A stretch of 64,000 nucleotides of DNA, from the NCBI GenBank assembly GCA_965197745.1, contig CBDANS010000007.1:1600001-1664000 (forward strand). The letters run 5' to 3'. This document shows, piece after piece, positions 1 through 64,000 of the stretch. The notes beneath the pieces were generated by a model. That model saw only the letters and a program-made list of their open reading frames with translations. It did no database searches and was not told where the DNA came from. A program made the translations under genes and the position numbers. The stretch comes from Opitutales bacterium (lineage in GTDB: Bacteria > Verrucomicrobiota > Verrucomicrobiia > Opitutales > PNEW01). Position 1 is the first letter of the stretch; each line of letters begins with the position of its first letter.

Positions 1-2
1 TC

Positions 3-626
3 TCTGACGATTTCTACAGTTTCCGTTGTGAGAATTCTTTTATCAGTATTCGCCATTGTGCAGGGACGATCAGCAAGGAACAAGATTCTGAAAATCATCA
101 CGTAACAAATGATTTGCCCCATGTTGTGCGCCCTCCCCAGCAGGCCAACGCGATGCGCTACCAGGTAAAAGGAAATAAAATATTTTCTGGTCTTACTCGC
201 GTGGTCTGGGAGCTTGAAGAGGTGAAAGCGGGACAAGGGGGAACCTCTTTTCTCAGCGGATCTCACAAAGCAAATTTCAACTATGGAGGACCTGATCCCT
301 ATCGACCGAATATCAGTGAGTCGCCGTGGGAAGAAAGCATGCGTGAGACTATGAAGGGTTATAGCTGTCCGGCCGGATCGGTTGTTATATTTACTGAAAG
401 TCTAATCCATGCAGCCAATGAATGGACCAATCCTGATAATCCCAGGTGCGCGGTATTCAATTGTTACAACTCCCTTTGGGCTCAATGGTATCTATTGAAT
501 CTGGATCATAAGATTATTGAAAAGATGCCGGTAAAGCGACGCTCCCTCTTTCGCGGGACTTGGAAATTGGGTGAATTAAATGGTAGCGGCAACTTCCATT
601 ATTCGGCAGACAACAGAAGTCTGTAA
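3..626 (+). CDS. PhyH-like Fe(II)/2OG dioxygenase, 5'-truncated by window edge
   Basis: Frame open from nt 3 to TAA 626; GGTSFLSGSHK and PAGSVVIFTESLIHA..R motifs typical of PhyH C-terminal half. Confidence 0.75.
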   Translation, partial: SDDFYSFRCENSFISIRHCAGTISKEQDSENHHVTNDLPHVVRPPQQANAMRYQVKGNKIFSGLTRVVWELEEVKAGQGGTSFLSGSHKANFNYGGPDPYRPNISESPWEESMRETMKGYSCPAGSVVIFTESLIHAANEWTNPDNPRCAVFNCYNSLWAQWYLLNLDHKIIEKMPVKRRSLFRGTWKLGELNGSGNFHYSADNRSL

Positions 627-718
627 TTGCAGACTTCAATGCTTATTCATTCTGTATTTATCTAGACATGGATTTACACAATTAAACTCGATGGACAATG
701 AAAACGGACCAGTGAGGG

Positions 719-1599
719 ATGACTAACATAGCGATGAATATCGTCGAGCCGTTCGATGATTGCAGCGATGTCTTACAGGATCGGGATCGGCTCCTTTCGC
801 GCGCCACTGACAGTGGTACCTCTACTTTCCACGTCTCCTCCCGGCCGACGAGATAATGCGGCTGCGCCACGAGCTTCTGCAGATCCACGAGCGGCACGGC
901 TTGATCAAAGAGTGTACCGATCTGAATGCAGCCATTCACAAGGAGGGAGTCTACGTCGACGTTGAATATGAGAAGAAACCCACACCTGAGGTCAGAACAT
1001 TTTACAACGAGGTTCTCGGTTTGCGCAGCTTCAATGCGTTCTTCCATCATCCGTCCGTTTTAAACGTGCTCCAAGTCCTGCTCGGTGAAGAGATTTTGGT
1101 TCACCCGCGCGTTATCTGTCATATCGTTTTTCCACGGCGCTTCGAGCACACGGTCGAACCCCATCAGGACTTTGCCCCCGTCCGCGGGACACAGAATACC
1201 TGGACGGTCTGGATTCCTCTCGGTGACTGCGATGCCAACCTCGGAGGTGTAGCCATCGCCCGTGGCTCGAACCAACTCGGTTTTCTCGACGCGGGCAAAC
1301 TCGCTACCGGCGAGGCGTTGGACGATAAAACGGTGTGGAACTGGAATCCCTTTACCTGCGGCGACGTGCTGATGTTTCACAGCCTGGCTGTCCACCAGGG
1401 ACGCGACAACATAACCGATGATACCATTCGGCTTGCGACCAGCGCCCGCTATCAACCGGTTACTGAACCCGTGGACGAACTCGCCCTCGAGCCGCAGAGA
1501 CGGTGGGCGGAGTGGGACGAACTCTACGCCGACTGGGACCCTGACGATCCGCTCAAGTACTACTGGCAGTCGCTGCCTCTCGATGTGAGAACCTATTGA
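719..1599 (+). pseudogene. PhyH family dioxygenase with a 1-nt frameshift near 813-817
   Basis: ORF 856-1599 has PHQD, TWTVWIPLGD, GDVLMFHSLAVHQG; upstream ATG 719/734 frame (MNIVEPFDDCSDVLQDRDRLLSRATDSG) joins YLYFPRLLPADEIM only after a frame change. Confidence 0.75.
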
Positions 1600-1739
1600 G
1601 AGTATTCCTCTCCCTCGCGGTATTCTGTTCGCGAAATCAAAAAACGAACGGCGCCTGTAATATTACAGATATTTTATTCATCATAAATGAAGAAATACCC
1701 ATACCACGCTTTGAATAAAGAACACGAGTTAAGGAATTG

Positions 1740-1812
1740 TGTATTTATCAGTTGTCCAGTTTGACAACATTATCTTACTTCTTGAATATGCAGAAATTTA
1801 AAATCACGTGTT
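1740..1812 (+). repeat. Module copy A of ~73-bp TTGACA...GTT repeat (attI/promoter-like)
   Basis: TGTATTT 1740, TTGACA 1761, GTT 1810; aligns with copies at 5086, 5314, 5887. Confidence 0.8.
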
Positions 1813-1900
1813 CCGTTGTGAATCCATGCATTGACGCCATGTTGCATATCGAGATGTTCGCGACTTGAGCGCACGGGCATCCACAGTGAGTATTTCGAAA

Positions 1901-2662
1901 ATGTTACAGATTGATCTTACCAACAAGGTGGCGGTTGTCACCGGCGGCAGCGGCGAGCTGGGCCGGGTCATGGCCAGGACACTAGCGGGCTGTGGCGCGG
2001 CAGTGGCGGTGCAGTACCTGCGCGGCCGGGATCGGGCCGAGGCCGTGTGCCGGGACATCGTTAACACCGGCGGTACGGCAATGACGGTGCAGGCTGAAGT
2101 GAGCGATCTTGACTCGGTCCATGCCATGCACGGCGCGGTGGCCGAGGAGCTCGGTCACACCGACATCATCGTGAACAATGCCGTGCATCAGTACGACTGG
2201 ACCTCGGTGCTCGAACAAGCGGCGATGGATTACGAAAGCCAGTTCCGCACCTGTGTCCTGCACAATGTATTCATGGCGAAGGCCTTCGTTCCGCACATGA
2301 TCGAGCGTCAGTGGGGGCGGGTCATCGGGATCAATACCGAGTGCACCATGCGGTGCACGCCCAGTCAGTCGGCCTACATCTCAGGCAAGGCTGGACAGGA
2401 TCGTGTCTTGCGGGTACTGGCCAAGGAAGTGGGGCAGCACGGTATCACAGTCAACCAGGTGGCGCCGGGCTGGACCATCAGCGACAAGTATCGCGAAACG
2501 CCGGCGGAGGACAAAGGGTACCGGGACCTCGTACCCATGGGGCGTCGCGGTGAGGACCAGGAGATCGCCAACGCCGTTGCCTTCCTGGCCTCCGATCTCG
2601 CCGCCTTTATCACCGGGCTGTACCTGCCTGTCTGCGGCGGCAACGTCATGCCCGGGATCTAA
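1901..2662 (+). CDS. Short-chain dehydrogenase/reductase (FabG-like)
   Basis: VTGGSGELG, IIVNNA, YISGK (YxxxK), ITVNQVAPG; ATG at 1901. Confidence 0.9.
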   Translation: MLQIDLTNKVAVVTGGSGELGRVMARTLAGCGAAVAVQYLRGRDRAEAVCRDIVNTGGTAMTVQAEVSDLDSVHAMHGAVAEELGHTDIIVNNAVHQYDWTSVLEQAAMDYESQFRTCVLHNVFMAKAFVPHMIERQWGRVIGINTECTMRCTPSQSAYISGKAGQDRVLRVLAKEVGQHGITVNQVAPGWTISDKYRETPAEDKGYRDLVPMGRRGEDQEIANAVAFLASDLAAFITGLYLPVCGGNVMPGI

Positions 2663-2675
2663 GAGGTATTTATCG

Positions 2676-3469
2676 ATGCAACAGCTGAACCAGGAACAAC
2701 TCGATCATTTTGAAGGTGAAGGCTATATCATCCTTCCCGGTTTCTTCGGTGAAGCTGAAGTGCAGGAGCTCCTCGAGACGATGAGAAGAATCCTGCCAAC
2801 AATCAAACGTGGGACGCCGGCGACAGGCCATGATCCCCGGACTCAAGAACCGGGTGATGACTTGAATCCGCTGAGAGTCAGTTATATCAACGACCTGTTC
2901 GAGTATGACCAGAGGCTTGACGACCATATGAGGAGTGAGCGTCTAGTTAGTGTTCTGATGGATCTTTTCGGTCCGGATATTACAGCCTTCCAATCCGCCA
3001 CAGTGATTAAAACCCCTCATCTCAATTTTGACTACCATGGCTGGCATCAGGATATGTATGATTATCAGCCACTATCAAATTTCAATAATGCAAATGCAAT
3101 GACTTATCTAGGGGATATGGGACCGGGCACCGGCAGTACTTCACTTGTCCCCGGAAGCCACCTTGTCGGAATCCTTCAGCCGGTGTGGGAGGATGTTGAG
3201 GGCTGGCCCAAAAAACAGAGACGGCTTGAAGGTTTCGAAAATACGAGGCGGATGTTGTTACGCCTCACTTCAGATCCGGTGACGTTCTTGTTTTTGATTC
3301 CAGACTGATGCATCGGGCTAACTCAAATGCTGACGACGCAACAAAAATCGGACTGGTAAACGTATTTCAATCTGCGGATTGTATTGACATAGATGGAAAG
3401 AACGATTTCCACGTCGCGAATCTACCGATTGCCAGTCAAGGTAAAGTCCCACAAGCGAAGAGAGCATGA
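2676..3469 (+). pseudogene. PhyH family dioxygenase, frameshift at ~3240
   Basis: FEGEGYIILPG, WHQD, LVPGSH; continuation KYEADVVTPHFRSGDVLVFDSRLMHRANSN in another frame after GAAAATAC, ending TGA 3469. Confidence 0.8.
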
Positions 3470-3540
3470 AGATGGTGGCAGAGAGGCACCCAGTTAGATA
3501 GTTACCGAACAGTTTCGCGACGACGTCAAGGATGTGGAAC

Positions 3541-3611
3541 GGGGTCAGGCATTGGAATCGGTTGGGTTACATCGAGAGCGAAACCTTTTCCCTCGATCCC
3601 TTGACCCCTTT
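3541..3611. repeat. REP-like inverted pair GGGGTCAGG...CCTTGACCCCTTT
   Basis: Inverted GGGGTCA/TGACCCC arms; same motif at ~5300, ~5863, 10934-10992, ~12570. Confidence 0.6.
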
Positions 3612-3619
3612 ATTAATCT

Positions 3620-3696
3620 TCTACGCCGACTGGGCTCCAGATGATCCGCTCAAGTACTACTGGCAATCGCTACCCCTGGATGTGCAAACGTATTGA
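3620..3696 (+). pseudogene. 77-bp 3' relic of a paralog of the 719-1599 PhyH gene
   Basis: Aligns with 1523-1599 (YADWAPDDPLKYYWQSLPLDVQTY*), 11 differences mostly at third codon positions. Confidence 0.85.
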
Positions 3697-3770
3697 AAGT
3701 TTTATTCGCGAACGCTCCCTTTTAGCTTCCCCCGGAATTACCAAAGATGTCATGCTAAGTGGAGAAAGCG

Positions 3771-4952
3771 ATGAAGCGCCCACACTACAATAAAGATCTG
3801 GATGTTCGCATAGTGGGAGTGGAAGATTTACCGCAAGCCCGTCAAGTGGCCGGACGCGCTTATGGTATGCACTGCGAAGATTGGTACAGGATGGAGACAA
3901 TCCTGGGTGGATTCGATAAGACCGGGACACTGGTTTGTGTCCTGAATTTTCAACCCGAATCGCTGTGGTGGGGTCACGCACAGATTCCTGCCAGGGCCAT
4001 CGAGTGTGTGGCTACCGATCCCAAGCATCAGGGGCGCGGACACACCGGAGGGCTCATGGTGCAGGCTATTCACATTCTACGAGAGCGGGGATGCTATATC
4101 TGTCCACTATGGCCTTCTTCCTTCAGGTGGTACGGTAAATTTGGTTGGGTCAGCCCCGCACCTGTCTTAGGGTTGAAAGTATGGCCAGATCTGATGCGTC
4201 AGACCAACCCAACTCCGGAGACAATACGCCAGGCAACATCCGATGATGTGATGGCCGTTATCCGGTTGTACACGGAAGGGGCACAGTTGCGAAACGGACA
4301 ATCCGTGCGTTCGGAGAGCTTTTGGCTAAAGGAGGAGATATTGCATCAGCTTTGGGTGCTGGAGGGTGAGAGCAGCGGCTTGGACTGTTGCGCCATAGTC
4401 AAACTAGAGGATATACGGCAAGCCCAGGGGAAAAGAGTCACCGTGCGAGAATTGCACGGAGCCACCTTTGCTTCCCAACTGCGCTTGGTCCTGTCCCTGG
4501 CTGAGCTGGACCGAGTCGTCGCCCTGAATCTCGAGCTGCCGGCTGGCAGTCTGTTTCTTCACGCCTTTCCCGAACGTTTTGACATTGCCGTCAACCATGC
4601 CATGGCACTGAGGGTGCTGCATGTGGAACGGGCCTTGGAGCATCTCAAGCCACCCGATGATTTGCGGGTACAGGTTTCCTTCGAGGTGACCGATTGGGTG
4701 ATCGATGCCGACAAGCCGTTGGCAGTGACGGCCCAGGTGGAAGAAGGAGATGTGGAGGTGGTCGATAAGGCGGGTAAGGATGCGCTACGTTGCGATATCT
4801 ATACCTTCACACAATTATTTGCAGGTGGCTTGACGGCGGCTGAGGCCCGGGGGTTGAGCCGCCTGGAGGGCGGCAATCCAGCGGTGGATGCAGCCTGTGA
4901 TGCCTTGCTGACTGGGCGCGTGCCGTATCGCTCATGGGTCGAAGCCGGTTAG
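3771..4952 (+). CDS. Eis-like GNAT acetyltransferase with C-terminal SCP2-like domain
   Basis: VATDPKHQGRG acetyl-CoA motif, LWPSSFRWYGKFGW, LRVLHVERALE, C-terminal CDIYTFTQLFAG. Confidence 0.8.
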   Translation: MKRPHYNKDLDVRIVGVEDLPQARQVAGRAYGMHCEDWYRMETILGGFDKTGTLVCVLNFQPESLWWGHAQIPARAIECVATDPKHQGRGHTGGLMVQAIHILRERGCYICPLWPSSFRWYGKFGWVSPAPVLGLKVWPDLMRQTNPTPETIRQATSDDVMAVIRLYTEGAQLRNGQSVRSESFWLKEEILHQLWVLEGESSGLDCCAIVKLEDIRQAQGKRVTVRELHGATFASQLRLVLSLAELDRVVALNLELPAGSLFLHAFPERFDIAVNHAMALRVLHVERALEHLKPPDDLRVQVSFEVTDWVIDADKPLAVTAQVEEGDVEVVDKAGKDALRCDIYTFTQLFAGGLTAAEARGLSRLEGGNPAVDAACDALLTGRVPYRSWVEAG

Positions 4953-5085
4953 AGCAAACATGTATATGACCGGATTGGGATTCACAATCGATAAAATCGG
5001 ATCGTAATCTCACGTAACTAATAGCACGACACAACTAACCAGTTGTTGCAATTGACTGACATCTTTTTATTCCTGCAGAAAATTT

Positions 5086-5158
5086 TGTATTCGCCAGTTG
5101 CCAATCTTGACAACATTATCCCCACACACGAATTTACTGAACTTTAGAATCAATTGTT
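5086..5158 (+). repeat. Module copy B of TTGACA...GTT repeat
   Basis: TTGACA 5107, GTT 5156. Confidence 0.85.
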
Positions 5159-5227
5159 GTAAGTAAAACAATCCAAATCGAAATCGGAATCGATCCCGAA
5201 AGCGATTTCGATCCCGATGAAAGAAAA

Positions 5228-5284
5228 TCACAACCAGACGGTGAAGGCAACGACTAACGGCGTGCTTCACTTTTAGCATTAATA
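5228..5284 (+). other. Degenerate integron attC site
   Basis: R'' TCACAAC 5228, L'' GTGAAG 5241 / L' CTTCAC 5265, R' position reads ATT instead of GTT at 5278. Confidence 0.55.
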
Positions 5285-5313
5285 GGTAAATTACTTAAAA
5301 GGGAGTCAGGCGG

Positions 5314-5386
5314 TGTATTTATTAGTTACCAACCTTGACAACATTGTCCCCATTCGCGAATTTACAGAACTTTAGAAACACTTGTT
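5314..5386 (+). repeat. Module copy C of TTGACA...GTT repeat
   Basis: TTGACA 5335, GTT 5384. Confidence 0.85.
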
Positions 5387-5396
5387 AGGAGGCGCT

Positions 5397-5822
5397 ATGG
5401 AGTTTCTGGCACTCTATTATGTGGTCGCCGATGCCATACTTATTACGCATGTACTGTTCGTAGTCTTTGTTGTGCTCGGCTTGATTCTTATCTTCGTAGG
5501 TAAGTTTCTATCATGGCATTGGGTCAGAAATCCGTGGTTCCGTGTCACACATTTATTAGGAATTGGCGTTGTCGTTTTGCAATCCTGGTTCGGTGTCATT
5601 TGCCCGCTGACGATCTGGGAAATGGATCTACGATCGAAAGCGGGGGAAACTGTCTACGAGGGTTACTTCATAACGCACTGGTTAAACGAACTCTTGTACT
5701 ATCAAGCCCCATCGTGGGTTTTTGTGGTTTGTTACACAGTCTTTGGTGGGCTGGCGTTGTCTAGCTGGTTTTTGGTGCGACCGCGTGTATTTTCGGCAGG
5801 GTTTCAGAGTGGTGCCTCCTAA
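5397..5822 (+). CDS. DUF2784-like membrane protein in an integron-type gene cassette
   Basis: H-x-LFVVFVVLG, FRVTHL, CPLTIWE, FITHW..LLYY pattern; flanked by GTTAGGAGGC (5384) and its reverse complement GCCTCCTAAC (5814). Confidence 0.8.
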   Translation: MEFLALYYVVADAILITHVLFVVFVVLGLILIFVGKFLSWHWVRNPWFRVTHLLGIGVVVLQSWFGVICPLTIWEMDLRSKAGETVYEGYFITHWLNELLYYQAPSWVFVVCYTVFGGLALSSWFLVRPRVFSAGFQSGAS

Positions 5823-5886
5823 CAAGTCAATCAACTTCGCGCATTCGGTGTTAAATTACAGAAGGGGTCAGGCTTGGCTAGAAAAC

Positions 5887-5959
5887 TGTATTTATAAATT
5901 ACCAACCTTGACAACATTATCCCCATTCTCGAATTTACAGAACTTTAAAATCACTTGTT
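5887..5959 (+). repeat. Module copy D of TTGACA...GTT repeat
   Basis: TTGACA 5908, GTT 5957. Confidence 0.85.
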
Positions 5960-6070
5960 GTATGCCCTATCCCAGACAGTTCGCAGGTCCGCTCGAAGCA
6001 ATGCTAGCTACACACGACGTGGCGTTTTTCTCGCAAACGGTGTTGAAGAGGGGAAAGGAGAAAAAAGTAA

Positions 6071-7087
6071 GTGACCGCTAAGTACCGTGCATTAATAATT
6101 GGACCGGGTGGGGCCGGCACGGCGGTGATGAATGCGATGAAGGAAGACGGCCGGGGCGAGCCGGTGGCCTTCGTGGAAACGCGGAAGGAACGCATCGAGC
6201 AATTGAAAGAGAAGTATCCCGACGCCATCATTGGCACCGATTTTTTGAAAGTACTGCAGATCTGCAAGCCGGATGTCGTCGTCGCTGCCGGACCGGACTT
6301 CCTGCACGGCCCGCAGTGCCTGGCCGCACTGGAGGCGGGCTGCCACGTGCTCATTGAAAAACCCATGGCGACCAGCGTGGAAGACGCAAGAATGCTTCTG
6401 GAGGCCGAGGAACGCACCGGCAAGATCATCATGGTCGACTACACCATGCGGTATTCACATCCCTGGGGCACGATGATGCAGGCGGCCAGGGAAGGGCGGA
6501 TCGGTAAGATCTTTTATCTGGCGGGCTTCTACATCCACGACATGTGGAACTGGTACGACGAGAAGGGCAAGAATTGTACCCCGTGGCGGGTCGATAAAGA
6601 TAACCCGCAGAACATTCTGTTCGGTGGCGGGTGCCACGGGTTGGACATGGTTCTATATGTTATGGAAAATGACCCGGTCACCGAGGTTTATTGTTGCGGT
6701 AATCGTTTGTCAGGCTCCAACATGCCCATCGAGGACTGCTTCCTGGTCTCGATGAAGTTCGAGAGCGGCGCCGTCGGCAAGGTATTTGTCACAGCCGGCT
6801 GCAATCGTGGCGATATGGGAAATATGTTCGAGGCTTACGGTACTGACGGGACGCTCGTCGACGGCAGACTGCTTCGGCGTACGTCCGAGCCCGAGCTGTT
6901 GCCGCAGTCCAGCAACATTCAAAAAGGCCACGGCTGGAACCTGACCGTCCGCGACTTCCTGGACGTGTTGGATGGAAAGCGGGAGAACTGGATGAACTCA
7001 ACCTTCGGCGCCCGGAACGTGTCGATCTGCGATGCCGCCATGAAATCACTGAGGACAGGCAACGTCGAGACGGTGACGTGGTTCTGA
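6071..7087 (+). CDS. Gfo/Idh/MocA family oxidoreductase
   Basis: IIGPGGAG, HVLIEKPMA, GCHGLD. Confidence 0.9.
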   Translation: MTAKYRALIIGPGGAGTAVMNAMKEDGRGEPVAFVETRKERIEQLKEKYPDAIIGTDFLKVLQICKPDVVVAAGPDFLHGPQCLAALEAGCHVLIEKPMATSVEDARMLLEAEERTGKIIMVDYTMRYSHPWGTMMQAAREGRIGKIFYLAGFYIHDMWNWYDEKGKNCTPWRVDKDNPQNILFGGGCHGLDMVLYVMENDPVTEVYCCGNRLSGSNMPIEDCFLVSMKFESGAVGKVFVTAGCNRGDMGNMFEAYGTDGTLVDGRLLRRTSEPELLPQSSNIQKGHGWNLTVRDFLDVLDGKRENWMNSTFGARNVSICDAAMKSLRTGNVETVTWF

Positions 7088-7123
7088 GTGGACTTGACAC
7101 GCGCAATTCAGGGAGAATGTTAT

Positions 7124-8176
7124 ATGGCCATTGGTGTAGGAGTCATCGGTATGAATCCGACCAACATGGGATCAACCATGACCCTGTTGAAGGATGTGCC
7201 AGACCTGAATTTTGAGCTACGGGGCATCTGCGCTCAACGGGCAGAGGTCCTGGAAGCGTACGCCAAACAGATCGGCGTCGACTTTTGGACGACGGACTTT
7301 CGGGAATTAGTGAGCCGCGGCGACATCGATGTGGTTGCCGTATACTCCCCCGATCACCTCCACGCCGAACACTGTCTGGCCGCGGTTGAAGCGGGCAAGC
7401 ATGTCCTCTGCACCAAACCGATGGTGACAAACCTGGACGACGCCAAAAAGCTTGTGGGTGCGGTTAATAGAAAAGGGGTCAAATTTCTGGTCGGTCAGTC
7501 GATGCGTTTCGATTCCCAGTTCCTGACGATGCGTCGCCATTTCGACGATGGCGACCTGGGTGAGATCATGGTCGCCGAGGCCTACTACGTCCATGATATG
7601 CGCGAGGTTTATGGTTTCACGCCCTGGCGTTTAAGCGTCCCCCAGGACATGATGTTCGGCGGAGTCGTTCATCCGGTGGACATTTTACGCTGTTTCCTGG
7701 GCGACGTGGAGGAAGTGCACGCCTACGGCGCAAAAGGAAAACTCACCCCTGAATTCCCATTACCGAACAATTTCTTCCTCAATCTGAAGTTCAGCAGCGG
7801 GCAAATCGGTCGTGCAATGGGACTCTATGACGTTGTGCATCCGCCCATGCCCATGATGCAGGTATTGCTCTACGGCGCCAAAGGAACGATGATCGGAGAC
7901 TTCACCGATAATAAAGGCGGGCAAGTCAAGCTCATGTCGGATAAAATGTCAGCGAGAGAACCGCTGCAGATGACATGTCCTCCGGAAACAGATACCAGCG
8001 TTTACGGTCATGGCCAATCTGTGATCCGCTACATGCGACATCTTCAGGAATGTATTGAGGGTGATCTAGAACCAACGCCTAATGTGGTCGAAGGGGCTAA
8101 GTCGGTGGCCGTTGGAGTAGCAGCATGGGAATCGATTCAGACGGGCAGTCCGGTGAAGGTGTTCAACGAATTTTGA
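7124..8176 (+). CDS. Gfo/Idh/MocA family oxidoreductase
   Basis: GVGVIG, SPDHLHAEH, GKHVLCTKPM, HPVD; ATG 7124 after GGAG. Confidence 0.9.
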   Translation: MAIGVGVIGMNPTNMGSTMTLLKDVPDLNFELRGICAQRAEVLEAYAKQIGVDFWTTDFRELVSRGDIDVVAVYSPDHLHAEHCLAAVEAGKHVLCTKPMVTNLDDAKKLVGAVNRKGVKFLVGQSMRFDSQFLTMRRHFDDGDLGEIMVAEAYYVHDMREVYGFTPWRLSVPQDMMFGGVVHPVDILRCFLGDVEEVHAYGAKGKLTPEFPLPNNFFLNLKFSSGQIGRAMGLYDVVHPPMPMMQVLLYGAKGTMIGDFTDNKGGQVKLMSDKMSAREPLQMTCPPETDTSVYGHGQSVIRYMRHLQECIEGDLEPTPNVVEGAKSVAVGVAAWESIQTGSPVKVFNEF

Positions 8177-8185
8177 GGGGATCGT

Positions 8186-8734
8186 ATGGAAGTCAAGCAA
8201 CTCAAACCGCCGCAACTTAAAATGCGCTGCAATCGACTCGAAGCATTGCCACCGGTCAAACTGCCGCCTGGCTACAGTCTGTGCACTCTCGTGGAACGGG
8301 ATGTAGCGGATTGGATAGATGCTTTGAACGCGACAGGTCAGTTGGGTGAATGGGATGATGATGCGGCTCGAAAGTGGCTGGAAGGGGAACGTCACGTCAT
8401 CAAGGAAGGCGTATTTATCATCACCTTCGCAGGCCGGCCAGTGGCCACCGCCAGCACCGTGGATCCTGCGCCCGGTGCGGTAAGGTTTGAGTTGGGTTGG
8501 GTTTCCGTCTCCCCTGACCACCAGGCAAAAGGATTGGGTTATCAGGTATCTCTGGCGGTCATGCACTACACCTATAAATTGGGATACTCAGAAACATACC
8601 TGTTCACCGACGACTGGCGCCTGCCTGCAGTTAAGACCTATTTGAATTTGGGTTTCGAACCCGAAATCATCCACGAGAGCCACCCCGCGAGATGGAAGGC
8701 TGTGTATGAAACGCTCGGTGTAAATGAAAACTAA
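8186..8734 (+). CDS. GNAT family N-acetyltransferase
   Basis: LGWVSVSPDHQAKGLG, TDDWRLPAVKTYLNLGF. Confidence 0.85.
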   Translation: MEVKQLKPPQLKMRCNRLEALPPVKLPPGYSLCTLVERDVADWIDALNATGQLGEWDDDAARKWLEGERHVIKEGVFIITFAGRPVATASTVDPAPGAVRFELGWVSVSPDHQAKGLGYQVSLAVMHYTYKLGYSETYLFTDDWRLPAVKTYLNLGFEPEIIHESHPARWKAVYETLGVNEN

Positions 8735-9503
8735 TACTCCTTCAAGCGGCTTTTCACCCGATCAATACCTACAGGTAGGTTACACCGGCCCGGTGCCACT
8801 TCTAAATAACGAAGAGGCCGCCGCCGGCCGCAAGGCATACTTCACAGCGATTGGTCAATCCGAGGTGACGCAGGGCCCTACAGATGAACGACCGGGTGGA
8901 TTCAACCTGCGCTATCGTTGGGCCTATGAGCTGGCTACGCACCAGAAAATCCTTGACCATGCAGAACGGATCCTGGGCCCGAACATTGTGCTTTGGGCCA
9001 TGGTCTTCTGGTACAAGGAGCCCCATAACTGTAAATACATCCCCTGGCATCAGGACGCGACCTACTGGCCCATGGAACCGAGGATCAATCTAACGGCATG
9101 GGTGGCCCTGGGACCGACCTTTCGAGAAAACGGTTGCTTGCGATTGATTCCGGGTTCGCACAGGCAGTGGCTGGACGAGCAGCACCAGCGTCTCGATCGG
9201 GACAGCTCCTTCGGCCATGGGCTAGCTGCTGACCGGGTGGATGAATCCAGCGCACTTGACCTCGAAATGGCCTCGGGAGAAGTCGTCTTTTTTAACGAGG
9301 CCATCCAACACGGCTCAGACGCCAACTCGAGTGATATGCCTCGACTGGCCTATGCCCTGCGTTTCACAACGCCCGAGGTTAAATTTGATCCGGACGGGTT
9401 GAAGGAAACAGGGTTGGTCTACCTAGCGAAAACGATGTTGGTCCGCGGCGAAGACCGTTTCCACTACAATGACTCCTTGAAAGTGGAACCGCCGACGACT
9501 TAA
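8724..9503 (+). CDS. PhyH family dioxygenase (intact)
   Basis: PWHQDATYW, TAWVAL, NGCLRLIPGSH, HGSDANSSDMPR. Confidence 0.9.
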   Translation: MKTNTPSSGFSPDQYLQVGYTGPVPLLNNEEAAAGRKAYFTAIGQSEVTQGPTDERPGGFNLRYRWAYELATHQKILDHAERILGPNIVLWAMVFWYKEPHNCKYIPWHQDATYWPMEPRINLTAWVALGPTFRENGCLRLIPGSHRQWLDEQHQRLDRDSSFGHGLAADRVDESSALDLEMASGEVVFFNEAIQHGSDANSSDMPRLAYALRFTTPEVKFDPDGLKETGLVYLAKTMLVRGEDRFHYNDSLKVEPPTT

Positions 9504-9540
9504 GCTGCCTGTCATCTTTTGGCTACCGTCGAACGGACAA

Positions 9541-10883
9541 TCACATCCAATCATTAGCCCGTGATACCACCCGCCAGCACCCATTACCCTCATAACTCGC
9601 AATCTCCGACAATGGTACCGCCGGTATGCCACCCCCCCCCCACGGGGCACATTACCGGGTGGCAGTAGCGGCAGGTTGTACTTGTCCCACCAGGGAAGTT
9701 CATCGACAACATGGCCCACCACAGGCCGCTGGCCAAGATTCCACTCATCGAAGGGGTCATTCCCAGGTGCGTGTTTGTCCAACAAGAATTCATTCGAATC
9801 TATCATCCATAGGGTGGTCACCTCGCGTTGTCCATCGGCGGGATCATCATTGGTGTTGGTTGGAAAGTTGAAGACGCCATCCATGTTGCAATGAACCCGC
9901 GGCACTCCAGCGCAAATGACTGCGCTGCTTGACCTTGTTGAAGTCCTGCACGGCAGCCATGCGAATGCGACCGCTTTCATGGATGCCTGCTGAGTGTACC
10001 ACCCAGCCGTGGCAGAAAATGACATCTCCTGCCTTGCCGGTAAACTCGATGGGCTGCACCTTGACCATGATCTCATCCATCGCGGTCTTCGACGATTCAG
10101 TTGCCACCCAGTTCAATGCCTGTGCGGAGGTCGGATAAAGCGACTGCGGTGAGGTTGGGAAAATCGTAAAACCGCCACCCCGTGGCTCAACATCATTGAG
10201 GTAGGTCACCACCATCATCTCAGTCATATTGTTGTCCGTGTGGGGTCCCAGTTTGGAACCGGATCCGAGTCGTTGCGCGGAAAAACCGAATAGATTCCTC
10301 GATTACGGTGCGGTCGCTTGACCGGACCACCCATCAATGCCTCGGCCATATGGAGCACATTAGGATGGGCTGATGTGGCAGCTACAAAAGCCGGGTCGTG
10401 GCCGATGCCATGCCAGCGCCACACATCATTGGCGATATCACGTGTCAGCTTATGGGGCAATTGGCCAACGCGCTCTCCGATATCGGCACCAGCGCGCGGC
10501 TCATCCGGAGTTGGCCAAGGGCTACTTCCCATCCAGTTTTTAGCAAGCCCCCAGCGATTATCCTTCGGCCAATGCCTGCCGGGAGAGACCCAGGTACCCG
10601 GATCATCCCGTTGCATCTTTGCCGCCAGCACTGGGGGTTGTTGCCACCACAAGTCGATGATGGAAGATAATGCTTCGGATGGAATCAGTCCGCGCTTGAT
10701 CACATAACCAAACTCGCGAAACTGGTCGATCTCTTCGCTTGTCAAACCCAGTTTGTCAGCACCTGGCGGATCGAGATCCGGTGTGGTCGGACGTGGCGAA
10801 TGCACTGCGGGCTGTTTGGTGTTAAAACTGCTTTCCGCATCCGTCGGTTCGGGGGCTCTATCCTGGTTGTGTGTGGCGGACAT
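9541..10883 (-). pseudogene. PhyH-like dioxygenase with C-terminal extension, three frameshifts (~10258, ~9900, C10 tract 9632-9641)
   Basis: QFREFGYVIKRG; GPHTD motif only after first shift; GKAGDVIFCHGWVVHSAG; last segment GIPAVPLSEIASYEGNGCWRVVSRANDWM* ends 9541. Confidence 0.7.
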
Positions 10884-10933
10884 ACTTACCTTTCCTCTGT
10901 TATAAGTTCAGCGAATTGCAAAAGATTGAAAAA

Positions 10934-10992
10934 GGGGTCAGGCCCTGCATTTTGGCATTTATAATTATTTGCCAGTTTGCAGGGCCTGACCC
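10934..10992. repeat. REP-like palindrome GGGGTCAGGCCCTGCA...TGCAGGGCCTGACCC
   Basis: 15-bp perfect arms plus inner TGGCA/TGCCA; interrupted at right end by IS. Confidence 0.8.
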
Positions 10993-12565
10993 GAATGGCG
11001 TTAAGATAAGGGTGGTTTAGGATGATAAAAGCCTTTGTTTTTTCGTGAAGCAGAGACGGTCATCATGGCTCGTGGATGAGTCAATCGTTGGAAAGGTATA
11101 GGTCTACGTTTGAGGACTCTTGGTTCGTATCGGAAGGGACGTAGGGGGACCGATTCGAGGGCAATGAGGTGTATCATCTCGTCAATGACAGATCGTTGGG
11201 CTCTGGGATTAAACCGGGTGGCCGCGAGCGCACTTTGATATTGGCGGAGGGTGTCAACAGCCCCCTTGAAGCTTAGCCGGGAGAGGTCGCGGTGGAAGGC
11301 ACTGGCAGCTTGCTGCAAAAGAGCGCGGATGAGAGATTGTAGGCGATGGCAAACATCGCAATCTCTTTGCGCACGAGAGCGACCGAGCGAGAGCGCAGGA
11401 TCTCCATCCCCATGGTGGTTTTGATGTGGCGAAAGTAAAGCTCCACTGCCCAGCGCCGATAGTATAATTCTCCGAGATCGTGGTGGGAGTATTGGTGAGG
11501 ATCGCTCAAGGTAGTCACGAGGTCTACGCTATGGGCGCGGAAACCTTTGATGAAAATGAAAATCTTCACCAGCCGTACGGGGATCTCATCAGGGATTTGC
11601 CGCCACTGCTCGCGACTGAAGCCGAAGACATTTTGCGGCTTCTTCCACATGATCAGCCGGTCATACCTACCCAAGGACCTGCCCTGACGAAAGTCGCTTC
11701 TTCGTTGCTGATGCAAACGCATGACCGCTTCAGCACCGCGGCCTTTAAGCAGGGCAATATTGAGGTAAGAGCAAAATCCCCGGTCGGCAAGGACCACATC
11801 ACCCTTTTGAAAAAATCCGATCATGCCCCGCAACAGCACACTGTCATGATGCCTTAGTGAGGACTCCATCCAGTGTAAAAGCGCCCCACTGGCTAAAGAA
11901 AAACAGCCCACCAGCTTCACCACCGGAAAGCCGCAGCCGCTTCGTTGCTGCGAAGGCTGTGGGTAACACCTCTGCAAGCACGGCGTATCGGCGGTGGCGA
12001 TACCCGTGCCGTCGACCACTTTTACCTCGTGACCTTTCCACCGTTGATCGTCGGTCACTCTCCCGGCCACCTCTTCACTGATCGCTTCATGGATCCCGTG
12101 CAGGTCTTGCACCAACAGCCGTTGCCTCGCCTGACAGTAGGCCGAGGCCGTTCCTTTAGCCAACTTCAGCCCCTTCATGCTGCAATAGCTCTGGAGCTTG
12201 CGCACCACTTCCCGGCAGGCAGTCCGTGGTGAGAGCACTTGGAACAAAAATGCCCAGAAGGTCACGTTTTGGCTGAACAATCTCCGCCGGCTGTTAGCCC
12301 CTCGAGGCTTCCGGTGTAAATACTTTTGCGGCACCCACTGCCCGAAGATATCCGATAGCTCGGAAAGACTTGACCGCCGTATTTCTACCAGCTTACCCTC
12401 CATCTGTGCAAGGGCTGTTCGGGGAGCACGACCGAACAGGACCTGATTAAATCCTGGAAAATAACGAGTTAAGTTTTGTTTTTGCATGCTCGTTAGGGTA
12501 GCTCTCCAACGGTCCCTGTACAAGCATCTATTGCACTCATTCTATCCCTTATCTTAACGCCATTC
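10993..12565 (-). mobile_element. IS4-family insertion sequence (1573 bp)
   Basis: Perfect 20-bp terminal inverted repeats GAATGGCGTTAAGATAAGGG (10993-11012, 12546-12565) enclosing a transposase. Confidence 0.9.
11001..12487 (-). pseudogene. IS4-family DDE transposase, frameshifted near 11330
   Basis: VVDGT, LADRGF, Y-x2-RW-x2-E-x2-F-x3-K (YYRRWAVELYFRHIK); C-terminus (LSFKG..EPRVLKRRP) in ORF 11001-11318. Confidence 0.85.
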
Positions 12566-12602
12566 CACTCTGACCCCTTTTGAAATCACTGGAGGAATAT
12601 TT

Positions 12603-13592
12603 ATGAAAGCTATTGTTTATCACATATATGGTTCACCCGATGTTCTTCAATTCAAAGAGGTAGAAAAACCTACTCCCAAGGACAATGAAGTCTTGATAAA
12701 AGTTCATGCCACAACAGTAAATTGAACTGACACTGCAACAATTAGAGCGAAACCTTTTATTATTGGTAGATTGATGACAGGTTTATTCAAACCAAATAAT
12801 CCAATTCCTGGAACCGAATTTGCTGGAAAAATTGAAGCTGTTGGAAAAAACATATCGTCTTATAAAGTAGGCGATAAGGTTTTTGGATTTGATGATAGCG
12901 GATCACGGGCTCATGCAGAGTACATGACGATATTAGAAGACAAAGTAGTAACAATACCTGAAAACATAACATATGAACAGGCCGCAGCGAGTTCTGAAGG
13001 CGCACATTATGCGTATATTTTTATCAAAAAAGTAAATATAAAAAGTGGGCAAAAAGTTCTTGTTAATGGTGCAACAGGAGCGATTGGTTCGGCAGCAGTT
13101 CAACTTCTAAAACATTTTGATGTTAAGGTTACGGCAACATGTAACACGAAGAATATAGAATTAGTGAAATCATTAGGTGCTGATAAAGTAATTGATTATA
13201 CAACAGAAGGTTTTACAAAAGATGAAGAAAAATATAACTTTGTGTTTGATGCTGTTGGAAAAAGTTCATTTTTTAAATGCACACAATTACTACAACCAGG
13301 AGGAGTTTATTTTTCAACGGACTTAGGTTATATGGGTCAGAATATTTTCTTACCACTCATAACAGCGATTATAAAACCCCTGATTGGCAGCAAAAAAACC
13401 GCATCTCCAAATTTTACAGATGTTAGGGAAAGTCTACTTTTAATCCAGAAGCTTATTGAAGTTGGAAAATTTAAAACAGTAATAGATAGAAAATATCCGT
13501 TAGAACAAATTGTCGAGGCGTATAAGTATGTTGAGACGGGGCAGAAGGTGGGGAATGTAGTAATAACATTGGAACATAATAACAAAACCTAG
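12603..13592 (+). pseudogene. NAD(P)-dependent MDR/quinone-reductase-like alcohol dehydrogenase with in-frame TGA at 12723
   Basis: [42 protein letters not shown] in frame with ORF 12771-13592 (VLVNGATGAIG); strongly AT-rich. Confidence 0.85.
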
Positions 13593-13610
13593 ATCAAAAG
13601 GAGGCAAAAG

Positions 13611-13976
13611 ATGGCACAGGTAAGATATATAGTAAATGACGTAGAAGATGCCGTTGCCTTTTATGTCTCAAAGCTTGGTTTTGAACTCGAACAGCAATAC
13701 GGTACGGCGTTCGCAATCGTGGTCCATGGCGACTTGACGCTGTGGCTTGCGGGCCCAAAAGCATCAGCGTCCAAGCCGATGCCAGATGGCGCTATACCCA
13801 GCCCGGGAGGCTGGTCCAGGTTCGCCTTGATAGTCGACGATTTAGAATCCCTCGTCTCAAAGCTCAAGGACGATGGTGTAATATTCAGAAACGATATTGT
13901 AGAGGGGCCGGGGGGCAAACAGATTCTCTGCAAAGATCCTTCTGGTAATGTAGTTGAGCTCTTTCAGCCAGCGTAG
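13611..13976 (+). CDS. VOC/glyoxalase family protein
   Basis: VRYIVNDVEDAVAFY..LGF, DPSGNVVELFQP; AGGAGG RBS. Confidence 0.9.
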   Translation: MAQVRYIVNDVEDAVAFYVSKLGFELEQQYGTAFAIVVHGDLTLWLAGPKASASKPMPDGAIPSPGGWSRFALIVDDLESLVSKLKDDGVIFRNDIVEGPGGKQILCKDPSGNVVELFQPA

Positions 13977-13983
13977 TAGTAAC

Positions 13984-14080
13984 GCCTAACCAATCGCTCA
14001 AACCTGACCGCTAATAAGCTGGACTTGGTTGCAACTTTTAATTGGTTACCTCAAGTAAAAAACCTGTCAGGTTAAGTCGT
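13984..14080 (+). other. Degenerate attC site downstream of VOC gene
   Basis: R'' GCCTAAC 13984; CTCAAACCTGAC (13997) pairs with GTCAGGTTAAG (14066); inner ACTTG/CAAGT; R' eroded. Confidence 0.6.
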
Positions 14081-14105
14081 ATGACCTGCCATGAGCGAAG
14101 CCGAA

Positions 14106-14192
14106 TGGTGCCCGGAGAGGGGGTCGAACCCACACTCCCTTGCGGGAACTGGATTTTGAATCCAGCGCGTCTGCCAATTCCGCCATCCGGGC
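14106..14192 (-). tRNA. tRNA-Leu (anticodon CAA)
   Basis: GCCCGGA acceptor stem, CTGGA-TTCAAAA-TCCAG anticodon arm, long variable arm, GGTTCGA T-loop, encoded CCA. Confidence 0.97.
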
Positions 14193-14254
14193 GCATGATG
14201 AAAGTCACTGTATGATGAAAGTGGTGTCTCGCAAATACTTTTTAAGGGAGATTT

Positions 14255-15487
14255 TTATTTCCCTCCCTCGCGTTTCGCTTTTGCGACCTGCTGTGCTCGC
14301 AATCGCAGTGACTGCAGGTGAATAAAACCGGTAGCATCATCAGGGTTATAATTACTGGCCACACCTTCCATCGAAGCTATGTCCGGGTCGTATAGTGATT
14401 GTGATGATTTGCGTCCAACCGTGATGATGTTTCCTTTATATAATTTTAAACGCACCGTACCGATAACTGTTTTCTGGCTTTTATTGATAAAGGCCTGCAG
14501 TGCTTCGCGTTCAGGTGAGTACCAAAAACCATTATAGATAAGTTCGGCATACTTGGGAATCAGACCATCGCGTAAATGCATGAGCTCCCGGTCCATGGTC
14601 AAACTTTCTACCTGGCGATGCGCGTGCATAAGAATGGTCCCACCCGGTGTCTCATAAACACCACGGCTTTTCATGCCGACAAAACGATTTTCCACAATGT
14701 CGGTACGACCGATACCATGTTTACCTCCGAGTGCATTCAAGGTCTTAAGAACGGCTGCTGGATTTAAGTTATTTCCGTTTACCGCGATACAATCCCCTTT
14801 CTCATATTCGAGTTCGATATGCTCGGGTTCATCAGGGGCGTCCTCCGGGGCGACCGTCAGTTTAAACATGCTTTTGTTGCAGGGTATGGTAGGGTCAAAC
14901 ATCGGATCTTCAAGGATACCCGCCTCGTATGAAATATGCAGGAGGTTGCGGTCCATGGAGTAGGGTTTCGAAGCGGTGGCCTCGACATCAATGCCATGTT
15001 CCTGGCAATAGGTAATCAATTCGCTTCGACCGGGAAATGTTTCGCGAAAGGCGGCTATTCGCCAGGGAGCGATGATCTCGAGATCGGGTGCGAGGGATGC
15101 ATAGGTGAGTTCAAAGCGGCATTGGTCATTGCCTTTACCCGTCGCTCCATGGGCGAGGGTTGTCGCCTTTTCTTTTCGAGCAACATCAATCTGCGCTTTG
15201 GCAATGAGAGGGCGGGCAATGGATGTACCCAGAAAGTACTGGCCCTCGTAAATAGCGTTTCCCCGCAACATGGGGTAGATAAAATCACGCGCGAACTCCT
15301 CGATAAGATCGACGGTATAATGTGCAGCAGCGCCGGTGGATTCCGCTTTTTCAGAGAGCCCCTCCAGTTCCTCTTCCTGGCCAATATTGGCGGCAAAAGT
15401 AACGACCTCTGCCCGGTATTGTTCTTTAATCCATTTAAGGATAACGGAAGTGTCCAATCCTCCCGAGTATGCGATAACGACTTTCAT
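14255..15487 (-). CDS. argG: Argininosuccinate synthase
   Basis: [28 protein letters not shown]. Confidence 0.97.
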
Positions 15488-15543
15488 AGTAAATAAATCC
15501 TGTTTTAATTATGCCGATAATGATCGAAGTTGAATGATAGAAT

Positions 15544-16485
15544 TTAAGATTTAACTGAATCTGCGAGCGCGGAGAGTATGGCCTTTTGCACATGAAGACG
15601 ATTTTCAGCCTGATCAAAGACAATCGATTTTGGGTTGTGGTAAACTTCAGGGGAGACCTCCATCTCGAGATGGGCAGGTAAGCAATGCATGAATAGGACA
15701 TCCTCCTTTGCGGCATTGAGGAGGTCCAGTGTTACTTTATAAGGGGACAATTTTTCTGAGCGCATTGCTTCCTCATCCTCTTTACCCATACTCACCCAGA
15801 CATCGGTGTAGATGACATCGGCATCCTTGACCGCATCCTGGATATCGGTGGTAAAGGTGTAAGCCGGGGCAATTCCCGCATTATCAAGGTAATTCTTAAT
15901 TTCATCCCCGGGAGCAAATGCTTCCGGACCGGCGAGAACGACATTCATGGAAAAGAGATGTCCAGCGAGGATCCAGGAATTTGCCATGTTGCAATTACAA
16001 TCACCGACAAAAACGATCTTGCGCTCTTTAAGCGAGGTGACATCACAATCTTCAGACCAGCGTTCGGCCAAAGTAAAAGCATCACTAAAAATCTGGCAGG
16101 GATGGAGAAAATCGGTCAGGGCGTTAACGACACTGATCGTGCCTTCACGCGCGAACTCTTCTATAATTTCGTGTTCGTAAGCGCGTATGACCAATCCATG
16201 ACAATAGCGGGAGAGAATTTTTGCGGTGTCGGCTACCGATTCGCCTCGACTGAGTTGCATCGTGTCCTTATCGAGGTAAAGAGCATGGCCTCCGAGTTCA
16301 TTAATACCCACTTCAAAAGAGACGCGTGTGCGCGTGCTACTTTTAAAAAAAAGCAAGGCCCAGCTTTGGTTATTTAATGCCGAGTAGTTATTCTCACCAC
16401 GGTGATTTTTATATTTTTGAGCGAGCGAAAATATATCGGCGGCCTCGCAAATAGAAAAATCCGTCTCTTTTAAAAAATGCTTCAT
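15544..16485 (-). CDS. argF: Ornithine carbamoyltransferase
   Basis: SSTRTRVSF, HPCQ, DVWVSMG, HCLP. Confidence 0.95.
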   Translation of the reverse strand: MKHFLKETDFSICEAADIFSLAQKYKNHRGENNYSALNNQSWALLFFKSSTRTRVSFEVGINELGGHALYLDKDTMQLSRGESVADTAKILSRYCHGLVIRAYEHEIIEEFAREGTISVVNALTDFLHPCQIFSDAFTLAERWSEDCDVTSLKERKIVFVGDCNCNMANSWILAGHLFSMNVVLAGPEAFAPGDEIKNYLDNAGIAPAYTFTTDIQDAVKDADVIYTDVWVSMGKEDEEAMRSEKLSPYKVTLDLLNAAKEDVLFMHCLPAHLEMEVSPEVYHNPKSIVFDQAENRLHVQKAILSALADSVKS

Positions 16486-16523
16486 GACTGAATAAGGATG
16501 CGTTAATAACGAAATCTATTCCG

Positions 16524-17732
16524 TTATTTCAAATCTTCTAATGTCTGTTCAAGAATATCCAATGCCGATTGTATTTCATCATCCGAAACATTAAAGGGTG
16601 GATATATTCGTACTGTATTCTCACCAGCGGGCACCGTGATTAATCCTTTTTCAAAAAGACTATTGATGAAGTCCGTAGGATCTTCCTTCATCCCTATCCC
16701 CAGGAGATAACCCTGGCCTCGCACTTCAGCGATATGCTGCGGGTATTTATCCGCTAGCTTTTGCAATGAAGCTTTGAGCTTATTACCGCTTTCAGCGACG
16801 CGATCTAAGAGGTTTTCTTTTTCCATGACTTCGAGCACAGAGAGAGCAGCAGTACAGGCCAGCGGGTTTCCCCCATATGTTGAACCATGGGTGCCCGGTG
16901 TAAAAAGCCCGGCATATTTATCGGATATCCAGATAGCACCGATAGGAAATCCACCACCCAAGCCTTTAGCCATGGCAATGGCATCGGGAACAATACCCGC
17001 ATGCTCGTAGCCAAAAAAGCGACCGGTTCGCCCGACACCGGTTTGCACTTCGTCGAGCATGAGGAGCAGATTATTCTCGTCACAGAGCTTGCGTATGCCT
17101 TGAAGGAAATCCGGATCACAAGGCAGAACACCGCTTTCCCCCTGGGTCGGTTCGAGGTAAATGGCCACTGTATGTTCATCGATCTTTGAGGAAAAACTTT
17201 CGAGGTTATTTATCTCTCCAAAGGAGAATCCGTCGAGAAGAGGACGAAACCCTTTTTGTATTTTTTCGAGTGGGGTTGCCGACATCCCCCCAAAGGTGCG
17301 GCCGTGAAAAGCATTTTCGGCCCCGATTATTTTATAGCTCTTTCCCTCCTCGCCCGCTTTATCCGTGCCATAGAGCCGGGCCAGTTTAATCAAGGCTTCA
17401 TTCGCTTCAGCCCCGCTGTTGCAGAAGAAAAATTTCCCCGGTCCTGTGTATTGTGCTAACTTCTCCGCAAGCTGAGCGGGTTGGGGGAATCGGTAGAGGT
17501 TCGTGCAGTGAATCAATTCTGTCGCCTGTTCCTGAAGGCGTTTCACCCAATAGGGGTGGCAATGTCCCAGTCCGTTTACGGCGATACCGGTGCCGAAATC
17601 AAGGTATTCTTTTCCGGTGTCATCCCAGGCTTGAGTCCCTTGTCCTTTGACCAGAGTAAATGGCGCCGGGGGGTAATTCCCCAGGATATATTTTTCATAA
17701 AGGGTGGTAAGATTAGCGGTCTGCTTATTCAT
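16524..17732 (-). CDS. argD: Acetylornithine aminotransferase
   Basis: NSGAEANE, FHGRT, DEVQTG, AKGLGGG; in arg cluster. Confidence 0.93.
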   Translation of the reverse strand: MNKQTANLTTLYEKYILGNYPPAPFTLVKGQGTQAWDDTGKEYLDFGTGIAVNGLGHCHPYWVKRLQEQATELIHCTNLYRFPQPAQLAEKLAQYTGPGKFFFCNSGAEANEALIKLARLYGTDKAGEEGKSYKIIGAENAFHGRTFGGMSATPLEKIQKGFRPLLDGFSFGEINNLESFSSKIDEHTVAIYLEPTQGESGVLPCDPDFLQGIRKLCDENNLLLMLDEVQTGVGRTGRFFGYEHAGIVPDAIAMAKGLGGGFPIGAIWISDKYAGLFTPGTHGSTYGGNPLACTAALSVLEVMEKENLLDRVAESGNKLKASLQKLADKYPQHIAEVRGQGYLLGIGMKEDPTDFINSLFEKGLITVPAGENTVRIYPPFNVSDDEIQSALDILEQTLEDLK

Positions 17733-17751
17733 GATTTCCAAGCGTTGATTT

Positions 17752-18636
17752 TTAATTTTGAACAATTTCTGTGCCTATGCCCCGATCGGTAAATATTTCA
17801 AGAAGAAGGCTGTGGGGGACGCGGCCATCAACAAAGTGCACGCGACGAACACTGTTCTCGATAGCTTTAACGGCACTGTTTACTTTTGGCATCATACCCG
17901 ATCCGATGACGCCCTTGCCTTTGTAAGCTTCGACCTGATCGACTTTTAAAGTGGAAATAAGAGACTCGGGATCATCCGGATCATTTAAGAGGCCCGGGAC
18001 ATCGCAAAGATAAACAAGCCGCCGCGCATGCAGTGCGGAAGCGACATGGGAAGCAGCGATGTCCGCATTAGTATTGTAAACCCGACCTTCCTGATCCAAA
18101 GCGATGGGTGAGATGATGGGGATATAACCTTCTTCGAGCGCTTTTTGAATTTTCCTTGTATCAACTTTAATAATTTCTCCAACCCGGCCAAGATCGATTG
18201 GATTACCCGACACATCACGGGTTAATTTTTCGCATAGGAATACTTTATTTCCAATCATCGGTAGAGGGCGTCCGACACTTGCCTGAATAATTTCGGCGAT
18301 ATCAAGATTGATATTCTCATTGAGAGTTTTTTCGACAATTTTTATCGATTTTTCATCAGTAACCCGTAAACCCTGATTAAATATGGGTTCGAGCCCGGCT
18401 TCTTCCATTGACCGACTGATCTCTTTACCTCCGCCATGGACGACAACGACGTGGATTCCGACGGAAGCGAGAAAGACAATATCGGTAGCAACACGACGGC
18501 GCACATGAGGTTCGGGATCGTCCATAAAACTGCCACCGTATTTAATGACAAAAGTAGAGCCTTTAAAGCGTTGGATGTAAGGCAACGCTTCGAGCAAGAC
18601 ACGCGCTTTTGAAATGATGTCGACCTCTGTTAACAT
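17752..18636 (-). CDS. argB: Acetylglutamate kinase
   Basis: VIKYGGS, VHGGG, NTNAD, GMMPK. Confidence 0.95.
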   Translation of the reverse strand: MLTEVDIISKARVLLEALPYIQRFKGSTFVIKYGGSFMDDPEPHVRRRVATDIVFLASVGIHVVVVHGGGKEISRSMEEAGLEPIFNQGLRVTDEKSIKIVEKTLNENINLDIAEIIQASVGRPLPMIGNKVFLCEKLTRDVSGNPIDLGRVGEIIKVDTRKIQKALEEGYIPIISPIALDQEGRVYNTNADIAASHVASALHARRLVYLCDVPGLLNDPDDPESLISTLKVDQVEAYKGKGVIGSGMMPKVNSAVKAIENSVRRVHFVDGRVPHSLLLEIFTDRGIGTEIVQN

Positions 18637-18642
18637 AAGATT

Positions 18643-19917
18643 TTATTCGCTTTTATTAAAATCCACGTAGGCCTCAGAGAGATCGGTGCTCAATAAACGG
18701 TAAGAGGCTTTGCCAAGATTTAAATTCATGTTTATACAAAACCGTTTTTTACTTACTAATTCTTTCCACCGCTTTTTATTATTTAAAAGACATCGTCCTT
18801 TTGTAATAACCGGTACCGAATGTTGTTTCGTTGTGCCAGGGGTACTATAGGCGAGATCGAGCTTTTCTTCTTGAATAGTTGCACCCGAGTAACCTGCAGC
18901 ATCGAGAATACGACCCCAGTTAGGATCACTGCCATACCAGGAGGTTTTCACCAGTAGAGAGTTTCCAATCGAACGGGCGATCTTATTGGCATCGGTTTTA
19001 TTCTTAGCTCCATCCACGTAAATTTCCACCACTTTGGTGATACGTTCACCATCGGAAACTATTTTATCGGCGAGGACTCCGCAGACATGACGCAATCCCT
19101 GAGTGAAATTATGAAATAAGCTTGATTGTGTGGGTGAAACCTTGATTCCGGATTTAGCATTGGCGAGAAGAATCACCGTATCATTAGTGCTCATGTCACC
19201 ATCCACAGTTATGGCATTAAAAGAGAGTTCAACGGCTTCGGATAATATTTTCTGAAGCAGGTTCTTGCTGATGTCAGCATCGGTGACAATAAAGGCGAGC
19301 ATAGTTGCCATACCGGGTTGAATCATACCCGCTCCTTTTGCCATTCCGCTGATCGTAATATAATCGAGATCGCTCGCTTTATCTCCAGCATGTAAATGGG
19401 GCACCTTTACGGTAATGATTTTTTCCCTCGTATCAGAAGTGAGTATTGCTTTTGCGGTGTTAAGGCCATGATCCTTCGTCGATCCCAAATTACCGGCGGC
19501 ATCTTTGATCCCCTTACGAATCTTTTGCATCGGGAGCACTTCACCGATGCGGCCGGTGGAACAGACAAAGAAAGTTTCCGGGGGTGCGTTACAGGCGCCG
19601 GCCGCGCTGAACTGCATCGACCAGGCATCTTTCATTCCACGATCCCCGGTGCAGGCATTGGCATTTCCACTATTCACGACTACTCCATGAAATTCATTTT
19701 CCACGTTCAGCAATTCCTGGCAGAGATTAACGGGCGCGGCCTTGATGGCATTTTTGGTAAAGACTCCCGCCGCAGAGCAGGGGGTAGGGGAAAAGATTAA
19801 TGCGAGGTCAAGTCGATCATCTTTTTTGTCGCGTATATCACAGGAGATACCGGCCGATTGAAATCCAGGAACATCGACGATACCTTTAGATTTTTTCTCT
19901 TCTGTGTAAGCACTCAT
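18643..19917 (-). CDS. argJ: Ornithine acetyltransferase / amino-acid acetyltransferase
   Basis: NSGNANACTG, KGAGMIQPGMATML, DGDMSTND. Confidence 0.96.
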   Translation of the reverse strand: MSAYTEEKKSKGIVDVPGFQSAGISCDIRDKKDDRLDLALIFSPTPCSAAGVFTKNAIKAAPVNLCQELLNVENEFHGVVVNSGNANACTGDRGMKDAWSMQFSAAGACNAPPETFFVCSTGRIGEVLPMQKIRKGIKDAAGNLGSTKDHGLNTAKAILTSDTREKIITVKVPHLHAGDKASDLDYITISGMAKGAGMIQPGMATMLAFIVTDADISKNLLQKILSEAVELSFNAITVDGDMSTNDTVILLANAKSGIKVSPTQSSLFHNFTQGLRHVCGVLADKIVSDGERITKVVEIYVDGAKNKTDANKIARSIGNSLLVKTSWYGSDPNWGRILDAAGYSGATIQEEKLDLAYSTPGTTKQHSVPVITKGRCLLNNKKRWKELVSKKRFCINMNLNLGKASYRLLSTDLSEAYVDFNKSE

Positions 19918-19948
19918 GAAAAATTAGAGGTTATGCTGAGAATACACT

Positions 19949-20974
19949 CTAAATCAATCCCTCATCTTCCGGAAAACCCAGCATTATATTCATAATCTGG
20001 ACAGCTTGCCCACCGGCTCCCTTCATCAGGTTGTCCTCAGCGGAATGGATGATGAAGTTGCCGGTCCGCGGATCGAGCAATGCGGAAATGTCGATTCGAT
20101 TAGTCCCGAGAAGATCTGAGGTGTGAGGAGAGGTGCCCGAGGGAAGGATGGAGATGAATGGTTTTCCTGCGTAAGCTTTTTCCCATGCAGTATAAACGGC
20201 TTCAATCTTAGTCCCGTTAGCAGGTGCAATAATCGTTGTAATGATGCCACGTATCATCGGAACAAGATGGGGAGTGAACTGGATTACGGTGTTTTCCCCG
20301 GATATTTCCGATAATTGCTGTTCAATTTCAGAGAGATGACGGTGTTTAGGGACACCATAAGGGGTAGCATCTTCCGCGCGTTCACAGAAGCTATAATATT
20401 CTTCAGTTTTTTTGCCGGCCCCACTTACGCCACTCAAGCTATTGACAATAATTCCCTGATTTGAAATTACGCCGTTACGGAGCAAGGGAATAATTGGGAC
20501 AAGGATACTGGTCGGATAACATCCAGGGCAGCCGATAATGGGAGCCTCTTTCCAGGAGCCATTATGAATTTCGGGAATTACATAAGCAGAGCGGGAGAGC
20601 AGTTCGGGGTCGGGGTGGGGGCGGCCATAAAACTCCTCATAGCGCTCGGTTGTATCGAGCCGGAAATCAGCACTCAGGTCTATTACTTTTTTTCCGGCGT
20701 CAACAAGGGGCCGTGCATATTCCACCGCTACGCCGTGGGGAAGCGCTAAAAAATACAGCTCAACATCTTTGTTTTCAGCGAGCCGGGACACTTCTGAATC
20801 GGTAAATATTAAATTTGGCAACTGGCCGCGCAGCGCAGGAATGGCATCTTCGATCGCAGAACCGGCAAGTTTACGTGAAGTGACGACGGCTAAATCCACC
20901 CGCGGGTGTCGAGCCAGCAATCGCACAAGAGTCTCTCCAATATACCCCGATGCGCCTATAACCCCAATATTCAT
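19949..20974 (-). CDS. argC: N-acetyl-gamma-glutamyl-phosphate reductase
   Basis: GASGY, DLSADFR, PGCYPT, DNLMKGAGGQAVQ. Confidence 0.96.
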   Translation of the reverse strand: MNIGVIGASGYIGETLVRLLARHPRVDLAVVTSRKLAGSAIEDAIPALRGQLPNLIFTDSEVSRLAENKDVELYFLALPHGVAVEYARPLVDAGKKVIDLSADFRLDTTERYEEFYGRPHPDPELLSRSAYVIPEIHNGSWKEAPIIGCPGCYPTSILVPIIPLLRNGVISNQGIIVNSLSGVSGAGKKTEEYYSFCERAEDATPYGVPKHRHLSEIEQQLSEISGENTVIQFTPHLVPMIRGIITTIIAPANGTKIEAVYTAWEKAYAGKPFISILPSGTSPHTSDLLGTNRIDISALLDPRTGNFIIHSAEDNLMKGAGGQAVQIMNIMLGFPEDEGLI

Positions 20975-21078
20975 GGTAAAAGAAATTCCCTGCAGTGTAT
21001 TACTGCGGGTATTGATTATTTAGATGAATTATTATGAAAACTTTCAATTAATTTAGATAAGAATAACAGCAATGTGCT

Positions 21079-21120
21079 AAAAAAACAAACCCTCCTCGGT
21101 ATCGATGAACCGGGGAGGGT
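21079..21120 (-). terminator. Rho-independent terminator after rpsI
   Basis: ACCCTCCTCGGT/ACCGGGGAGGGT stem followed by T-run on minus strand. Confidence 0.7.
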
Positions 21121-21149
21121 ATAGGTAAAAGAATCCCTGGTAAGATACC

Positions 21150-21557
21150 TTATCGTTTGGAAAACTGAAATCTTTTTCTCGCGCCCGGCTGACCCGACTT
21201 TTTGCGCTCCTTTTCACGTGGATCGCGTTTAAGGTAACCGGCCTGTTTGAGGGTAATGCGCCATTCAGGATTAAATTTTTCAAGGGCGCGAGCAAGGCCA
21301 TGAGATATTGCTCCGGCCTGACCATTTGGCCCGCTCCCATGAACCCTGATGACGGCATCAAATTGTTCGGCCGCATCGACGGCGACAAGCGGGGCTGTGG
21401 CCATTTTTGCAAGGCTCTCATGATAGCAGTAGTCAGTGAGATCGCGATCATTGACCTTATATTTGCCGCTGCCACCGGGGATGAGCCTGATGCGGGCGGT
21501 TGCCGTTTTGCGACGCCCCGTGGCGAGAAAATGTTCTTTTGGCGTGGAAGCACTCAT
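21150..21557 (-). CDS. rpsI: 30S ribosomal protein S9
   Basis: TGRRKTA, ERKK..ARKRFQFSKR. Confidence 0.98.
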   Translation of the reverse strand: MSASTPKEHFLATGRRKTATARIRLIPGGSGKYKVNDRDLTDYCYHESLAKMATAPLVAVDAAEQFDAVIRVHGSGPNGQAGAISHGLARALEKFNPEWRITLKQAGYLKRDPREKERKKSGQPGARKRFQFSKR

Positions 21558-21567
21558 TTTTCAGAAA

Positions 21568-21996
21568 TTACAATTCAATAAGCTGGGGTTGTTGTGCCTC
21601 ATGGGGATGATTAGGACCTGCATACACTTTAAGCTTTTTTAGTATATCACGGGCAAGACGATTTTTAGGGAGCATGCCTTTTACCGCGTTTTCAAAGATA
21701 AAAGCGGGTTTATTCGTTCGCAGATCACTGAATTTTCGGTATTTTTCGTTACCGAAATAGCCACTATAGGACATGTATTCCTTTTGAATTTCTTTATTAC
21801 CGCTAACCGCGACCTTGTCTGCATTGATGACAATGACAAAATCACCCGTGTCCACGTGTGGGGTGTACGTAGGTTTATTGCGTCCTCGCAAGAGATTAGC
21901 GATTTTGACAGCGAGACGCCCTAGTATCTGGTTCGATGCATCGACCACATACCATTTTTTTTCGGTTTCACCCGTTTTGGCCAGGTAACTTTTCAT
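21568..21996 (-). CDS. rplM: 50S ribosomal protein L13
   Basis: WYVVDA, LGRLA, YTPHVDTGD, AVKGMLPKN; ATG at 21996. Confidence 0.98.
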   Translation of the reverse strand: MKSYLAKTGETEKKWYVVDASNQILGRLAVKIANLLRGRNKPTYTPHVDTGDFVIVINADKVAVSGNKEIQKEYMSYSGYFGNEKYRKFSDLRTNKPAFIFENAVKGMLPKNRLARDILKKLKVYAGPNHPHEAQQPQLIEL

Positions 21997-22108
21997 AAAA
22001 TAAGGAAAGCGAAAAAGTAAGCGGCAGGCGTTACTTGTCAACAGATTTATTAATACTGTGAATCAGGTTAATAAAATCTTCGTTAATAACCGGGAACACT
22101 TATTATCC

Positions 22109-22147
22109 AAAAAAATGCAGCCCGCATCTATAATAATGCGGGCTGCA
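22109..22147 (-). terminator. Rho-independent terminator after porin gene
   Basis: 12-bp perfect stem TGCAGCCCGCAT/ATGCGGGCTGCA plus T7 on minus strand. Confidence 0.85.
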
Positions 22148-22172
22148 GAGAAATTATCAGTTAAAATCTGGC

Positions 22173-22859
22173 CTAGAAGCCAGCGGAGAAAACGGATCCC
22201 CACCAAAAATTGCCATCGCGAACGCCACTCAGGTCAGTGGATGAAACACGCATTCCAAAAGAGATGGAAGCGTTATCATTGAAGGCATAACTCCAATCTA
22301 TGGATCCGCCATAATAGACGTAATCGGTGCCCACATCAAAGTAGACACCCCCGACATAAAAGCCAACATCGATGGAGCTATTGGGGATGGATTCACTCAT
22401 ATCAAAACTGTGACCGCCAGAAAATTGGAGGGTAAATCCCTCGAGGTCGAAATCATAGTAGAAATAAACCGAAGGGGCAAGTGCGACATCAGCGGCAAAT
22501 CCAATGTATAACTCCCTAGAATAAGAGTCGGACGATGGATCTTCCGGAAACCAATAGTAGGTCAATCCCAGGTCTATACTCAGCCAGTCGGTGGGTGCAA
22601 ACCCGTAACCGCCATAGAAGTCGACTTCGTTATTGAACCCGACACCGTCAACAATAGGGGAGTTTACCCATGTCCCAAGATAGAAATCACCATAGCTAAG
22701 ATCAATCGCAGGCTGGAAGGATGAATCGGCGAATTGCACTCCTCGAAATACATATTCCGATTCAAAGGCAAAGGTAGACGATATCGCTATTTCCTGCGCC
22801 GAGACCCGGCTTATGCACATTAAAACAGTTAAAGCAATAATGCTAAGTTTCTTATTCAT
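22173..22859 (-). CDS. TorF/TIGR02001-type outer-membrane beta-barrel (putative porin)
   Basis: Signal peptide, SEYVFRG, EVDFYGGY, alternating aromatic strands, C-terminal Phe. Confidence 0.75.
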   Translation of the reverse strand: MNKKLSIIALTVLMCISRVSAQEIAISSTFAFESEYVFRGVQFADSSFQPAIDLSYGDFYLGTWVNSPIVDGVGFNNEVDFYGGYGFAPTDWLSIDLGLTYYWFPEDPSSDSYSRELYIGFAADVALAPSVYFYYDFDLEGFTLQFSGGHSFDMSESIPNSSIDVGFYVGGVYFDVGTDYVYYGGSIDWSYAFNDNASISFGMRVSSTDLSGVRDGNFWWGSVFSAGF

Positions 22860-22915
22860 TCGTTATCCTATATGTAGTTTAGAATTTTTAATTTTTTGGG
22901 TTTTCCATAGATATA

Positions 22916-22932
22916 AGCCATAAGTGTGCCAA
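22916..22932 (-). promoter_or_regulatory. Putative sigma-54 promoter
   Basis: Minus strand TTGGCACACTTATGGCT: GG-N10-GC spacing, ~57 nt upstream of porin ATG. Confidence 0.6.
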
Positions 22933-23376
22933 TACCTGATATCTGTCTCATAATTAGCGTTAATGCCTTATTTTACACAGATATCCAAGGATGTCTGTTC
23001 AGAATGAAGGCAGAAATTTTGACTAATTATAGCCATTGACGATGGCAACAGGTTGTAAACTGCACCTGTGTTCTATAATCTTTCCGGAATATGAGTGGGG
23101 GAGTGAGCTATCTTTTGGTGTGTTATTGTGAATAAAAGAGGTAAATAGCTCGCTGGAGATTCAATCCACATACCACGGGGTGAATTCTGGCAGTCAGACA
23201 GCTGGCTCTCGGCTGCGCTTCGGTAAGTTGCCTTATCATCTCAAAGAATTCATTGCAAAAGTCGATGATCTCTTATACATCAAAGGCAGGTAGTTGCTCT
23301 TTATAGCATTCGTTAAAGAGGGCACTAAAATAATATTAAAATCAGCTGATATACAAAGAAAGGGCAGGGAGAAAAT

Positions 23377-24366
23377 ATGAGCCAGGCACAAGGTCCCACG
23401 GTAGAAACGCAAGTAAGCCAACTTGATCAGCTCAAACAATTTACAAAAGTCGTAGCAGACACGGGTGATTTTGGTGCGATCAAACAATATTCTCCCCAGG
23501 ATTCGACCACTAATCCCACCCTTATTTACAATGCGGTTGAGATGGATGAATATAAACCTCTGCTGGAAAAAGCGGTTGCCGAGAACAAGGGGCATGGCGC
23601 AGCTGATGATCTCCACGTTTATTCCATAATCGACCAACTGCTCATACTTTTTGGCATCGAAATCCTGAAAATTATTCCCGGGCGTGTTTCCACAGAAGTA
23701 GACGCCCGACTCTCATTCGATACCGGGGGCACCATAGTAAAAGCGCAATCACTCATCAAACTTTATGAGGACAGGGGCATTAGCAGAGAGCGGATCCTCA
23801 TCAAGATAGCATCTACCTGGGAGGGGACCTTAGCCGCGAGAAAGCTCGAAGAACAAGGCATCCACTGTAATATGACACTGCTTTTCTCCTTACCACAGGC
23901 ACTGGCTTGTGCTGAAGCGGGAGCGACCCTTATCTCTCCCTTCGTCGGGCGTATTCTGGATTGGTACAAAGCCAGCACGGGTGAAGATTACAAGGGCGCT
24001 GACGATCCAGGCGTGCTATCAGTCCAGAAAATATACAATTACTTTAAGAAGTACGATTACAAAACCGAGGTCATGGGTGCCAGTTTTCGCAATGCCGATG
24101 AGATCGTCGAATTGGCTGGGTGTGATCTGTTGACGATCAGTCCCGATCTCCTGAAAACTTTGAAAGAGTCGCAACGACCGCTTGAGCGGAAGTTAAGTCC
24201 TGAAATTGCACAGAAACAGGATATCGAAAAAATAATTCTCGATGAAAAAACATTCCGTTGGACCCTTAATGAAGATGCCATGGCAACCGAGAAACTGGCC
24301 GATGGCATTCGCAGATTTGCCGCGGATGCCGATAAACTGGCTGACTTGATAAAAAACAGACTGTAG
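23377..24366 (+). CDS. tal: Transaldolase
   Basis: [34 protein letters not shown]. Confidence 0.97.
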
Positions 24367-24386
24367 CAAAAGCAAGACGGGCATTC

Positions 24387-25238
24387 TCATCTATCACTCT
24401 CCTTCTGATTTTTCATTTCACTGGAGGTCCTTTTAGTTCGATCGAGAGGCATTAAAATAAGCCCCTTCATCGTTTGTTGCTCCGAACTATCGGTATCATT
24501 GAGACCATATTGAATCGACTCTGGTTGACGCTGCAGGCGAAAAGAAAAGAAAATTCGATCCCAGATCGAGAGGAGTGATGTGTAGTTTGAATTTGTTTCC
24601 GAGGGAACTCGAGAATGGTGCACTTTATGCATGGCAGGACTGGTAAAGAAAATACGAAGGAGACGGTCAACTTTTTCCGGGAATCCAATATTGGCATGAT
24701 GGACTTGCGTGTTGGCGAACATGATTATTTCGTATAAAACAAATTCACCCAGGGTAACCCCGGTAATGAGAAGCAGTGGTATGCGAAGGATAGATGAAAG
24801 AACAATTTCTCCAAGATGAAACCGATTGGCAGTCGTCACATCCATGAGGGGATCGGAATGGTGAACTTTATGAAAAATCCAGAGAAAGGGTAAGCTATGG
24901 TTGAAGCGATGCCACCAGTAAGTCCAAAGATCAAGAAGCAGGATTGCTCCTATGATATGAAAGCCTGAGGGAAGGGATACGCTATTGAGAAGGCCAAAGT
25001 TATGTTGCCGCGTCCACTCCATAACCATAACCCAGAGACTGACAAAAACGGCCATAACAATAAAAATGTTGATCAGTCCAATGGCTATGTTGCGGGTTCC
25101 GTGGATAAGGCGCTGGCGCCCTTTATGATTGAAAAATCCGAAATAGGGAGCCGCGCTTTCCCATAATAACAAAATGATTAATACCCCAATAGAGAGCGCT
25201 TGGCGAAAGGCTGAAATGTCCTGATAAATATTCTCCAT
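24387..25238 (-). CDS. Sterol desaturase / fatty acid hydroxylase family protein
   Basis: His boxes HRFNH, HKVHHS, HHAN, HKVHH; hydrophobic segments. Confidence 0.85.
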   Translation of the reverse strand: MENIYQDISAFRQALSIGVLIILLLWESAAPYFGFFNHKGRQRLIHGTRNIAIGLINIFIVMAVFVSLWVMVMEWTRQHNFGLLNSVSLPSGFHIIGAILLLDLWTYWWHRFNHSLPFLWIFHKVHHSDPLMDVTTANRFHLGEIVLSSILRIPLLLITGVTLGEFVLYEIIMFANTQVHHANIGFPEKVDRLLRIFFTSPAMHKVHHSRVPSETNSNYTSLLSIWDRIFFSFRLQRQPESIQYGLNDTDSSEQQTMKGLILMPLDRTKRTSSEMKNQKESDR

Positions 25239-25577
25239 TCAGGTGATAGGGTTTTTATTTAATGAATGAATTAGGTTCTTATTTCCAGTCGCGACAAAGG
25301 AACTGATAGTCTGGAAACCGGTCTGAATAATTCAATTATAGTGCATTGTCATTGTTATACAAACTCAAGGTGTAAAATGTCTATGCCTGAGATTAATAGC
25401 ACACTAACGGCCAGAATGGCTTGTCATATGTAAATTTTTTTTAAAAATAAATGGATTATTTGGCATACCATTGCCAAAAGCTTTTATTACTGCTAAGAAA
25501 CTACGGTTAAAACCATTTATTTAAATCACCATTTGATTTAATGCTTATCAGTGCGTTTAACATTTTAGAATATTATT

Positions 25578-26549
25578 ATGAGTGAAACCGCAAAAACAAT
25601 TCCGGCACCAGCTGTAAAAAATTCGCTCGACAGTTTACAGGCGAACATCGGGCAAGTGATAAAAGGGAAAGATGATGTCATTGAACAAGTGCTTATATGT
25701 ATGATTGCCTCGGGACATCTGCTTATAGAAGACCTCCCCGGTTTGGGTAAAACGACATTGGCCTACTGTCTTGCGCGTTCCATCGACTGCTCATTTACGA
25801 GAATTCAATTCACGAGTGATTTGCTGCCCAGCGATGTAATAGGCGTTTCCGTTTATGATGAACAGATAAAGGAGTTTGTCTTTAAACGCGGCCCAATATT
25901 CAGCAATATACTCCTTGCTGACGAAATTAATCGCACCACACCCAAGACCCAGTCCGCGCTCCTTGAGGTCATGGACCGAAGCAAAGTAACGGTTGACGGC
26001 CAGACTTATACAGTGGCAGCGCCATTTATGGTATTTGCGACTCAAAACCCCGTTGATTATGAGGGGACTTTTCCCTTACCCGAGAGTCAAATGGATCGAT
26101 TTCTCATGCGCCTGCAAATGGGCTATCCGGAATATGACAAGGAGTTGGAAATACTTGAAAATGGAACCTTGCGCTATGACAGCATTCACCCCGATCCAGT
26201 AATTACACGTAATGAAGTCCAGACTATCCAGCAATACGTGCATCAGGTATTTGTTGAAGAGAGCATCCTTGAATACATTTTGAGAATTATTAAAAGAACG
26301 CGGGCTGAAAGTGAATTTCTTGCCGGTGCCAGTACGAGGGGCAGTTTATCCGTGAGACTGGCATCTCAAGCGGCGGCATTAGCCGATGGCAGAAATTTTG
26401 TCATTCCTGAAGACGTGACCAAAATTTTACTCCCGGTCCTCACCCATCGCCTTGGGCTCAGGCGCCAGACTTCTGATGCTTTGGAAGAGAGAAGTATTGT
26501 CGAAGGTATCTTAAGAAAAATTATCGATGAGGAGCCCCTGCCGGTTTAA
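25578..26549 (+). CDS. MoxR family AAA+ ATPase
   Basis: [41 protein letters not shown]. Confidence 0.93.
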
Positions 26550-26603
26550 TTTTCAAGATTACTTGTAGAAAGCAGCAGGGGTATAACAGTCCTTGGCCAT
26601 CGT

Positions 26604-27752
26604 ATGACGTCAGACACTCCATATGTAAAATCCAAATCCATGGAGTGGGCTGATCCCGGGTTTTTTACCCATCAGTCCCGCACGCGCAATTTTTTTCGCA
26701 TCTTAAAACAACTCGTATCTCCACCGGATGGACATAAAACAATTCCCACACCGGTCGGGGTGGTCCTCATTGCATTGTCTCTCGGTATTGGATCGGCTGC
26801 TTACAATACCTCGAGTAACATTCTCTTTATGACCTTATCACTGCTCTTGAGCAGCCTGTTATTAAGCGGTATTCTGGCCTGGCTTAATTTTAAAGGGACG
26901 CGGTGGCGGCTTGTCCTCGAACCCCATTTCAGGGTGGGTGAAGTGACACCCATTCGCATCGAGTTATCAAATAATAAAAAGCTGCTTCCGACCTATAGCC
27001 TGTGGTTCAGGGTAAAAGCGAAAATCTCACAATCGTCCAAACGGATGTATCTCGAGGAACGCCTCGATGCCGGAGCCTCTCGTGAACTTAATTGGATTCT
27101 CGAGTTAAAAAAACGCGGGACTGAGATAATTGAGGTCGCGGGACTGGAAACTCAATTTCCATTCGGGTTTTTGCGCAAGATCATCGGGGGTGGAATTTCA
27201 CGTGAGGTAATCGTGTGGCCACGAAGGATTGAATATTATTTTTCACCTAAATTAGGAAAACGGGGACATCAGCAGGGAAACACGCTTCTCAAACCGGGCA
27301 GCGGCACCGAACTTATCAATCTGCGTGACTATAAAGCGGGTGATCCACAACGCCTGGTTCACTGGAAAGCCAGTGCCAGACAACAGCGAATTATGGTTCG
27401 CCAGATGAGTGAAGAAAACCAGGATGCTTATTTAATATTTTTAGAAACTTCCCGCGCTGTCTGGAAGGATGATGAACAATTTGAAAAACTATGTGCATTT
27501 GCCGGCTCCCTGGCCGAAGATTTGTATATGCAGAATAGGCTGTGGGGCACGGCGATCAATGATGAAGCAGTCCTCTCGATAAAACGGTTGAGTGATTTGC
27601 ATTTCTACCTCGAAAATCTTTCAAAACTTACCCCCCTGGATCATTATACACCCGTAAATGAAAGTATGGGGGCAACGGTAATAACTTTCCTTCCCGGAAT
27701 CAATAACCGGGTAGAAGCCTATGTCGGCGGTAACAAAGCAGGGTCGGCTTAG
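26604..27752 (+). CDS. DUF58 domain membrane protein
   Basis: LRDYKAGD..VHWKASAR; FPFG; follows MoxR. Confidence 0.85.
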   Translation: MTSDTPYVKSKSMEWADPGFFTHQSRTRNFFRILKQLVSPPDGHKTIPTPVGVVLIALSLGIGSAAYNTSSNILFMTLSLLLSSLLLSGILAWLNFKGTRWRLVLEPHFRVGEVTPIRIELSNNKKLLPTYSLWFRVKAKISQSSKRMYLEERLDAGASRELNWILELKKRGTEIIEVAGLETQFPFGFLRKIIGGGISREVIVWPRRIEYYFSPKLGKRGHQQGNTLLKPGSGTELINLRDYKAGDPQRLVHWKASARQQRIMVRQMSEENQDAYLIFLETSRAVWKDDEQFEKLCAFAGSLAEDLYMQNRLWGTAINDEAVLSIKRLSDLHFYLENLSKLTPLDHYTPVNESMGATVITFLPGINNRVEAYVGGNKAGSA

Positions 27753-29991
27753 TTACGCGGAGCTTTTACAGCTCAAGTGGCTGCTCGGGGGGAGTTTGTC
27801 CTTAATCTCCTTATGGACACTGCTCTATTTAGAAGTTCGCAGTGTTCCCCTCCTGCTTACGACAGCCGGCGTGATAGCGGGAGGTTTCCTCTGGCCTCCA
27901 TTGCCCGGGAAGATACCTCCGGTCGTGATGAAAGCGGTCACTCCAGCACTCATCCTGGTCATTGTGGGAGACTTTGTAATTTCCAGTCCCGATATTATAC
28001 CGCCGCTCATACGAATGGTGGTCCTGCTCGTGCTCGTCCGTTCGCTGAGCTACCGCAATCGACGGGAAGACCTGCAGCTCATACTCCTATGCCTGTTTAT
28101 TGTTGTCATCTCAGGTGTTCTCACCCTTTCCCTTACCTTTGCTTTTCAGATAATAATTTTTACTCCCTGCGCGATGGCACTGCTCTTTGTGATCAACCTG
28201 GTGGAATGTCACGACCGGGAACATGAGATACCCGATGAGGGTTGGGCAGATTTTAATCTCTTTCATTTTCTCTTCCGCATAATGAAAGCGGTGGACATGC
28301 GGATAGTAGCATTTGCCACGATTTTATTCGTGGGAGTAGTTTTAGTTTCAACATTAATATTTATTGTCATCCCGCGATTTCGGCTTGATCAGGCCATTCC
28401 TTTTTTGAATCTAAAGAGCCAGAAGAGCCGATCAGGATTCAGTGATACTATTCATTTCGGAGAGGTCGTAGAAATAATTGAAGATAATAGCGTGGCTCTT
28501 CGTGTTGATTTGCCGGAGGGCACAAAAATCCCCCAAACTCCCTATTGGCGAATGGTAGTGCTCGATGAATATTTAAATGAGACATTTCGCATGTCCTCAT
28601 CCGCTCGGTTGAAGAACATTTACGATATTAATAATGTCATAAAATTAAAAAAAGATTACCTTGAGTCTCAGGGTTCGAGAGATGCGTCGAAATGGACCTT
28701 TTATTTAGAAGGGGGAATCAGCAGATATTTACCTTCACTCGGGTTTTATGACATCTTGCGTTTTCAGACGCGTCAAAATGTTGAAATAAATCGGCATCTA
28801 CGTATCAACAGCACCAAAGATATCAGCAGCAGTGTTCTATTTTACCAGGTGGAGAACATGCAACCGACGAATATATATCCGAGGACATGGTATGAGCGGA
28901 AATTAGCTGACTTAAAACCACTGATCATAGAACCTTTCAGTCCCCAGTCGAAGCGCGCTATTTTGTACCCGCAGACGACTTTAGTATTACCTGGCGGTAA
29001 TGATAATATTGAAATCCTGGAGAAGATCGTCGGCGAAATTACGGGAGGAGAAATGCTTTCGGCTCGCGATTTTACAAAACGCGCGCTCGATTATTTAAAT
29101 CGAAAGCATAGCTATGACCTGGGTTACGATCTATCTGAGAACCGTGACAAAGGCGATGTTATGGTTCGATGGCTTAAAACTGATGCGCCCGGGCACTGTG
29201 AACTTTTTGCAGGGGCCTTTACTTTGCTCGCGCGCACGGCAGGTCATCCTACCCGAATTGTTACGGGGTTTAAAGGGGGCGCGTGGAACGGCTATGAAAA
29301 CTATTACATGGTCCGCAACAGTAACGCCCACGCCTGGTGTGAAATTTATGATGGAAAAGATTCCTGGTTACTCGTTGATCCTACACCTGGGGCTCAAGGT
29401 ATTGATGTATCCGGTGATCTGCTTGCCGCCAGCACCTTCTATATAGATGATACCTGGCGGGCTTATCTCGATAGCTTGCGCATTCTCTGGTATCGACGGA
29501 TCGTTAATTTTGATAAAGCGACGCAGGAAGAATTAACAAACCAGATAAGACTGGTGGGTTCAGAATTTCTCAACTTCCTAAAGGATGAGATTAAACAATG
29601 GTTTAAGGAAATGGCAACCTGGTTCAATTTGCCATTAAACAGTGCGAAATTTCTGCGCCTCACAATGTTAATTGCTATTTTCATATCGGTATTGATCATT
29701 TTTCACTATCGAGCCTATTTAATTTTCCGTCTCGGTGAAGAAGCGAGGTTTCTTGGGTTTGATTTCAAAAGTGATCCGGTGCGCAAGAAAGCGGGCAAAT
29801 ATGTTGTTAAATTCCGCGATAAACAGAGCGAGATTGCGTATGCTTATGGCAGCACGACTAAAGAATGGCAAAATGTATATCGCGACCTGCTCAATCTTCG
29901 ATTCAGTGACGGTTACAATCGGCCGATTCCAAGGATCGTATTTCGCAATGCCCGCCGCCTGATTAAACAAAAACAGAAGGAATTAACTTAG
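27721..29991 (+). CDS. Membrane transglutaminase-like protein (TgpA/DUF3488 type)
   Basis: N-terminal TM helices, YWR..VLD, GHCELFA, AHAWCEIY, VDPTP catalytic triad. Confidence 0.88.
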   Translation: MSAVTKQGRLSYAELLQLKWLLGGSLSLISLWTLLYLEVRSVPLLLTTAGVIAGGFLWPPLPGKIPPVVMKAVTPALILVIVGDFVISSPDIIPPLIRMVVLLVLVRSLSYRNRREDLQLILLCLFIVVISGVLTLSLTFAFQIIIFTPCAMALLFVINLVECHDREHEIPDEGWADFNLFHFLFRIMKAVDMRIVAFATILFVGVVLVSTLIFIVIPRFRLDQAIPFLNLKSQKSRSGFSDTIHFGEVVEIIEDNSVALRVDLPEGTKIPQTPYWRMVVLDEYLNETFRMSSSARLKNIYDINNVIKLKKDYLESQGSRDASKWTFYLEGGISRYLPSLGFYDILRFQTRQNVEINRHLRINSTKDISSSVLFYQVENMQPTNIYPRTWYERKLADLKPLIIEPFSPQSKRAILYPQTTLVLPGGNDNIEILEKIVGEITGGEMLSARDFTKRALDYLNRKHSYDLGYDLSENRDKGDVMVRWLKTDAPGHCELFAGAFTLLARTAGHPTRIVTGFKGGAWNGYENYYMVRNSNAHAWCEIYDGKDSWLLVDPTPGAQGIDVSGDLLAASTFYIDDTWRAYLDSLRILWYRRIVNFDKATQEELTNQIRLVGSEFLNFLKDEIKQWFKEMATWFNLPLNSAKFLRLTMLIAIFISVLIIFHYRAYLIFRLGEEARFLGFDFKSDPVRKKAGKYVVKFRDKQSEIAYAYGSTTKEWQNVYRDLLNLRFSDGYNRPIPRIVFRNARRLIKQKQKELT

Positions 29992-30037
29992 AGCGTATGG
30001 CGAAAATGACTGACCGTCATTTTCACTCTCAACCTCC

Positions 30038-31123
30038 TTACCTCGGGCGCCTGAAATCGGGATTAGGAAATGGCGGAAATGTTTTATGAGGTTCCTGCTG
30101 ATACCAATAAGCAACTGAGGCAATATCGTCGGCAAGGGGCTGAAATTGACGGTTAGGCCACCAACCGAGGGCTTGAATAGTAACGCGTAAGTCTTTTTCG
30201 AAGCAGATAGGATCCATGATATGCCATCGGTAGAGGCTCCACTTCGGAGGACCATTTTCACCGGCATGTTTCAGGGTATTGCCAACATAAGCGGTATTGT
30301 AAAGCTCGGGAAATCCATAGCTGGCGCAAAAATAATCTTCAGTCCCAGTGCCGCAAATGGTCGGAAACTCACTATCCCCATCCATGAAAAATTTAATTTC
30401 ACCTTCTCCGAACCAACCATCCGACAATTGAGTCCAGGCGAGAAAGGTGCCGACATAGCGCCCCCGGCCTTCAACCTCATCAAGGATCAGGTAATCGGGA
30501 TTCGTTCGATCCGTAACGGCGCGCCGCCATTGAGCATGTAAATAACCTGCGTCATCGGGAATAGCGGATTCAGCATAGGTAATCTGATAGGCGAGAAGCT
30601 CCATATCGTTATCTGATTCATTTGAAAATGTGACTCTCGCATGTTTACGAAATGGCATGGGCCAATAACAATTGAGAGCAGATGTGGGATTGACAATGAC
30701 GGCTAAAGAATTCACCGGGGCGATCAAATCGTGACCGACAGAGAAGAAATCCGCGAGCGGAACTTCAATCGACGGCGTTTCTTCATGATCCCAGTAAAAT
30801 CGCAAGACACAGGCTCTGCCTTGCCCTTTCCATTTTCTATCAGAGACAATCCAGATATGCTGAATAACACCGGGCCCATCTACATCCATGAGGGTTACCG
30901 TCTCATGGGCTTTGGGATTTAAGAATGGTCTGACTTTCCAACCCTGCCCCAGATCGAGAGCATGGCTCGAGTGTGGGAGATCAGGATCGTTTGGATCGGG
31001 AATCGCCATCCCTCCGCTACTTTTAGCTCCCGTGGGGTTTTCAGCGGAGATAGACCGCGTCCTCATATCCGACAAAAGTGGCAATGCCCCCAAACCTGGT
31101 ATTAAACCCGAATAGTTATCCAT
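30038..31123 (-). CDS. DUF2961 / GH172 family glycoside hydrolase
   Basis: SISAENPTGAK, GPGVIQHIW, NCYWPMPF, WFGEGEIKFF, GTGTEDYF. Confidence 0.85.
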   Translation of the reverse strand: MDNYSGLIPGLGALPLLSDMRTRSISAENPTGAKSSGGMAIPDPNDPDLPHSSHALDLGQGWKVRPFLNPKAHETVTLMDVDGPGVIQHIWIVSDRKWKGQGRACVLRFYWDHEETPSIEVPLADFFSVGHDLIAPVNSLAVIVNPTSALNCYWPMPFRKHARVTFSNESDNDMELLAYQITYAESAIPDDAGYLHAQWRRAVTDRTNPDYLILDEVEGRGRYVGTFLAWTQLSDGWFGEGEIKFFMDGDSEFPTICGTGTEDYFCASYGFPELYNTAYVGNTLKHAGENGPPKWSLYRWHIMDPICFEKDLRVTIQALGWWPNRQFQPLADDIASVAYWYQQEPHKTFPPFPNPDFRRPR

Positions 31124-31164
31124 ATTTAAATGTAGTTAAAGCTGCATGAGGAGGGTCGAGACTT

Positions 31165-33075
31165 TTAATTTTCGACGGCAGTCAACGCATAATTACGGAT
31201 CATCTTTCTTTTTTGAAAAAAAGATTGCAAGATGCTTTTAGCCAGAGGTCCCGCTGTTTTTCCCCCGGTATAATTATCGTCGGTTTCGGAACCCTGGACG
31301 CAGACGGCAACAGCGATTTGGGGATCGTCAACAGGGGCGAACCCGATAAACCAGGCAACCGAGAGGTTTCTGTTGTCAGCACGAAATTGCGCGGTTCCTG
31401 TTTTGCCCGCAATACGCATTCCGGGAATTCTCACTGATTTTGCTGTTCCTTTTTCTACCGCCAGTTCCATGCCATTAATTATCTTTTGGTATTGGTTATC
31501 ATCGATGACTATTGGCTGACCCGCATGACTGATATCATGACGTGAGCGGCTGGTTTGAAAGAGAAGGGTGGGGCGCGTGCGCGTTTCTTTTCGAGCGAAC
31601 GATGCGGTAAATGCGGCCATCTGTAAAGGGGTGACGCGCAAGTAACCATGGCCGATGGCGACATTAGCGGTTTCACCCGCGGACCAACGACCCAATAGCC
31701 GGTTCTTTTTCCATGCGGGGTCGGGGACAATCATATGTTTTGTCTCGGTATTCAGCTCAATACCCGTAGAGACATCAAAACCAAAATTTTTAGCTTCTTT
31801 ACTGAGGATGTCGATTCCCGCCAATAGACCGACTTTGTAAAAATAAACATTACAACTATATTGAATGGCCGACTCGAGGTTGACTTTGCCATGGCCGTTA
31901 AGTTTGTGACAATGGAATCTTCTATCACCGACAAGGAGTGATCCCGGGCAGATAAAAACCGTGTCAGTATTTATTTTTCCCGTTTTCAGTACAGCGAGAG
32001 CGGTGATTAATTTAAAAGCTGATGCCGGCGGATAAAGTCCCTGTGTGGCCCGATTCATCCAGGCTCCTTTTTCACGAATCTCACGATCAATTTTATAGGA
32101 AATGAAAGGAGACAAATCATTCAAATTAAAGTTCGGTTTACTGGCCAATGCATAGACTTCACCCGTTCTTACATCAATCGCGACAATTGCGCCAATTTTA
32201 GAACCGAGCGCATTCTCAGCAATTACCTGTAAGTCGACATCAATGCTGGTATTTAGATCTTTGCCTCTGATCGGAAGTTTTTGAGAAACAAGTTCATATT
32301 GAAAACCAAAAGGGTCGACGACCCAGATCTCGCTTCCACTGCTGCCCTGAAGTATATTATCAAAACTGTTTTCCAGTCCCGAACGGCCTATTTTTCCTTT
32401 AAAAGTGAAGGTTGTAAGGTCTTTGCCGGGGACGCCCTCTCGAGAAACTTCATAGGTTGAAACGACAAAACCAAGCGTATGCACCGCGGCTGAATTGTAA
32501 GGATAGTAGCGTGCACTGTCGGTATAAATTTGTATGAAGGATTCAACAGGGATATGCTCCGCTATCTTTGCGTATTCCTCGAAAGTGAGATCAGTCGCTA
32601 ATTTATATGGCAAAAGAAGCTTTTGATGGAAATGTCGTTCGATATCATTCCGCTCAATCTTACGCTCAATTTCAAGAATAACATTTATTATTTGCAGGTA
32701 TTTCTCCACGACATTTTTTCTGGCGGTAACCTGAATCTCTAAACTGTCGACATGCTGTTCGGTCTTTCGGTATTGCCTTACGAGCTTTATATATTCTTTA
32801 CGAAATTCAGGGCGAAGCTCGTTCAAATATACAACCGCGGAAAATCTCGGGCGATTGCCTACCATCAGGCGTCCTTCCCGATCATAAATGTTTCCCCGTG
32901 GTCCAGGCAGAAGAATGCGGCGCAAACTCTGTTTTTCCTCCTGTTCTCGATACCTGTGACTCTGGAATAACTGTCGGATCAATAAACCCGAGCCCAGGAC
33001 TAAAAACAACAATACGAATACGATGTAAAACAATCGCAATCGCGGATTAAAATTTCTATGAAATTCAAATTCCAT
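31165..33075 (-). CDS. mrdA: Penicillin-binding protein 2
   Basis: PRGNIYDR, SAFK (SxxK), SCN (SxN), KTGT; downstream of mreBCD. Confidence 0.92.
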   Translation of the reverse strand: MEFEFHRNFNPRLRLFYIVFVLLFLVLGSGLLIRQLFQSHRYREQEEKQSLRRILLPGPRGNIYDREGRLMVGNRPRFSAVVYLNELRPEFRKEYIKLVRQYRKTEQHVDSLEIQVTARKNVVEKYLQIINVILEIERKIERNDIERHFHQKLLLPYKLATDLTFEEYAKIAEHIPVESFIQIYTDSARYYPYNSAAVHTLGFVVSTYEVSREGVPGKDLTTFTFKGKIGRSGLENSFDNILQGSSGSEIWVVDPFGFQYELVSQKLPIRGKDLNTSIDVDLQVIAENALGSKIGAIVAIDVRTGEVYALASKPNFNLNDLSPFISYKIDREIREKGAWMNRATQGLYPPASAFKLITALAVLKTGKINTDTVFICPGSLLVGDRRFHCHKLNGHGKVNLESAIQYSCNVYFYKVGLLAGIDILSKEAKNFGFDVSTGIELNTETKHMIVPDPAWKKNRLLGRWSAGETANVAIGHGYLRVTPLQMAAFTASFARKETRTRPTLLFQTSRSRHDISHAGQPIVIDDNQYQKIINGMELAVEKGTAKSVRIPGMRIAGKTGTAQFRADNRNLSVAWFIGFAPVDDPQIAVAVCVQGSETDDNYTGGKTAGPLAKSILQSFFQKRKMIRNYALTAVEN

Positions 33076-33091
33076 AATTAATTATATCCGA

Positions 33092-33619
33092 TTAATTATT
33101 TCCTGCGTCAACGACGAGGGGTTTACCGGATTTAAGCGCAAATAATTTCTGCATTTCAAGCGTTGCGGGAGCAATTATAAATAAAACCAGTCCGGAAAGA
33201 ACGAGATCTGTTAAGCATCTTGTCCAATAAGGATCTTCAAAAAAGACGCCTCTTCCCATAAGGAGAGTGACCACGAGCATATAAGCGCAGTTAAAATAGA
33301 GAGCGATGAGAACAATATGGTTACGATTTGTGGTCCTCAACCGTGATTCGAACTTTCGTATAAGAATATAGCCAGTGATAAATAATAAGAGCGATGTGCC
33401 ATAAGGTAAAGGGAGCAAGGCATCGAGAAGAAGAGCGATAAATGCGACGAGAAGTAATCCTGGCCAGAAAGCCATGTAAAGCGTGGGAAAAAGTAAATAC
33501 AAACTGACGAGAGTAAGAGAAATAGAAAAACGAGCTAAGGTATTGTTGAGGGAAACGATTACCATATAAAGCAAAAGAGAAAGTAAAAGAATAATCAGAA
33601 TTTGTCTTAACTGATTCAT
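33092..33619 (-). CDS. mreD: Rod shape-determining protein MreD
   Basis: Highly hydrophobic, positioned between mreC and mrdA. Confidence 0.7.
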   Translation of the reverse strand: MNQLRQILIILLLSLLLYMVIVSLNNTLARFSISLTLVSLYLLFPTLYMAFWPGLLLVAFIALLLDALLPLPYGTSLLLFITGYILIRKFESRLRTTNRNHIVLIALYFNCAYMLVVTLLMGRGVFFEDPYWTRCLTDLVLSGLVLFIIAPATLEMQKLFALKSGKPLVVDAGNN

Positions 33620-34461
33620 TGATCGATTATTCCCTCCTCGAAAATGGGATTTAAGACCGTAACTTCCTTTAAGCTGAGGAGGTCTTTGCTTAGGTCTACT
33701 TCACCGACTTGAAATAAACCGTTACTACTAGGCGCAAAGCTTTCTACCCAACCAATGGTAAGACCATCGGGAAAAACGCCACCGAGTCGAGAGGTCGCCA
33801 GACGAAGAGGTGTTGAGGGATTGATTGACACATCGACTTGCACATCTTTGATAATGCCGGAAGGTTCGGCCAATGTATTATTGAGATGGCCGTAAAAGGT
33901 AACCGGTCGCTCGTCCCCATCAAATTGCGCGGCGATACGGAAAGTGCGACTGCTCACTAATTCTACGACTGAGGTAAACTGCCGCACTTCTTTTATACGG
34001 CCGACTACGCCCCCGGAGTAAACGACTGCTGCCCCTTGGATTATATTATAATTCTTCCCTTTGCGAATGAGAACCTGCTGCCACCAGCTGTTTATATCAC
34101 GACGTATAACCCGAGAAACTTCATATCGATATTGGGGCAGCGATGGAAGTTGAAGCAATTTTTCGAGACGCCTCACTTCGGATTCGAGTGAATCGAACTG
34201 TTGCAGTCGCAATTCGTAAGCGGCATTTAAGCGAGCGAGGTCCTGACCGGCTTCGATAAGGTCAATTTTAGAATGACTTCGATTCGACCAGAAATCCTGG
34301 AGGTTGGTAAGGTAGGAAACAGCAGTCCAGGCAGGTGCTTGAAATTCAAAGAAACTGACACGTAATGTGGACTTGATAACAGTGGGAATCAACCACCATA
34401 AAATCAATACGAAGATAAGTATGGCTAGGGGCTTCCCGAGGAAAGTTAGCTTATTAGCCAA
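33616..34461 (-). CDS. mreC: Rod shape-determining protein MreC
   Basis: N-terminal TM, coiled coil, GVVGRI, TSRLGGVFPDGL. Confidence 0.88.
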   Translation of the reverse strand: MANKLTFLGKPLAILIFVLILWWLIPTVIKSTLRVSFFEFQAPAWTAVSYLTNLQDFWSNRSHSKIDLIEAGQDLARLNAAYELRLQQFDSLESEVRRLEKLLQLPSLPQYRYEVSRVIRRDINSWWQQVLIRKGKNYNIIQGAAVVYSGGVVGRIKEVRQFTSVVELVSSRTFRIAAQFDGDERPVTFYGHLNNTLAEPSGIIKDVQVDVSINPSTPLRLATSRLGGVFPDGLTIGWVESFAPSSNGLFQVGEVDLSKDLLSLKEVTVLNPIFEEGIIDQ

Positions 34462-34481
34462 GGGAAGGTTTCCTTTATTGA

Positions 34482-35519
34482 TTAACTGGTTCGGTGCTTA
34501 AGCAACCAGCTTAAATCCTGAAGAACGATGCCCGTTCCGTTCGCCACTGCACTGAGGGGGTCTTCGGCTACAATTACAGGAACTCCGGTTCCATCGCTTA
34601 ATAAACGGTCCAGCCCGCGGATGAGTGAACCACCGCCTCCGAGGATAAAACCGCGATCAACGAGATCTGCGGATAGTTCCGGGGGACATCGTTCCAGAGC
34701 ATTACGCACCAGTTCAGTTATCGAGTTTAAGGTATCGGCCAGCGCTTCACGAATTTCCTGAGATGTAATATGAAGTGTTTTAGGTAAGCCGGCTACAGTG
34801 TCGCGCCCCTTCACTTCAAACGTTAACTCTTCATCCAGGGAGACGGCCGACCCGATACGTATTTTAATTTCTTCGGCGGTACTTTCTCCAATCATAAGGT
34901 TATAAGCTCGCCGCATATAATTAGTAATTGAAAGATCCATTTCGTCGCCACCAACACGAATACTTCGAGTAAAAACAACACCTGAAAGTGAGATTATCGC
35001 GACTTCGGTCGTGCCACCACCAATATCAACAATCATGTTAGCCGTCGGTTCATCGATAGGCAAACCGACACCGATAGCGGCGGCCATGGGTTCTTGTAAG
35101 AGAACAACTCTACTTGCTCCAGCGTGAGTGGCTGATTCGCGAACCGCGCGTCGTTCCACTTCGGTAATACCACTGGGGACTGCTACGACAACTCTTGGCG
35201 GAACAAACTTAAAATTGACGTGCACCTTACTGATGAAGTAACGTAGCATGGCTTCAGTAATTTCAAAATTAGCGATGACACCATCTTTCATCGGGCGGAC
35301 AACCATGATATTTTCCGGAGTTCGCCCCAACATTCTTTTGGCATCGTTACCGACGGCAACAACCTCCCGTGTTTCGGTACGTATAGCAACGACGCTAGGT
35401 TCACGTAAGACGATACCTTTGTCTCTTACGTATACCAGCGTATTCGCTGTGCCTAGGTCTATCCCGATATCATTCGAAAAGAAACCTACAACATTCTTTA
35501 ACGTGTGAGCGTTCAACAT
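34482..35519 (-). CDS. mreB: Rod shape-determining protein MreB
   Basis: GIDLGTANTLVY, PMKDGVIA, DIGGGTTE. Confidence 0.97.
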   Translation of the reverse strand: MLNAHTLKNVVGFFSNDIGIDLGTANTLVYVRDKGIVLREPSVVAIRTETREVVAVGNDAKRMLGRTPENIMVVRPMKDGVIANFEITEAMLRYFISKVHVNFKFVPPRVVVAVPSGITEVERRAVRESATHAGASRVVLLQEPMAAAIGVGLPIDEPTANMIVDIGGGTTEVAIISLSGVVFTRSIRVGGDEMDLSITNYMRRAYNLMIGESTAEEIKIRIGSAVSLDEELTFEVKGRDTVAGLPKTLHITSQEIREALADTLNSITELVRNALERCPPELSADLVDRGFILGGGGSLIRGLDRLLSDGTGVPVIVAEDPLSAVANGTGIVLQDLSWLLKHRTS

Positions 35520-35753
35520 TGACGCTATGTTATTCAGAGGGGTTCTCTATAGGATAAGCAATAATGTCAAAGACATAATTTATTAATTGATAACTTTTTG
35601 TGAACCTTGATTAAATTTATTTACATTATCTACGCTCTTGGCAAGTCGATTCTTTAATTGATGAATTATACAGATTTCTTTTTTATCTTAGAGTGGACAT
35701 ATTTTGGCGTTTTATGATTTTACTTAGTTAAAAAGTTAAGCTCAGAAATTATA

Positions 35754-38105
35754 ATGTCTTTAATTTCCGTAAACACGGTAGCGGCTGTAATATCTAACCA
35801 ATACAGCATTATAAATGATTTGGGCGTGATCCTCGTTGGTATAGCGATCGCGGCTATCCTCTTTCATAAAATCCGGCAACCGGTTATTATTGGTTACGTT
35901 TTAGTCGGTCTGCTCCTGGGGCCGTATTTATTTTCGAATACGATTATTCATAGTTTTGATACGGTGCACGCTCTTGGTGAGCTGGGTATCGTTTTCCTTC
36001 TTTTTAATATTGGTTTAGAATTTGACCTGCGGCGTCTGCAACGTGTTTTAGGGCCGGCGACCCTTGCCATTATTTTACAGACAGCGGGCATGGTGATTCT
36101 CGGCATGCTTATCGCGCCCGTTTTAGGATGGGACACAACGCATGCGGTTTTTTTGGGAAGCCTTCTTGCCATCAGTTCCTCGATGGTCACTTATAAAATA
36201 TTACGCGATCAAGGTCGCATCAAACATCCGCATGCCCAACTGGCGATTGGAATCCTTATTCTCGAAGATCTCCTTGGTGTCGCCATTCTTGTTTTGCTGA
36301 CCGGGGTGGCCGTGACCGGACATTTTGCCTGGGGATCAGTATGGCAAGTAACTTTTTTCGTGGGAGTTTTTGTCGTCGTCGTTTATTTTTCAGGCAAGTT
36401 GATCGCGCCCGCGATTTTAAATTTTATCTACCGTTTTGGCAGCATAGAATTGATTACCCTATTTGCGGTTGGAATGGTTTTTGGAATCAGCGTGCTCGCG
36501 CAGGTTTTTCATTTCTCTGTCGCGCTCGGCGCATTTCTTGCAGGTTCTATATTTTCCCATACTGAGCATGTTGAGGAAATTGAAAATGCGATGCGTCCGA
36601 TGTACGATGTATTTTGCGCGATATTTTTCGTGTCCGTGGGCATGTTAATTAATCCCGTTCTTCTCATTGAAAACGGGGTGTGGATCATTTTTCTTTCGCT
36701 CCTGGTAATCGCCGGTAAAATCATTACTTGCTGGACTGGTTTATTTCTCGCGGGACAGCCATCACGAAGCAGCTTTCGAGCAGCTGTGGCCAAGTGCCAG
36801 ATTGCGGAATTCAGCTTCATCATCGCGGAATTAGGGCAGAGGCTTAATGTTACGGATCAAAACCTTACAACCGGTGCTATCGGTGTGGCTTTAATCACCA
36901 TAACATTAACGCCGCTCCTCAGTAATCACTCGGAGAAGATCTATAAAGCAATGGCCCGCAGATCGCCAGAACCGGTTCGAATTATCGGGCGATTTTATCA
37001 CAATCTGTTGGAGACTATTTTTACGGTAATCGGCCGCAACACCTTACTGCGTCTTATCAAAAGACCTATTCTGCACATATTGGGATACTTTTTTTTATTT
37101 AATGGGGTCGTTTTTATAAGCTATTTCGCGGCACTCTTTGTCGAGAAGCAAGGGCTGGGAGGCTCTTACCATTATTTAATATACAGTGGAATATGGTTAC
37201 TGGCAGCATTGGCGATGCTGCCTCCAATCGTAGCGATTATCCGCAATTCTGATGTTATTGTGATGTTGGTCTCGGAATCGGTTTTAGGATCCGGTGCCAC
37301 GAGCCAAACGTTTAAAGGACGTATGCGTAATATTTTTAACAACCTAATCCTCCTTTTAGTGTTAGTCTACGTGGGGGGTATTTACTTGTCAGCAGCAGCC
37401 AGATATTTCCCCAAGGGCCTGGCGTTGGTTCTTTTTTTTGGATTAATTTTCACGGTCGGATTTATTTTTTGGCGACATATGATTGCCCTTAATTCCCGAA
37501 TTGAAATTCTATTTATGAAAAGCCTTAACCAGCGCTCATACGATATGGATGAAAAACGGCGCTCAACGATAATGAGAGAGATCTCGAGTAAACACTCCTG
37601 GCCCGTTCATTTACAGGAGATGACCGTGAAAAGTGGGACCCTGGCCAATGGTAAACGGATACTTGATTTAAATCTGCGCAGACAAACAGGTTCGACCATT
37701 ATCGCAATGGGTCGAGGCAGCACTCACATCTTTGATCCCAGTCCCGACGCTCCCATTTTTGCCGGTGATCATCTTCTTCTTTTGGGGAGCGAGACGCAAA
37801 CTCAGAAAGCAGTCGATTTTCTTTCAGCAAAATCAAGGGATGAAAAGATTTCACCGCTAGCTTCATTTAAAACCGAACAGGTCTACTTAAATCCGGGATC
37901 AGAACTCGATGGTAACACGCTTGCCGGGGCTGACTTACGCCGTCGCTATGGTATCAATGTTGTCGGTTTACAGAGGGGGACCAAACGCATGACTTCACCG
38001 CCCGCTGATGAAATACTTCGCGCCGGTGATATTCTCCTGGTGGTATGTGAACCTGAAGCTTTAGCAGATTTCCAAAATAAGAGCAACCCGAAGCCCTCCT
38101 CATAG
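35754..38105 (+). CDS. CPA2 cation:proton antiporter with two TrkA-C (RCK_C) domains
   Basis: GIVFLLFNIGLE, ILILED, LGAFLAG, FFVSVGM; C-terminal LRRQTG/LRRRYG repeats. Confidence 0.88.
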   Translation: MSLISVNTVAAVISNQYSIINDLGVILVGIAIAAILFHKIRQPVIIGYVLVGLLLGPYLFSNTIIHSFDTVHALGELGIVFLLFNIGLEFDLRRLQRVLGPATLAIILQTAGMVILGMLIAPVLGWDTTHAVFLGSLLAISSSMVTYKILRDQGRIKHPHAQLAIGILILEDLLGVAILVLLTGVAVTGHFAWGSVWQVTFFVGVFVVVVYFSGKLIAPAILNFIYRFGSIELITLFAVGMVFGISVLAQVFHFSVALGAFLAGSIFSHTEHVEEIENAMRPMYDVFCAIFFVSVGMLINPVLLIENGVWIIFLSLLVIAGKIITCWTGLFLAGQPSRSSFRAAVAKCQIAEFSFIIAELGQRLNVTDQNLTTGAIGVALITITLTPLLSNHSEKIYKAMARRSPEPVRIIGRFYHNLLETIFTVIGRNTLLRLIKRPILHILGYFFLFNGVVFISYFAALFVEKQGLGGSYHYLIYSGIWLLAALAMLPPIVAIIRNSDVIVMLVSESVLGSGATSQTFKGRMRNIFNNLILLLVLVYVGGIYLSAAARYFPKGLALVLFFGLIFTVGFIFWRHMIALNSRIEILFMKSLNQRSYDMDEKRRSTIMREISSKHSWPVHLQEMTVKSGTLANGKRILDLNLRRQTGSTIIAMGRGSTHIFDPSPDAPIFAGDHLLLLGSETQTQKAVDFLSAKSRDEKISPLASFKTEQVYLNPGSELDGNTLAGADLRRRYGINVVGLQRGTKRMTSPPADEILRAGDILLVVCEPEALADFQNKSNPKPSS

Positions 38106-38168
38106 ATTTCACATTGCTTATGAACCCAGTCTTTATTTATTTTTCTGAAGTAGAGTATCAAAAATAAT

Positions 38169-40376
38169 ATGGCCACAGAATCTATATGCGGTGTCTGGAT
38201 AAGTCCAACTGGAGAAGCGCATCTATCCATAGGCGAGGGCAAGAACAAGCGTGAGGAAGTAGTAGAAAAATGGACACCCTTCCTTTGGGCTGATTCATTG
38301 CCGATAGGTGGGAAAGTGAGCGAAGAAAGGTTGAACGGTGATGACCCTTTCAAACACCTCTTGTCTTTCGAGATGATGGAGGATTTGCGCGATGCGACGC
38401 AAAAATCGCAAAGAAATTTCGCGATGGAAATGGTCCGGCCCTATGAGTGTCAATTTCTTCTATACTGTCAGAAACGCCTTTATGCTGAATTAAGTTTCAA
38501 TGATCTTCATCGCTGTCAATGTGACATAGAAACGGCTTGTTCCGTGGAGGGAAGCTTCAGCGATGCAAAGAGGAAGGAGGATCGCGTATTGGCCATAGGG
38601 CTCCATTTTAATGATGAGAGAAAAAGTCATTTATTGACCCTGGAAAATATAAGTGATGAAGCCGAGAGGGAGTTATTGCAGTCATTTAATTCCATCCTTC
38701 TCGAAGAGGACCCTGATGTAATTGAAGGTCATAATATTCACAGTTTTGATTTTCAATACCTTCGCCAGCGCGGGAAACGATTAAAGGTGCCCTGTGCCTG
38801 GGGGCGATTTGGAAAAGAAGCAAACTTTCGCAACAGTCGATTACGCGTAGCCGAACGCTGGGTGGATTTTGCACGTTGCGATATACCGGGGCGGGCGATC
38901 TTCGATTCTTATTTAGCCATTCAATTATTTGATCTGACGACGCGCGATTTAATTTCATACGGGCTCAAGGATGTCGCCATCTATCTTGGAATTACTGGTG
39001 GTGACCGTTCCAGTCGCACCTATATTGCCGGTGATAAAATTCAGCACGCATTTTCCGAAGATCGGGATACCTTTCTCGCGTATCTTGCCGATGATCTAAG
39101 AGAGACAAAAGGGGTTGCTGATATTTTGTTACCTACGTATTTTGCGCAAGCTCGCATATTCCCCATGACTTTACAGGAGATTCTTCTTCGTGGCAGCGCA
39201 TACAAAGTTGACCTCCTCTTGCTTGAAAAATATTACCATGCGCGTCGGAGCCTGCCCGCGATGCCTGAAGTGGGTAGTTTTGAAGGTGGGTATACGCGAA
39301 GTTTTAAAACCGGTATTTTTCATCATGTATTGCATTTTGACGTAGCTTCGCTTTATCCGAGTCTGCTCATAATTATGGAGCGCAATCCGTGTAATGACTC
39401 GCTTGGCATATTTGTTCCGTTGCTCAAAGAATTGAGAGAGTATCGATTGAAATACAAAGTATTGGCGAGAGAAGCTGAAAGTGAAGAACTTCGTAAAGAA
39501 TATTCAGCACGACAAAATAGTTTTAAGATACTTATAAATTCTTTTTATGGTTATCTGGGATTTGGTAATGCGCGATTTGCGGACAGTGAACTCGCGGCCG
39601 AAGTGACCCGTCGCGGTCGAGAGATATTGCAGTCCTTGATTGATGAATTCGGAAAATTGGGTTGTGGGGTATTGGAAGCTGATACGGACGGTATATATCT
39701 CACCTCCGAGGAATATCATAATCATCCGGATCGGTTACTAGAGAAGGTCTACCCTATATTACCGGAAGGACTCGAGTTGGAATATGATGGCCGCTATGAA
39801 GCAATTTTCTGTTACAAATCGAAAAATTACGCATTATATGATGGGACTAAAGTGACAATTAGGGGCTCCGCGCTGCGATCGCGCGGGATTGAACCCTACC
39901 TTAAATTACTCACTGACCAGCTTATTCGCTATCTCCTCGGTGTAGAAAAAGAATCGCCATTAATACGGGCTGAAGGATTACGCGGGGAGATTGAAAGCAG
40001 TCAAATTGACATATCACTTATAGCTAAATCAGAATACCTGAGCCAGCAACCCGAAGCTTACAAAAAGGCGGTGACCCAAAGTAAAAAACCGCGACGGGCC
40101 TCCCTCGAAGTTGCCTTACAAACAGAACCCATTCCTAAAATGGGTGAGCGCGTAACTTATTACATACTTCCAAAAGAAAAGGGAAAGACATCTGATTGGC
40201 AGCGCGCTCGCAATATCGCTGATTTTGATCCCCGGCAATTTCCTTTCGACCCCAGCTATTACACTAAAAAAATTGATGCCTGGATAAAGCGTTATAGTGA
40301 ATTTCTGGAAACAGAACAAGGAGACGATGCGGGAAAAAGCAATGAACAGATATCCTTGTTGCCCATCGATGAATGA
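38169..40376 (+). CDS. Family B DNA polymerase with 3'-5' exonuclease
   Basis: ExoI DIET, ExoII GHNIHSFD, ExoIII YLADD; pol motifs FDVASLYPS, KILINSFYG, ADTDG. Confidence 0.92.
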   Translation: MATESICGVWISPTGEAHLSIGEGKNKREEVVEKWTPFLWADSLPIGGKVSEERLNGDDPFKHLLSFEMMEDLRDATQKSQRNFAMEMVRPYECQFLLYCQKRLYAELSFNDLHRCQCDIETACSVEGSFSDAKRKEDRVLAIGLHFNDERKSHLLTLENISDEAERELLQSFNSILLEEDPDVIEGHNIHSFDFQYLRQRGKRLKVPCAWGRFGKEANFRNSRLRVAERWVDFARCDIPGRAIFDSYLAIQLFDLTTRDLISYGLKDVAIYLGITGGDRSSRTYIAGDKIQHAFSEDRDTFLAYLADDLRETKGVADILLPTYFAQARIFPMTLQEILLRGSAYKVDLLLLEKYYHARRSLPAMPEVGSFEGGYTRSFKTGIFHHVLHFDVASLYPSLLIIMERNPCNDSLGIFVPLLKELREYRLKYKVLAREAESEELRKEYSARQNSFKILINSFYGYLGFGNARFADSELAAEVTRRGREILQSLIDEFGKLGCGVLEADTDGIYLTSEEYHNHPDRLLEKVYPILPEGLELEYDGRYEAIFCYKSKNYALYDGTKVTIRGSALRSRGIEPYLKLLTDQLIRYLLGVEKESPLIRAEGLRGEIESSQIDISLIAKSEYLSQQPEAYKKAVTQSKKPRRASLEVALQTEPIPKMGERVTYYILPKEKGKTSDWQRARNIADFDPRQFPFDPSYYTKKIDAWIKRYSEFLETEQGDDAGKSNEQISLLPIDE

Positions 40377-41336
40377 TTAAAGACCGCGCATGAATTGAAA
40401 GACATGATCGGAATTACCGGGAAAATTTTCATGTCTGAAGTCGGGATATAGAGTCATTTCTTTTGGAGATTTTATCTTATTGTAAACGGCAAACTGGGTC
40501 GACGGAGGGCAGATTTCATCCATGAGACCAGTTCCCATATGTACTTTGCCTTCTATGCGTGGAGCTAAGTGTTGAACGTCAATGTAACCGAGTCGAGTGA
40601 AGATTTCATCTTCACGCTTATGCATCGGATCAAAGAGGCGAAAATAAAGTCTTAATTCTTCGTAAGCTAAATTGGCTAAATCCATTTCCCAGACTCTTTT
40701 ATAGTCAGATAAAAAAGGAGCATCTGGAGCAGCCAATTTTATCCTTGGCTCCAGGGCCGCGCAAGCAAGGGTAAGTCCGCCCCCTTGTGACCCTCCCATG
40801 GCACCGACACGATTCTCATCTACATCATCCATGTCCATGATAATGCCGGCAAGTTGTGCCGTATCTAAAAAAATGTTTCTGAATAACAAGGCGTCAGGGT
40901 GATCATCAATGCCGCGAATGAAATGGCCACGATGGGTAGTCCCTTTTACTTTGCCACTGTCTTCCGAGCGTCCTCCCGGGCCGCGGCAATCCATAGCCGC
41001 GACGGTATAACCCAGGGCGACATAGCCGAGTTTATTATACCAATCACCGGCGTTACCTGAATAACCATGGAAGGTGACAAGAGCTGGGTGTTTGTCCTTT
41101 GCATGTGCGGGTCTAAGCAGTTGAACATGGATTCTAGCCCCACCAGTACCGTTAAAATAGAGATGGAAGCATTCAGCATAAGGAACTTCGAACGGGCTTT
41201 TTATAAGCTCAAAATCTCCTCTTAAAGCCTTCATTTCGGAAAGAGCTCGATCCCAATATTTATCAAAGTCATCCGGGCGGGGATTAGTTCCATGGTATTT
41301 TTTCAATTCATCCAGCGGCATATCAATAAGCGGCAT
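40377..41336 (-). CDS. Acetyl xylan esterase / cephalosporin-C deacetylase (CE7)
   Basis: PDDFDKYW, FHGYSG, GGSQGGGL, CPPSTQFAVYN. Confidence 0.9.
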   Translation of the reverse strand: MPLIDMPLDELKKYHGTNPRPDDFDKYWDRALSEMKALRGDFELIKSPFEVPYAECFHLYFNGTGGARIHVQLLRPAHAKDKHPALVTFHGYSGNAGDWYNKLGYVALGYTVAAMDCRGPGGRSEDSGKVKGTTHRGHFIRGIDDHPDALLFRNIFLDTAQLAGIIMDMDDVDENRVGAMGGSQGGGLTLACAALEPRIKLAAPDAPFLSDYKRVWEMDLANLAYEELRLYFRLFDPMHKREDEIFTRLGYIDVQHLAPRIEGKVHMGTGLMDEICPPSTQFAVYNKIKSPKEMTLYPDFRHENFPGNSDHVFQFMRGL

Positions 41337-41390
41337 CTTTACTTCTCCTTTACTGCTTTCAGGAAAAAAAAGAGGTGGCCTTAACCATTC

Positions 41391-42368
41391 CTAACCCTGA
41401 TAGAGAGGCTCAAGGCCTTCGGCAAAGCGGTCAATATTTTCCTTCAAAGCACCGATACGTCTTCGACAGGTAGCTACCGTGACTCCCGCAATATGTGGCG
41501 TGGTAATTACGTTGGGGAGTTGAAAAAGCGGGGATTCCGGGTCAGGGGGTTCAGGATCAAATACATCCAAACCCGCACCGGCAATGCGCTTATTTTTTAA
41601 TGCTTCAATTAAGGCCGGCTCATCGACAAGCCCGCCGCGGGCCACGTTGATGAGGATTGCGCTTTTCTTCATAAGCTCGATCCTCCGGCTGTCGATCAGT
41701 TTTTCGGTCTCTGGAAGGAGCGGGACATGGAGTGATATAATGTCAGCTTGGGCAACAAGCTCATCGGTTTTTTCAGTTGTTCCAAAAGAATCAACTCCAT
41801 ATTCATCGAGTAATGTTTGCTCCATGGGTAAGAGGTCAACAGCCATGATTCGCATGGCACAAGCTTTGGCGCGGCGAGCGAGTTCACGACCACTGGCGCC
41901 GAATCCTATTAAGCCGAGGGTCATCCCTCCTAAATCATCCCCAATCGGATCCCACATTTTCTGATTCCGCAATGCTATTTGGGTTTCCTCGAATCGGCGA
42001 GTGATCAATAAAATCATCATGAGGGCGCATTCGGCTAGAGAGGCTCCACTAAAAATGCCGGGGGTGTGCGCCACTTTAAACCCGCGCCGGTGCATGTCGT
42101 CGAGATCGATAGCGTCAAGACCGATAGAGGGGACAAGCCAAAGGCCGGCATTGCGGGCAGCGCTGTCTATAATTTCATCAGTGAGATTTTTGCCCAGGTT
42201 AATGACCACTTCCTGCCCGGTAAATTGTTCTGGGACAGGTTTATTATAATCGAATATGGTTAATTCATGAGTCACACCAATAGTTGCCTCAATTTCTTTA
42301 TGCAGATTGATATCCCAATCTATGAATGGAGTATTTTTTTGTATTAAGATAACTTTTACACGTTTCAT
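41391..42368 (-). CDS. D-isomer specific 2-hydroxyacid dehydrogenase
   Basis: GLIGFGASG, INVARG, AGLDVF, TPHIAG. Confidence 0.9.
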   Translation of the reverse strand: MKRVKVILIQKNTPFIDWDINLHKEIEATIGVTHELTIFDYNKPVPEQFTGQEVVINLGKNLTDEIIDSAARNAGLWLVPSIGLDAIDLDDMHRRGFKVAHTPGIFSGASLAECALMMILLITRRFEETQIALRNQKMWDPIGDDLGGMTLGLIGFGASGRELARRAKACAMRIMAVDLLPMEQTLLDEYGVDSFGTTEKTDELVAQADIISLHVPLLPETEKLIDSRRIELMKKSAILINVARGGLVDEPALIEALKNKRIAGAGLDVFDPEPPDPESPLFQLPNVITTPHIAGVTVATCRRRIGALKENIDRFAEGLEPLYQG

Positions 42369-42479
42369 TTTATAATTTTTTATTTATATGTGATTATTAA
42401 AAATGAGGATCGCAAGAATATTTCCAGAGAGCCAGGATTTGGATTGATAATTATCCTGATTTTCAATTAAGGAAACATA

Positions 42480-43433
42480 GTGATGCCATACAAAGTTACA
42501 TGGGGCGTGGAATTTATTACAAGTGAAGCCAGAGATCATTTTAGTAAAATTGATTGTGAGATAATAAAGAGCAACCTGAATAACCTGGGAGAGGAAGCGT
42601 TGGGCGAAATATTACACGACGCAGATGCGGTCATCGCCGGGGGTGAATACTATACGGAAAAGGTATTTAAAGCGGCAGAAAAATTAAAGATTGTGGCACG
42701 GGTTGGAGCCGGTTACGATCATGTTGACCTGGAATCAGCAACAAGGAATGGGGTGTGGGTAACAACTACTCCGGGGGCGAATAGTAATGCCGTTGCCGAC
42801 TTTACTCTCGGGCTCATTCTTATGATTACAAGAAATATCCATGGAATGGCTGGGGATATGAAGGATGGAAACTGGAATCAGTTCAGAGGATTGGAGTTGG
42901 CAGAATCGACGTTGGGAATTATTGGAGCCGGTTTAATAGGCAAGGAAGTCATAAAAAGAGCGAGGGCTTTTGGCACTCACGTTCTCGCACACGATATAAA
43001 TACGGATAAAGCGTTTGCGGTAAAGTGGTCGATTAAATATGTGGATCTGGATGAATTAGTCACGAAATCGGATATCATCAGCATCCATACAGCGTATAAT
43101 GAAGGGACGCGACACCTGATTGATGAAAAGAGATTACAATTCATGAAGCCTGGTGCTTACTTGATAAACACAAGCAGACCCGGAGTAGTGGATAAAGATG
43201 CCCTGATTGAAGTTCTTAAATCAAAGAAAATCGCAGGTGCGGCCATCGATGTTCATGACTCATACCCTTGCCTTCCAGATGATCCATTGGTCCAACTTGA
43301 GAATGTCATTGCCACTCCCTGGTCAGCGTATAATACGAATGGATCGATTGAAAATATGTGCCTTGAAGCAACAAAAGACGCGGTATCCGTTTTACAAGGT
43401 AACAAACCAAGGTACCCTGTTAATAAGCTCTAA
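42480..43433 (+). CDS. D-isomer specific 2-hydroxyacid dehydrogenase (phosphoglycerate dehydrogenase-like)
   Basis: RVGAGYDHVD, GIIGAGLIG, INTSR, AAIDV; usual catalytic His reads W (TPWSA). Confidence 0.85.
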   Translation: MMPYKVTWGVEFITSEARDHFSKIDCEIIKSNLNNLGEEALGEILHDADAVIAGGEYYTEKVFKAAEKLKIVARVGAGYDHVDLESATRNGVWVTTTPGANSNAVADFTLGLILMITRNIHGMAGDMKDGNWNQFRGLELAESTLGIIGAGLIGKEVIKRARAFGTHVLAHDINTDKAFAVKWSIKYVDLDELVTKSDIISIHTAYNEGTRHLIDEKRLQFMKPGAYLINTSRPGVVDKDALIEVLKSKKIAGAAIDVHDSYPCLPDDPLVQLENVIATPWSAYNTNGSIENMCLEATKDAVSVLQGNKPRYPVNKL

Positions 43434-43526
43434 GGAAAAACAATTTACGGCATGCACTCAATGGATGCCTTTATAAGAATAAAGGCCAGAATAAAGAATT
43501 CAAAAAAATATAAAAGAGAAAAGCTT

Positions 43527-44060
43527 TTAAGTCTTACTGGATCTGCTCCGTGAAGCTACCCAGTTTATTATAGCTTTTCTGTTATTATTGTATTTCCAAA
43601 CGATTCTCAGGAATTCCGCTGGATGAACATCGTTGGCTTTAAAAAACCGTCGATCCCCTCCACAGTCATACATGGTATCGGGATCGAGTTCACCGCGTAA
43701 TTTAGATTTTGCCTTTTCGATGATACGCGGGAGCCAGACAATTCCTCTGATTTTCTTTTCTTTGGGGGGAAGCTTCTCGGGGACAAGTTGGCGGCTTGAG
43801 GGTTTTCCTTTTTGCACTTCCAGATAATAGGAGCGACGGACGTCATGAATCATGGCCATGGTCGTAAAATTGGGCGCTCCGTCAGAGCAATAATCCTCGG
43901 CAAAATCATATATCTCCTGTGGGGTGGCACCAATTGAATCGAGAAAAGCGGCTTCTTTTTTGCTAAAGTAAGTACTAGCGTTACGTTTTTTCTTTTTGTA
44001 GAGCTTTACCGATTTTTCCCAGATTTTATATAGTTTCTCCTGATAGTCGTAATTGTTCAT
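43527..44060 (-). CDS. DUF5069-like protein
   Basis: GIVWLPRIIEKAKSKLRGEL..YDCGGDRRF motif. Confidence 0.65.
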   Translation of the reverse strand: MNNYDYQEKLYKIWEKSVKLYKKKKRNASTYFSKKEAAFLDSIGATPQEIYDFAEDYCSDGAPNFTTMAMIHDVRRSYYLEVQKGKPSSRQLVPEKLPPKEKKIRGIVWLPRIIEKAKSKLRGELDPDTMYDCGGDRRFFKANDVHPAEFLRIVWKYNNNRKAIINWVASRSRSSKT

Positions 44061-44220
44061 GATTAGCCTTTCTCATTGTCCATTATTCTAATTTAGAGCA
44101 AAATAATTAATTTCAAAGTTTCAAGTCAGAAACATGAATAGAAGAAGTGAACCATGAATTCGAGGCAGAATATGCGTCAAACACCTTCGCTCTAAATGTG
44201 TAGGATAAAGTCGAAATGAT

Positions 44221-46494
44221 TCAAGCGATACGGAAATCAATCTGCCTTTTAAAGCGGTCAATACGGTCCACTACTACTTTAACTTTCTGGCCAAGTGTAT
44301 ATTTTTTCTTTTTCCGCCTGCCGATGAGGACGGTACTGTCCGAGTTCAGAGTATAGAGGTCGTCACGAAGGGTGGATATATGGACAAGACCGAATGCCAT
44401 TGACGGGGTAAGTTCAATAAAAAACCCATGATTTTTAAGATCGACGATATACGCATCAAAAATAGTTTTTTTCTTTTTACTTAATTCCCGCTCGAAAAAT
44501 TCCATGAGTTTAACTTTGACGGAGGCGCGCTCGGCTTCGGTGCTGTTCTGTTCAGTAAGTGAAATATGCTGCGCTATTCCGATTAATCTACCCTTGGAAT
44601 AATTAGCATTTCTGTTTTTCGGACTCTCAGAATTAATATCGGGAGCGATGTGAGAATCGAGAATCCGATGCACGACTAAGTCTGAATAGCGACGGATAGG
44701 CGATGTGAAATGAGTATAATCAACCAAGTTCAAACCAAAATGGCCGTGCGGTTCAGCACGATAGCAAGCCTGTTTGAGACTTCTCAGAAATTGAATACGC
44801 AATGTGTGTCCTTGTGGGTGATCTTTAAGTTTTGGTAGTAGGGATACAATTTCTTTTCTTTGATTCAAATTTCCTGTTTCCAGACCATAAGTAGCAAGCA
44901 ATTCCCGAAATTCCTCCAATTTAACCGGATCGGGTTTATCATGGACACGATAAAGCAGAGGGACACCCGCGCGCCTTAAAGATTTTGCCACTTCACCATT
45001 GGCAGCGAGCATAAATTCTTCAATGAGTTGATGGCTTTCATCGTAGGCAATACTTTCAAGGCGATCAGCATAGCCCTTTTTATCTACAAATATTTTTATT
45101 TCCGGCATGTCAAAATCAAGACTCCCTTTGGCAAAACGCCTGGCACGCAAGGCCGCACCAATCTTCCATAGTTCTCTTATAGGGATCTGCAGATCCTTTA
45201 ATTCGCTATCGGCAAGTTTAGCGAAGGAACGACCGGTTGAACCGGTGAGGTGGGTTGGGGGCAGTGGTATTTTTCGAATAGTATTAAAATTATTTTCTTT
45301 GAGAAGACCTAATGCCTGGTGGTAAGTCATCCTTTTGCGACTGCAGATAAGAGTATTGGCAAAGGATGTTTTTCGCAATTGGCTTTTATTTGAAAATGTG
45401 AAAAAAACAGTTTTTGTCAGACGATCTTCACCTTCGACCAAGCTGCAAACGCCGTTTGATAATGCGGCGGGAAGCATGGGCACAACCTGACCCACGAGAT
45501 AGGTGGAATTGCCGCGTCTTTGTGCTTCTTTATCTAAAGCGCTGGAAGGCCTTACATAAGCGCTGACATCAGCAATGTGTACGCCTATACGCCTGTTTCC
45601 ATTCGACAACAGTTCAATAGATAAAGCATCATCAAAGTCTTTTGCGTCATCGGGATCAATGGTGAAGGTCAAAAGCTTGCGGAGATCGATCCTCCCTCTC
45701 CTTTGCGCGGGGGTGACTTTCTTAGGTATTTTATCAATTTCCCGCATAACTTCGTCTCTAAAATGTGGGTTGAGATCATAAAGACGGAGAATTGCTTTTT
45801 GTTCGGCCCAAGGTTCATGGGTTCTCCCGAGGATTTCGGTAATTTTACCTTCAGGGTTCAGGTGGCGCTGTTGCCATTCAGTTAATCGCACAACAACTTT
45901 ATCGTTAATCTTAGGAACTGGTTTAATCCCAGAACGCTTAGGGTCGTGAACGAGAATATCTTGAATAATACGGGGGTCATCCGGGATTATAAAATAGTAG
46001 AGATGGCTGCGTTTTAATGTCCCTGTGATCGTCTCACGCCCTCGTTCAAGGATGCGAATTACACGACAATTTTCGGTTGCCGCTTCCGGTAATAGATGTG
46101 CTTTTCTCTTTCGGTGATTCCGATTATTTCGGGTACTTAAATTTGTCTTGCGGGCAAGAACATGGTCTCCGTGCATGGCAACCCAAGTGTCTTCCGCTTT
46201 AATATTGATAGGGGATCTTTGTTCTTTCTCGGATTGGGAATCGGGGATGAGAAGCGCAGTGCCACTTTGTCTGAATTTGATAATACCGGATATCAGATCA
46301 GCATCAGCAGGCAGGCAGAGACGATCTTTTTTAAGTTTAACAATAATGCCATTTCGCAATAACGCTTTAATTTCTTCATAGAATTTAGTGCGTCGGCCGC
46401 CCTTGAGATTCAATTGATTAGCGATCTCGCTGGCTGTCTGGGGGACATAACCCCTCCGTTTCATCAAATTGGTAATTTTATTTATGTAAGTCAT
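44221..46494 (-). CDS. rnr: Ribonuclease R
   Basis: TIDPDDAKDFDDA, HFTSPIRRYSD, C-terminal S1 domain. Confidence 0.95.
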   Translation of the reverse strand: MTYINKITNLMKRRGYVPQTASEIANQLNLKGGRRTKFYEEIKALLRNGIIVKLKKDRLCLPADADLISGIIKFRQSGTALLIPDSQSEKEQRSPINIKAEDTWVAMHGDHVLARKTNLSTRNNRNHRKRKAHLLPEAATENCRVIRILERGRETITGTLKRSHLYYFIIPDDPRIIQDILVHDPKRSGIKPVPKINDKVVVRLTEWQQRHLNPEGKITEILGRTHEPWAEQKAILRLYDLNPHFRDEVMREIDKIPKKVTPAQRRGRIDLRKLLTFTIDPDDAKDFDDALSIELLSNGNRRIGVHIADVSAYVRPSSALDKEAQRRGNSTYLVGQVVPMLPAALSNGVCSLVEGEDRLTKTVFFTFSNKSQLRKTSFANTLICSRKRMTYHQALGLLKENNFNTIRKIPLPPTHLTGSTGRSFAKLADSELKDLQIPIRELWKIGAALRARRFAKGSLDFDMPEIKIFVDKKGYADRLESIAYDESHQLIEEFMLAANGEVAKSLRRAGVPLLYRVHDKPDPVKLEEFRELLATYGLETGNLNQRKEIVSLLPKLKDHPQGHTLRIQFLRSLKQACYRAEPHGHFGLNLVDYTHFTSPIRRYSDLVVHRILDSHIAPDINSESPKNRNANYSKGRLIGIAQHISLTEQNSTEAERASVKVKLMEFFERELSKKKKTIFDAYIVDLKNHGFFIELTPSMAFGLVHISTLRDDLYTLNSDSTVLIGRRKKKKYTLGQKVKVVVDRIDRFKRQIDFRIA

Positions 46495-46697
46495 ATAAAT
46501 GCTCCAGTGGTCGAAGCCGTAGAAGGTGATTTATGCCTTTGGGTAAACAGGTGCAAACACGAATACTTATCACTAAAATTTTCGCACATCTTGCCAGGAT
46601 AAGGAAGGGGTTGTAGAGGTTTTACCCAGAATGCACAGATTTTATACTAATAGGGGTAGTCCTGAGCGCAATTGTATATTTTATCTAAAAATACTGA

Positions 46698-47426
46698 CTA
46701 TTGGCCTGGATCCTGGCCGGCGTGGGTAATCTCAAGAATATCGGCACTGGGGTTAAGTGATTCTTTTATATTTCTGGTCGCTGATTTATCTAAATAACGG
46801 ACAAGAAGGCCTTTCTCGTTTGGATCATCACCCACTAAATTGTGATACCATTCCACATGTCCATCGAGATAAGCAATATGCCCTCCTTTCCCCTCCCAAG
46901 GTGAATCATGATTCCAATAACCTTCGCTATTAAGCCCCCGGGTCCAGGCGATCGGTGTCGTTGACACCGGTGAACGCGGGCTAATTCCGGCAGCGAATGA
47001 CCAACTTACGGGGGTCCCAATAAGGTGATTTTCAATAAGCCTGCCTTCTGCGTCGCAAGTGCCTACCGTTTTCGGTAAATTGCTGAATTGTGCAACTGCC
47101 GGATCTGATCCGATATAATAAAGAGCAGCATCATTGAGACCGACTTTTTCAGCGAGGACGGCAGCCCATTCATAGGGTTCCTGCACCTTATCAGGATCTA
47201 TTGTCCGGGGCGTTGATTGATTATTGGCAAAGGCGGCATAGGCCAGGGCAATTTGACGGAGATTGTTAGCGGCTTGTGATTGATTTGCCCTATCGAGAAC
47301 TGAACCAACGGTAGGAATAAGTAATGCAGCCAATATGCCAATTATGGCGATAACCGTAAGTAATTCTATGAGGGTAAAAGCCGACGTGAATAAGGATAAG
47401 TCCTTTTTCACGAAACGCTCAGGCAT
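46698..47426 (-). CDS. Prepilin-type N-terminal methylation / H-X9-DG-type protein
   Basis: AFTLIELLTVIAIIGILAALLIP; GGHIAYLDGHVEW. Confidence 0.85.
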   Translation of the reverse strand: MPERFVKKDLSLFTSAFTLIELLTVIAIIGILAALLIPTVGSVLDRANQSQAANNLRQIALAYAAFANNQSTPRTIDPDKVQEPYEWAAVLAEKVGLNDAALYYIGSDPAVAQFSNLPKTVGTCDAEGRLIENHLIGTPVSWSFAAGISPRSPVSTTPIAWTRGLNSEGYWNHDSPWEGKGGHIAYLDGHVEWYHNLVGDDPNEKGLLVRYLDKSATRNIKESLNPSADILEITHAGQDPGQ

Positions 47427-47455
47427 AAATCAATAACGACATGTTGCCCTGAAAA

Positions 47456-48724
47456 CTAATAGGGTAAGGGAAATTTTTGACAAAGTTCAATAGCTGCACT
47501 CCGGGCTTCAGCAATAACACTATCATTATCGGGGCTGGCGAGCACGCTATCGATAGCTCCGGCAATTGTCCTCATTTCTAATTCTCGCATACCGCGGCTG
47601 GTGACCGCAGGTGTCCCCAGGCGAATCCCGCTGGCCTGGAAAGGGCTGCGAGTTTCACCAGGAACGGTGTTTTTGTTAGTTGTGATATGTGCCTTATCGA
47701 GAGCTTTCTCTGCCTGTTTACCCGTCATTTCAGGATATTTTGGACGCAAGTCCATCAAAGCCAGATGATTATCCGTCCCGCCACTTAAAAGAAAATGGCC
47801 TTTCTCAGTAATAGCTTCAGCAAGCGCTTTGGCGTTGGCGATAACTTGTGCCTGGTATTCTTTGAAATCGGGTTTCAAGGCTTCGCCAAGGCATACTGCT
47901 TTAGCCGCTATCACATGCATGAGCGGTCCACCCTGAGTTCCAGGAAAGATTGCAGAATTTATAGCTTTAGCGTATTTTTCTTTACAGAGGATAAGTCCTC
48001 CTCGAGGTCCACGCAGTGTTTTATGAGTTGTTGTCGTTACGAAATCTGCGTGGGGTAGCGGTGAAGGATGTAATCCCGTTGCCACTAACCCGGCGATATG
48101 AGCAATGTCCGCGAAGAGGTAGGCTCCACAATCGCGAGCAATTTGTCCCATTCGCTCGAATTCTATAATCCGCGGGTAAGCAGAAGCACCGACGGTGATC
48201 ATTTTTGGTTTTTCGCGAATGGCAATTTCAGCTAGCTGATCGTAATCGATGCGCCCGTCTTTCTCACTGACACCATAGTTAACAGTCTCATAAAGCTTTC
48301 CGCTGAAATTAGCGGGGTGGCCATGCGTGAGATGTCCCCCATCTGCCAAATTCATGGTCAGAATTTTGTCCCCGGGTTTCAAGACCGAGAAATAAACACC
48401 CATATTAGCCTGGCTTCCGGAGTGTGGCTGAACGTTGGCAAATTCTGCTCCAAAAAGTTGAAGGGCACGATCAATAGCTAATTGTTCGACAATATCCACA
48501 TGTTGACACCCGCCATAATAGCGTTTTCCAGGATAACCTTCGGCATACTTATTGGTCATCACACAACCCACGGCTTCCATTACGGCGGGAAGGGTAAAAT
48601 TTTCCGAGGCAATGAGTTCTAAATGATTCTGTTGCCGTTCTGTTTCCTGCGCGATGGCTCGAGATACTTCCGGATCAAGCAATTTCAAGGATTCGCTTTT
48701 TAAAGTAGGGGTATCGGTAATCAT
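47456..48724 (-). CDS. glyA: Serine hydroxymethyltransferase
   Basis: [29 protein letters not shown]. Confidence 0.98.
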
Positions 48725-48864
48725 AAGACGGTTATTTTATTTTTAAGGAGTTATTTTTTTGGAAGTTTGAATAACAATTCTTTTATTTGCTCCTGATTGT
48801 CAATTTTGCATTGGAAAGAATAATGAAAAATGAAGTTCAGGTATGATCTCGAATATTAATCCTG

Positions 48865-49359
48865 TTATAGTTTATAATACTCTTTAAGGTACTTGATAAT
48901 AAAAGGAATAGCTTCGACGATACTGTCACGACAATTCTCATAAACGGCCAGGTTTGTCCCGAAGGGGTCGGGGATTTGCTGTTCAGCAGGATCTGGGATT
49001 TGTTCTCGAAAGAGACGTATAGGGGTTTTCAATGAAGGGAAATAATTCTGGAGTATGAGGCGATGCGATTCAGTCATACAGAAAATAACTAACGATTTTT
49101 CTATTAACTCTTTCGTAATTTGCTGACTGCGGTGATCAGAAAGATCAAGCCCCACTTTTTTCAGCGCTTTAACCGCGTTTAGAGAAGCTTTCTCTCCCCG
49201 CGCTGCTGATACTCCAGCAGAATTAACTTGCACAGAACGCCAGGGCTTATTTTCTGCCGATAAAGCGTGCTGGAGTAATTTTGCCGCCATGGGACTGCGA
49301 CAGATATTGCCCGTGCAGACACAAGTGATGATTGGGGCATTCTCAGCCATGGCAAACAT
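48865..49359 (-). CDS. Low-molecular-weight protein tyrosine/arginine phosphatase
   Basis: VCTGNICRS P-loop, IPDPFG. Confidence 0.9.
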   Translation of the reverse strand: MFAMAENAPIITCVCTGNICRSPMAAKLLQHALSAENKPWRSVQVNSAGVSAARGEKASLNAVKALKKVGLDLSDHRSQQITKELIEKSLVIFCMTESHRLILQNYFPSLKTPIRLFREQIPDPAEQQIPDPFGTNLAVYENCRDSIVEAIPFIIKYLKEYYKL

Positions 49360-49503
49360 AGGATTGTGACATCGCGCTAATTACATGTAAAGCTACAATG
49401 AATGCCGGGTTAGGTAACTGATTTTCGCTCAAAAAGATTAAGGTTTTCGGTTATAGAAAAAAAATTAAATCAGCTATTGTGAATGCGCTTTGTCCAAGCA
49501 ATT

Positions 49504-50778
49504 TTAATTTGACCGCTGTAATTCCCTCGCACCGATATCGCGGCGAAAATAGATAGAAGGATAGCGCACTTGATCACAGTAGGCGTATGCATCTCGCGCC
49601 GCGGTCACTAAATCCTTACCCAGGGCGGTAATGCCCAACACGCGACCACCATTAGATTGGATTTTGCCATCACTCCCTAATTTTGTCCCGGCATGAATGA
49701 CATGAATATTATCAGGAGTATTTATTGGGAAATCTATAAATTCTCCTTTAGGGTAGTTTTCCGGATAGCCCTGGCTTGCCAGCACAACGGTTAATGCGCT
49801 TTGATTTTTAAATTTAACTTCAGCGGGCTCCAATGAATCGGTCGCGCAAGCGTACATCATTTTCACCGGATCTGTATCGAGCAAGGGGAGTAAGACCTGT
49901 GTTTCGGGATCGCCAAAACGCACATTATATTCTATTACTTTAGGTCCATTGTTGGTGATCATAATATTGATATAAAGAACGCCATGATAGTCGATGGCTT
50001 CATTTATCATGCCCGATAGGGTAGGTTCTATTATTTCCTTATCTATCTGTCGTTGAAGCTTGTCAGAAACAACAGGGGCAGGCGCATAAGCTCCCATACC
50101 TCCGGTATTGAGGCCGGTGTCATTTTCACCGATACGCTTGTGGTCCTGGCTGGGAGGAAGGGCAACATACCGGGACCCCGAGACGATAAGATGGATTGAC
50201 GCTTCTTCTCCTTCCAGAAATTCCTCGATGACAATTTCATTTCCGCTGTCTCCAAATAAGTGACCCGAGAGCATATTCTGCACGGTGCTAGCGGCTTCCT
50301 CGTAATTTTGTGCAATAATTACTCCTTTTCCCGCGGCCAAACCGCTCGCTTTAATGACGATTGGAAATGAACGCTTCCGAAGGTATTCAAGCGCTGAATT
50401 GACTTGGGTAAAGGTTGCAGAATCCGCGGTTGGAATACGGTACTTTGAAAGGAATTGTTTAGTAAATGACTTGCTTCCTTCGAGGTGTGCCGCTTTCTGG
50501 TTGGGGCCGAATACGGGGGTGTTTAATTTACTCAGTTCATCGACAACACCCGAACATAAAGGACCCTCGGGACCGACAATAGTGAAGTCGATTTTTTCTC
50601 TTTTCACTAAATCTACAATGTTTTGAACGTCATTGACATCGATTGAATGGCAAGGTGCCTCTAAGGCCATGCCACCATTGCCCGGCGCTGCGATAACCCT
50701 ATTCACGAGAGGGCTTGCGAGGCATGCTTTGACAATTGTGTGCTCCCTCCCTCCTGATCCTATTACCAGAACTTTCAT
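49504..50778 (-). CDS. purD: Phosphoribosylamine-glycine ligase
   Basis: GSGGREH, GLAAGKGV, QDHKR, NTGGMG, RFGDPE. Confidence 0.97.
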   Translation of the reverse strand: MKVLVIGSGGREHTIVKACLASPLVNRVIAAPGNGGMALEAPCHSIDVNDVQNIVDLVKREKIDFTIVGPEGPLCSGVVDELSKLNTPVFGPNQKAAHLEGSKSFTKQFLSKYRIPTADSATFTQVNSALEYLRKRSFPIVIKASGLAAGKGVIIAQNYEEAASTVQNMLSGHLFGDSGNEIVIEEFLEGEEASIHLIVSGSRYVALPPSQDHKRIGENDTGLNTGGMGAYAPAPVVSDKLQRQIDKEIIEPTLSGMINEAIDYHGVLYINIMITNNGPKVIEYNVRFGDPETQVLLPLLDTDPVKMMYACATDSLEPAEVKFKNQSALTVVLASQGYPENYPKGEFIDFPINTPDNIHVIHAGTKLGSDGKIQSNGGRVLGITALGKDLVTAARDAYAYCDQVRYPSIYFRRDIGARELQRSN

Positions 50779-50952
50779 AGATTATAAAACGGTTCTCTAT
50801 ACGGAATCATAGGTTGGCATTTTTTTGAACAGGGTAAAGATTTGAATTACTCTCATTCTTGGGATAATAGCAATTAAAGATATATTAAAATGTGATATTA
50901 AAGGGCATTATTGGTTTGTCTTAGTCACCTTATGAACTGATATCTAAGACTC

Positions 50953-52377
50953 ATGGTGATTTATTTTATGGGCATCTGTGGGACGGCGATGGGTAACACC
51001 GCTCTGATGTTAAAAAATCTTGGCCACGATGTTTGCGGAGCTGATTCCGGCATTTATCCTCCGATGTCAGATTTACTGGAAAATGCGGGGATATCGATCA
51101 CCGATGGTTTTAATCCCCACCATCTGGAAGCGCTGGATCCTGATTTAGTGGTGGTGGGAAATGCGATCTCCCGAGGTAATCCGGAAATAGAATGGTTACT
51201 CGACAGCAGGCGTTTCCCGTTTACCTCACTGCCCGCGCTTCTTCATGATTTTATCCTTAAGGATCACTTGAATATTGTTGTTACAGGGACCCACGGCAAA
51301 ACGACCACTAGCGCATTAACAGCATTTTTACTCAAGAAGGCCGGTTCCGAACCGGGATATCTAATAGGCGGAGTGCCGCGCGATTTGACCTATGGCGCAC
51401 ATGAAGGAAATAAAAATGGCCCTTTCGTAATTGAGGGAGATGAATACGACAGCGCTCTCTTTGATAAACGCAGTAAATTCATTCATTATTTGCCGACGAT
51501 TCTTATAATCAATAATATTGAATATGACCACAGTGATATTTTCAGAGATCTTTCCGATGTGCAGCGAAGTTTCAGCCATCTCTTGCGCACTGTTCCCTCA
51601 CAGGGGCGCGTTCTGGTCAATGGTGATGACCGTAACATTGCCGCGCTCCTACCTGTCCCCTGGACACGCGTCATCAGGGTAGGTTCAGGCACGGGAAACG
51701 ATTTACGAATTGGAGATTTTCAGGAGACTTCCAAGGGAAGCCGATTTAAACTCTACTGGCATGAAGAACTTTGGGGTGAAATTAACTGGAATCATACAGG
51801 CCTGTTTAATGCACGCAATGCGGCGATGGCGGCATTAGCGGCAGGATTCACCTTATACCCCGAAAATCCCATGCAGTTCACGCTTGGTGAATTCGAAGAC
51901 TTTAAGGGAGTGAAGCGCAGGCAGGAACTCCTCATCGCAAATAAATCAATAATAGTCTTAGAGGATTTTGCCCATCACCCAACGGCTATCGAGCAGACTA
52001 TCGAGTCGCTTCGCCACCGCTATCCTCAGCATAAAATTACCGCTGGTTTTGAGCCTCGCAGTAATACCGCTCGCACCCCTGTTTTTCAGGAAAAATTCGC
52101 GCAATCATTAAGTTTCGCGGATCAGGTAATGATTGGTCCTGTTCATCGGGCTGATAAATTACCCCCTGAAGGACGACTCGATACTGAGCAGCTCGCGCTC
52201 GCTCTGAGCAAAGCAAATGTAATGGCTAAATCGTTTGCCGACAATAAAGAGCTTCTGGAAGTGTTATGGCAAACAACGCTGGAAGGAAACGGACAGGACC
52301 ATGTTATAATATTTTTCACAAATGGCTCATTTGACGGTATCATTCAAACATTTGTTGAGCGGGTAAGCGCGATTTAA
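50953..52377 (+). CDS. mpl: Murein peptide ligase (Mpl, MurC-like)
   Basis: GICGTAMG, GTHGKTTT, EGDEYDSALFDKRSKF, DFAHHPT. Confidence 0.9.
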   Translation: MVIYFMGICGTAMGNTALMLKNLGHDVCGADSGIYPPMSDLLENAGISITDGFNPHHLEALDPDLVVVGNAISRGNPEIEWLLDSRRFPFTSLPALLHDFILKDHLNIVVTGTHGKTTTSALTAFLLKKAGSEPGYLIGGVPRDLTYGAHEGNKNGPFVIEGDEYDSALFDKRSKFIHYLPTILIINNIEYDHSDIFRDLSDVQRSFSHLLRTVPSQGRVLVNGDDRNIAALLPVPWTRVIRVGSGTGNDLRIGDFQETSKGSRFKLYWHEELWGEINWNHTGLFNARNAAMAALAAGFTLYPENPMQFTLGEFEDFKGVKRRQELLIANKSIIVLEDFAHHPTAIEQTIESLRHRYPQHKITAGFEPRSNTARTPVFQEKFAQSLSFADQVMIGPVHRADKLPPEGRLDTEQLALALSKANVMAKSFADNKELLEVLWQTTLEGNGQDHVIIFFTNGSFDGIIQTFVERVSAI

Positions 52378-52388
52378 TGGCGAGGTTA

Positions 52389-53693
52389 TTAAATGTTTTT
52401 AAAGAGAATTCTTGAATTGCGGTTGCTCTCGATCAGGGTTTTAAGACGATCCTCAGGCAAATCTTTTTTTGTCCCTTCGGTAAATCCGCAAACATCATGA
52501 AAGAATGAAAAACTTTGTGTCGTAAGTGCAAAAATCTTATTACGACCTTGATTCGCGGCTTCGAGACATGCGAATTCCACTAACTTTTTACCTACCCCCT
52601 TTCCCTGGTAAAAAGGGAGGACATTGACCGCAGCAAGTTCCACTACATTATTCTCAGGATAATCATTTAAACAAGCGCAAGCTACGATGCTTCCATCAAT
52701 TTCATAGACATAGAAACAATCAATTTCGGCATTAATAGTTTCATAGGATCTTGATTTTAATAGCTCATCTTTGGTCGCAGATTTGGTGATGTTAAAAATG
52801 AACTGAACGTCCTCAGACCGAGCCTTTCTGATTTGCTGATACTCATTGCCATGAATCATGGTCCCGATTCCGACGCTTGAGAAAATTTCTGTGAGCAGGC
52901 CGTCGTATAAGCGTCCATCAATTAGATGCGCGCGAGGAACTCCTCCTTCTATAGCCTTCATCGATTGATAGGTTTTGCTTCGCACTTTTTCTTCGATAGA
53001 AGTCTTATTGGTATCAAATATATTTTGTATCTCCTTGAGGGTAATATTACGGATAAATTGGCTATTGATACTAAGCCCGGAATTTAAGCTTATATAAATG
53101 AGTTTTGATGCCTCAAGGCTGATTGCTAATTCAGAAGCCAGCAAATCTGAGTTTATTCGTAATGTTTCCCCAATACGGCTGAAAGCGAGGGGCGATATTA
53201 CAGGCAGGACGCCTTTTTGCAGCTGATTTCTGATGAAATCCACGTCTATTCTGTCCACTTTTCCGCGGTTGATTTGATCAATACCTCCAATAATACCTAC
53301 TTCAGTGGCGCGTACTGCATTGCTGAGTGAACATTTAATGCCATTTTTACTAAGCCCCTGCATTAAACTATGGCTGACCTGCGCCGCGGATTTAACCGCC
53401 AACGCGAGTGTCTTATCATCTATTATTCCCTCACCGTAAGCATCGGAAATAGCCACCTTTTCATTTTCCCCTGATTGCCTGAGCTGTTTGCCTATACCAA
53501 AGACGATGGCAATCTGAATGTTAAGGCTGCGTAAAACAGCGATATCGAGCAGGAGATTTGAAAAATTGTTGTCGTCGATAACACTGCCATCTATGGCAAT
53601 GACAAAAACATGATCACGGAAAAGCGGTACATATTTAAGTATACCTCTTAAATCGACCGGTTTAATTTCCGCGATTCTATCGTCTTTTTTCAT
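52389..53693 (-). CDS. argA: N-acetylglutamate synthase
   Basis: AAK domain (VFVIAIDG, ELAISLEASKL, LLTEIFS..GIGTM) plus C-terminal GNAT; ATG at 53693. Confidence 0.9.
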   Translation of the reverse strand: MKKDDRIAEIKPVDLRGILKYVPLFRDHVFVIAIDGSVIDDNNFSNLLLDIAVLRSLNIQIAIVFGIGKQLRQSGENEKVAISDAYGEGIIDDKTLALAVKSAAQVSHSLMQGLSKNGIKCSLSNAVRATEVGIIGGIDQINRGKVDRIDVDFIRNQLQKGVLPVISPLAFSRIGETLRINSDLLASELAISLEASKLIYISLNSGLSINSQFIRNITLKEIQNIFDTNKTSIEEKVRSKTYQSMKAIEGGVPRAHLIDGRLYDGLLTEIFSSVGIGTMIHGNEYQQIRKARSEDVQFIFNITKSATKDELLKSRSYETINAEIDCFYVYEIDGSIVACACLNDYPENNVVELAAVNVLPFYQGKGVGKKLVEFACLEAANQGRNKIFALTTQSFSFFHDVCGFTEGTKKDLPEDRLKTLIESNRNSRILFKNI

Positions 53694-53850
53694 TGTTCCT
53701 CTTAAGTCACTCGCTAATGACTCTTTTCTATATCTACTCGTGGTGATAGATGCCTGAATGCGACGTGCTCTGGTAAATGTCGGGTTGTGCAAGTATGAGC
53801 CGGAAATCCATGCCGCCACCACAACCTGCTGAATTTAAAAGTAAATCCGA

Positions 53851-54246
53851 TCAGTTCGGCTCTTCGTCTTCTCCGAGAGGCTCTTCGAAGCACCATAAAG
53901 GATTAGTCCCGGGACGTGAATATTTCTCGGTGATAAGCTCCAGTCGCTGTGCTAAATCACGCATAAGGCGCCATGTAAGGTGGGGGCGAGTGCGTATAAT
54001 TTCTTCAATGCCCTGAGAGAGATGCACAACCTTACATTCTGTTTCAGCTTTGACATTGCAGCTTCGAGCTTTTCCCAGGATATCGCTCATTTCCCCAAAA
54101 ATAGTGCCGGGCTTACTTATGCTTGCGACAATTTTATTACCCTTAAGGACATTGAGAGTCCCGGAGCGAAGGATAAAAAACCCTTTTCCGTCTTCACCCT
54201 CTTCAATGATTAAATCTCCTGGATTATAGACAATTATATCACTCAT
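53851..54246 (-). CDS. Stand-alone cyclic nucleotide-binding domain protein
   Basis: IIEEGEDG..FFILRSG, FGEMS..RSCNVKA. Confidence 0.85.
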   Translation of the reverse strand: MSDIIVYNPGDLIIEEGEDGKGFFILRSGTLNVLKGNKIVASISKPGTIFGEMSDILGKARSCNVKAETECKVVHLSQGIEEIIRTRPHLTWRLMRDLAQRLELITEKYSRPGTNPLWCFEEPLGEDEEPN

Positions 54247-54335
54247 GAGATCGTATTAAATTGCATTTTGCTTTTGCTTTCAAGCATTCTATTTAAAGAC
54301 AGATTTTATGAATTTGATTTTGATAGTAAATATAA

Positions 54336-55274
54336 ATTGAGAGAAAAAAAACTATTAATAACGCTTCGGGACTAGAAGATAAAATTCAGGCATTTCTCGC
54401 TTATCTCGAATTGGAGAAAGGAATGTCTGCCCATACCGCAGAAGGTTATTTCCGCGACCTGCGGCAGTGCATGGATTTTCTTCTAAGCTTAAAAATTGAG
54501 AACTGGCTGGAAGTCCGAGGGGAGCATATTTCATTATGGATCAGTTCGCTTTCGCGAAAAAAGTATGCGGTTGCCAGCATAGCGCGTAAATTAACCTCGG
54601 TTCGCATGATGGCGCGTTATCTGGTAAAAGAAGGTTATCGTCAGGATGATTTTACAGCGCTTATTTCAGGCCCCAAAATTACACGCAGACTCCCGGTGAC
54701 GCTAACTTTGGAAGAAATAAAAAAACTCTTTCAGGCGCCTGACACTAAAACACCTCAAGGGTTGAGAGATTGCGCAATATTGGAATTGCTTTACAGCAGT
54801 GGATTGCGTGTATCCGAGTTATCCGCATTGGCTTTACATGAAATAGATTTAGAAAATGATTTTCTAAGGGTAACCGCGGGAAAAGGTGATAAACAACGTG
54901 TCGTTCCCATTGGAAGCAAAGCAAAAGAAGCTGTCGATCGCTATATCAATTCAGCGCGGTCAAAATTGGTCAAAGCCAAAACCGGCAGCGCTCTTTTTCT
55001 AAGTAATCGCGGTCAACCTATTTCACGCAAAACTGTCTGGTTGCTGCTGAAAAATTACGCGATAAAAGCGGGGATTGAAAAGCCGATGAAACCTCATATT
55101 CTACGCCACTCTTTTGCCACCCATTTACTCAGCGGGGGCGCTGACTTACGAGCGATACAGGAAATGCTCGGGCATGCTGACATCGCCACTACTCAAATAT
55201 ATACGGCGGTGGAAAAAGAGCGCCTTATAGAGGGGCATGGAAATTTTCATCCCCGCGAAGATCAAACACTCTAG
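54336..55274 (+). CDS. xerD: Site-specific tyrosine recombinase XerD (start uncertain)
   Basis: LRDCAILELLYSSGLRVSEL, GKGDKQRVVP, PHILRHSFATHLL, MLGHADIATTQIYT; frame open from 54336. Confidence 0.88.
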   Translation: MERKKTINNASGLEDKIQAFLAYLELEKGMSAHTAEGYFRDLRQCMDFLLSLKIENWLEVRGEHISLWISSLSRKKYAVASIARKLTSVRMMARYLVKEGYRQDDFTALISGPKITRRLPVTLTLEEIKKLFQAPDTKTPQGLRDCAILELLYSSGLRVSELSALALHEIDLENDFLRVTAGKGDKQRVVPIGSKAKEAVDRYINSARSKLVKAKTGSALFLSNRGQPISRKTVWLLLKNYAIKAGIEKPMKPHILRHSFATHLLSGGADLRAIQEMLGHADIATTQIYTAVEKERLIEGHGNFHPREDQTL

Positions 55275-55307
55275 GCGGTATGTTTTCCAGGGCCTGGCCT
55301 GGAATTG

Positions 55308-55973
55308 CTAAAGATTGGCGTCATACTTTCTGCTGAGAAAGCTTATTACAAATACCACGCATACTGAAATACTCATTATTATTACCGATAAAAAGAATAC
55401 CTGTTTAATATCACCTGATTCCACCGCGAAAAATATAGCAATGGGGATGGTCTGCGTTTTGCCGGGAATATTACCCGCAATCATAAGCGTTGCCCCGAAC
55501 TCGCCGAGCGCTCGCATAAAACTCAGTATTATCGCGGCGGTAATACTCGCCCAGCATAATGGCACCATTACTTTCCAAATAATCCGCCATTCACTGTATC
55601 CGAAAATCCGTGCGGCGTCGAGCAGACTGGGTTCGATTTGCAAGAAAGCGGCACGTATCGTTTGATACATTAAAGGAAATGTAACTACGGTGGCGGCAAT
55701 CACCGCAGCAGGCCAGGAAAAGATTATAGATACCCCGATCGAAGAGAGGATCTCGCCAATGGGTGACTGTCTTCCAAAAATAATTAAAAGTAATAGCCCT
55801 ATTACGGTTGGAGGGAGGGCGAGGGGAAACATAAGGACACCATCGAGGATATCCAGACCCCGATGTTTATAACGCAAACGCCATCGAGCCGCAAGCACCC
55901 CTAAGACAAAGGTTATAGCGGTGGCCGTCGTTGCCGTTTTTAAAGATAACCACAAAGGGGTGAGGTCTATCAT
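55308..55973 (-). CDS. modB: Molybdate ABC transporter permease
   Basis: PLALPPTVIG, RALGEFGATLMIAGNIPGKTQT. Confidence 0.93.
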   Translation of the reverse strand: MIDLTPLWLSLKTATTATAITFVLGVLAARWRLRYKHRGLDILDGVLMFPLALPPTVIGLLLLIIFGRQSPIGEILSSIGVSIIFSWPAAVIAATVVTFPLMYQTIRAAFLQIEPSLLDAARIFGYSEWRIIWKVMVPLCWASITAAIILSFMRALGEFGATLMIAGNIPGKTQTIPIAIFFAVESGDIKQVFFLSVIIMSISVCVVFVISFLSRKYDANL

Positions 55974-56005
55974 GGTTGGGATGCTTACCCATTAAATGTT
56001 AGGGG

Positions 56006-56776
56006 TCAATCCTCCACCAGAAGGAAATCATAATGATGAAAGATCTCTTTCGCTTTATCACTTTCAAGGAAAAGCAAAAAAGCATTGGCTAACTCCGGGT
56101 GGGTGGTATTTCGGATGATCGCACCGGAGTATTTTATAGGGCGATGTGCAGATGCAGGAACTAAGGCTGCGATTCTTATATTCTTTGCCTGCTCTGCATC
56201 CGTTTTATAAACAATTCCTGCTTCGACATTTTCACTTTCCACATAGGCGACTGTCTGCAAAGCATTTTTGGCAAAGACCAGTTTGGGGTGGAGTTTTTCA
56301 AGCAACCCCATGGAGTGGAGAATATCCTCCGCATAGCGGCCTATGGGAACGGTTTTAAATTCTCCAACGGCAATCCGTTTAACACCTGGTTTCAGCAAAT
56401 CAGTGATGTCATTTAAGCTTTCATTCCTTTTATGTGTAATAAGAACAACTTTATTTGAAAGAATGTATCTATGAGAATTTCTATCGATAATATTCTCATT
56501 CAGCAATAGATCCATATGCTCACTGGCAGCTGAGAGAAAAATATCGACAGGAGCCCCATTTTGAATCTGATGACAGAGCGAACCTGAGCTTCCAAAGTTG
56601 AAGAATAAGTCGATGGCAGGATGGGTATTTTTAAAATGAGAGGAAATTTCAAGGAGGGGAGGGCGAAGGCTAATCGCGGTTGAGACCGTAATCGCTTCTC
56701 TTTTAGCGCATGCAGTGAAACCTGCGACAACGACAAGCAAGGCCAGACAAACAATAAATCCTGAATCAGATTTCAA
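56006..56776 (-). CDS. modA: Molybdate ABC transporter substrate-binding protein
   Basis: Lipoprotein-like signal, FGSSGSL..QIQNGAPVDIFLSA, VPIGRYA, GIVYKTDA. Confidence 0.92.
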   Translation of the reverse strand: MKSDSGFIVCLALLVVVAGFTACAKREAITVSTAISLRPPLLEISSHFKNTHPAIDLFFNFGSSGSLCHQIQNGAPVDIFLSAASEHMDLLLNENIIDRNSHRYILSNKVVLITHKRNESLNDITDLLKPGVKRIAVGEFKTVPIGRYAEDILHSMGLLEKLHPKLVFAKNALQTVAYVESENVEAGIVYKTDAEQAKNIRIAALVPASAHRPIKYSGAIIRNTTHPELANAFLLFLESDKAKEIFHHYDFLLVED

Positions 56777-57017
56777 TTTCTAATATTGTGGGAAGAAAGA
56801 GATATTAATAAGGGGTGATCGTATGCCTCTATAGTTAATAAGGATAATGCATTAAAGACCAACTTAAATGAGCCAAGTCTAAAATCAAATAAATGAAGCC
56901 GGAACAATTTTATTACTTGAAGGTGTGTTAGTTTAATATAAAGCCTTTTAAATCCAGAAGAAGTTTATAATCATTAAACGCTTAAGTTAAACTCAACCGT
57001 TGATCTGACAATTAGCA

Positions 57018-57797
57018 ATGGAAATCATTTTTATGGGAACGGGTACTTCCCAGGGAGTCCCCATGATCGCTCATGACCATGACGGAATTGATCTCGATAA
57101 TCCAAAAAACTGGAGGTCGAGAAGCAGTATTCACGTTATTATGGATGGGTGTCATATTCAAATAGACGCTGCCCAGGAATTCAGAATGCAATGTATTAAA
57201 AACAATATACGGGAGATTAACCTGTTCATCCTCACTCATAGCCATGCTGATCATATATTAGGGATGGATGATCTGCGACGCTTTTGCGATTTACTCGGTG
57301 GCAATTCAATTCCGGTATACAGTACCTCAATGGGTCTCGAGCGAGTGCGGGAAATCTATCCTTATGCGATTCGGAGTAAACCTGAGTTTCGTGGTTATCC
57401 GGCCTTTAATTTAATGGAAATGCCATCTGTGTTGGAACTGGACGCGGGGCGAGTATATTCCACATCTCTACCTCACGGTCGGATGGAAGTTCTGGGACTG
57501 TTGTTTGAAGAACGCAGCAGTGGTAAAAAAGTCGCTTACTATACAGATTGCAAAGAAGTTGGCGTGGAGCAGCGCAATCTAGCTCGTGGAGCCGATGTTG
57601 TTATTCTGGATGCACTCCGACCCGATCCTCATCCCACCCATATGTCAATTGATGAAGCCCTGGAAACAGCTCAAGATATTGGCGCTCCACATACTTATTT
57701 TACACACATGACATTTATGGTGGACCACGAGACCTACAACAGCAAATTCCCCGACAAGATTTCTCTTGCCTACGACGGATTGAGGATAGCTTTATAA
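57018..57797 (+). CDS. MBL-fold metallohydrolase (PhnP-like)
   Basis: GTGTSQGVP, THSHADH, YYTDC, LAYDGL. Confidence 0.9.
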   Translation: MEIIFMGTGTSQGVPMIAHDHDGIDLDNPKNWRSRSSIHVIMDGCHIQIDAAQEFRMQCIKNNIREINLFILTHSHADHILGMDDLRRFCDLLGGNSIPVYSTSMGLERVREIYPYAIRSKPEFRGYPAFNLMEMPSVLELDAGRVYSTSLPHGRMEVLGLLFEERSSGKKVAYYTDCKEVGVEQRNLARGADVVILDALRPDPHPTHMSIDEALETAQDIGAPHTYFTHMTFMVDHETYNSKFPDKISLAYDGLRIAL

Positions 57798-57850
57798 ATC
57801 CAGTATTTTAGAAAATGTAGCGACAGTCGGAAAGGAGTGATTCCCGCAAT

Positions 57851-58849
57851 TTACGCTTCTTTTCGATCGCTCTTTTTTGCGGGAATTAATTCCTCGAATT
57901 CTCCCATTGCGCGATACTTTTGATAGCGGGATTCAAGCAAATCTTTAACAGATTTGGTTTTAAGTTCTTTAAGATGACGAAGCATCGCATTTTTCACATA
58001 TTCAGCCGCTAATTCGTGATCGCAATGGGCTCCCCCATAGGGTTCTTCAATAATTTCGTCAGCAATACCGAGTTTTATCAGTTCCTTTGAGTTTAATTTA
58101 AGCGCTTCAGCGGCTTTAACCGTATGTTCTCGGTTGCGCCAGAGTATGGCCGCACAAGCCTCTGGAGGGCTTACTGAGTAATAGGCATATTGCATGATCA
58201 GAATACGGTCCGATACTCCGATTCCCAACGCTCCTCCGGAGCTGCCTTCACCGAGAACAATGGAAATAAAAGGGACCGGCAATCGGCTCATTTCCCGTAA
58301 ATTAACGGCGATAGCCTCCGCGACATGGCGCTCTTCAGACCCCACGCCGGCATAGGCTGCCTTGGTATCAATGAAAGCGAAAATCGGCATTTTAAATTTT
58401 ACGGCCATCTTCATTAAGCGTAATGCTTTGCGGTAACCTTCCGGTAGAGGCATTCCAAAATTACGCGCAATATTCTCTTTGGTATCACGCCCTTTTTGCT
58501 GGGCGATAATCATTACCGGTTTACCTTCAAAAAAAGCAGTGCCACCAATTAATGCTTTATCATCACCAAAACGTCTATCGCCATGTAATTCCTGGAAATC
58601 AGTAAATATGGTGTTTATATAATTAAGAGCATAAGGGCGTTTGGGGTGTCGCGCAAGTTGGATGATTTGCCAGGAGGTCAAGTTTGAATAAATCTCAAGC
58701 TTTGTGGCTTCGATCTTTTTTTCTATGGCTTCAGTTTCACCCGATAAATCAAGGTTGCTGGCCATTGAATTTCTTCTGAGTTCATCGAGTTGTTTCTCCA
58801 AGTCACGGAGTGGCTTTTCGAATTCTAGCATAAATTGGGAGTTTTCCAT
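57851..58849 (-). CDS. accA: Acetyl-CoA carboxylase carboxyltransferase alpha
   Basis: LEFEKP, ARHPKRP, ELHGDR, PEGYRKA, GEGSSGGALG. Confidence 0.96.
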   Translation of the reverse strand: MENSQFMLEFEKPLRDLEKQLDELRRNSMASNLDLSGETEAIEKKIEATKLEIYSNLTSWQIIQLARHPKRPYALNYINTIFTDFQELHGDRRFGDDKALIGGTAFFEGKPVMIIAQQKGRDTKENIARNFGMPLPEGYRKALRLMKMAVKFKMPIFAFIDTKAAYAGVGSEERHVAEAIAVNLREMSRLPVPFISIVLGEGSSGGALGIGVSDRILIMQYAYYSVSPPEACAAILWRNREHTVKAAEALKLNSKELIKLGIADEIIEEPYGGAHCDHELAAEYVKNAMLRHLKELKTKSVKDLLESRYQKYRAMGEFEELIPAKKSDRKEA

Positions 58850-58940
58850 AAAAGGGGATGATTGATACTTTAATTTGAAATAAATACCCGTAATTGCACG
58901 GGAAAATTAAAGGATAAAAAATATAACTTTAATATTTAAA

Positions 58941-59288
58941 TTAATCTTTACGAGAAGATTTTAATTCGTCTTTCCAACTCAGCTGACGCGCCTGTGCCCC
59001 GAATTTCTCCGCCGTGGATTTATCACCACGCTCCATCCATATCCTTGAGAGACTGGTATTAATGTGAATATCGTCGGGACATAGAGCGTAAGCTTTTTCG
59101 GCGGCATCCAGCGCCTGATCAAGATTTTTTTCCGAAAAATAAACTTCAGTTAAAGCGTGCCAGGCGGCAAAACAATCAGGCTCAGCTTGGATCGCTTCTT
59201 CAAGTTTTTTAATCGCTTTCTCATTTTCGCCCAAGGTGTAATCGAGGGTAGCGTCTTCTACGAGTATTTGCACATCATCGTGACTCAT
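58941..59288 (-). CDS. TPR-repeat protein
   Basis: Helical TPR pattern (AIKKLEEAI..P..AWHAL..Y). Confidence 0.75.
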   Translation of the reverse strand: MSHDDVQILVEDATLDYTLGENEKAIKKLEEAIQAEPDCFAAWHALTEVYFSEKNLDQALDAAEKAYALCPDDIHINTSLSRIWMERGDKSTAEKFGAQARQLSWKDELKSSRKD

Positions 59289-59559
59289 ACTGGATATTAT
59301 ATTTTATAATGAGTTATTCGATAAGAGTTGACGAAAAAAATAATAAGATTGAACTTCGAATTTTAAAGGTGAATTTATTTAGACTTAAGACGAATCTTTC
59401 TTCAATAGTTATCCTCAAGATCAGGTTAATAGCAACTAATACTGAGTATTTATTATGATACTTTTTATGAGCGTTATATCAATTATTTTATACATCTAAA
59501 ATAGCTGAACACACATAAATGGAGGCAAATCATAACTTAAAATATTTAATATTCAATAT

Positions 59560-60072
59560 ATGGGAAAAAATAATACAAAGAAACAGTATATAATTCGCAA
59601 ATCTTCTATTCACAATAAAGGGGCGTTTGCCATCGAAGAGATTGAAAAAGGGACGCGAATTATTGAATACGTAGGAGATAAGGTCACGAAGGCCGAATCT
59701 GAAAAGCGTAGCATTAAAATGATCAATAAAGCAGAACGAACGGGTGGAGGCGCGGTCTATATTTTTGAATTAACAAAACGCCACGATATAGATGGGAGTA
59801 TCCCCCGGAATATCGCTCGTTTTGTTAACCATTCCTGCAAACCCAATTGCGAGACAGATATTATTCGGGGTCATATTTGGATTATAGCAAAGAGAAATAT
59901 TAAGAAGGGAGAAGAGCTTTCCTATGACTACGGCTATGACATAGACAATTTTCGTGATCATCCATGCCATTGTGGCAACGACAACTGTGTCGGGTACATA
60001 GTGGACAGAGAGCAGTGGCCAAAATTAAAACGTATTCTTAAGAAAGAATCGAAGAGTAAAAATAAAAAGTAA
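59560..60072 (+). CDS. SET domain lysine methyltransferase with post-SET Cys motif
   Basis: SSIHNKGAFA, IIEYVG, ARFVNHSCKPNC, EELSYDYG, CHCGNDNC. Confidence 0.92.
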   Translation: MGKNNTKKQYIIRKSSIHNKGAFAIEEIEKGTRIIEYVGDKVTKAESEKRSIKMINKAERTGGGAVYIFELTKRHDIDGSIPRNIARFVNHSCKPNCETDIIRGHIWIIAKRNIKKGEELSYDYGYDIDNFRDHPCHCGNDNCVGYIVDREQWPKLKRILKKESKSKNKK

Positions 60073-60153
60073 AGAGGTGAACCGAGCTTGGAACATCCGG
60101 TTTTTTGATGAACGATTTCTGGGAAAGTGCAATCCCGAGGCCTTGATGCATAG

Positions 60154-60909
60154 ATGAAAATTATTTCATGGAACGTAAACGGGATTCGTGCCGCTCTGAA
60201 AAAAGGGTTGCTCGATTTTTTTAAAAAATCGAATCCTGATATAATCTGTCTCCAGGAAATAAAAGCAGCGCCAGACCAGGTAGATATAAAATTAAAATCC
60301 GAATTTAAGCAATATTGGAACCCGGCAGAGAAAAAAGGTTACTCGGGAACAGCCGTTTTCAGTAAAATTATCCCCGAGGAGATTAGATACGGGATTGGTG
60401 TTAAAGAGGGTGATAGTGAGGGGCGAGTCACAACTTTAAGCTTTCAGGATTATTTTCTGGTGAACGTCTATACCCCTAATGCCAAGAATGATCTATCCCG
60501 ATTGAAGTTCCGGGAAAAAACCTGGGACCCTTCATTTTTAAAATATCTCAAAAAGCTTGAGAAGAAAAAACCTGTGGTATTTTGCGGGGATTTGAATGTT
60601 GCCCACCAGGAAATCGATCTCGCTAACCCAAAAAGCAACCGGCATAACGCTGGATTTACCGCGGAAGAACGGAAAGGGTTTGAGAATATAATCAAGGCAG
60701 GATTTATAGATACTTTTCGTGAATTTGAGACTGGTCCAAACCATTACACCTGGTGGTCATATCGGACTAATGCGCGCGATCGCAATATCGGATGGCGGAT
60801 TGATTATTTTGGTATATCTCCCCATTTAAAACCTCGATTGAAAAAAGCTTATATTATGCCAGAGGTCCTGGGATCAGATCATTGCCCTGTTGGAATAATT
60901 CTGAAATAA
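60154..60909 (+). CDS. xth: Exodeoxyribonuclease III / AP endonuclease
   Basis: SWNVNG, CLQE, GDLNVAH, GWRIDY, SDHCP. Confidence 0.95.
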   Translation: MKIISWNVNGIRAALKKGLLDFFKKSNPDIICLQEIKAAPDQVDIKLKSEFKQYWNPAEKKGYSGTAVFSKIIPEEIRYGIGVKEGDSEGRVTTLSFQDYFLVNVYTPNAKNDLSRLKFREKTWDPSFLKYLKKLEKKKPVVFCGDLNVAHQEIDLANPKSNRHNAGFTAEERKGFENIIKAGFIDTFREFETGPNHYTWWSYRTNARDRNIGWRIDYFGISPHLKPRLKKAYIMPEVLGSDHCPVGIILK

Positions 60910-61081
60910 GGGCTATGGTGTGCAAAGGCTGAAATATAGGGGTATTCTCTATAATGCTGAGGGTAACTTTTAAGGTATAGAAAACCTTATAAGTGAAGAT
61001 GGAAATATGCTTCAACATTTATTAATCTTTATTTAATCATATATAATTGACCGCTCCCCCAATACTCCCCACTTTTCGGGT

Positions 61082-62230
61082 ATGAAAGCGTCTTTTACCC
61101 TGACTAAAAAGTTAAACCGAAGTGGCACTTATTCTTATCGTGTTCGCGGGCTTTTAAAGCGTAAGAGAATCGAAAAGAGTTTTAAGCATAAAGACCAGGC
61201 AAAACGCTGGATGGAAGCCAAAGAGTTGGAAGCCAAGTCCGATTCTTTAAAAACACAGATTACCCCGTTGACTGAAAATGAGCTGCGTGAAGCCGAGGTC
61301 GCTTACCATATGCTCAAAGGTAAATCGTTATTCAGCGCTGTGGATTATTATCTTAAAACCCATAGTGATACTTTAAACGTAAAAAACTTATACGATGCGT
61401 ATATAGAATTTTTAGGATCAAAAGAACAGGCCAATGCCCGTCCCCTGACGATTATAGATTTACGGGTGAAGGTGGGGGCTTTTGTCAATGGTTATCGAGA
61501 GAGGCAAGTCAACGAGGTAACCGACCATGAACTACGAAGCTTTTTACACAAACCGGGCTTATCGGGAGTAAGTATTAATAATTACCGTCGAGCCCTCATG
61601 GGTTTTTTCAATTGGTGTAAAAAACAGGAGTATCGATTGGATAACCCGGTAGAGAAAATAGAGATCATTAAAGTTGATCGGAAGCTACCTGAAATCTTTT
61701 CGTTAAAAGAGGTAACGCAATTGATTAATGAAGCTTTAAAGATAGAGGACGGGGCCCTGATACCTTATATTAGTATCGGGTTGTTTGCGGGGCTTCGTCC
61801 CTTTGAAATGCAACGGATCAGCTGGGCAGAGATCGATCTTGATGAAAGGTTAATCACCCTCCAGGGCAAGCACACCAAAAACAGGAATCATACAAGACAT
61901 GTCGACATCTCAGAGAACCTGTTCGAGTGGTTATTACCGGCAAGAGCGAGGATTTCAGCCATTTATCCCTCCCATTGGCACAAGCTTTTTAAGGAACTTA
62001 AAGATAAATGCAAAATAAAGAAGTGGCCCGTTGACATCATGCGCCACACCTATGGATCCATCCATTACCGTCATTATAATGATATCGGACTGACTGCCGC
62101 GCAGATGGGCAATTCACCGGACATTATTTTCAAACACTACAGGAATCTTGTTAAACCCAAGGAGGCTGCACTCTACTGGGAAGTACGCCCGAACCCTAAG
62201 GAGGCAACCCGCTTTAAGCAGGTATCTTAA
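61082..62230 (+). CDS. Phage-type tyrosine integrase
   Basis: N-terminal arm-binding-like region, GLRPFE (Arg), TKN (Lys), DIMRHTY, QMGNS, KHY (Tyr). Confidence 0.9.
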   Translation: MKASFTLTKKLNRSGTYSYRVRGLLKRKRIEKSFKHKDQAKRWMEAKELEAKSDSLKTQITPLTENELREAEVAYHMLKGKSLFSAVDYYLKTHSDTLNVKNLYDAYIEFLGSKEQANARPLTIIDLRVKVGAFVNGYRERQVNEVTDHELRSFLHKPGLSGVSINNYRRALMGFFNWCKKQEYRLDNPVEKIEIIKVDRKLPEIFSLKEVTQLINEALKIEDGALIPYISIGLFAGLRPFEMQRISWAEIDLDERLITLQGKHTKNRNHTRHVDISENLFEWLLPARARISAIYPSHWHKLFKELKDKCKIKKWPVDIMRHTYGSIHYRHYNDIGLTAAQMGNSPDIIFKHYRNLVKPKEAALYWEVRPNPKEATRFKQVS

Positions 62231-62480
62231 TCAGACTAACCGGTAAGCATTCCGACAAACTGAACTACTTTTTTGGGGATGTTTAATTGTACAGTGCCCC
62301 ATAGTTTGTCACCACGTCCAGGTTGAAGATAATAAGCTCATCTAAAGTTCTGGCACTTAGTTTTATCGTTCAGTGTAGATTAATGATTATCGTGGGCTTC
62401 ATCCTAATCTACATTTCAGGTCGATTATGTTTATACACCTCATTTCCCGTGGCTGGGGAATGGGATTTTATATTAGTTAA

Positions 62481-62570
62481 TTAGGTCTAATTAGGTCTAT
62501 TTAGGTCTAGTTAGGTCTAGTTAGGTCTAATTAGATCTAGTTAGGTCTAGTTAGGTCTAGTTAGACCCAG
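62481..62570 (+). repeat. Tandem array of 8 x TTAGGTCTA(G/A/T) decamers plus one degenerate copy
   Basis: Units start at 62481, 62491 ... 62551; one reads TTAGATCTAG; TTAGACCCAG at 62561. Confidence 0.95.
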
Positions 62571-62691
62571 TCTGACATACACAGGCTTTACAGGTAGACA
62601 CGGTGTAATATTTGTACGGGTAAACATGGGGTTTTTCTTTGCTTTTCGCTGCCCTTAAGCGGAGCGAAGGATTCCTCAAGTCAAGATATTA

Positions 62692-62904
62692 ATGCCCGAA
62701 AATAAATACGTAGACATTCGTGGCCTAAGTGAGGCGTTATGGGAGCCAAAAGCAAGACCTCATCCGGTGACGATTAGGAATTGGTGCCGTCAGCGGAAAA
62801 TTCCTTACTTCAAAGTAGGTTCGGGTAAAGGGGGGCGAGTCTATTTCGATGTTGATTTAGTGAGAGAACATTTAAAGCAACATCACTTAATTTCACCCTA
62901 CTGA
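62692..62904 (+). CDS. Excisionase/AlpA-like HTH DNA-binding protein
   Basis: 70 aa, TIRNWCRQRKIPYFKVG...RVYFD winged-HTH pattern. Confidence 0.8.
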   Translation: MPENKYVDIRGLSEALWEPKARPHPVTIRNWCRQRKIPYFKVGSGKGGRVYFDVDLVREHLKQHHLISPY

Positions 62905-63008
62905 CTAAAAAATAAGGATGAACAGATTTATAAAATTTAGCATGTTCCAGTCGAATTCAAACTTGAAGATTCTGGATAAACGCTAAATCCAATCAACAGG
63001 AGTAGCTT

Positions 63009-63749
63009 ATGACAAAACCAAATATCGCCGGTGACCGTTGGGTAGCCATTTATCAATCGTTTTGTTCATCCAGTATTTGGACCGACACAACACCTATTGG
63101 AAAGAACCTTGCTCTTTGGTTAATTATTCACGCCAACCACACGACAAAGAATTGGTGTGGCATAAAAATAAATAGAGGCCAGCAATTCAGATCGATTTGC
63201 AACCTTGCAGAGGATCTTTATTGCAGCAGAAAATCATTGGGTCAAAATTTGCGTGAACTCGAAAAACTTGGATTCATTTCATTATCTGAACCGCTTGGAA
63301 AGAACCGGGGGTTTCTAATCACGATAAAAAATTACTGTACATATCAATTCGATAGCGAAACTGACCACGAAAGTGATGATGATGATGATGAATTAATAAA
63401 AGGTCCAGCTCCAGGTATATTTACGAATGGTGCTATAAATGTTAGCCCAAGAATTCTTCATCACTGGAAAAGAACTTTATTAGAAAATTACTTAAAAGCA
63501 CTTTCACACGAAAACAGTGGTCGAAATTCTAACAGAGCTCTTACGGGTCTTACAGCTTTATGGCTTCATTGTGGGATGCAACAAAAAGTTGAATTTGAGG
63601 ATATGACACCAGAGAAATTTAAGGCGATTGTCGAATCAGATCTTGATCCTAACGATGTGTGGAACGCTTATATCAAAGCCGAATTCATAAAAGAAACCGA
63701 TAATGGAATTATCGTCTTAACGGAAGGATTTTTGGAATCCTTAGATTAG
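63009..63749 (+). CDS. Phage replisome-organizer-like replication initiator
   Basis: WVAIYQ, LIIHANH, WCGIKINRGQ..S..LA, LRELEKLGFI, ITIKNYCTYQ resemble phage Rep N-terminal wHTH. Confidence 0.6.
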   Translation: MTKPNIAGDRWVAIYQSFCSSSIWTDTTPIGKNLALWLIIHANHTTKNWCGIKINRGQQFRSICNLAEDLYCSRKSLGQNLRELEKLGFISLSEPLGKNRGFLITIKNYCTYQFDSETDHESDDDDDELIKGPAPGIFTNGAINVSPRILHHWKRTLLENYLKALSHENSGRNSNRALTGLTALWLHCGMQQKVEFEDMTPEKFKAIVESDLDPNDVWNAYIKAEFIKETDNGIIVLTEGFLESLD

Positions 63750-64000
63750 ATCACTACTTAAAACGGAAAAAGTGGATGGGTAAAAATTACCCATTAAAGG
63801 TATCAATAGATGACTCATCAATGTTCGCTTTGTTGTATTCAACCAAGGCGCATAAACAAGAAGGAAAAGAATTGTAAGAAGGAAAAGAAAGAAAAGAATT
63901 GTACCCCCATAATCCCCCTAAAAAAGGGGGATATATATTTTAAAATTTATTTTTATAAGTGGGAGTGGCTTTACAATAGCTATTACACTCCAGAAATCTC

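Follow-up and report, generated by a model that had tools for sequence, protein, structure and literature searches.

A 73-nt unit that recurs in the genome of an Opitutales bacterium is best read as a conserved, non-hairpin junction element of the integron-type cassette arrays found in one Opitutales family. We lean towards the view that it represents an attI-like junction with a promoter reading outwards, and that recombination from unit to unit has multiplied and shuffled it. Promoter-like and present in about 20 copies in this marine bacterium, it stops precisely at the joints of integron-type cassettes, and the genome lacks an integron integrase; it therefore looks like a multiplied cassette docking site, an arrangement that does not appear to have been described for integrons.

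A repeated unit found in one Opitutales family

The window analysed here is a stretch of 64,000 nucleotides from the source Opitutales genome (92% complete; G000), which was compared with the other three genomes of the same family (G001, G002 and G003). It contains four direct 73-nt copies of the unit at 1740-1812 (A), 5086-5158 (B), 5314-5386 (C) and 5887-5959 (D), in full agreement with the initial annotation, and their identities to copy C, taken as the reference, are 74%, 82%, 100% and 92%, respectively. TTGACA starts at positions 1761, 5107, 5335 and 5908 and the G of the terminal GTT lies at 1810, 5156, 5384 and 5957; therefore, the two are 49 nt apart in all four window copies, as had been claimed, and among copies outside the window this spacing varies by 1-2 nt. 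A 19-nt core pattern tolerating up to 3 mismatches was matched 3 times in the window (0.01 expected; 0 of 100 shuffles reached 3), copy A being missed because it is too diverged. The four copies described at the outset proved to be part of a larger set, since the genome-wide count in G000 is 21 units arranged in about six clusters; G001 carries 18 co-oriented units within 45 kb and G002 six within 30 kb. Six metagenome contigs also bear units. Pattern scans of a genome and a viral collection found whole units in a single Opitutales family only: among 30 genome-collection loci, whole units were found at 8, all on the chromosome of one Opitutales MAG, 7 more gave partial matches restricted to the 3' motif used for the search (from model position 31 onwards), and the remaining 15 had no match to the unit HMM; at 3 viral loci the match was limited to the 21-nt pattern.

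Unit A has a long form at 1645-1812 (+ strand), delimited by an alignment of 10 long forms and by a G001 match to window positions 1645-1813 at 88%. It opens with a small hairpin, CTGTAATATTACAG, and a stretch rich in T; a conserved spacer of about 110 nt leads to TTGACA (1761-1766), N17 and GAATAT, and its right end, ...CACGTGTT, is at 1812. Also on the + strand are unit B (5086-5158), the extended form of unit C (5287-5386), which reads TAAATTAC...GGGAGTCAGGC... and then the core at 5314-5386, and the extended form of unit D (5851-5959, core 5887-5959). The left edges of the units are ragged and the right edge is sharp to one base. Folded as single strands, units A to D gave z scores of -0.02, +1.18, +1.14 and +1.18 against shuffles, i.e. 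no hairpin, unlike an attC, which is an imperfect palindrome folding as a single strand with inverse core and core at its ends; this sustains the earlier statement that the unit is not an attC; it is by fold that they resemble the double-stranded, hairpin-free attI, recombination at them being putative. A 25-aa peptide encoded by the upstream part of the long form was also considered and rejected because, by eye, half of the 10 long forms in the alignment (5) have no start codon for it. Rfam, at the gathering threshold, returned one tRNA and nothing else in the window.

The boundary at GTT

IntI cuts between G and TT, and the first six bases of a cassette come from its own attC. The bases following GTT in the window copies are different in each case (CCGT, GTAA, AGGA and GTAT). 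We derived a conservation profile from 27 of the 45 units of G000, G001 and G002, namely those without the leader of a four-helix-bundle (4HB) gene cassette behind them. Information content ranges from 0.96 to 2.0 bits over positions -28 to -1, with the exception of -23 (0.48), falls across the joint from 1.77 bits at -1 to 0.35 at +1 and does not exceed 0.72 over +1 to +30; conservation drops from about 1.5 to about 0.2 bits per position exactly after ...CTTGTT. The profile bears out the sharp boundary between G and TT proposed by the initial annotation, whose wording that similarity largely stops after GTT holds for these 27 units but not for the five G000 units with a 4HB cassette behind them, in which similarity runs far past GTT.

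Comparisons between genomes locate breaks at the same place. Homology between G000 and G001 ends with the GTT of a unit at window position 1812 (G001 island 3892) and at position 10916 of L046rc (G001 island 37446), and it also breaks at the left edge of a unit at L046rc 9318; some between-genome gene boundaries lie near a start codon rather than at GTT. Moreover, two 242-nt units, one from G001 (locus L024) and one from G002, are 92.6% identical in an alignment that ends exactly at GTT, and the cassettes behind them are different, a comparison of the kind that the initial annotation had proposed for strains. The 27-unit profile and this pair show at the 3' end of the unit what would be expected of an attI, a crossover point between G and TT with unrelated cassettes beyond it.

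Cassettes behind the units

Integron-type cassettes with a folding attC start exactly at the TT of GTT in G002, G001 and G000. At locus L023 of G002 the unit end ...CACTTG is directly followed by TTAGAAATA, a 141-aa ORF, TTTCTAAC and an attC (z -2.7 and -2.5) which ends in ...AAACG before TTATACCGC; next come a second ORF and GCGGTATAAC with another attC (bottom strand z -2.7). The L024 cassette of G001 has an attC with a bottom-strand z of -3.2, and in G000 an attC at L046:15701-15763 (bottom strand z -3.4) stands behind a unit-headed 82-aa ORF. One attC of L023 is the 57-nt site L023:1015-1071. It is in this subset (the two cassettes of L023, L024 and L046:15701-15763; bottom-strand z -2.5 to -3.4) that the first bases of attC cassettes pair with the cassettes' own inverse core, as they would behind an attI. 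The motif CTAACAAG, which comprises the inverse core and a spacer, was also read, by visual inspection, in the attC sites that accompany a genuine IntI gene of the same order.

In the window, the cassette behind C (5385-5850, + strand) carries a DUF2784 gene at 5397-5822 (1e-28). The exact reverse complement reported for its two ends is real and even longer than described, 13/13 nt instead of 10 (5381-5393 versus 5814-5826); the second arm holds the stop codon TAA and is an inverse-core-type sequence, CCTAACAAG, with an own-end match of 11/12 in the looser test described below. No folding attC was found behind this cassette (5805-5886, z +1.7 and +1.5). Unit B is followed by a gutted 4HB gene cassette (5159-5286, + strand), whose leader, GTAAGTAAAACAATCC, also precedes intact 4HB genes (PF05635, 1e-20) elsewhere. 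It contains a hexamer-repeat hairpin at about 5177-5212 and the inverse-core-like ATCACAAC at 5227-5234. This element had been presented as an ORF-less unit ending in an attC: it is indeed ORF-less, and its attC-like tail forms only a weak hairpin (z -1.9 and -0.8). Stem-flanked cassettes of this kind, encoding the 4HB 23S rRNA IVS protein (PF05635) between complementary hexamer-repeat arms, stand behind copy B and four other G000 units, intact or gutted. G000 has 14 PF05635 matches at about a dozen loci, and about ten further loci are without a unit; therefore, the unit is not part of that cassette family in general.

An exact reverse complement of the unit end of at least 10 nt is present within 4 kb downstream in just 2 of the 21 units, and a looser complementarity test was therefore needed. 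In 16 G000 cassettes the complementarity between own start and own end averaged 7.69, versus 6.79 for mismatched pairs (permutation p = 0.00015); the repeat on 13 cassettes from relatives gave 6.92 versus 6.78 (p = 0.30), with one of the 13 being clear. The stop codon lies inside TAACAA in 4/16 cassettes versus 16/3174 ORFs genome-wide (Fisher 2e-6).

The attC sites of G000 are few and mostly decayed. None of three heuristic scans revealed an enrichment of attC in its clusters or genome: a strict scan combining ends and fold retrieved 1 site, a fold scan for AAC...GTT 6 sites, mostly inside genes, and a genome-wide scan for RYYYAAC...GTTRRRY with L-box pairing 2 sites versus 7 in the reversed-sequence control. 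Several attC-like tails picked by eye fold no better than shuffles (z -0.1, -0.3 and -1.4). Counts of core-type 8-mers showed no genome-wide excess; an apparent excess of GAGAGCGTTT was discarded as due to an 18-copy IS plus a separate 9-copy repeat.

Predicted promoter and downstream genes

The unit contains a predicted outward-reading promoter of the sigma-70 type, made up of TTGACA, a 17-nt spacer and a weak -10 box, GAATAT or GAATTT, whose second and sixth positions are A and T. A consensus sigma-70 scan called 0 of the 4 window units because the -10 box scores 3/6, the -35 being perfect. TTGAC is found 37-54 nt upstream of 14/44 tRNA genes versus about 3% expected, and the -10 boxes there are similarly weak; judged by sequence, the TTGACA of the unit matches the -35 type that this organism would use upstream of tRNA genes. 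The perfect -35 and poor -10 of the initial annotation were accordingly confirmed, with a -35 as at tRNA genes.

All 16 G000 units that lack a 4HB cassette behind them are followed by a same-strand ORF that starts 0-138 nt after GTT. These ORFs encode proteins with no relation to one another: SDR, DUF2784, Gfo/Idh/MocA, HIT-cupin, HAD, methyltransferase, sulfatase, amidohydrolase, PhyH and GDSL. Behind A (1901-3469, + strand) lie a short-chain dehydrogenase gene at 1901-2662 (Pfam adh_short 1e-34) and a PhyH-family dioxygenase gene at 2676-3469 (PhyH 5e-15); the frame of the latter is broken near 3237, and contigs of two runs have an extra A behind 3237. The end of this pair shows a partial inverse-core match only (7/9, by eye). 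Behind the pair that A would drive, positions 3620-3703 (+ strand) repeat the 3' end of a PhyH-like gene (856-1599), sharing 85% identity with 1523-1606. The operon behind D (6071-9503, + strand) encodes two Gfo/Idh/MocA oxidoreductases, a GNAT acetyltransferase and a PhyH dioxygenase; its homology to G001 begins at 6077 and not at GTT, and an inverse core looked for at its end is absent. Contigs of four runs compared with window positions 1-12000 are short and break at repeats, and one X5 contig skips 1607-1880.

Search for an integron integrase

An attI is normally single and adjoins intI, and expression from the one Pc falls with distance from it. No integron integrase above the TIGR02249 cut-off was detected in G000, G001 (one contig, 94%), G002 or G003; the best scores, 80-84 bits versus a cut-off of 265, belong to Xer-like ORFs of 312-319 aa. 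Searches by tblastn with three Opitutales IntI proteins recovered no IntI fragments in G000 or in the 21 unit-bearing loci of relatives, the hits being Xer-like genes only, far from units. Of the 201 genomes of the order that were sampled, 40 have an IntI above the same cut-off, and the unit HMM had no match (E <= 10) in the 1.5-kb flanks of six intI genes from Opitutales. The absence of a local intI, already pointed out from the window, extends to the four family genomes, and the proposed check for a copy beside an intI found no case in any of them.

Discussion

The evidence above assigns two putative roles to the unit. As a candidate outward promoter, with about 20 conserved nt after the -10 box, it would let every cassette or operon behind it be transcribed independently, and in the long form the promoter would be preceded by a small terminator-like hairpin. 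Secondly, its last bases, ...CACTTG before TT, would be the crossover point where cassettes were joined on: the cassettes begin at TT, their first bases pair with an inverse core located at the 3' end of the same cassette, and several end in a folding attC with its own ...G/TT. By analogy with established integron biology we infer that an integrase made these joints. Given this junction position and geometry the unit would act, in position and geometry, like an attI with a built-in Pc. The initial annotation appears largely right about an attI-like junction, in part supported by sequence, with site function, binding and cutting by an integrase and service in trans all putative; where it had independent landing pads, the alternating layout of unit, cassette, unit and cassette needs unit-by-unit recombination, which is possible by plain homologous recombination. 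We propose that blocks of unit plus cassette may have been multiplied and shuffled by recombination between units, homologous or site-specific, with the integrase either lost from the family or acting from outside.

The unit resembles the attI/Pc platform in being a double-stranded, non-hairpin site with the joint between G and TT at its 3' end, followed by attC cassettes in the orientation of the predicted outward promoter and by different cassettes behind near-identical copies. It differs from that platform in lacking an adjoining intI in the four family genomes, in being present 21 times per genome (G000) or 18 times in 45 kb (G001) instead of once, in alternating with cassettes and in having no similarity to the regions beside the six Opitutales intI genes. 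Such a number of copies, often alternating with cassettes, is not expected from repeated insertion at a single attI. Integron-type cassettes in genomes without IntI, with IS elements nearby, also recall the CALINs, half of which are in genomes without IntI in the survey by Cury et al. 2016 (PMC4889954); as presented there CALINs are defined by attC alone, whereas here a recurrent non-attC unit with a predicted promoter is involved. It is tempting to speculate on a bolder version of our reading, for which we would claim a limited chance: an integron platform reduced to dispersed, self-multiplying attI/Pc pads, each putatively still gaining and losing attC cassettes, served by an integrase from outside (brought by a plasmid, by a phage or by a nearby Opitutales that has IntI) or by some recombinase other than IntI, and giving each captured gene its own promoter, so that its expression would not hinge on how far it lies from one shared Pc.

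We hold it unlikely that the unit is a portable promoter/terminator module and nothing else, spread by homologous recombination and duplication, with its right end marking where the promoter or leader functionally ends; were TAGAAT the -10 box, this could be the transcription start; cassettes would stand behind some copies because the islands are old integron arrays. Its promoter-like anatomy and orientation, and the hairpin plus T-run upstream of the promoter in the long form, would fit such a module, and similar promoters reused before unrelated genes have been described, at least in the cases given in PMC3575422. Several signs of recombination point the same way, namely hybrid units with left part and core from different subtypes, orthologous positions carrying different unit subtypes, the Campbell-like duplication of a gene 3' end around the A-driven block and a 5' fragment of the Gfo gene which, both in G001 and in one metagenome contig, is fused before the SDR gene, as does the negative repeat of the complementarity test in relatives (p = 0.30). 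However, a module of this kind leaves unexplained why the bases directly behind GTT, which are specific to each cassette, pair with that cassette's inverse core and why textbook attC cassettes start exactly at the unit's TT in three genomes, and homologous recombination gives no reason for a right edge sharp to one base together with ragged left edges.

We judge it improbable that the unit is itself an ORF-less promoter cassette, or a promoter joined to a degenerate attC, moving as cassettes do. The extended form of D does have the boundaries of a cassette, since TTAAATTAC at its left end comes immediately after a G and its right end, ...CTTG, is followed by TT, and the extended form of C, directly behind the 4HB cassette tail, starts one base off this left pattern; however, D is the only one with a left G/TT joint and the left boundaries of the other subtypes are without any. 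The ORF-less cassettes of PMC8876359 have a classical attC at their 3' end, whereas the units do not fold, nor do they show G/TT on both sides. Cassette-borne promoters and ORF-less promoter cassettes (PMC8876359) are similar to the unit in that a promoter inside the array drives cassettes far from Pc, and the reused promoter segment of the qacE 5'UTR (PMC8876359) likewise places a short promoter segment before different cassettes; unlike the unit, the elements described in that source are inside cassette boundaries or have a classical attC. The unit lies outside the cassette, as the inverse core of the cassette itself finds its pairing partner in the bases that follow GTT.

Smaller still is the likelihood of a resident strong promoter offering a favoured secondary insertion site of the attG type, with inserted cassettes kept because they are expressed. 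As reported for attG (bioRxiv 10.1101/2022.09.11.507474), IntI inserts cassettes at double-stranded genomic G-W-T sites other than att sites, cut between G and (A/T)T, and these are expressed near resident promoters; its authors even suggest that attI may derive from attG-type hot spots. The attG sites of that report are, in contrast, numerous, short, diverse and mutually unrelated, whereas the unit is one conserved family in which the same 60-185-nt context occurs 21 times with every joint at the same base, and the multiplication of the unit would not be accounted for. Finally, it is very remote that the unit is a terminus, with a promoter reading outwards, of an insertion sequence or of a miniature transposable element: IS4-family elements occur in 5 of the 7 G000 stretches surveyed, window 1-14000 and loci L042-L047 (the window, L042 with two copies, L043, L045 and L046), but they are not adjacent to units, and the units have ragged left ends, no terminal inverted repeat and no partner end, and are always co-oriented with the gene behind them rather than found in either orientation.

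If the attI-like reading is true, many promoter-bearing joints without an integrase would constitute a different solution to cassette expression and exchange. The family would then become a test case for the origin of attI and for the persistence and movement of cassettes in integrase-less genomes such as those with CALINs, and the unit would be of use in annotating accessory islands in Verrucomicrobia that are marine and host-associated.

A family of direct repeats in the Opitutales

Copies A to D (window positions 1740-1812, 5086-5158, 5314-5386 and 5887-5959) were recovered by a repeat search as one family of 73-nt direct repeats, 74-92% identical to the reference copy at 5314-5386, with a 19-nt core found three times in the window versus 0.01 expected. 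The core consists of TTGACA, N17, GAATAT or GAATTT and then ..CAGAACTTTAGAATCACTTGTT; as proposed in the initial annotation, the start of TTGACA and the G of GTT are 49 nt apart in all four copies, and the bases past GTT vary. The source genome G000 (4.45 Mb, 7 contigs, 92% complete), in which the window spans C7:1600001-1664000, carries 16 copies by BLAST and 21 by profile, one of them weak: 19 on contig C7 and two, opposite to each other, on contig C6, in about six clusters that on C7 are each confined to a single strand. Among the 41 genomes of the order searched, the unit was found in all three others of the same family (10, 5 and 1 BLAST matches), with 18 co-oriented units within 45 kb in G001 and six within 30 kb in G002, and two of the 37 genomes from other families gave marginal 25-26-nt BLAST matches only (E about 0.007). 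A degenerate 21-nt pattern retrieved 30 loci from the genome collection, whole units being present only in eight, all on one Opitutales MAG chromosome; 45 loci from the metagenome collection, six with whole units (seven units); and three from the viral collection, with the pattern alone. At C7:43767-44260 (L043:3767-4260, minus strand) a further unit, missed by the profile, seems to be split: its left end GGGGTCAAGCTGTGTATTTATAG and its right end TTTAGGATCACTTGTT can be recognised on either side of some 170 nt of AT-rich inserted sequence.

The unit as a putative promoter

In all 16 G000 units lacking a four-helix-bundle (4HB, PF05635) leader behind them, a same-strand ORF begins 0-138 nt past GTT, and the products of the ORFs behind units are unrelated enzymes. 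The unit had been credited with a perfect -35 but a poor -10 box; both descriptions hold (the -10 matches at only 3 of 6 positions), but such weakness is normal before tRNA genes here. TTGAC occurs 37-54 nt upstream of 14 of the 44 G000 tRNA genes, versus about 3% expected, and the -10 boxes of these promoters are as weak as the unit's, so that a perfect -35 with a 3-of-6 -10 is normal for this organism. A generic sigma-70 scan, which called none of the four window units, speaks against a promoter; sequence and position suggest that the unit may act as one. That it is a portable promoter and nothing more would recall the reuse of similar promoters before unrelated genes, a topic within PMC3575422; we regard this reading as unlikely, though the best of the alternatives, and it has to be weighed against the ends of the cassettes that follow the units.

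Integron-type cassette geometry

Cassettes at the units display integron-type geometry. Similarity had been said to stop largely at GTT; this is true of the 27 of 45 units without a 4HB leader, on which information content was computed and in which it drops from 1.77 bits at the final T of GTT to 0.35 bits at the next base, staying at or below 0.72 bits over 30 nt, but not of five of the 21 G000 units, in which similarity persists because a 4HB cassette comes behind. Copy B had been described as followed by an ORF-less unit ending in an attC: an ORF is absent, but the following sequence (GTAAGTAAAACAATCCAAATCGAAATCGG...) is the leader of the 4HB gene cassette, identifying a gutted form of it, and the hairpin is formed by two complementary hexamer-repeat arms. 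Intact cassettes with this leader match PF05635 at E 1e-20 and 6e-16, and gutted ones are found again in G001, in G002 and in one metagenome contig. Elsewhere in G000, about ten more loci match PF05635 but lack a unit.

Behind copy C the inverted repeat is longer than the 10 nt first claimed: the 13 nt CTTGTTAGGAGGC (5381-5393) return as their reverse complement at 5814-5826, a stretch that includes the DUF2784 stop codon. The same start/end pattern, with different cassette-specific bases, is found behind other units. Over 16 G000 cassettes, the 12-mer made of GTT plus 9 scored on average 7.69 against its own gene end versus 6.79 against the ends of other cassettes (permutation p = 0.00015), with scores of at least 9 in 4/16 own and 5/240 mismatched pairs, and the stop codon lies inside TAACAA in 4/16 cassettes versus 16/3174 ORFs of at least 150 aa (Fisher 2e-6). 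The complementarity was not reproduced among another 13 cassettes, chosen automatically from relatives (6.92 versus 6.78, p = 0.30); only one of them was clear, that at locus L023 of G002, which is decisive in kind. There the unit ends ...GAATCACTTG/TTAGAAATA (the slash marking the G/TT joint) and is followed by a 141-aa ORF, by TTTCTAACAAG plus a 57-nt hairpin site ending ...AAACG/TTATACCGC (z -2.7 and -2.5), by a second ORF, the start and end (GCGGTATAAC) of which are perfectly complementary, and by an 87-nt hairpin site ending ...GAACG/TTAGGGC (bottom strand z -2.7). The unit at L024 of G001 is 92.6% identical to this one over 242 nt, the alignment stopping at exactly GTT, and precedes a different cassette, in which a cold-shock-protein-like ORF (by eye) is accompanied by a separate hairpin site (bottom strand z -3.2); as the left flanks are non-homologous, the two loci need not be orthologous. 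In G000 itself, an 82-aa ORF headed by a unit is followed by a site of 63 nt at L046:15701-15763 (bottom strand z -3.4). The opening motif of these sites, CTAACAAG, matches by eye attC sites beside a true IntI gene elsewhere in the order. Left of the 242-nt unit, at L023:1690-1850 (minus strand), the 3' end of an ORF (...GGRPRKL...AIARKLKLNYNTVYSWIQKYS) resembles by eye a C-terminal helix-turn-helix as in serine recombinases or resolvases; its sharing with G001 (L024:1330-1400, plus strand) is limited to the last ~20 codons.

Cassette promoters and ORF-less cassettes are covered in sections 2.3 and 2.4.3 of PMC8876359, and the unit itself might be an ORF-less promoter cassette or a decayed attC hybrid. 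We find this improbable; the four window units, reported to show no hairpin, indeed fold as single strands no better than shuffles (z -0.02 to +1.18).

Absence of an integron integrase

CALINs and integrons in Verrucomicrobia are among the subjects of PMC4889954. In agreement with the absence of a local intI noted initially, searches with TIGR02249 detected no integron integrase in G000 or its three relatives, where the best scores (80-84 bits versus a cut-off of 265) belong to Xer-like ORFs; across the order, 40 of the 201 genomes sampled have a match above cut-off. The top G000 match (80 and 63 bits) is a 312-aa Xer-type tyrosine recombinase ORF at window 54417-55217 (plus strand). With three Opitutales IntI proteins, tblastn found no IntI fragments in G000 or in 21 unit-bearing loci of relatives, and the unit profile had no matches near six Opitutales intI genes. 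Three heuristic scans gave no attC enrichment in G000, and several attC-like tails do not fold. The cassette behind copy C has no folding attC, the operon behind D has no inverse core at its end, and the gene pair behind A ends with only a 7-of-9 inverse-core match (by eye). Together these results argue against an integron of the classical type. In a single limited literature check for multi-copy attI, neither 'orphan attI' nor 'multiple attI' appeared among the matches listed.

At L132 (G187:C100:112001-129500), a true Opitutales integron, an intI-adjacent stretch is repeated 13 kb away (reverse-complement 1212-1381 and 14359-14757); by eye, the distant copy adjoins what seems to be the beginning (5') of another intI, a truncated one, and the platform beside the intact intI is disrupted by an IS. 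Platform ends can therefore be duplicated in this order, though integrase remnants accompany them. A G000 region 0.49 Mb upstream of the window includes two units (C7:1108111 and 1110158) together with copies of a separate repeat (...TCGAGCGCTGAAGAGTGATGAGAGCGTTTTGATGGGCTGGGGTATA..., about nine copies: C7:1107064, C7:1107880 and seven more, e.g. C7:1099334 and C6:529835), some preceded, at a distance of about 35 nt, by an inverse core of the CCTAAC type; this may be G000's own short attC type.

Rearrangement around the units

Window 1-12000 corresponds to about 27 kb of G001 in which additional units, gutted 4HB cassettes and genes are interspersed. Homology blocks stop at the GTT end of units (window 1812, L046 reverse-complement 10916) or begin at a unit's left edge (L046 reverse-complement 9318), and the starts of others are close to start codons (window 1873 and 6077). 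One block, consisting of the DUF2784 cassette and a unit, separates the gutted 4HB cassette from the Gfo operon in G000 but is lacking from G001 and a metagenome contig. The units might also be attG-type hot spots at resident promoters (attG sites are treated in bioRxiv 10.1101/2022.09.11.507474), which appears quite improbable. The left side of units is ragged, beginning immediately ahead of the -35 box after a TGACCCC motif, about 45 nt further upstream with a GGGGTCAGGC motif, or fused to a 4HB cassette tail; a long form of ~185 nt, represented by copy A, four copies in G001 and two from metagenomes, opens with a short hairpin (CTGTAATAYTACAG) and a T-run. That a unit with such a left side is an IS end is hardly credible.

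The motif AAAGGGGTCAGGC or its complement GCCTGACCCCTTT occurs in either orientation shortly upstream of many G000 units (window 5296-5311 and 5864-5874) and also beside IS ends, and forms a perfect palindrome at window 10935-10992. An IS4-family element (416-aa DDE transposase ORF and overlapping 105-aa ORF) occupies window 11001-12523 (minus strand), and identical ORF pairs lie in the unit-bearing G000 stretches L042 (two copies), L043, L045 and L046. A 44-nt piece of the Gfo/Idh/MocA gene 5' end (window 6077-6120) sits between unit and SDR gene at L037:11683-11726 (G001) and L087:5023-5260 (metagenome contig), a joint away from GTT. The 3' end of the PhyH-like gene 856-1599 is duplicated over 84 nt (window 1523-1606 and 3620-3703, 85% identical), the second copy lying behind the unit-A-driven SDR-PhyH pair, with the fragment also in G001; this resembles what a Campbell-type insertion through homologous recombination would leave behind. 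In the unit-A pair, the PhyH gene (2676-3469) has a frameshift near 3237 but is intact in G001 (275 aa); contigs of two sequencing runs have an extra A behind 3237, the difference being due either to variation between strains or to misassembly of the A-run.

The unit-cassette-unit layouts require units to recombine with one another, for which homologous recombination could suffice; what calls for an integrase-type event is the initial attachment of attC cassette to unit at G/TT. The geometry is observed; from it and from the sequence we infer recombination at the units and promoter activity, and we lean towards the unit being an attI-like joint that carries its own outward promoter, which would have multiplied in an Opitutales family devoid of integron integrase.
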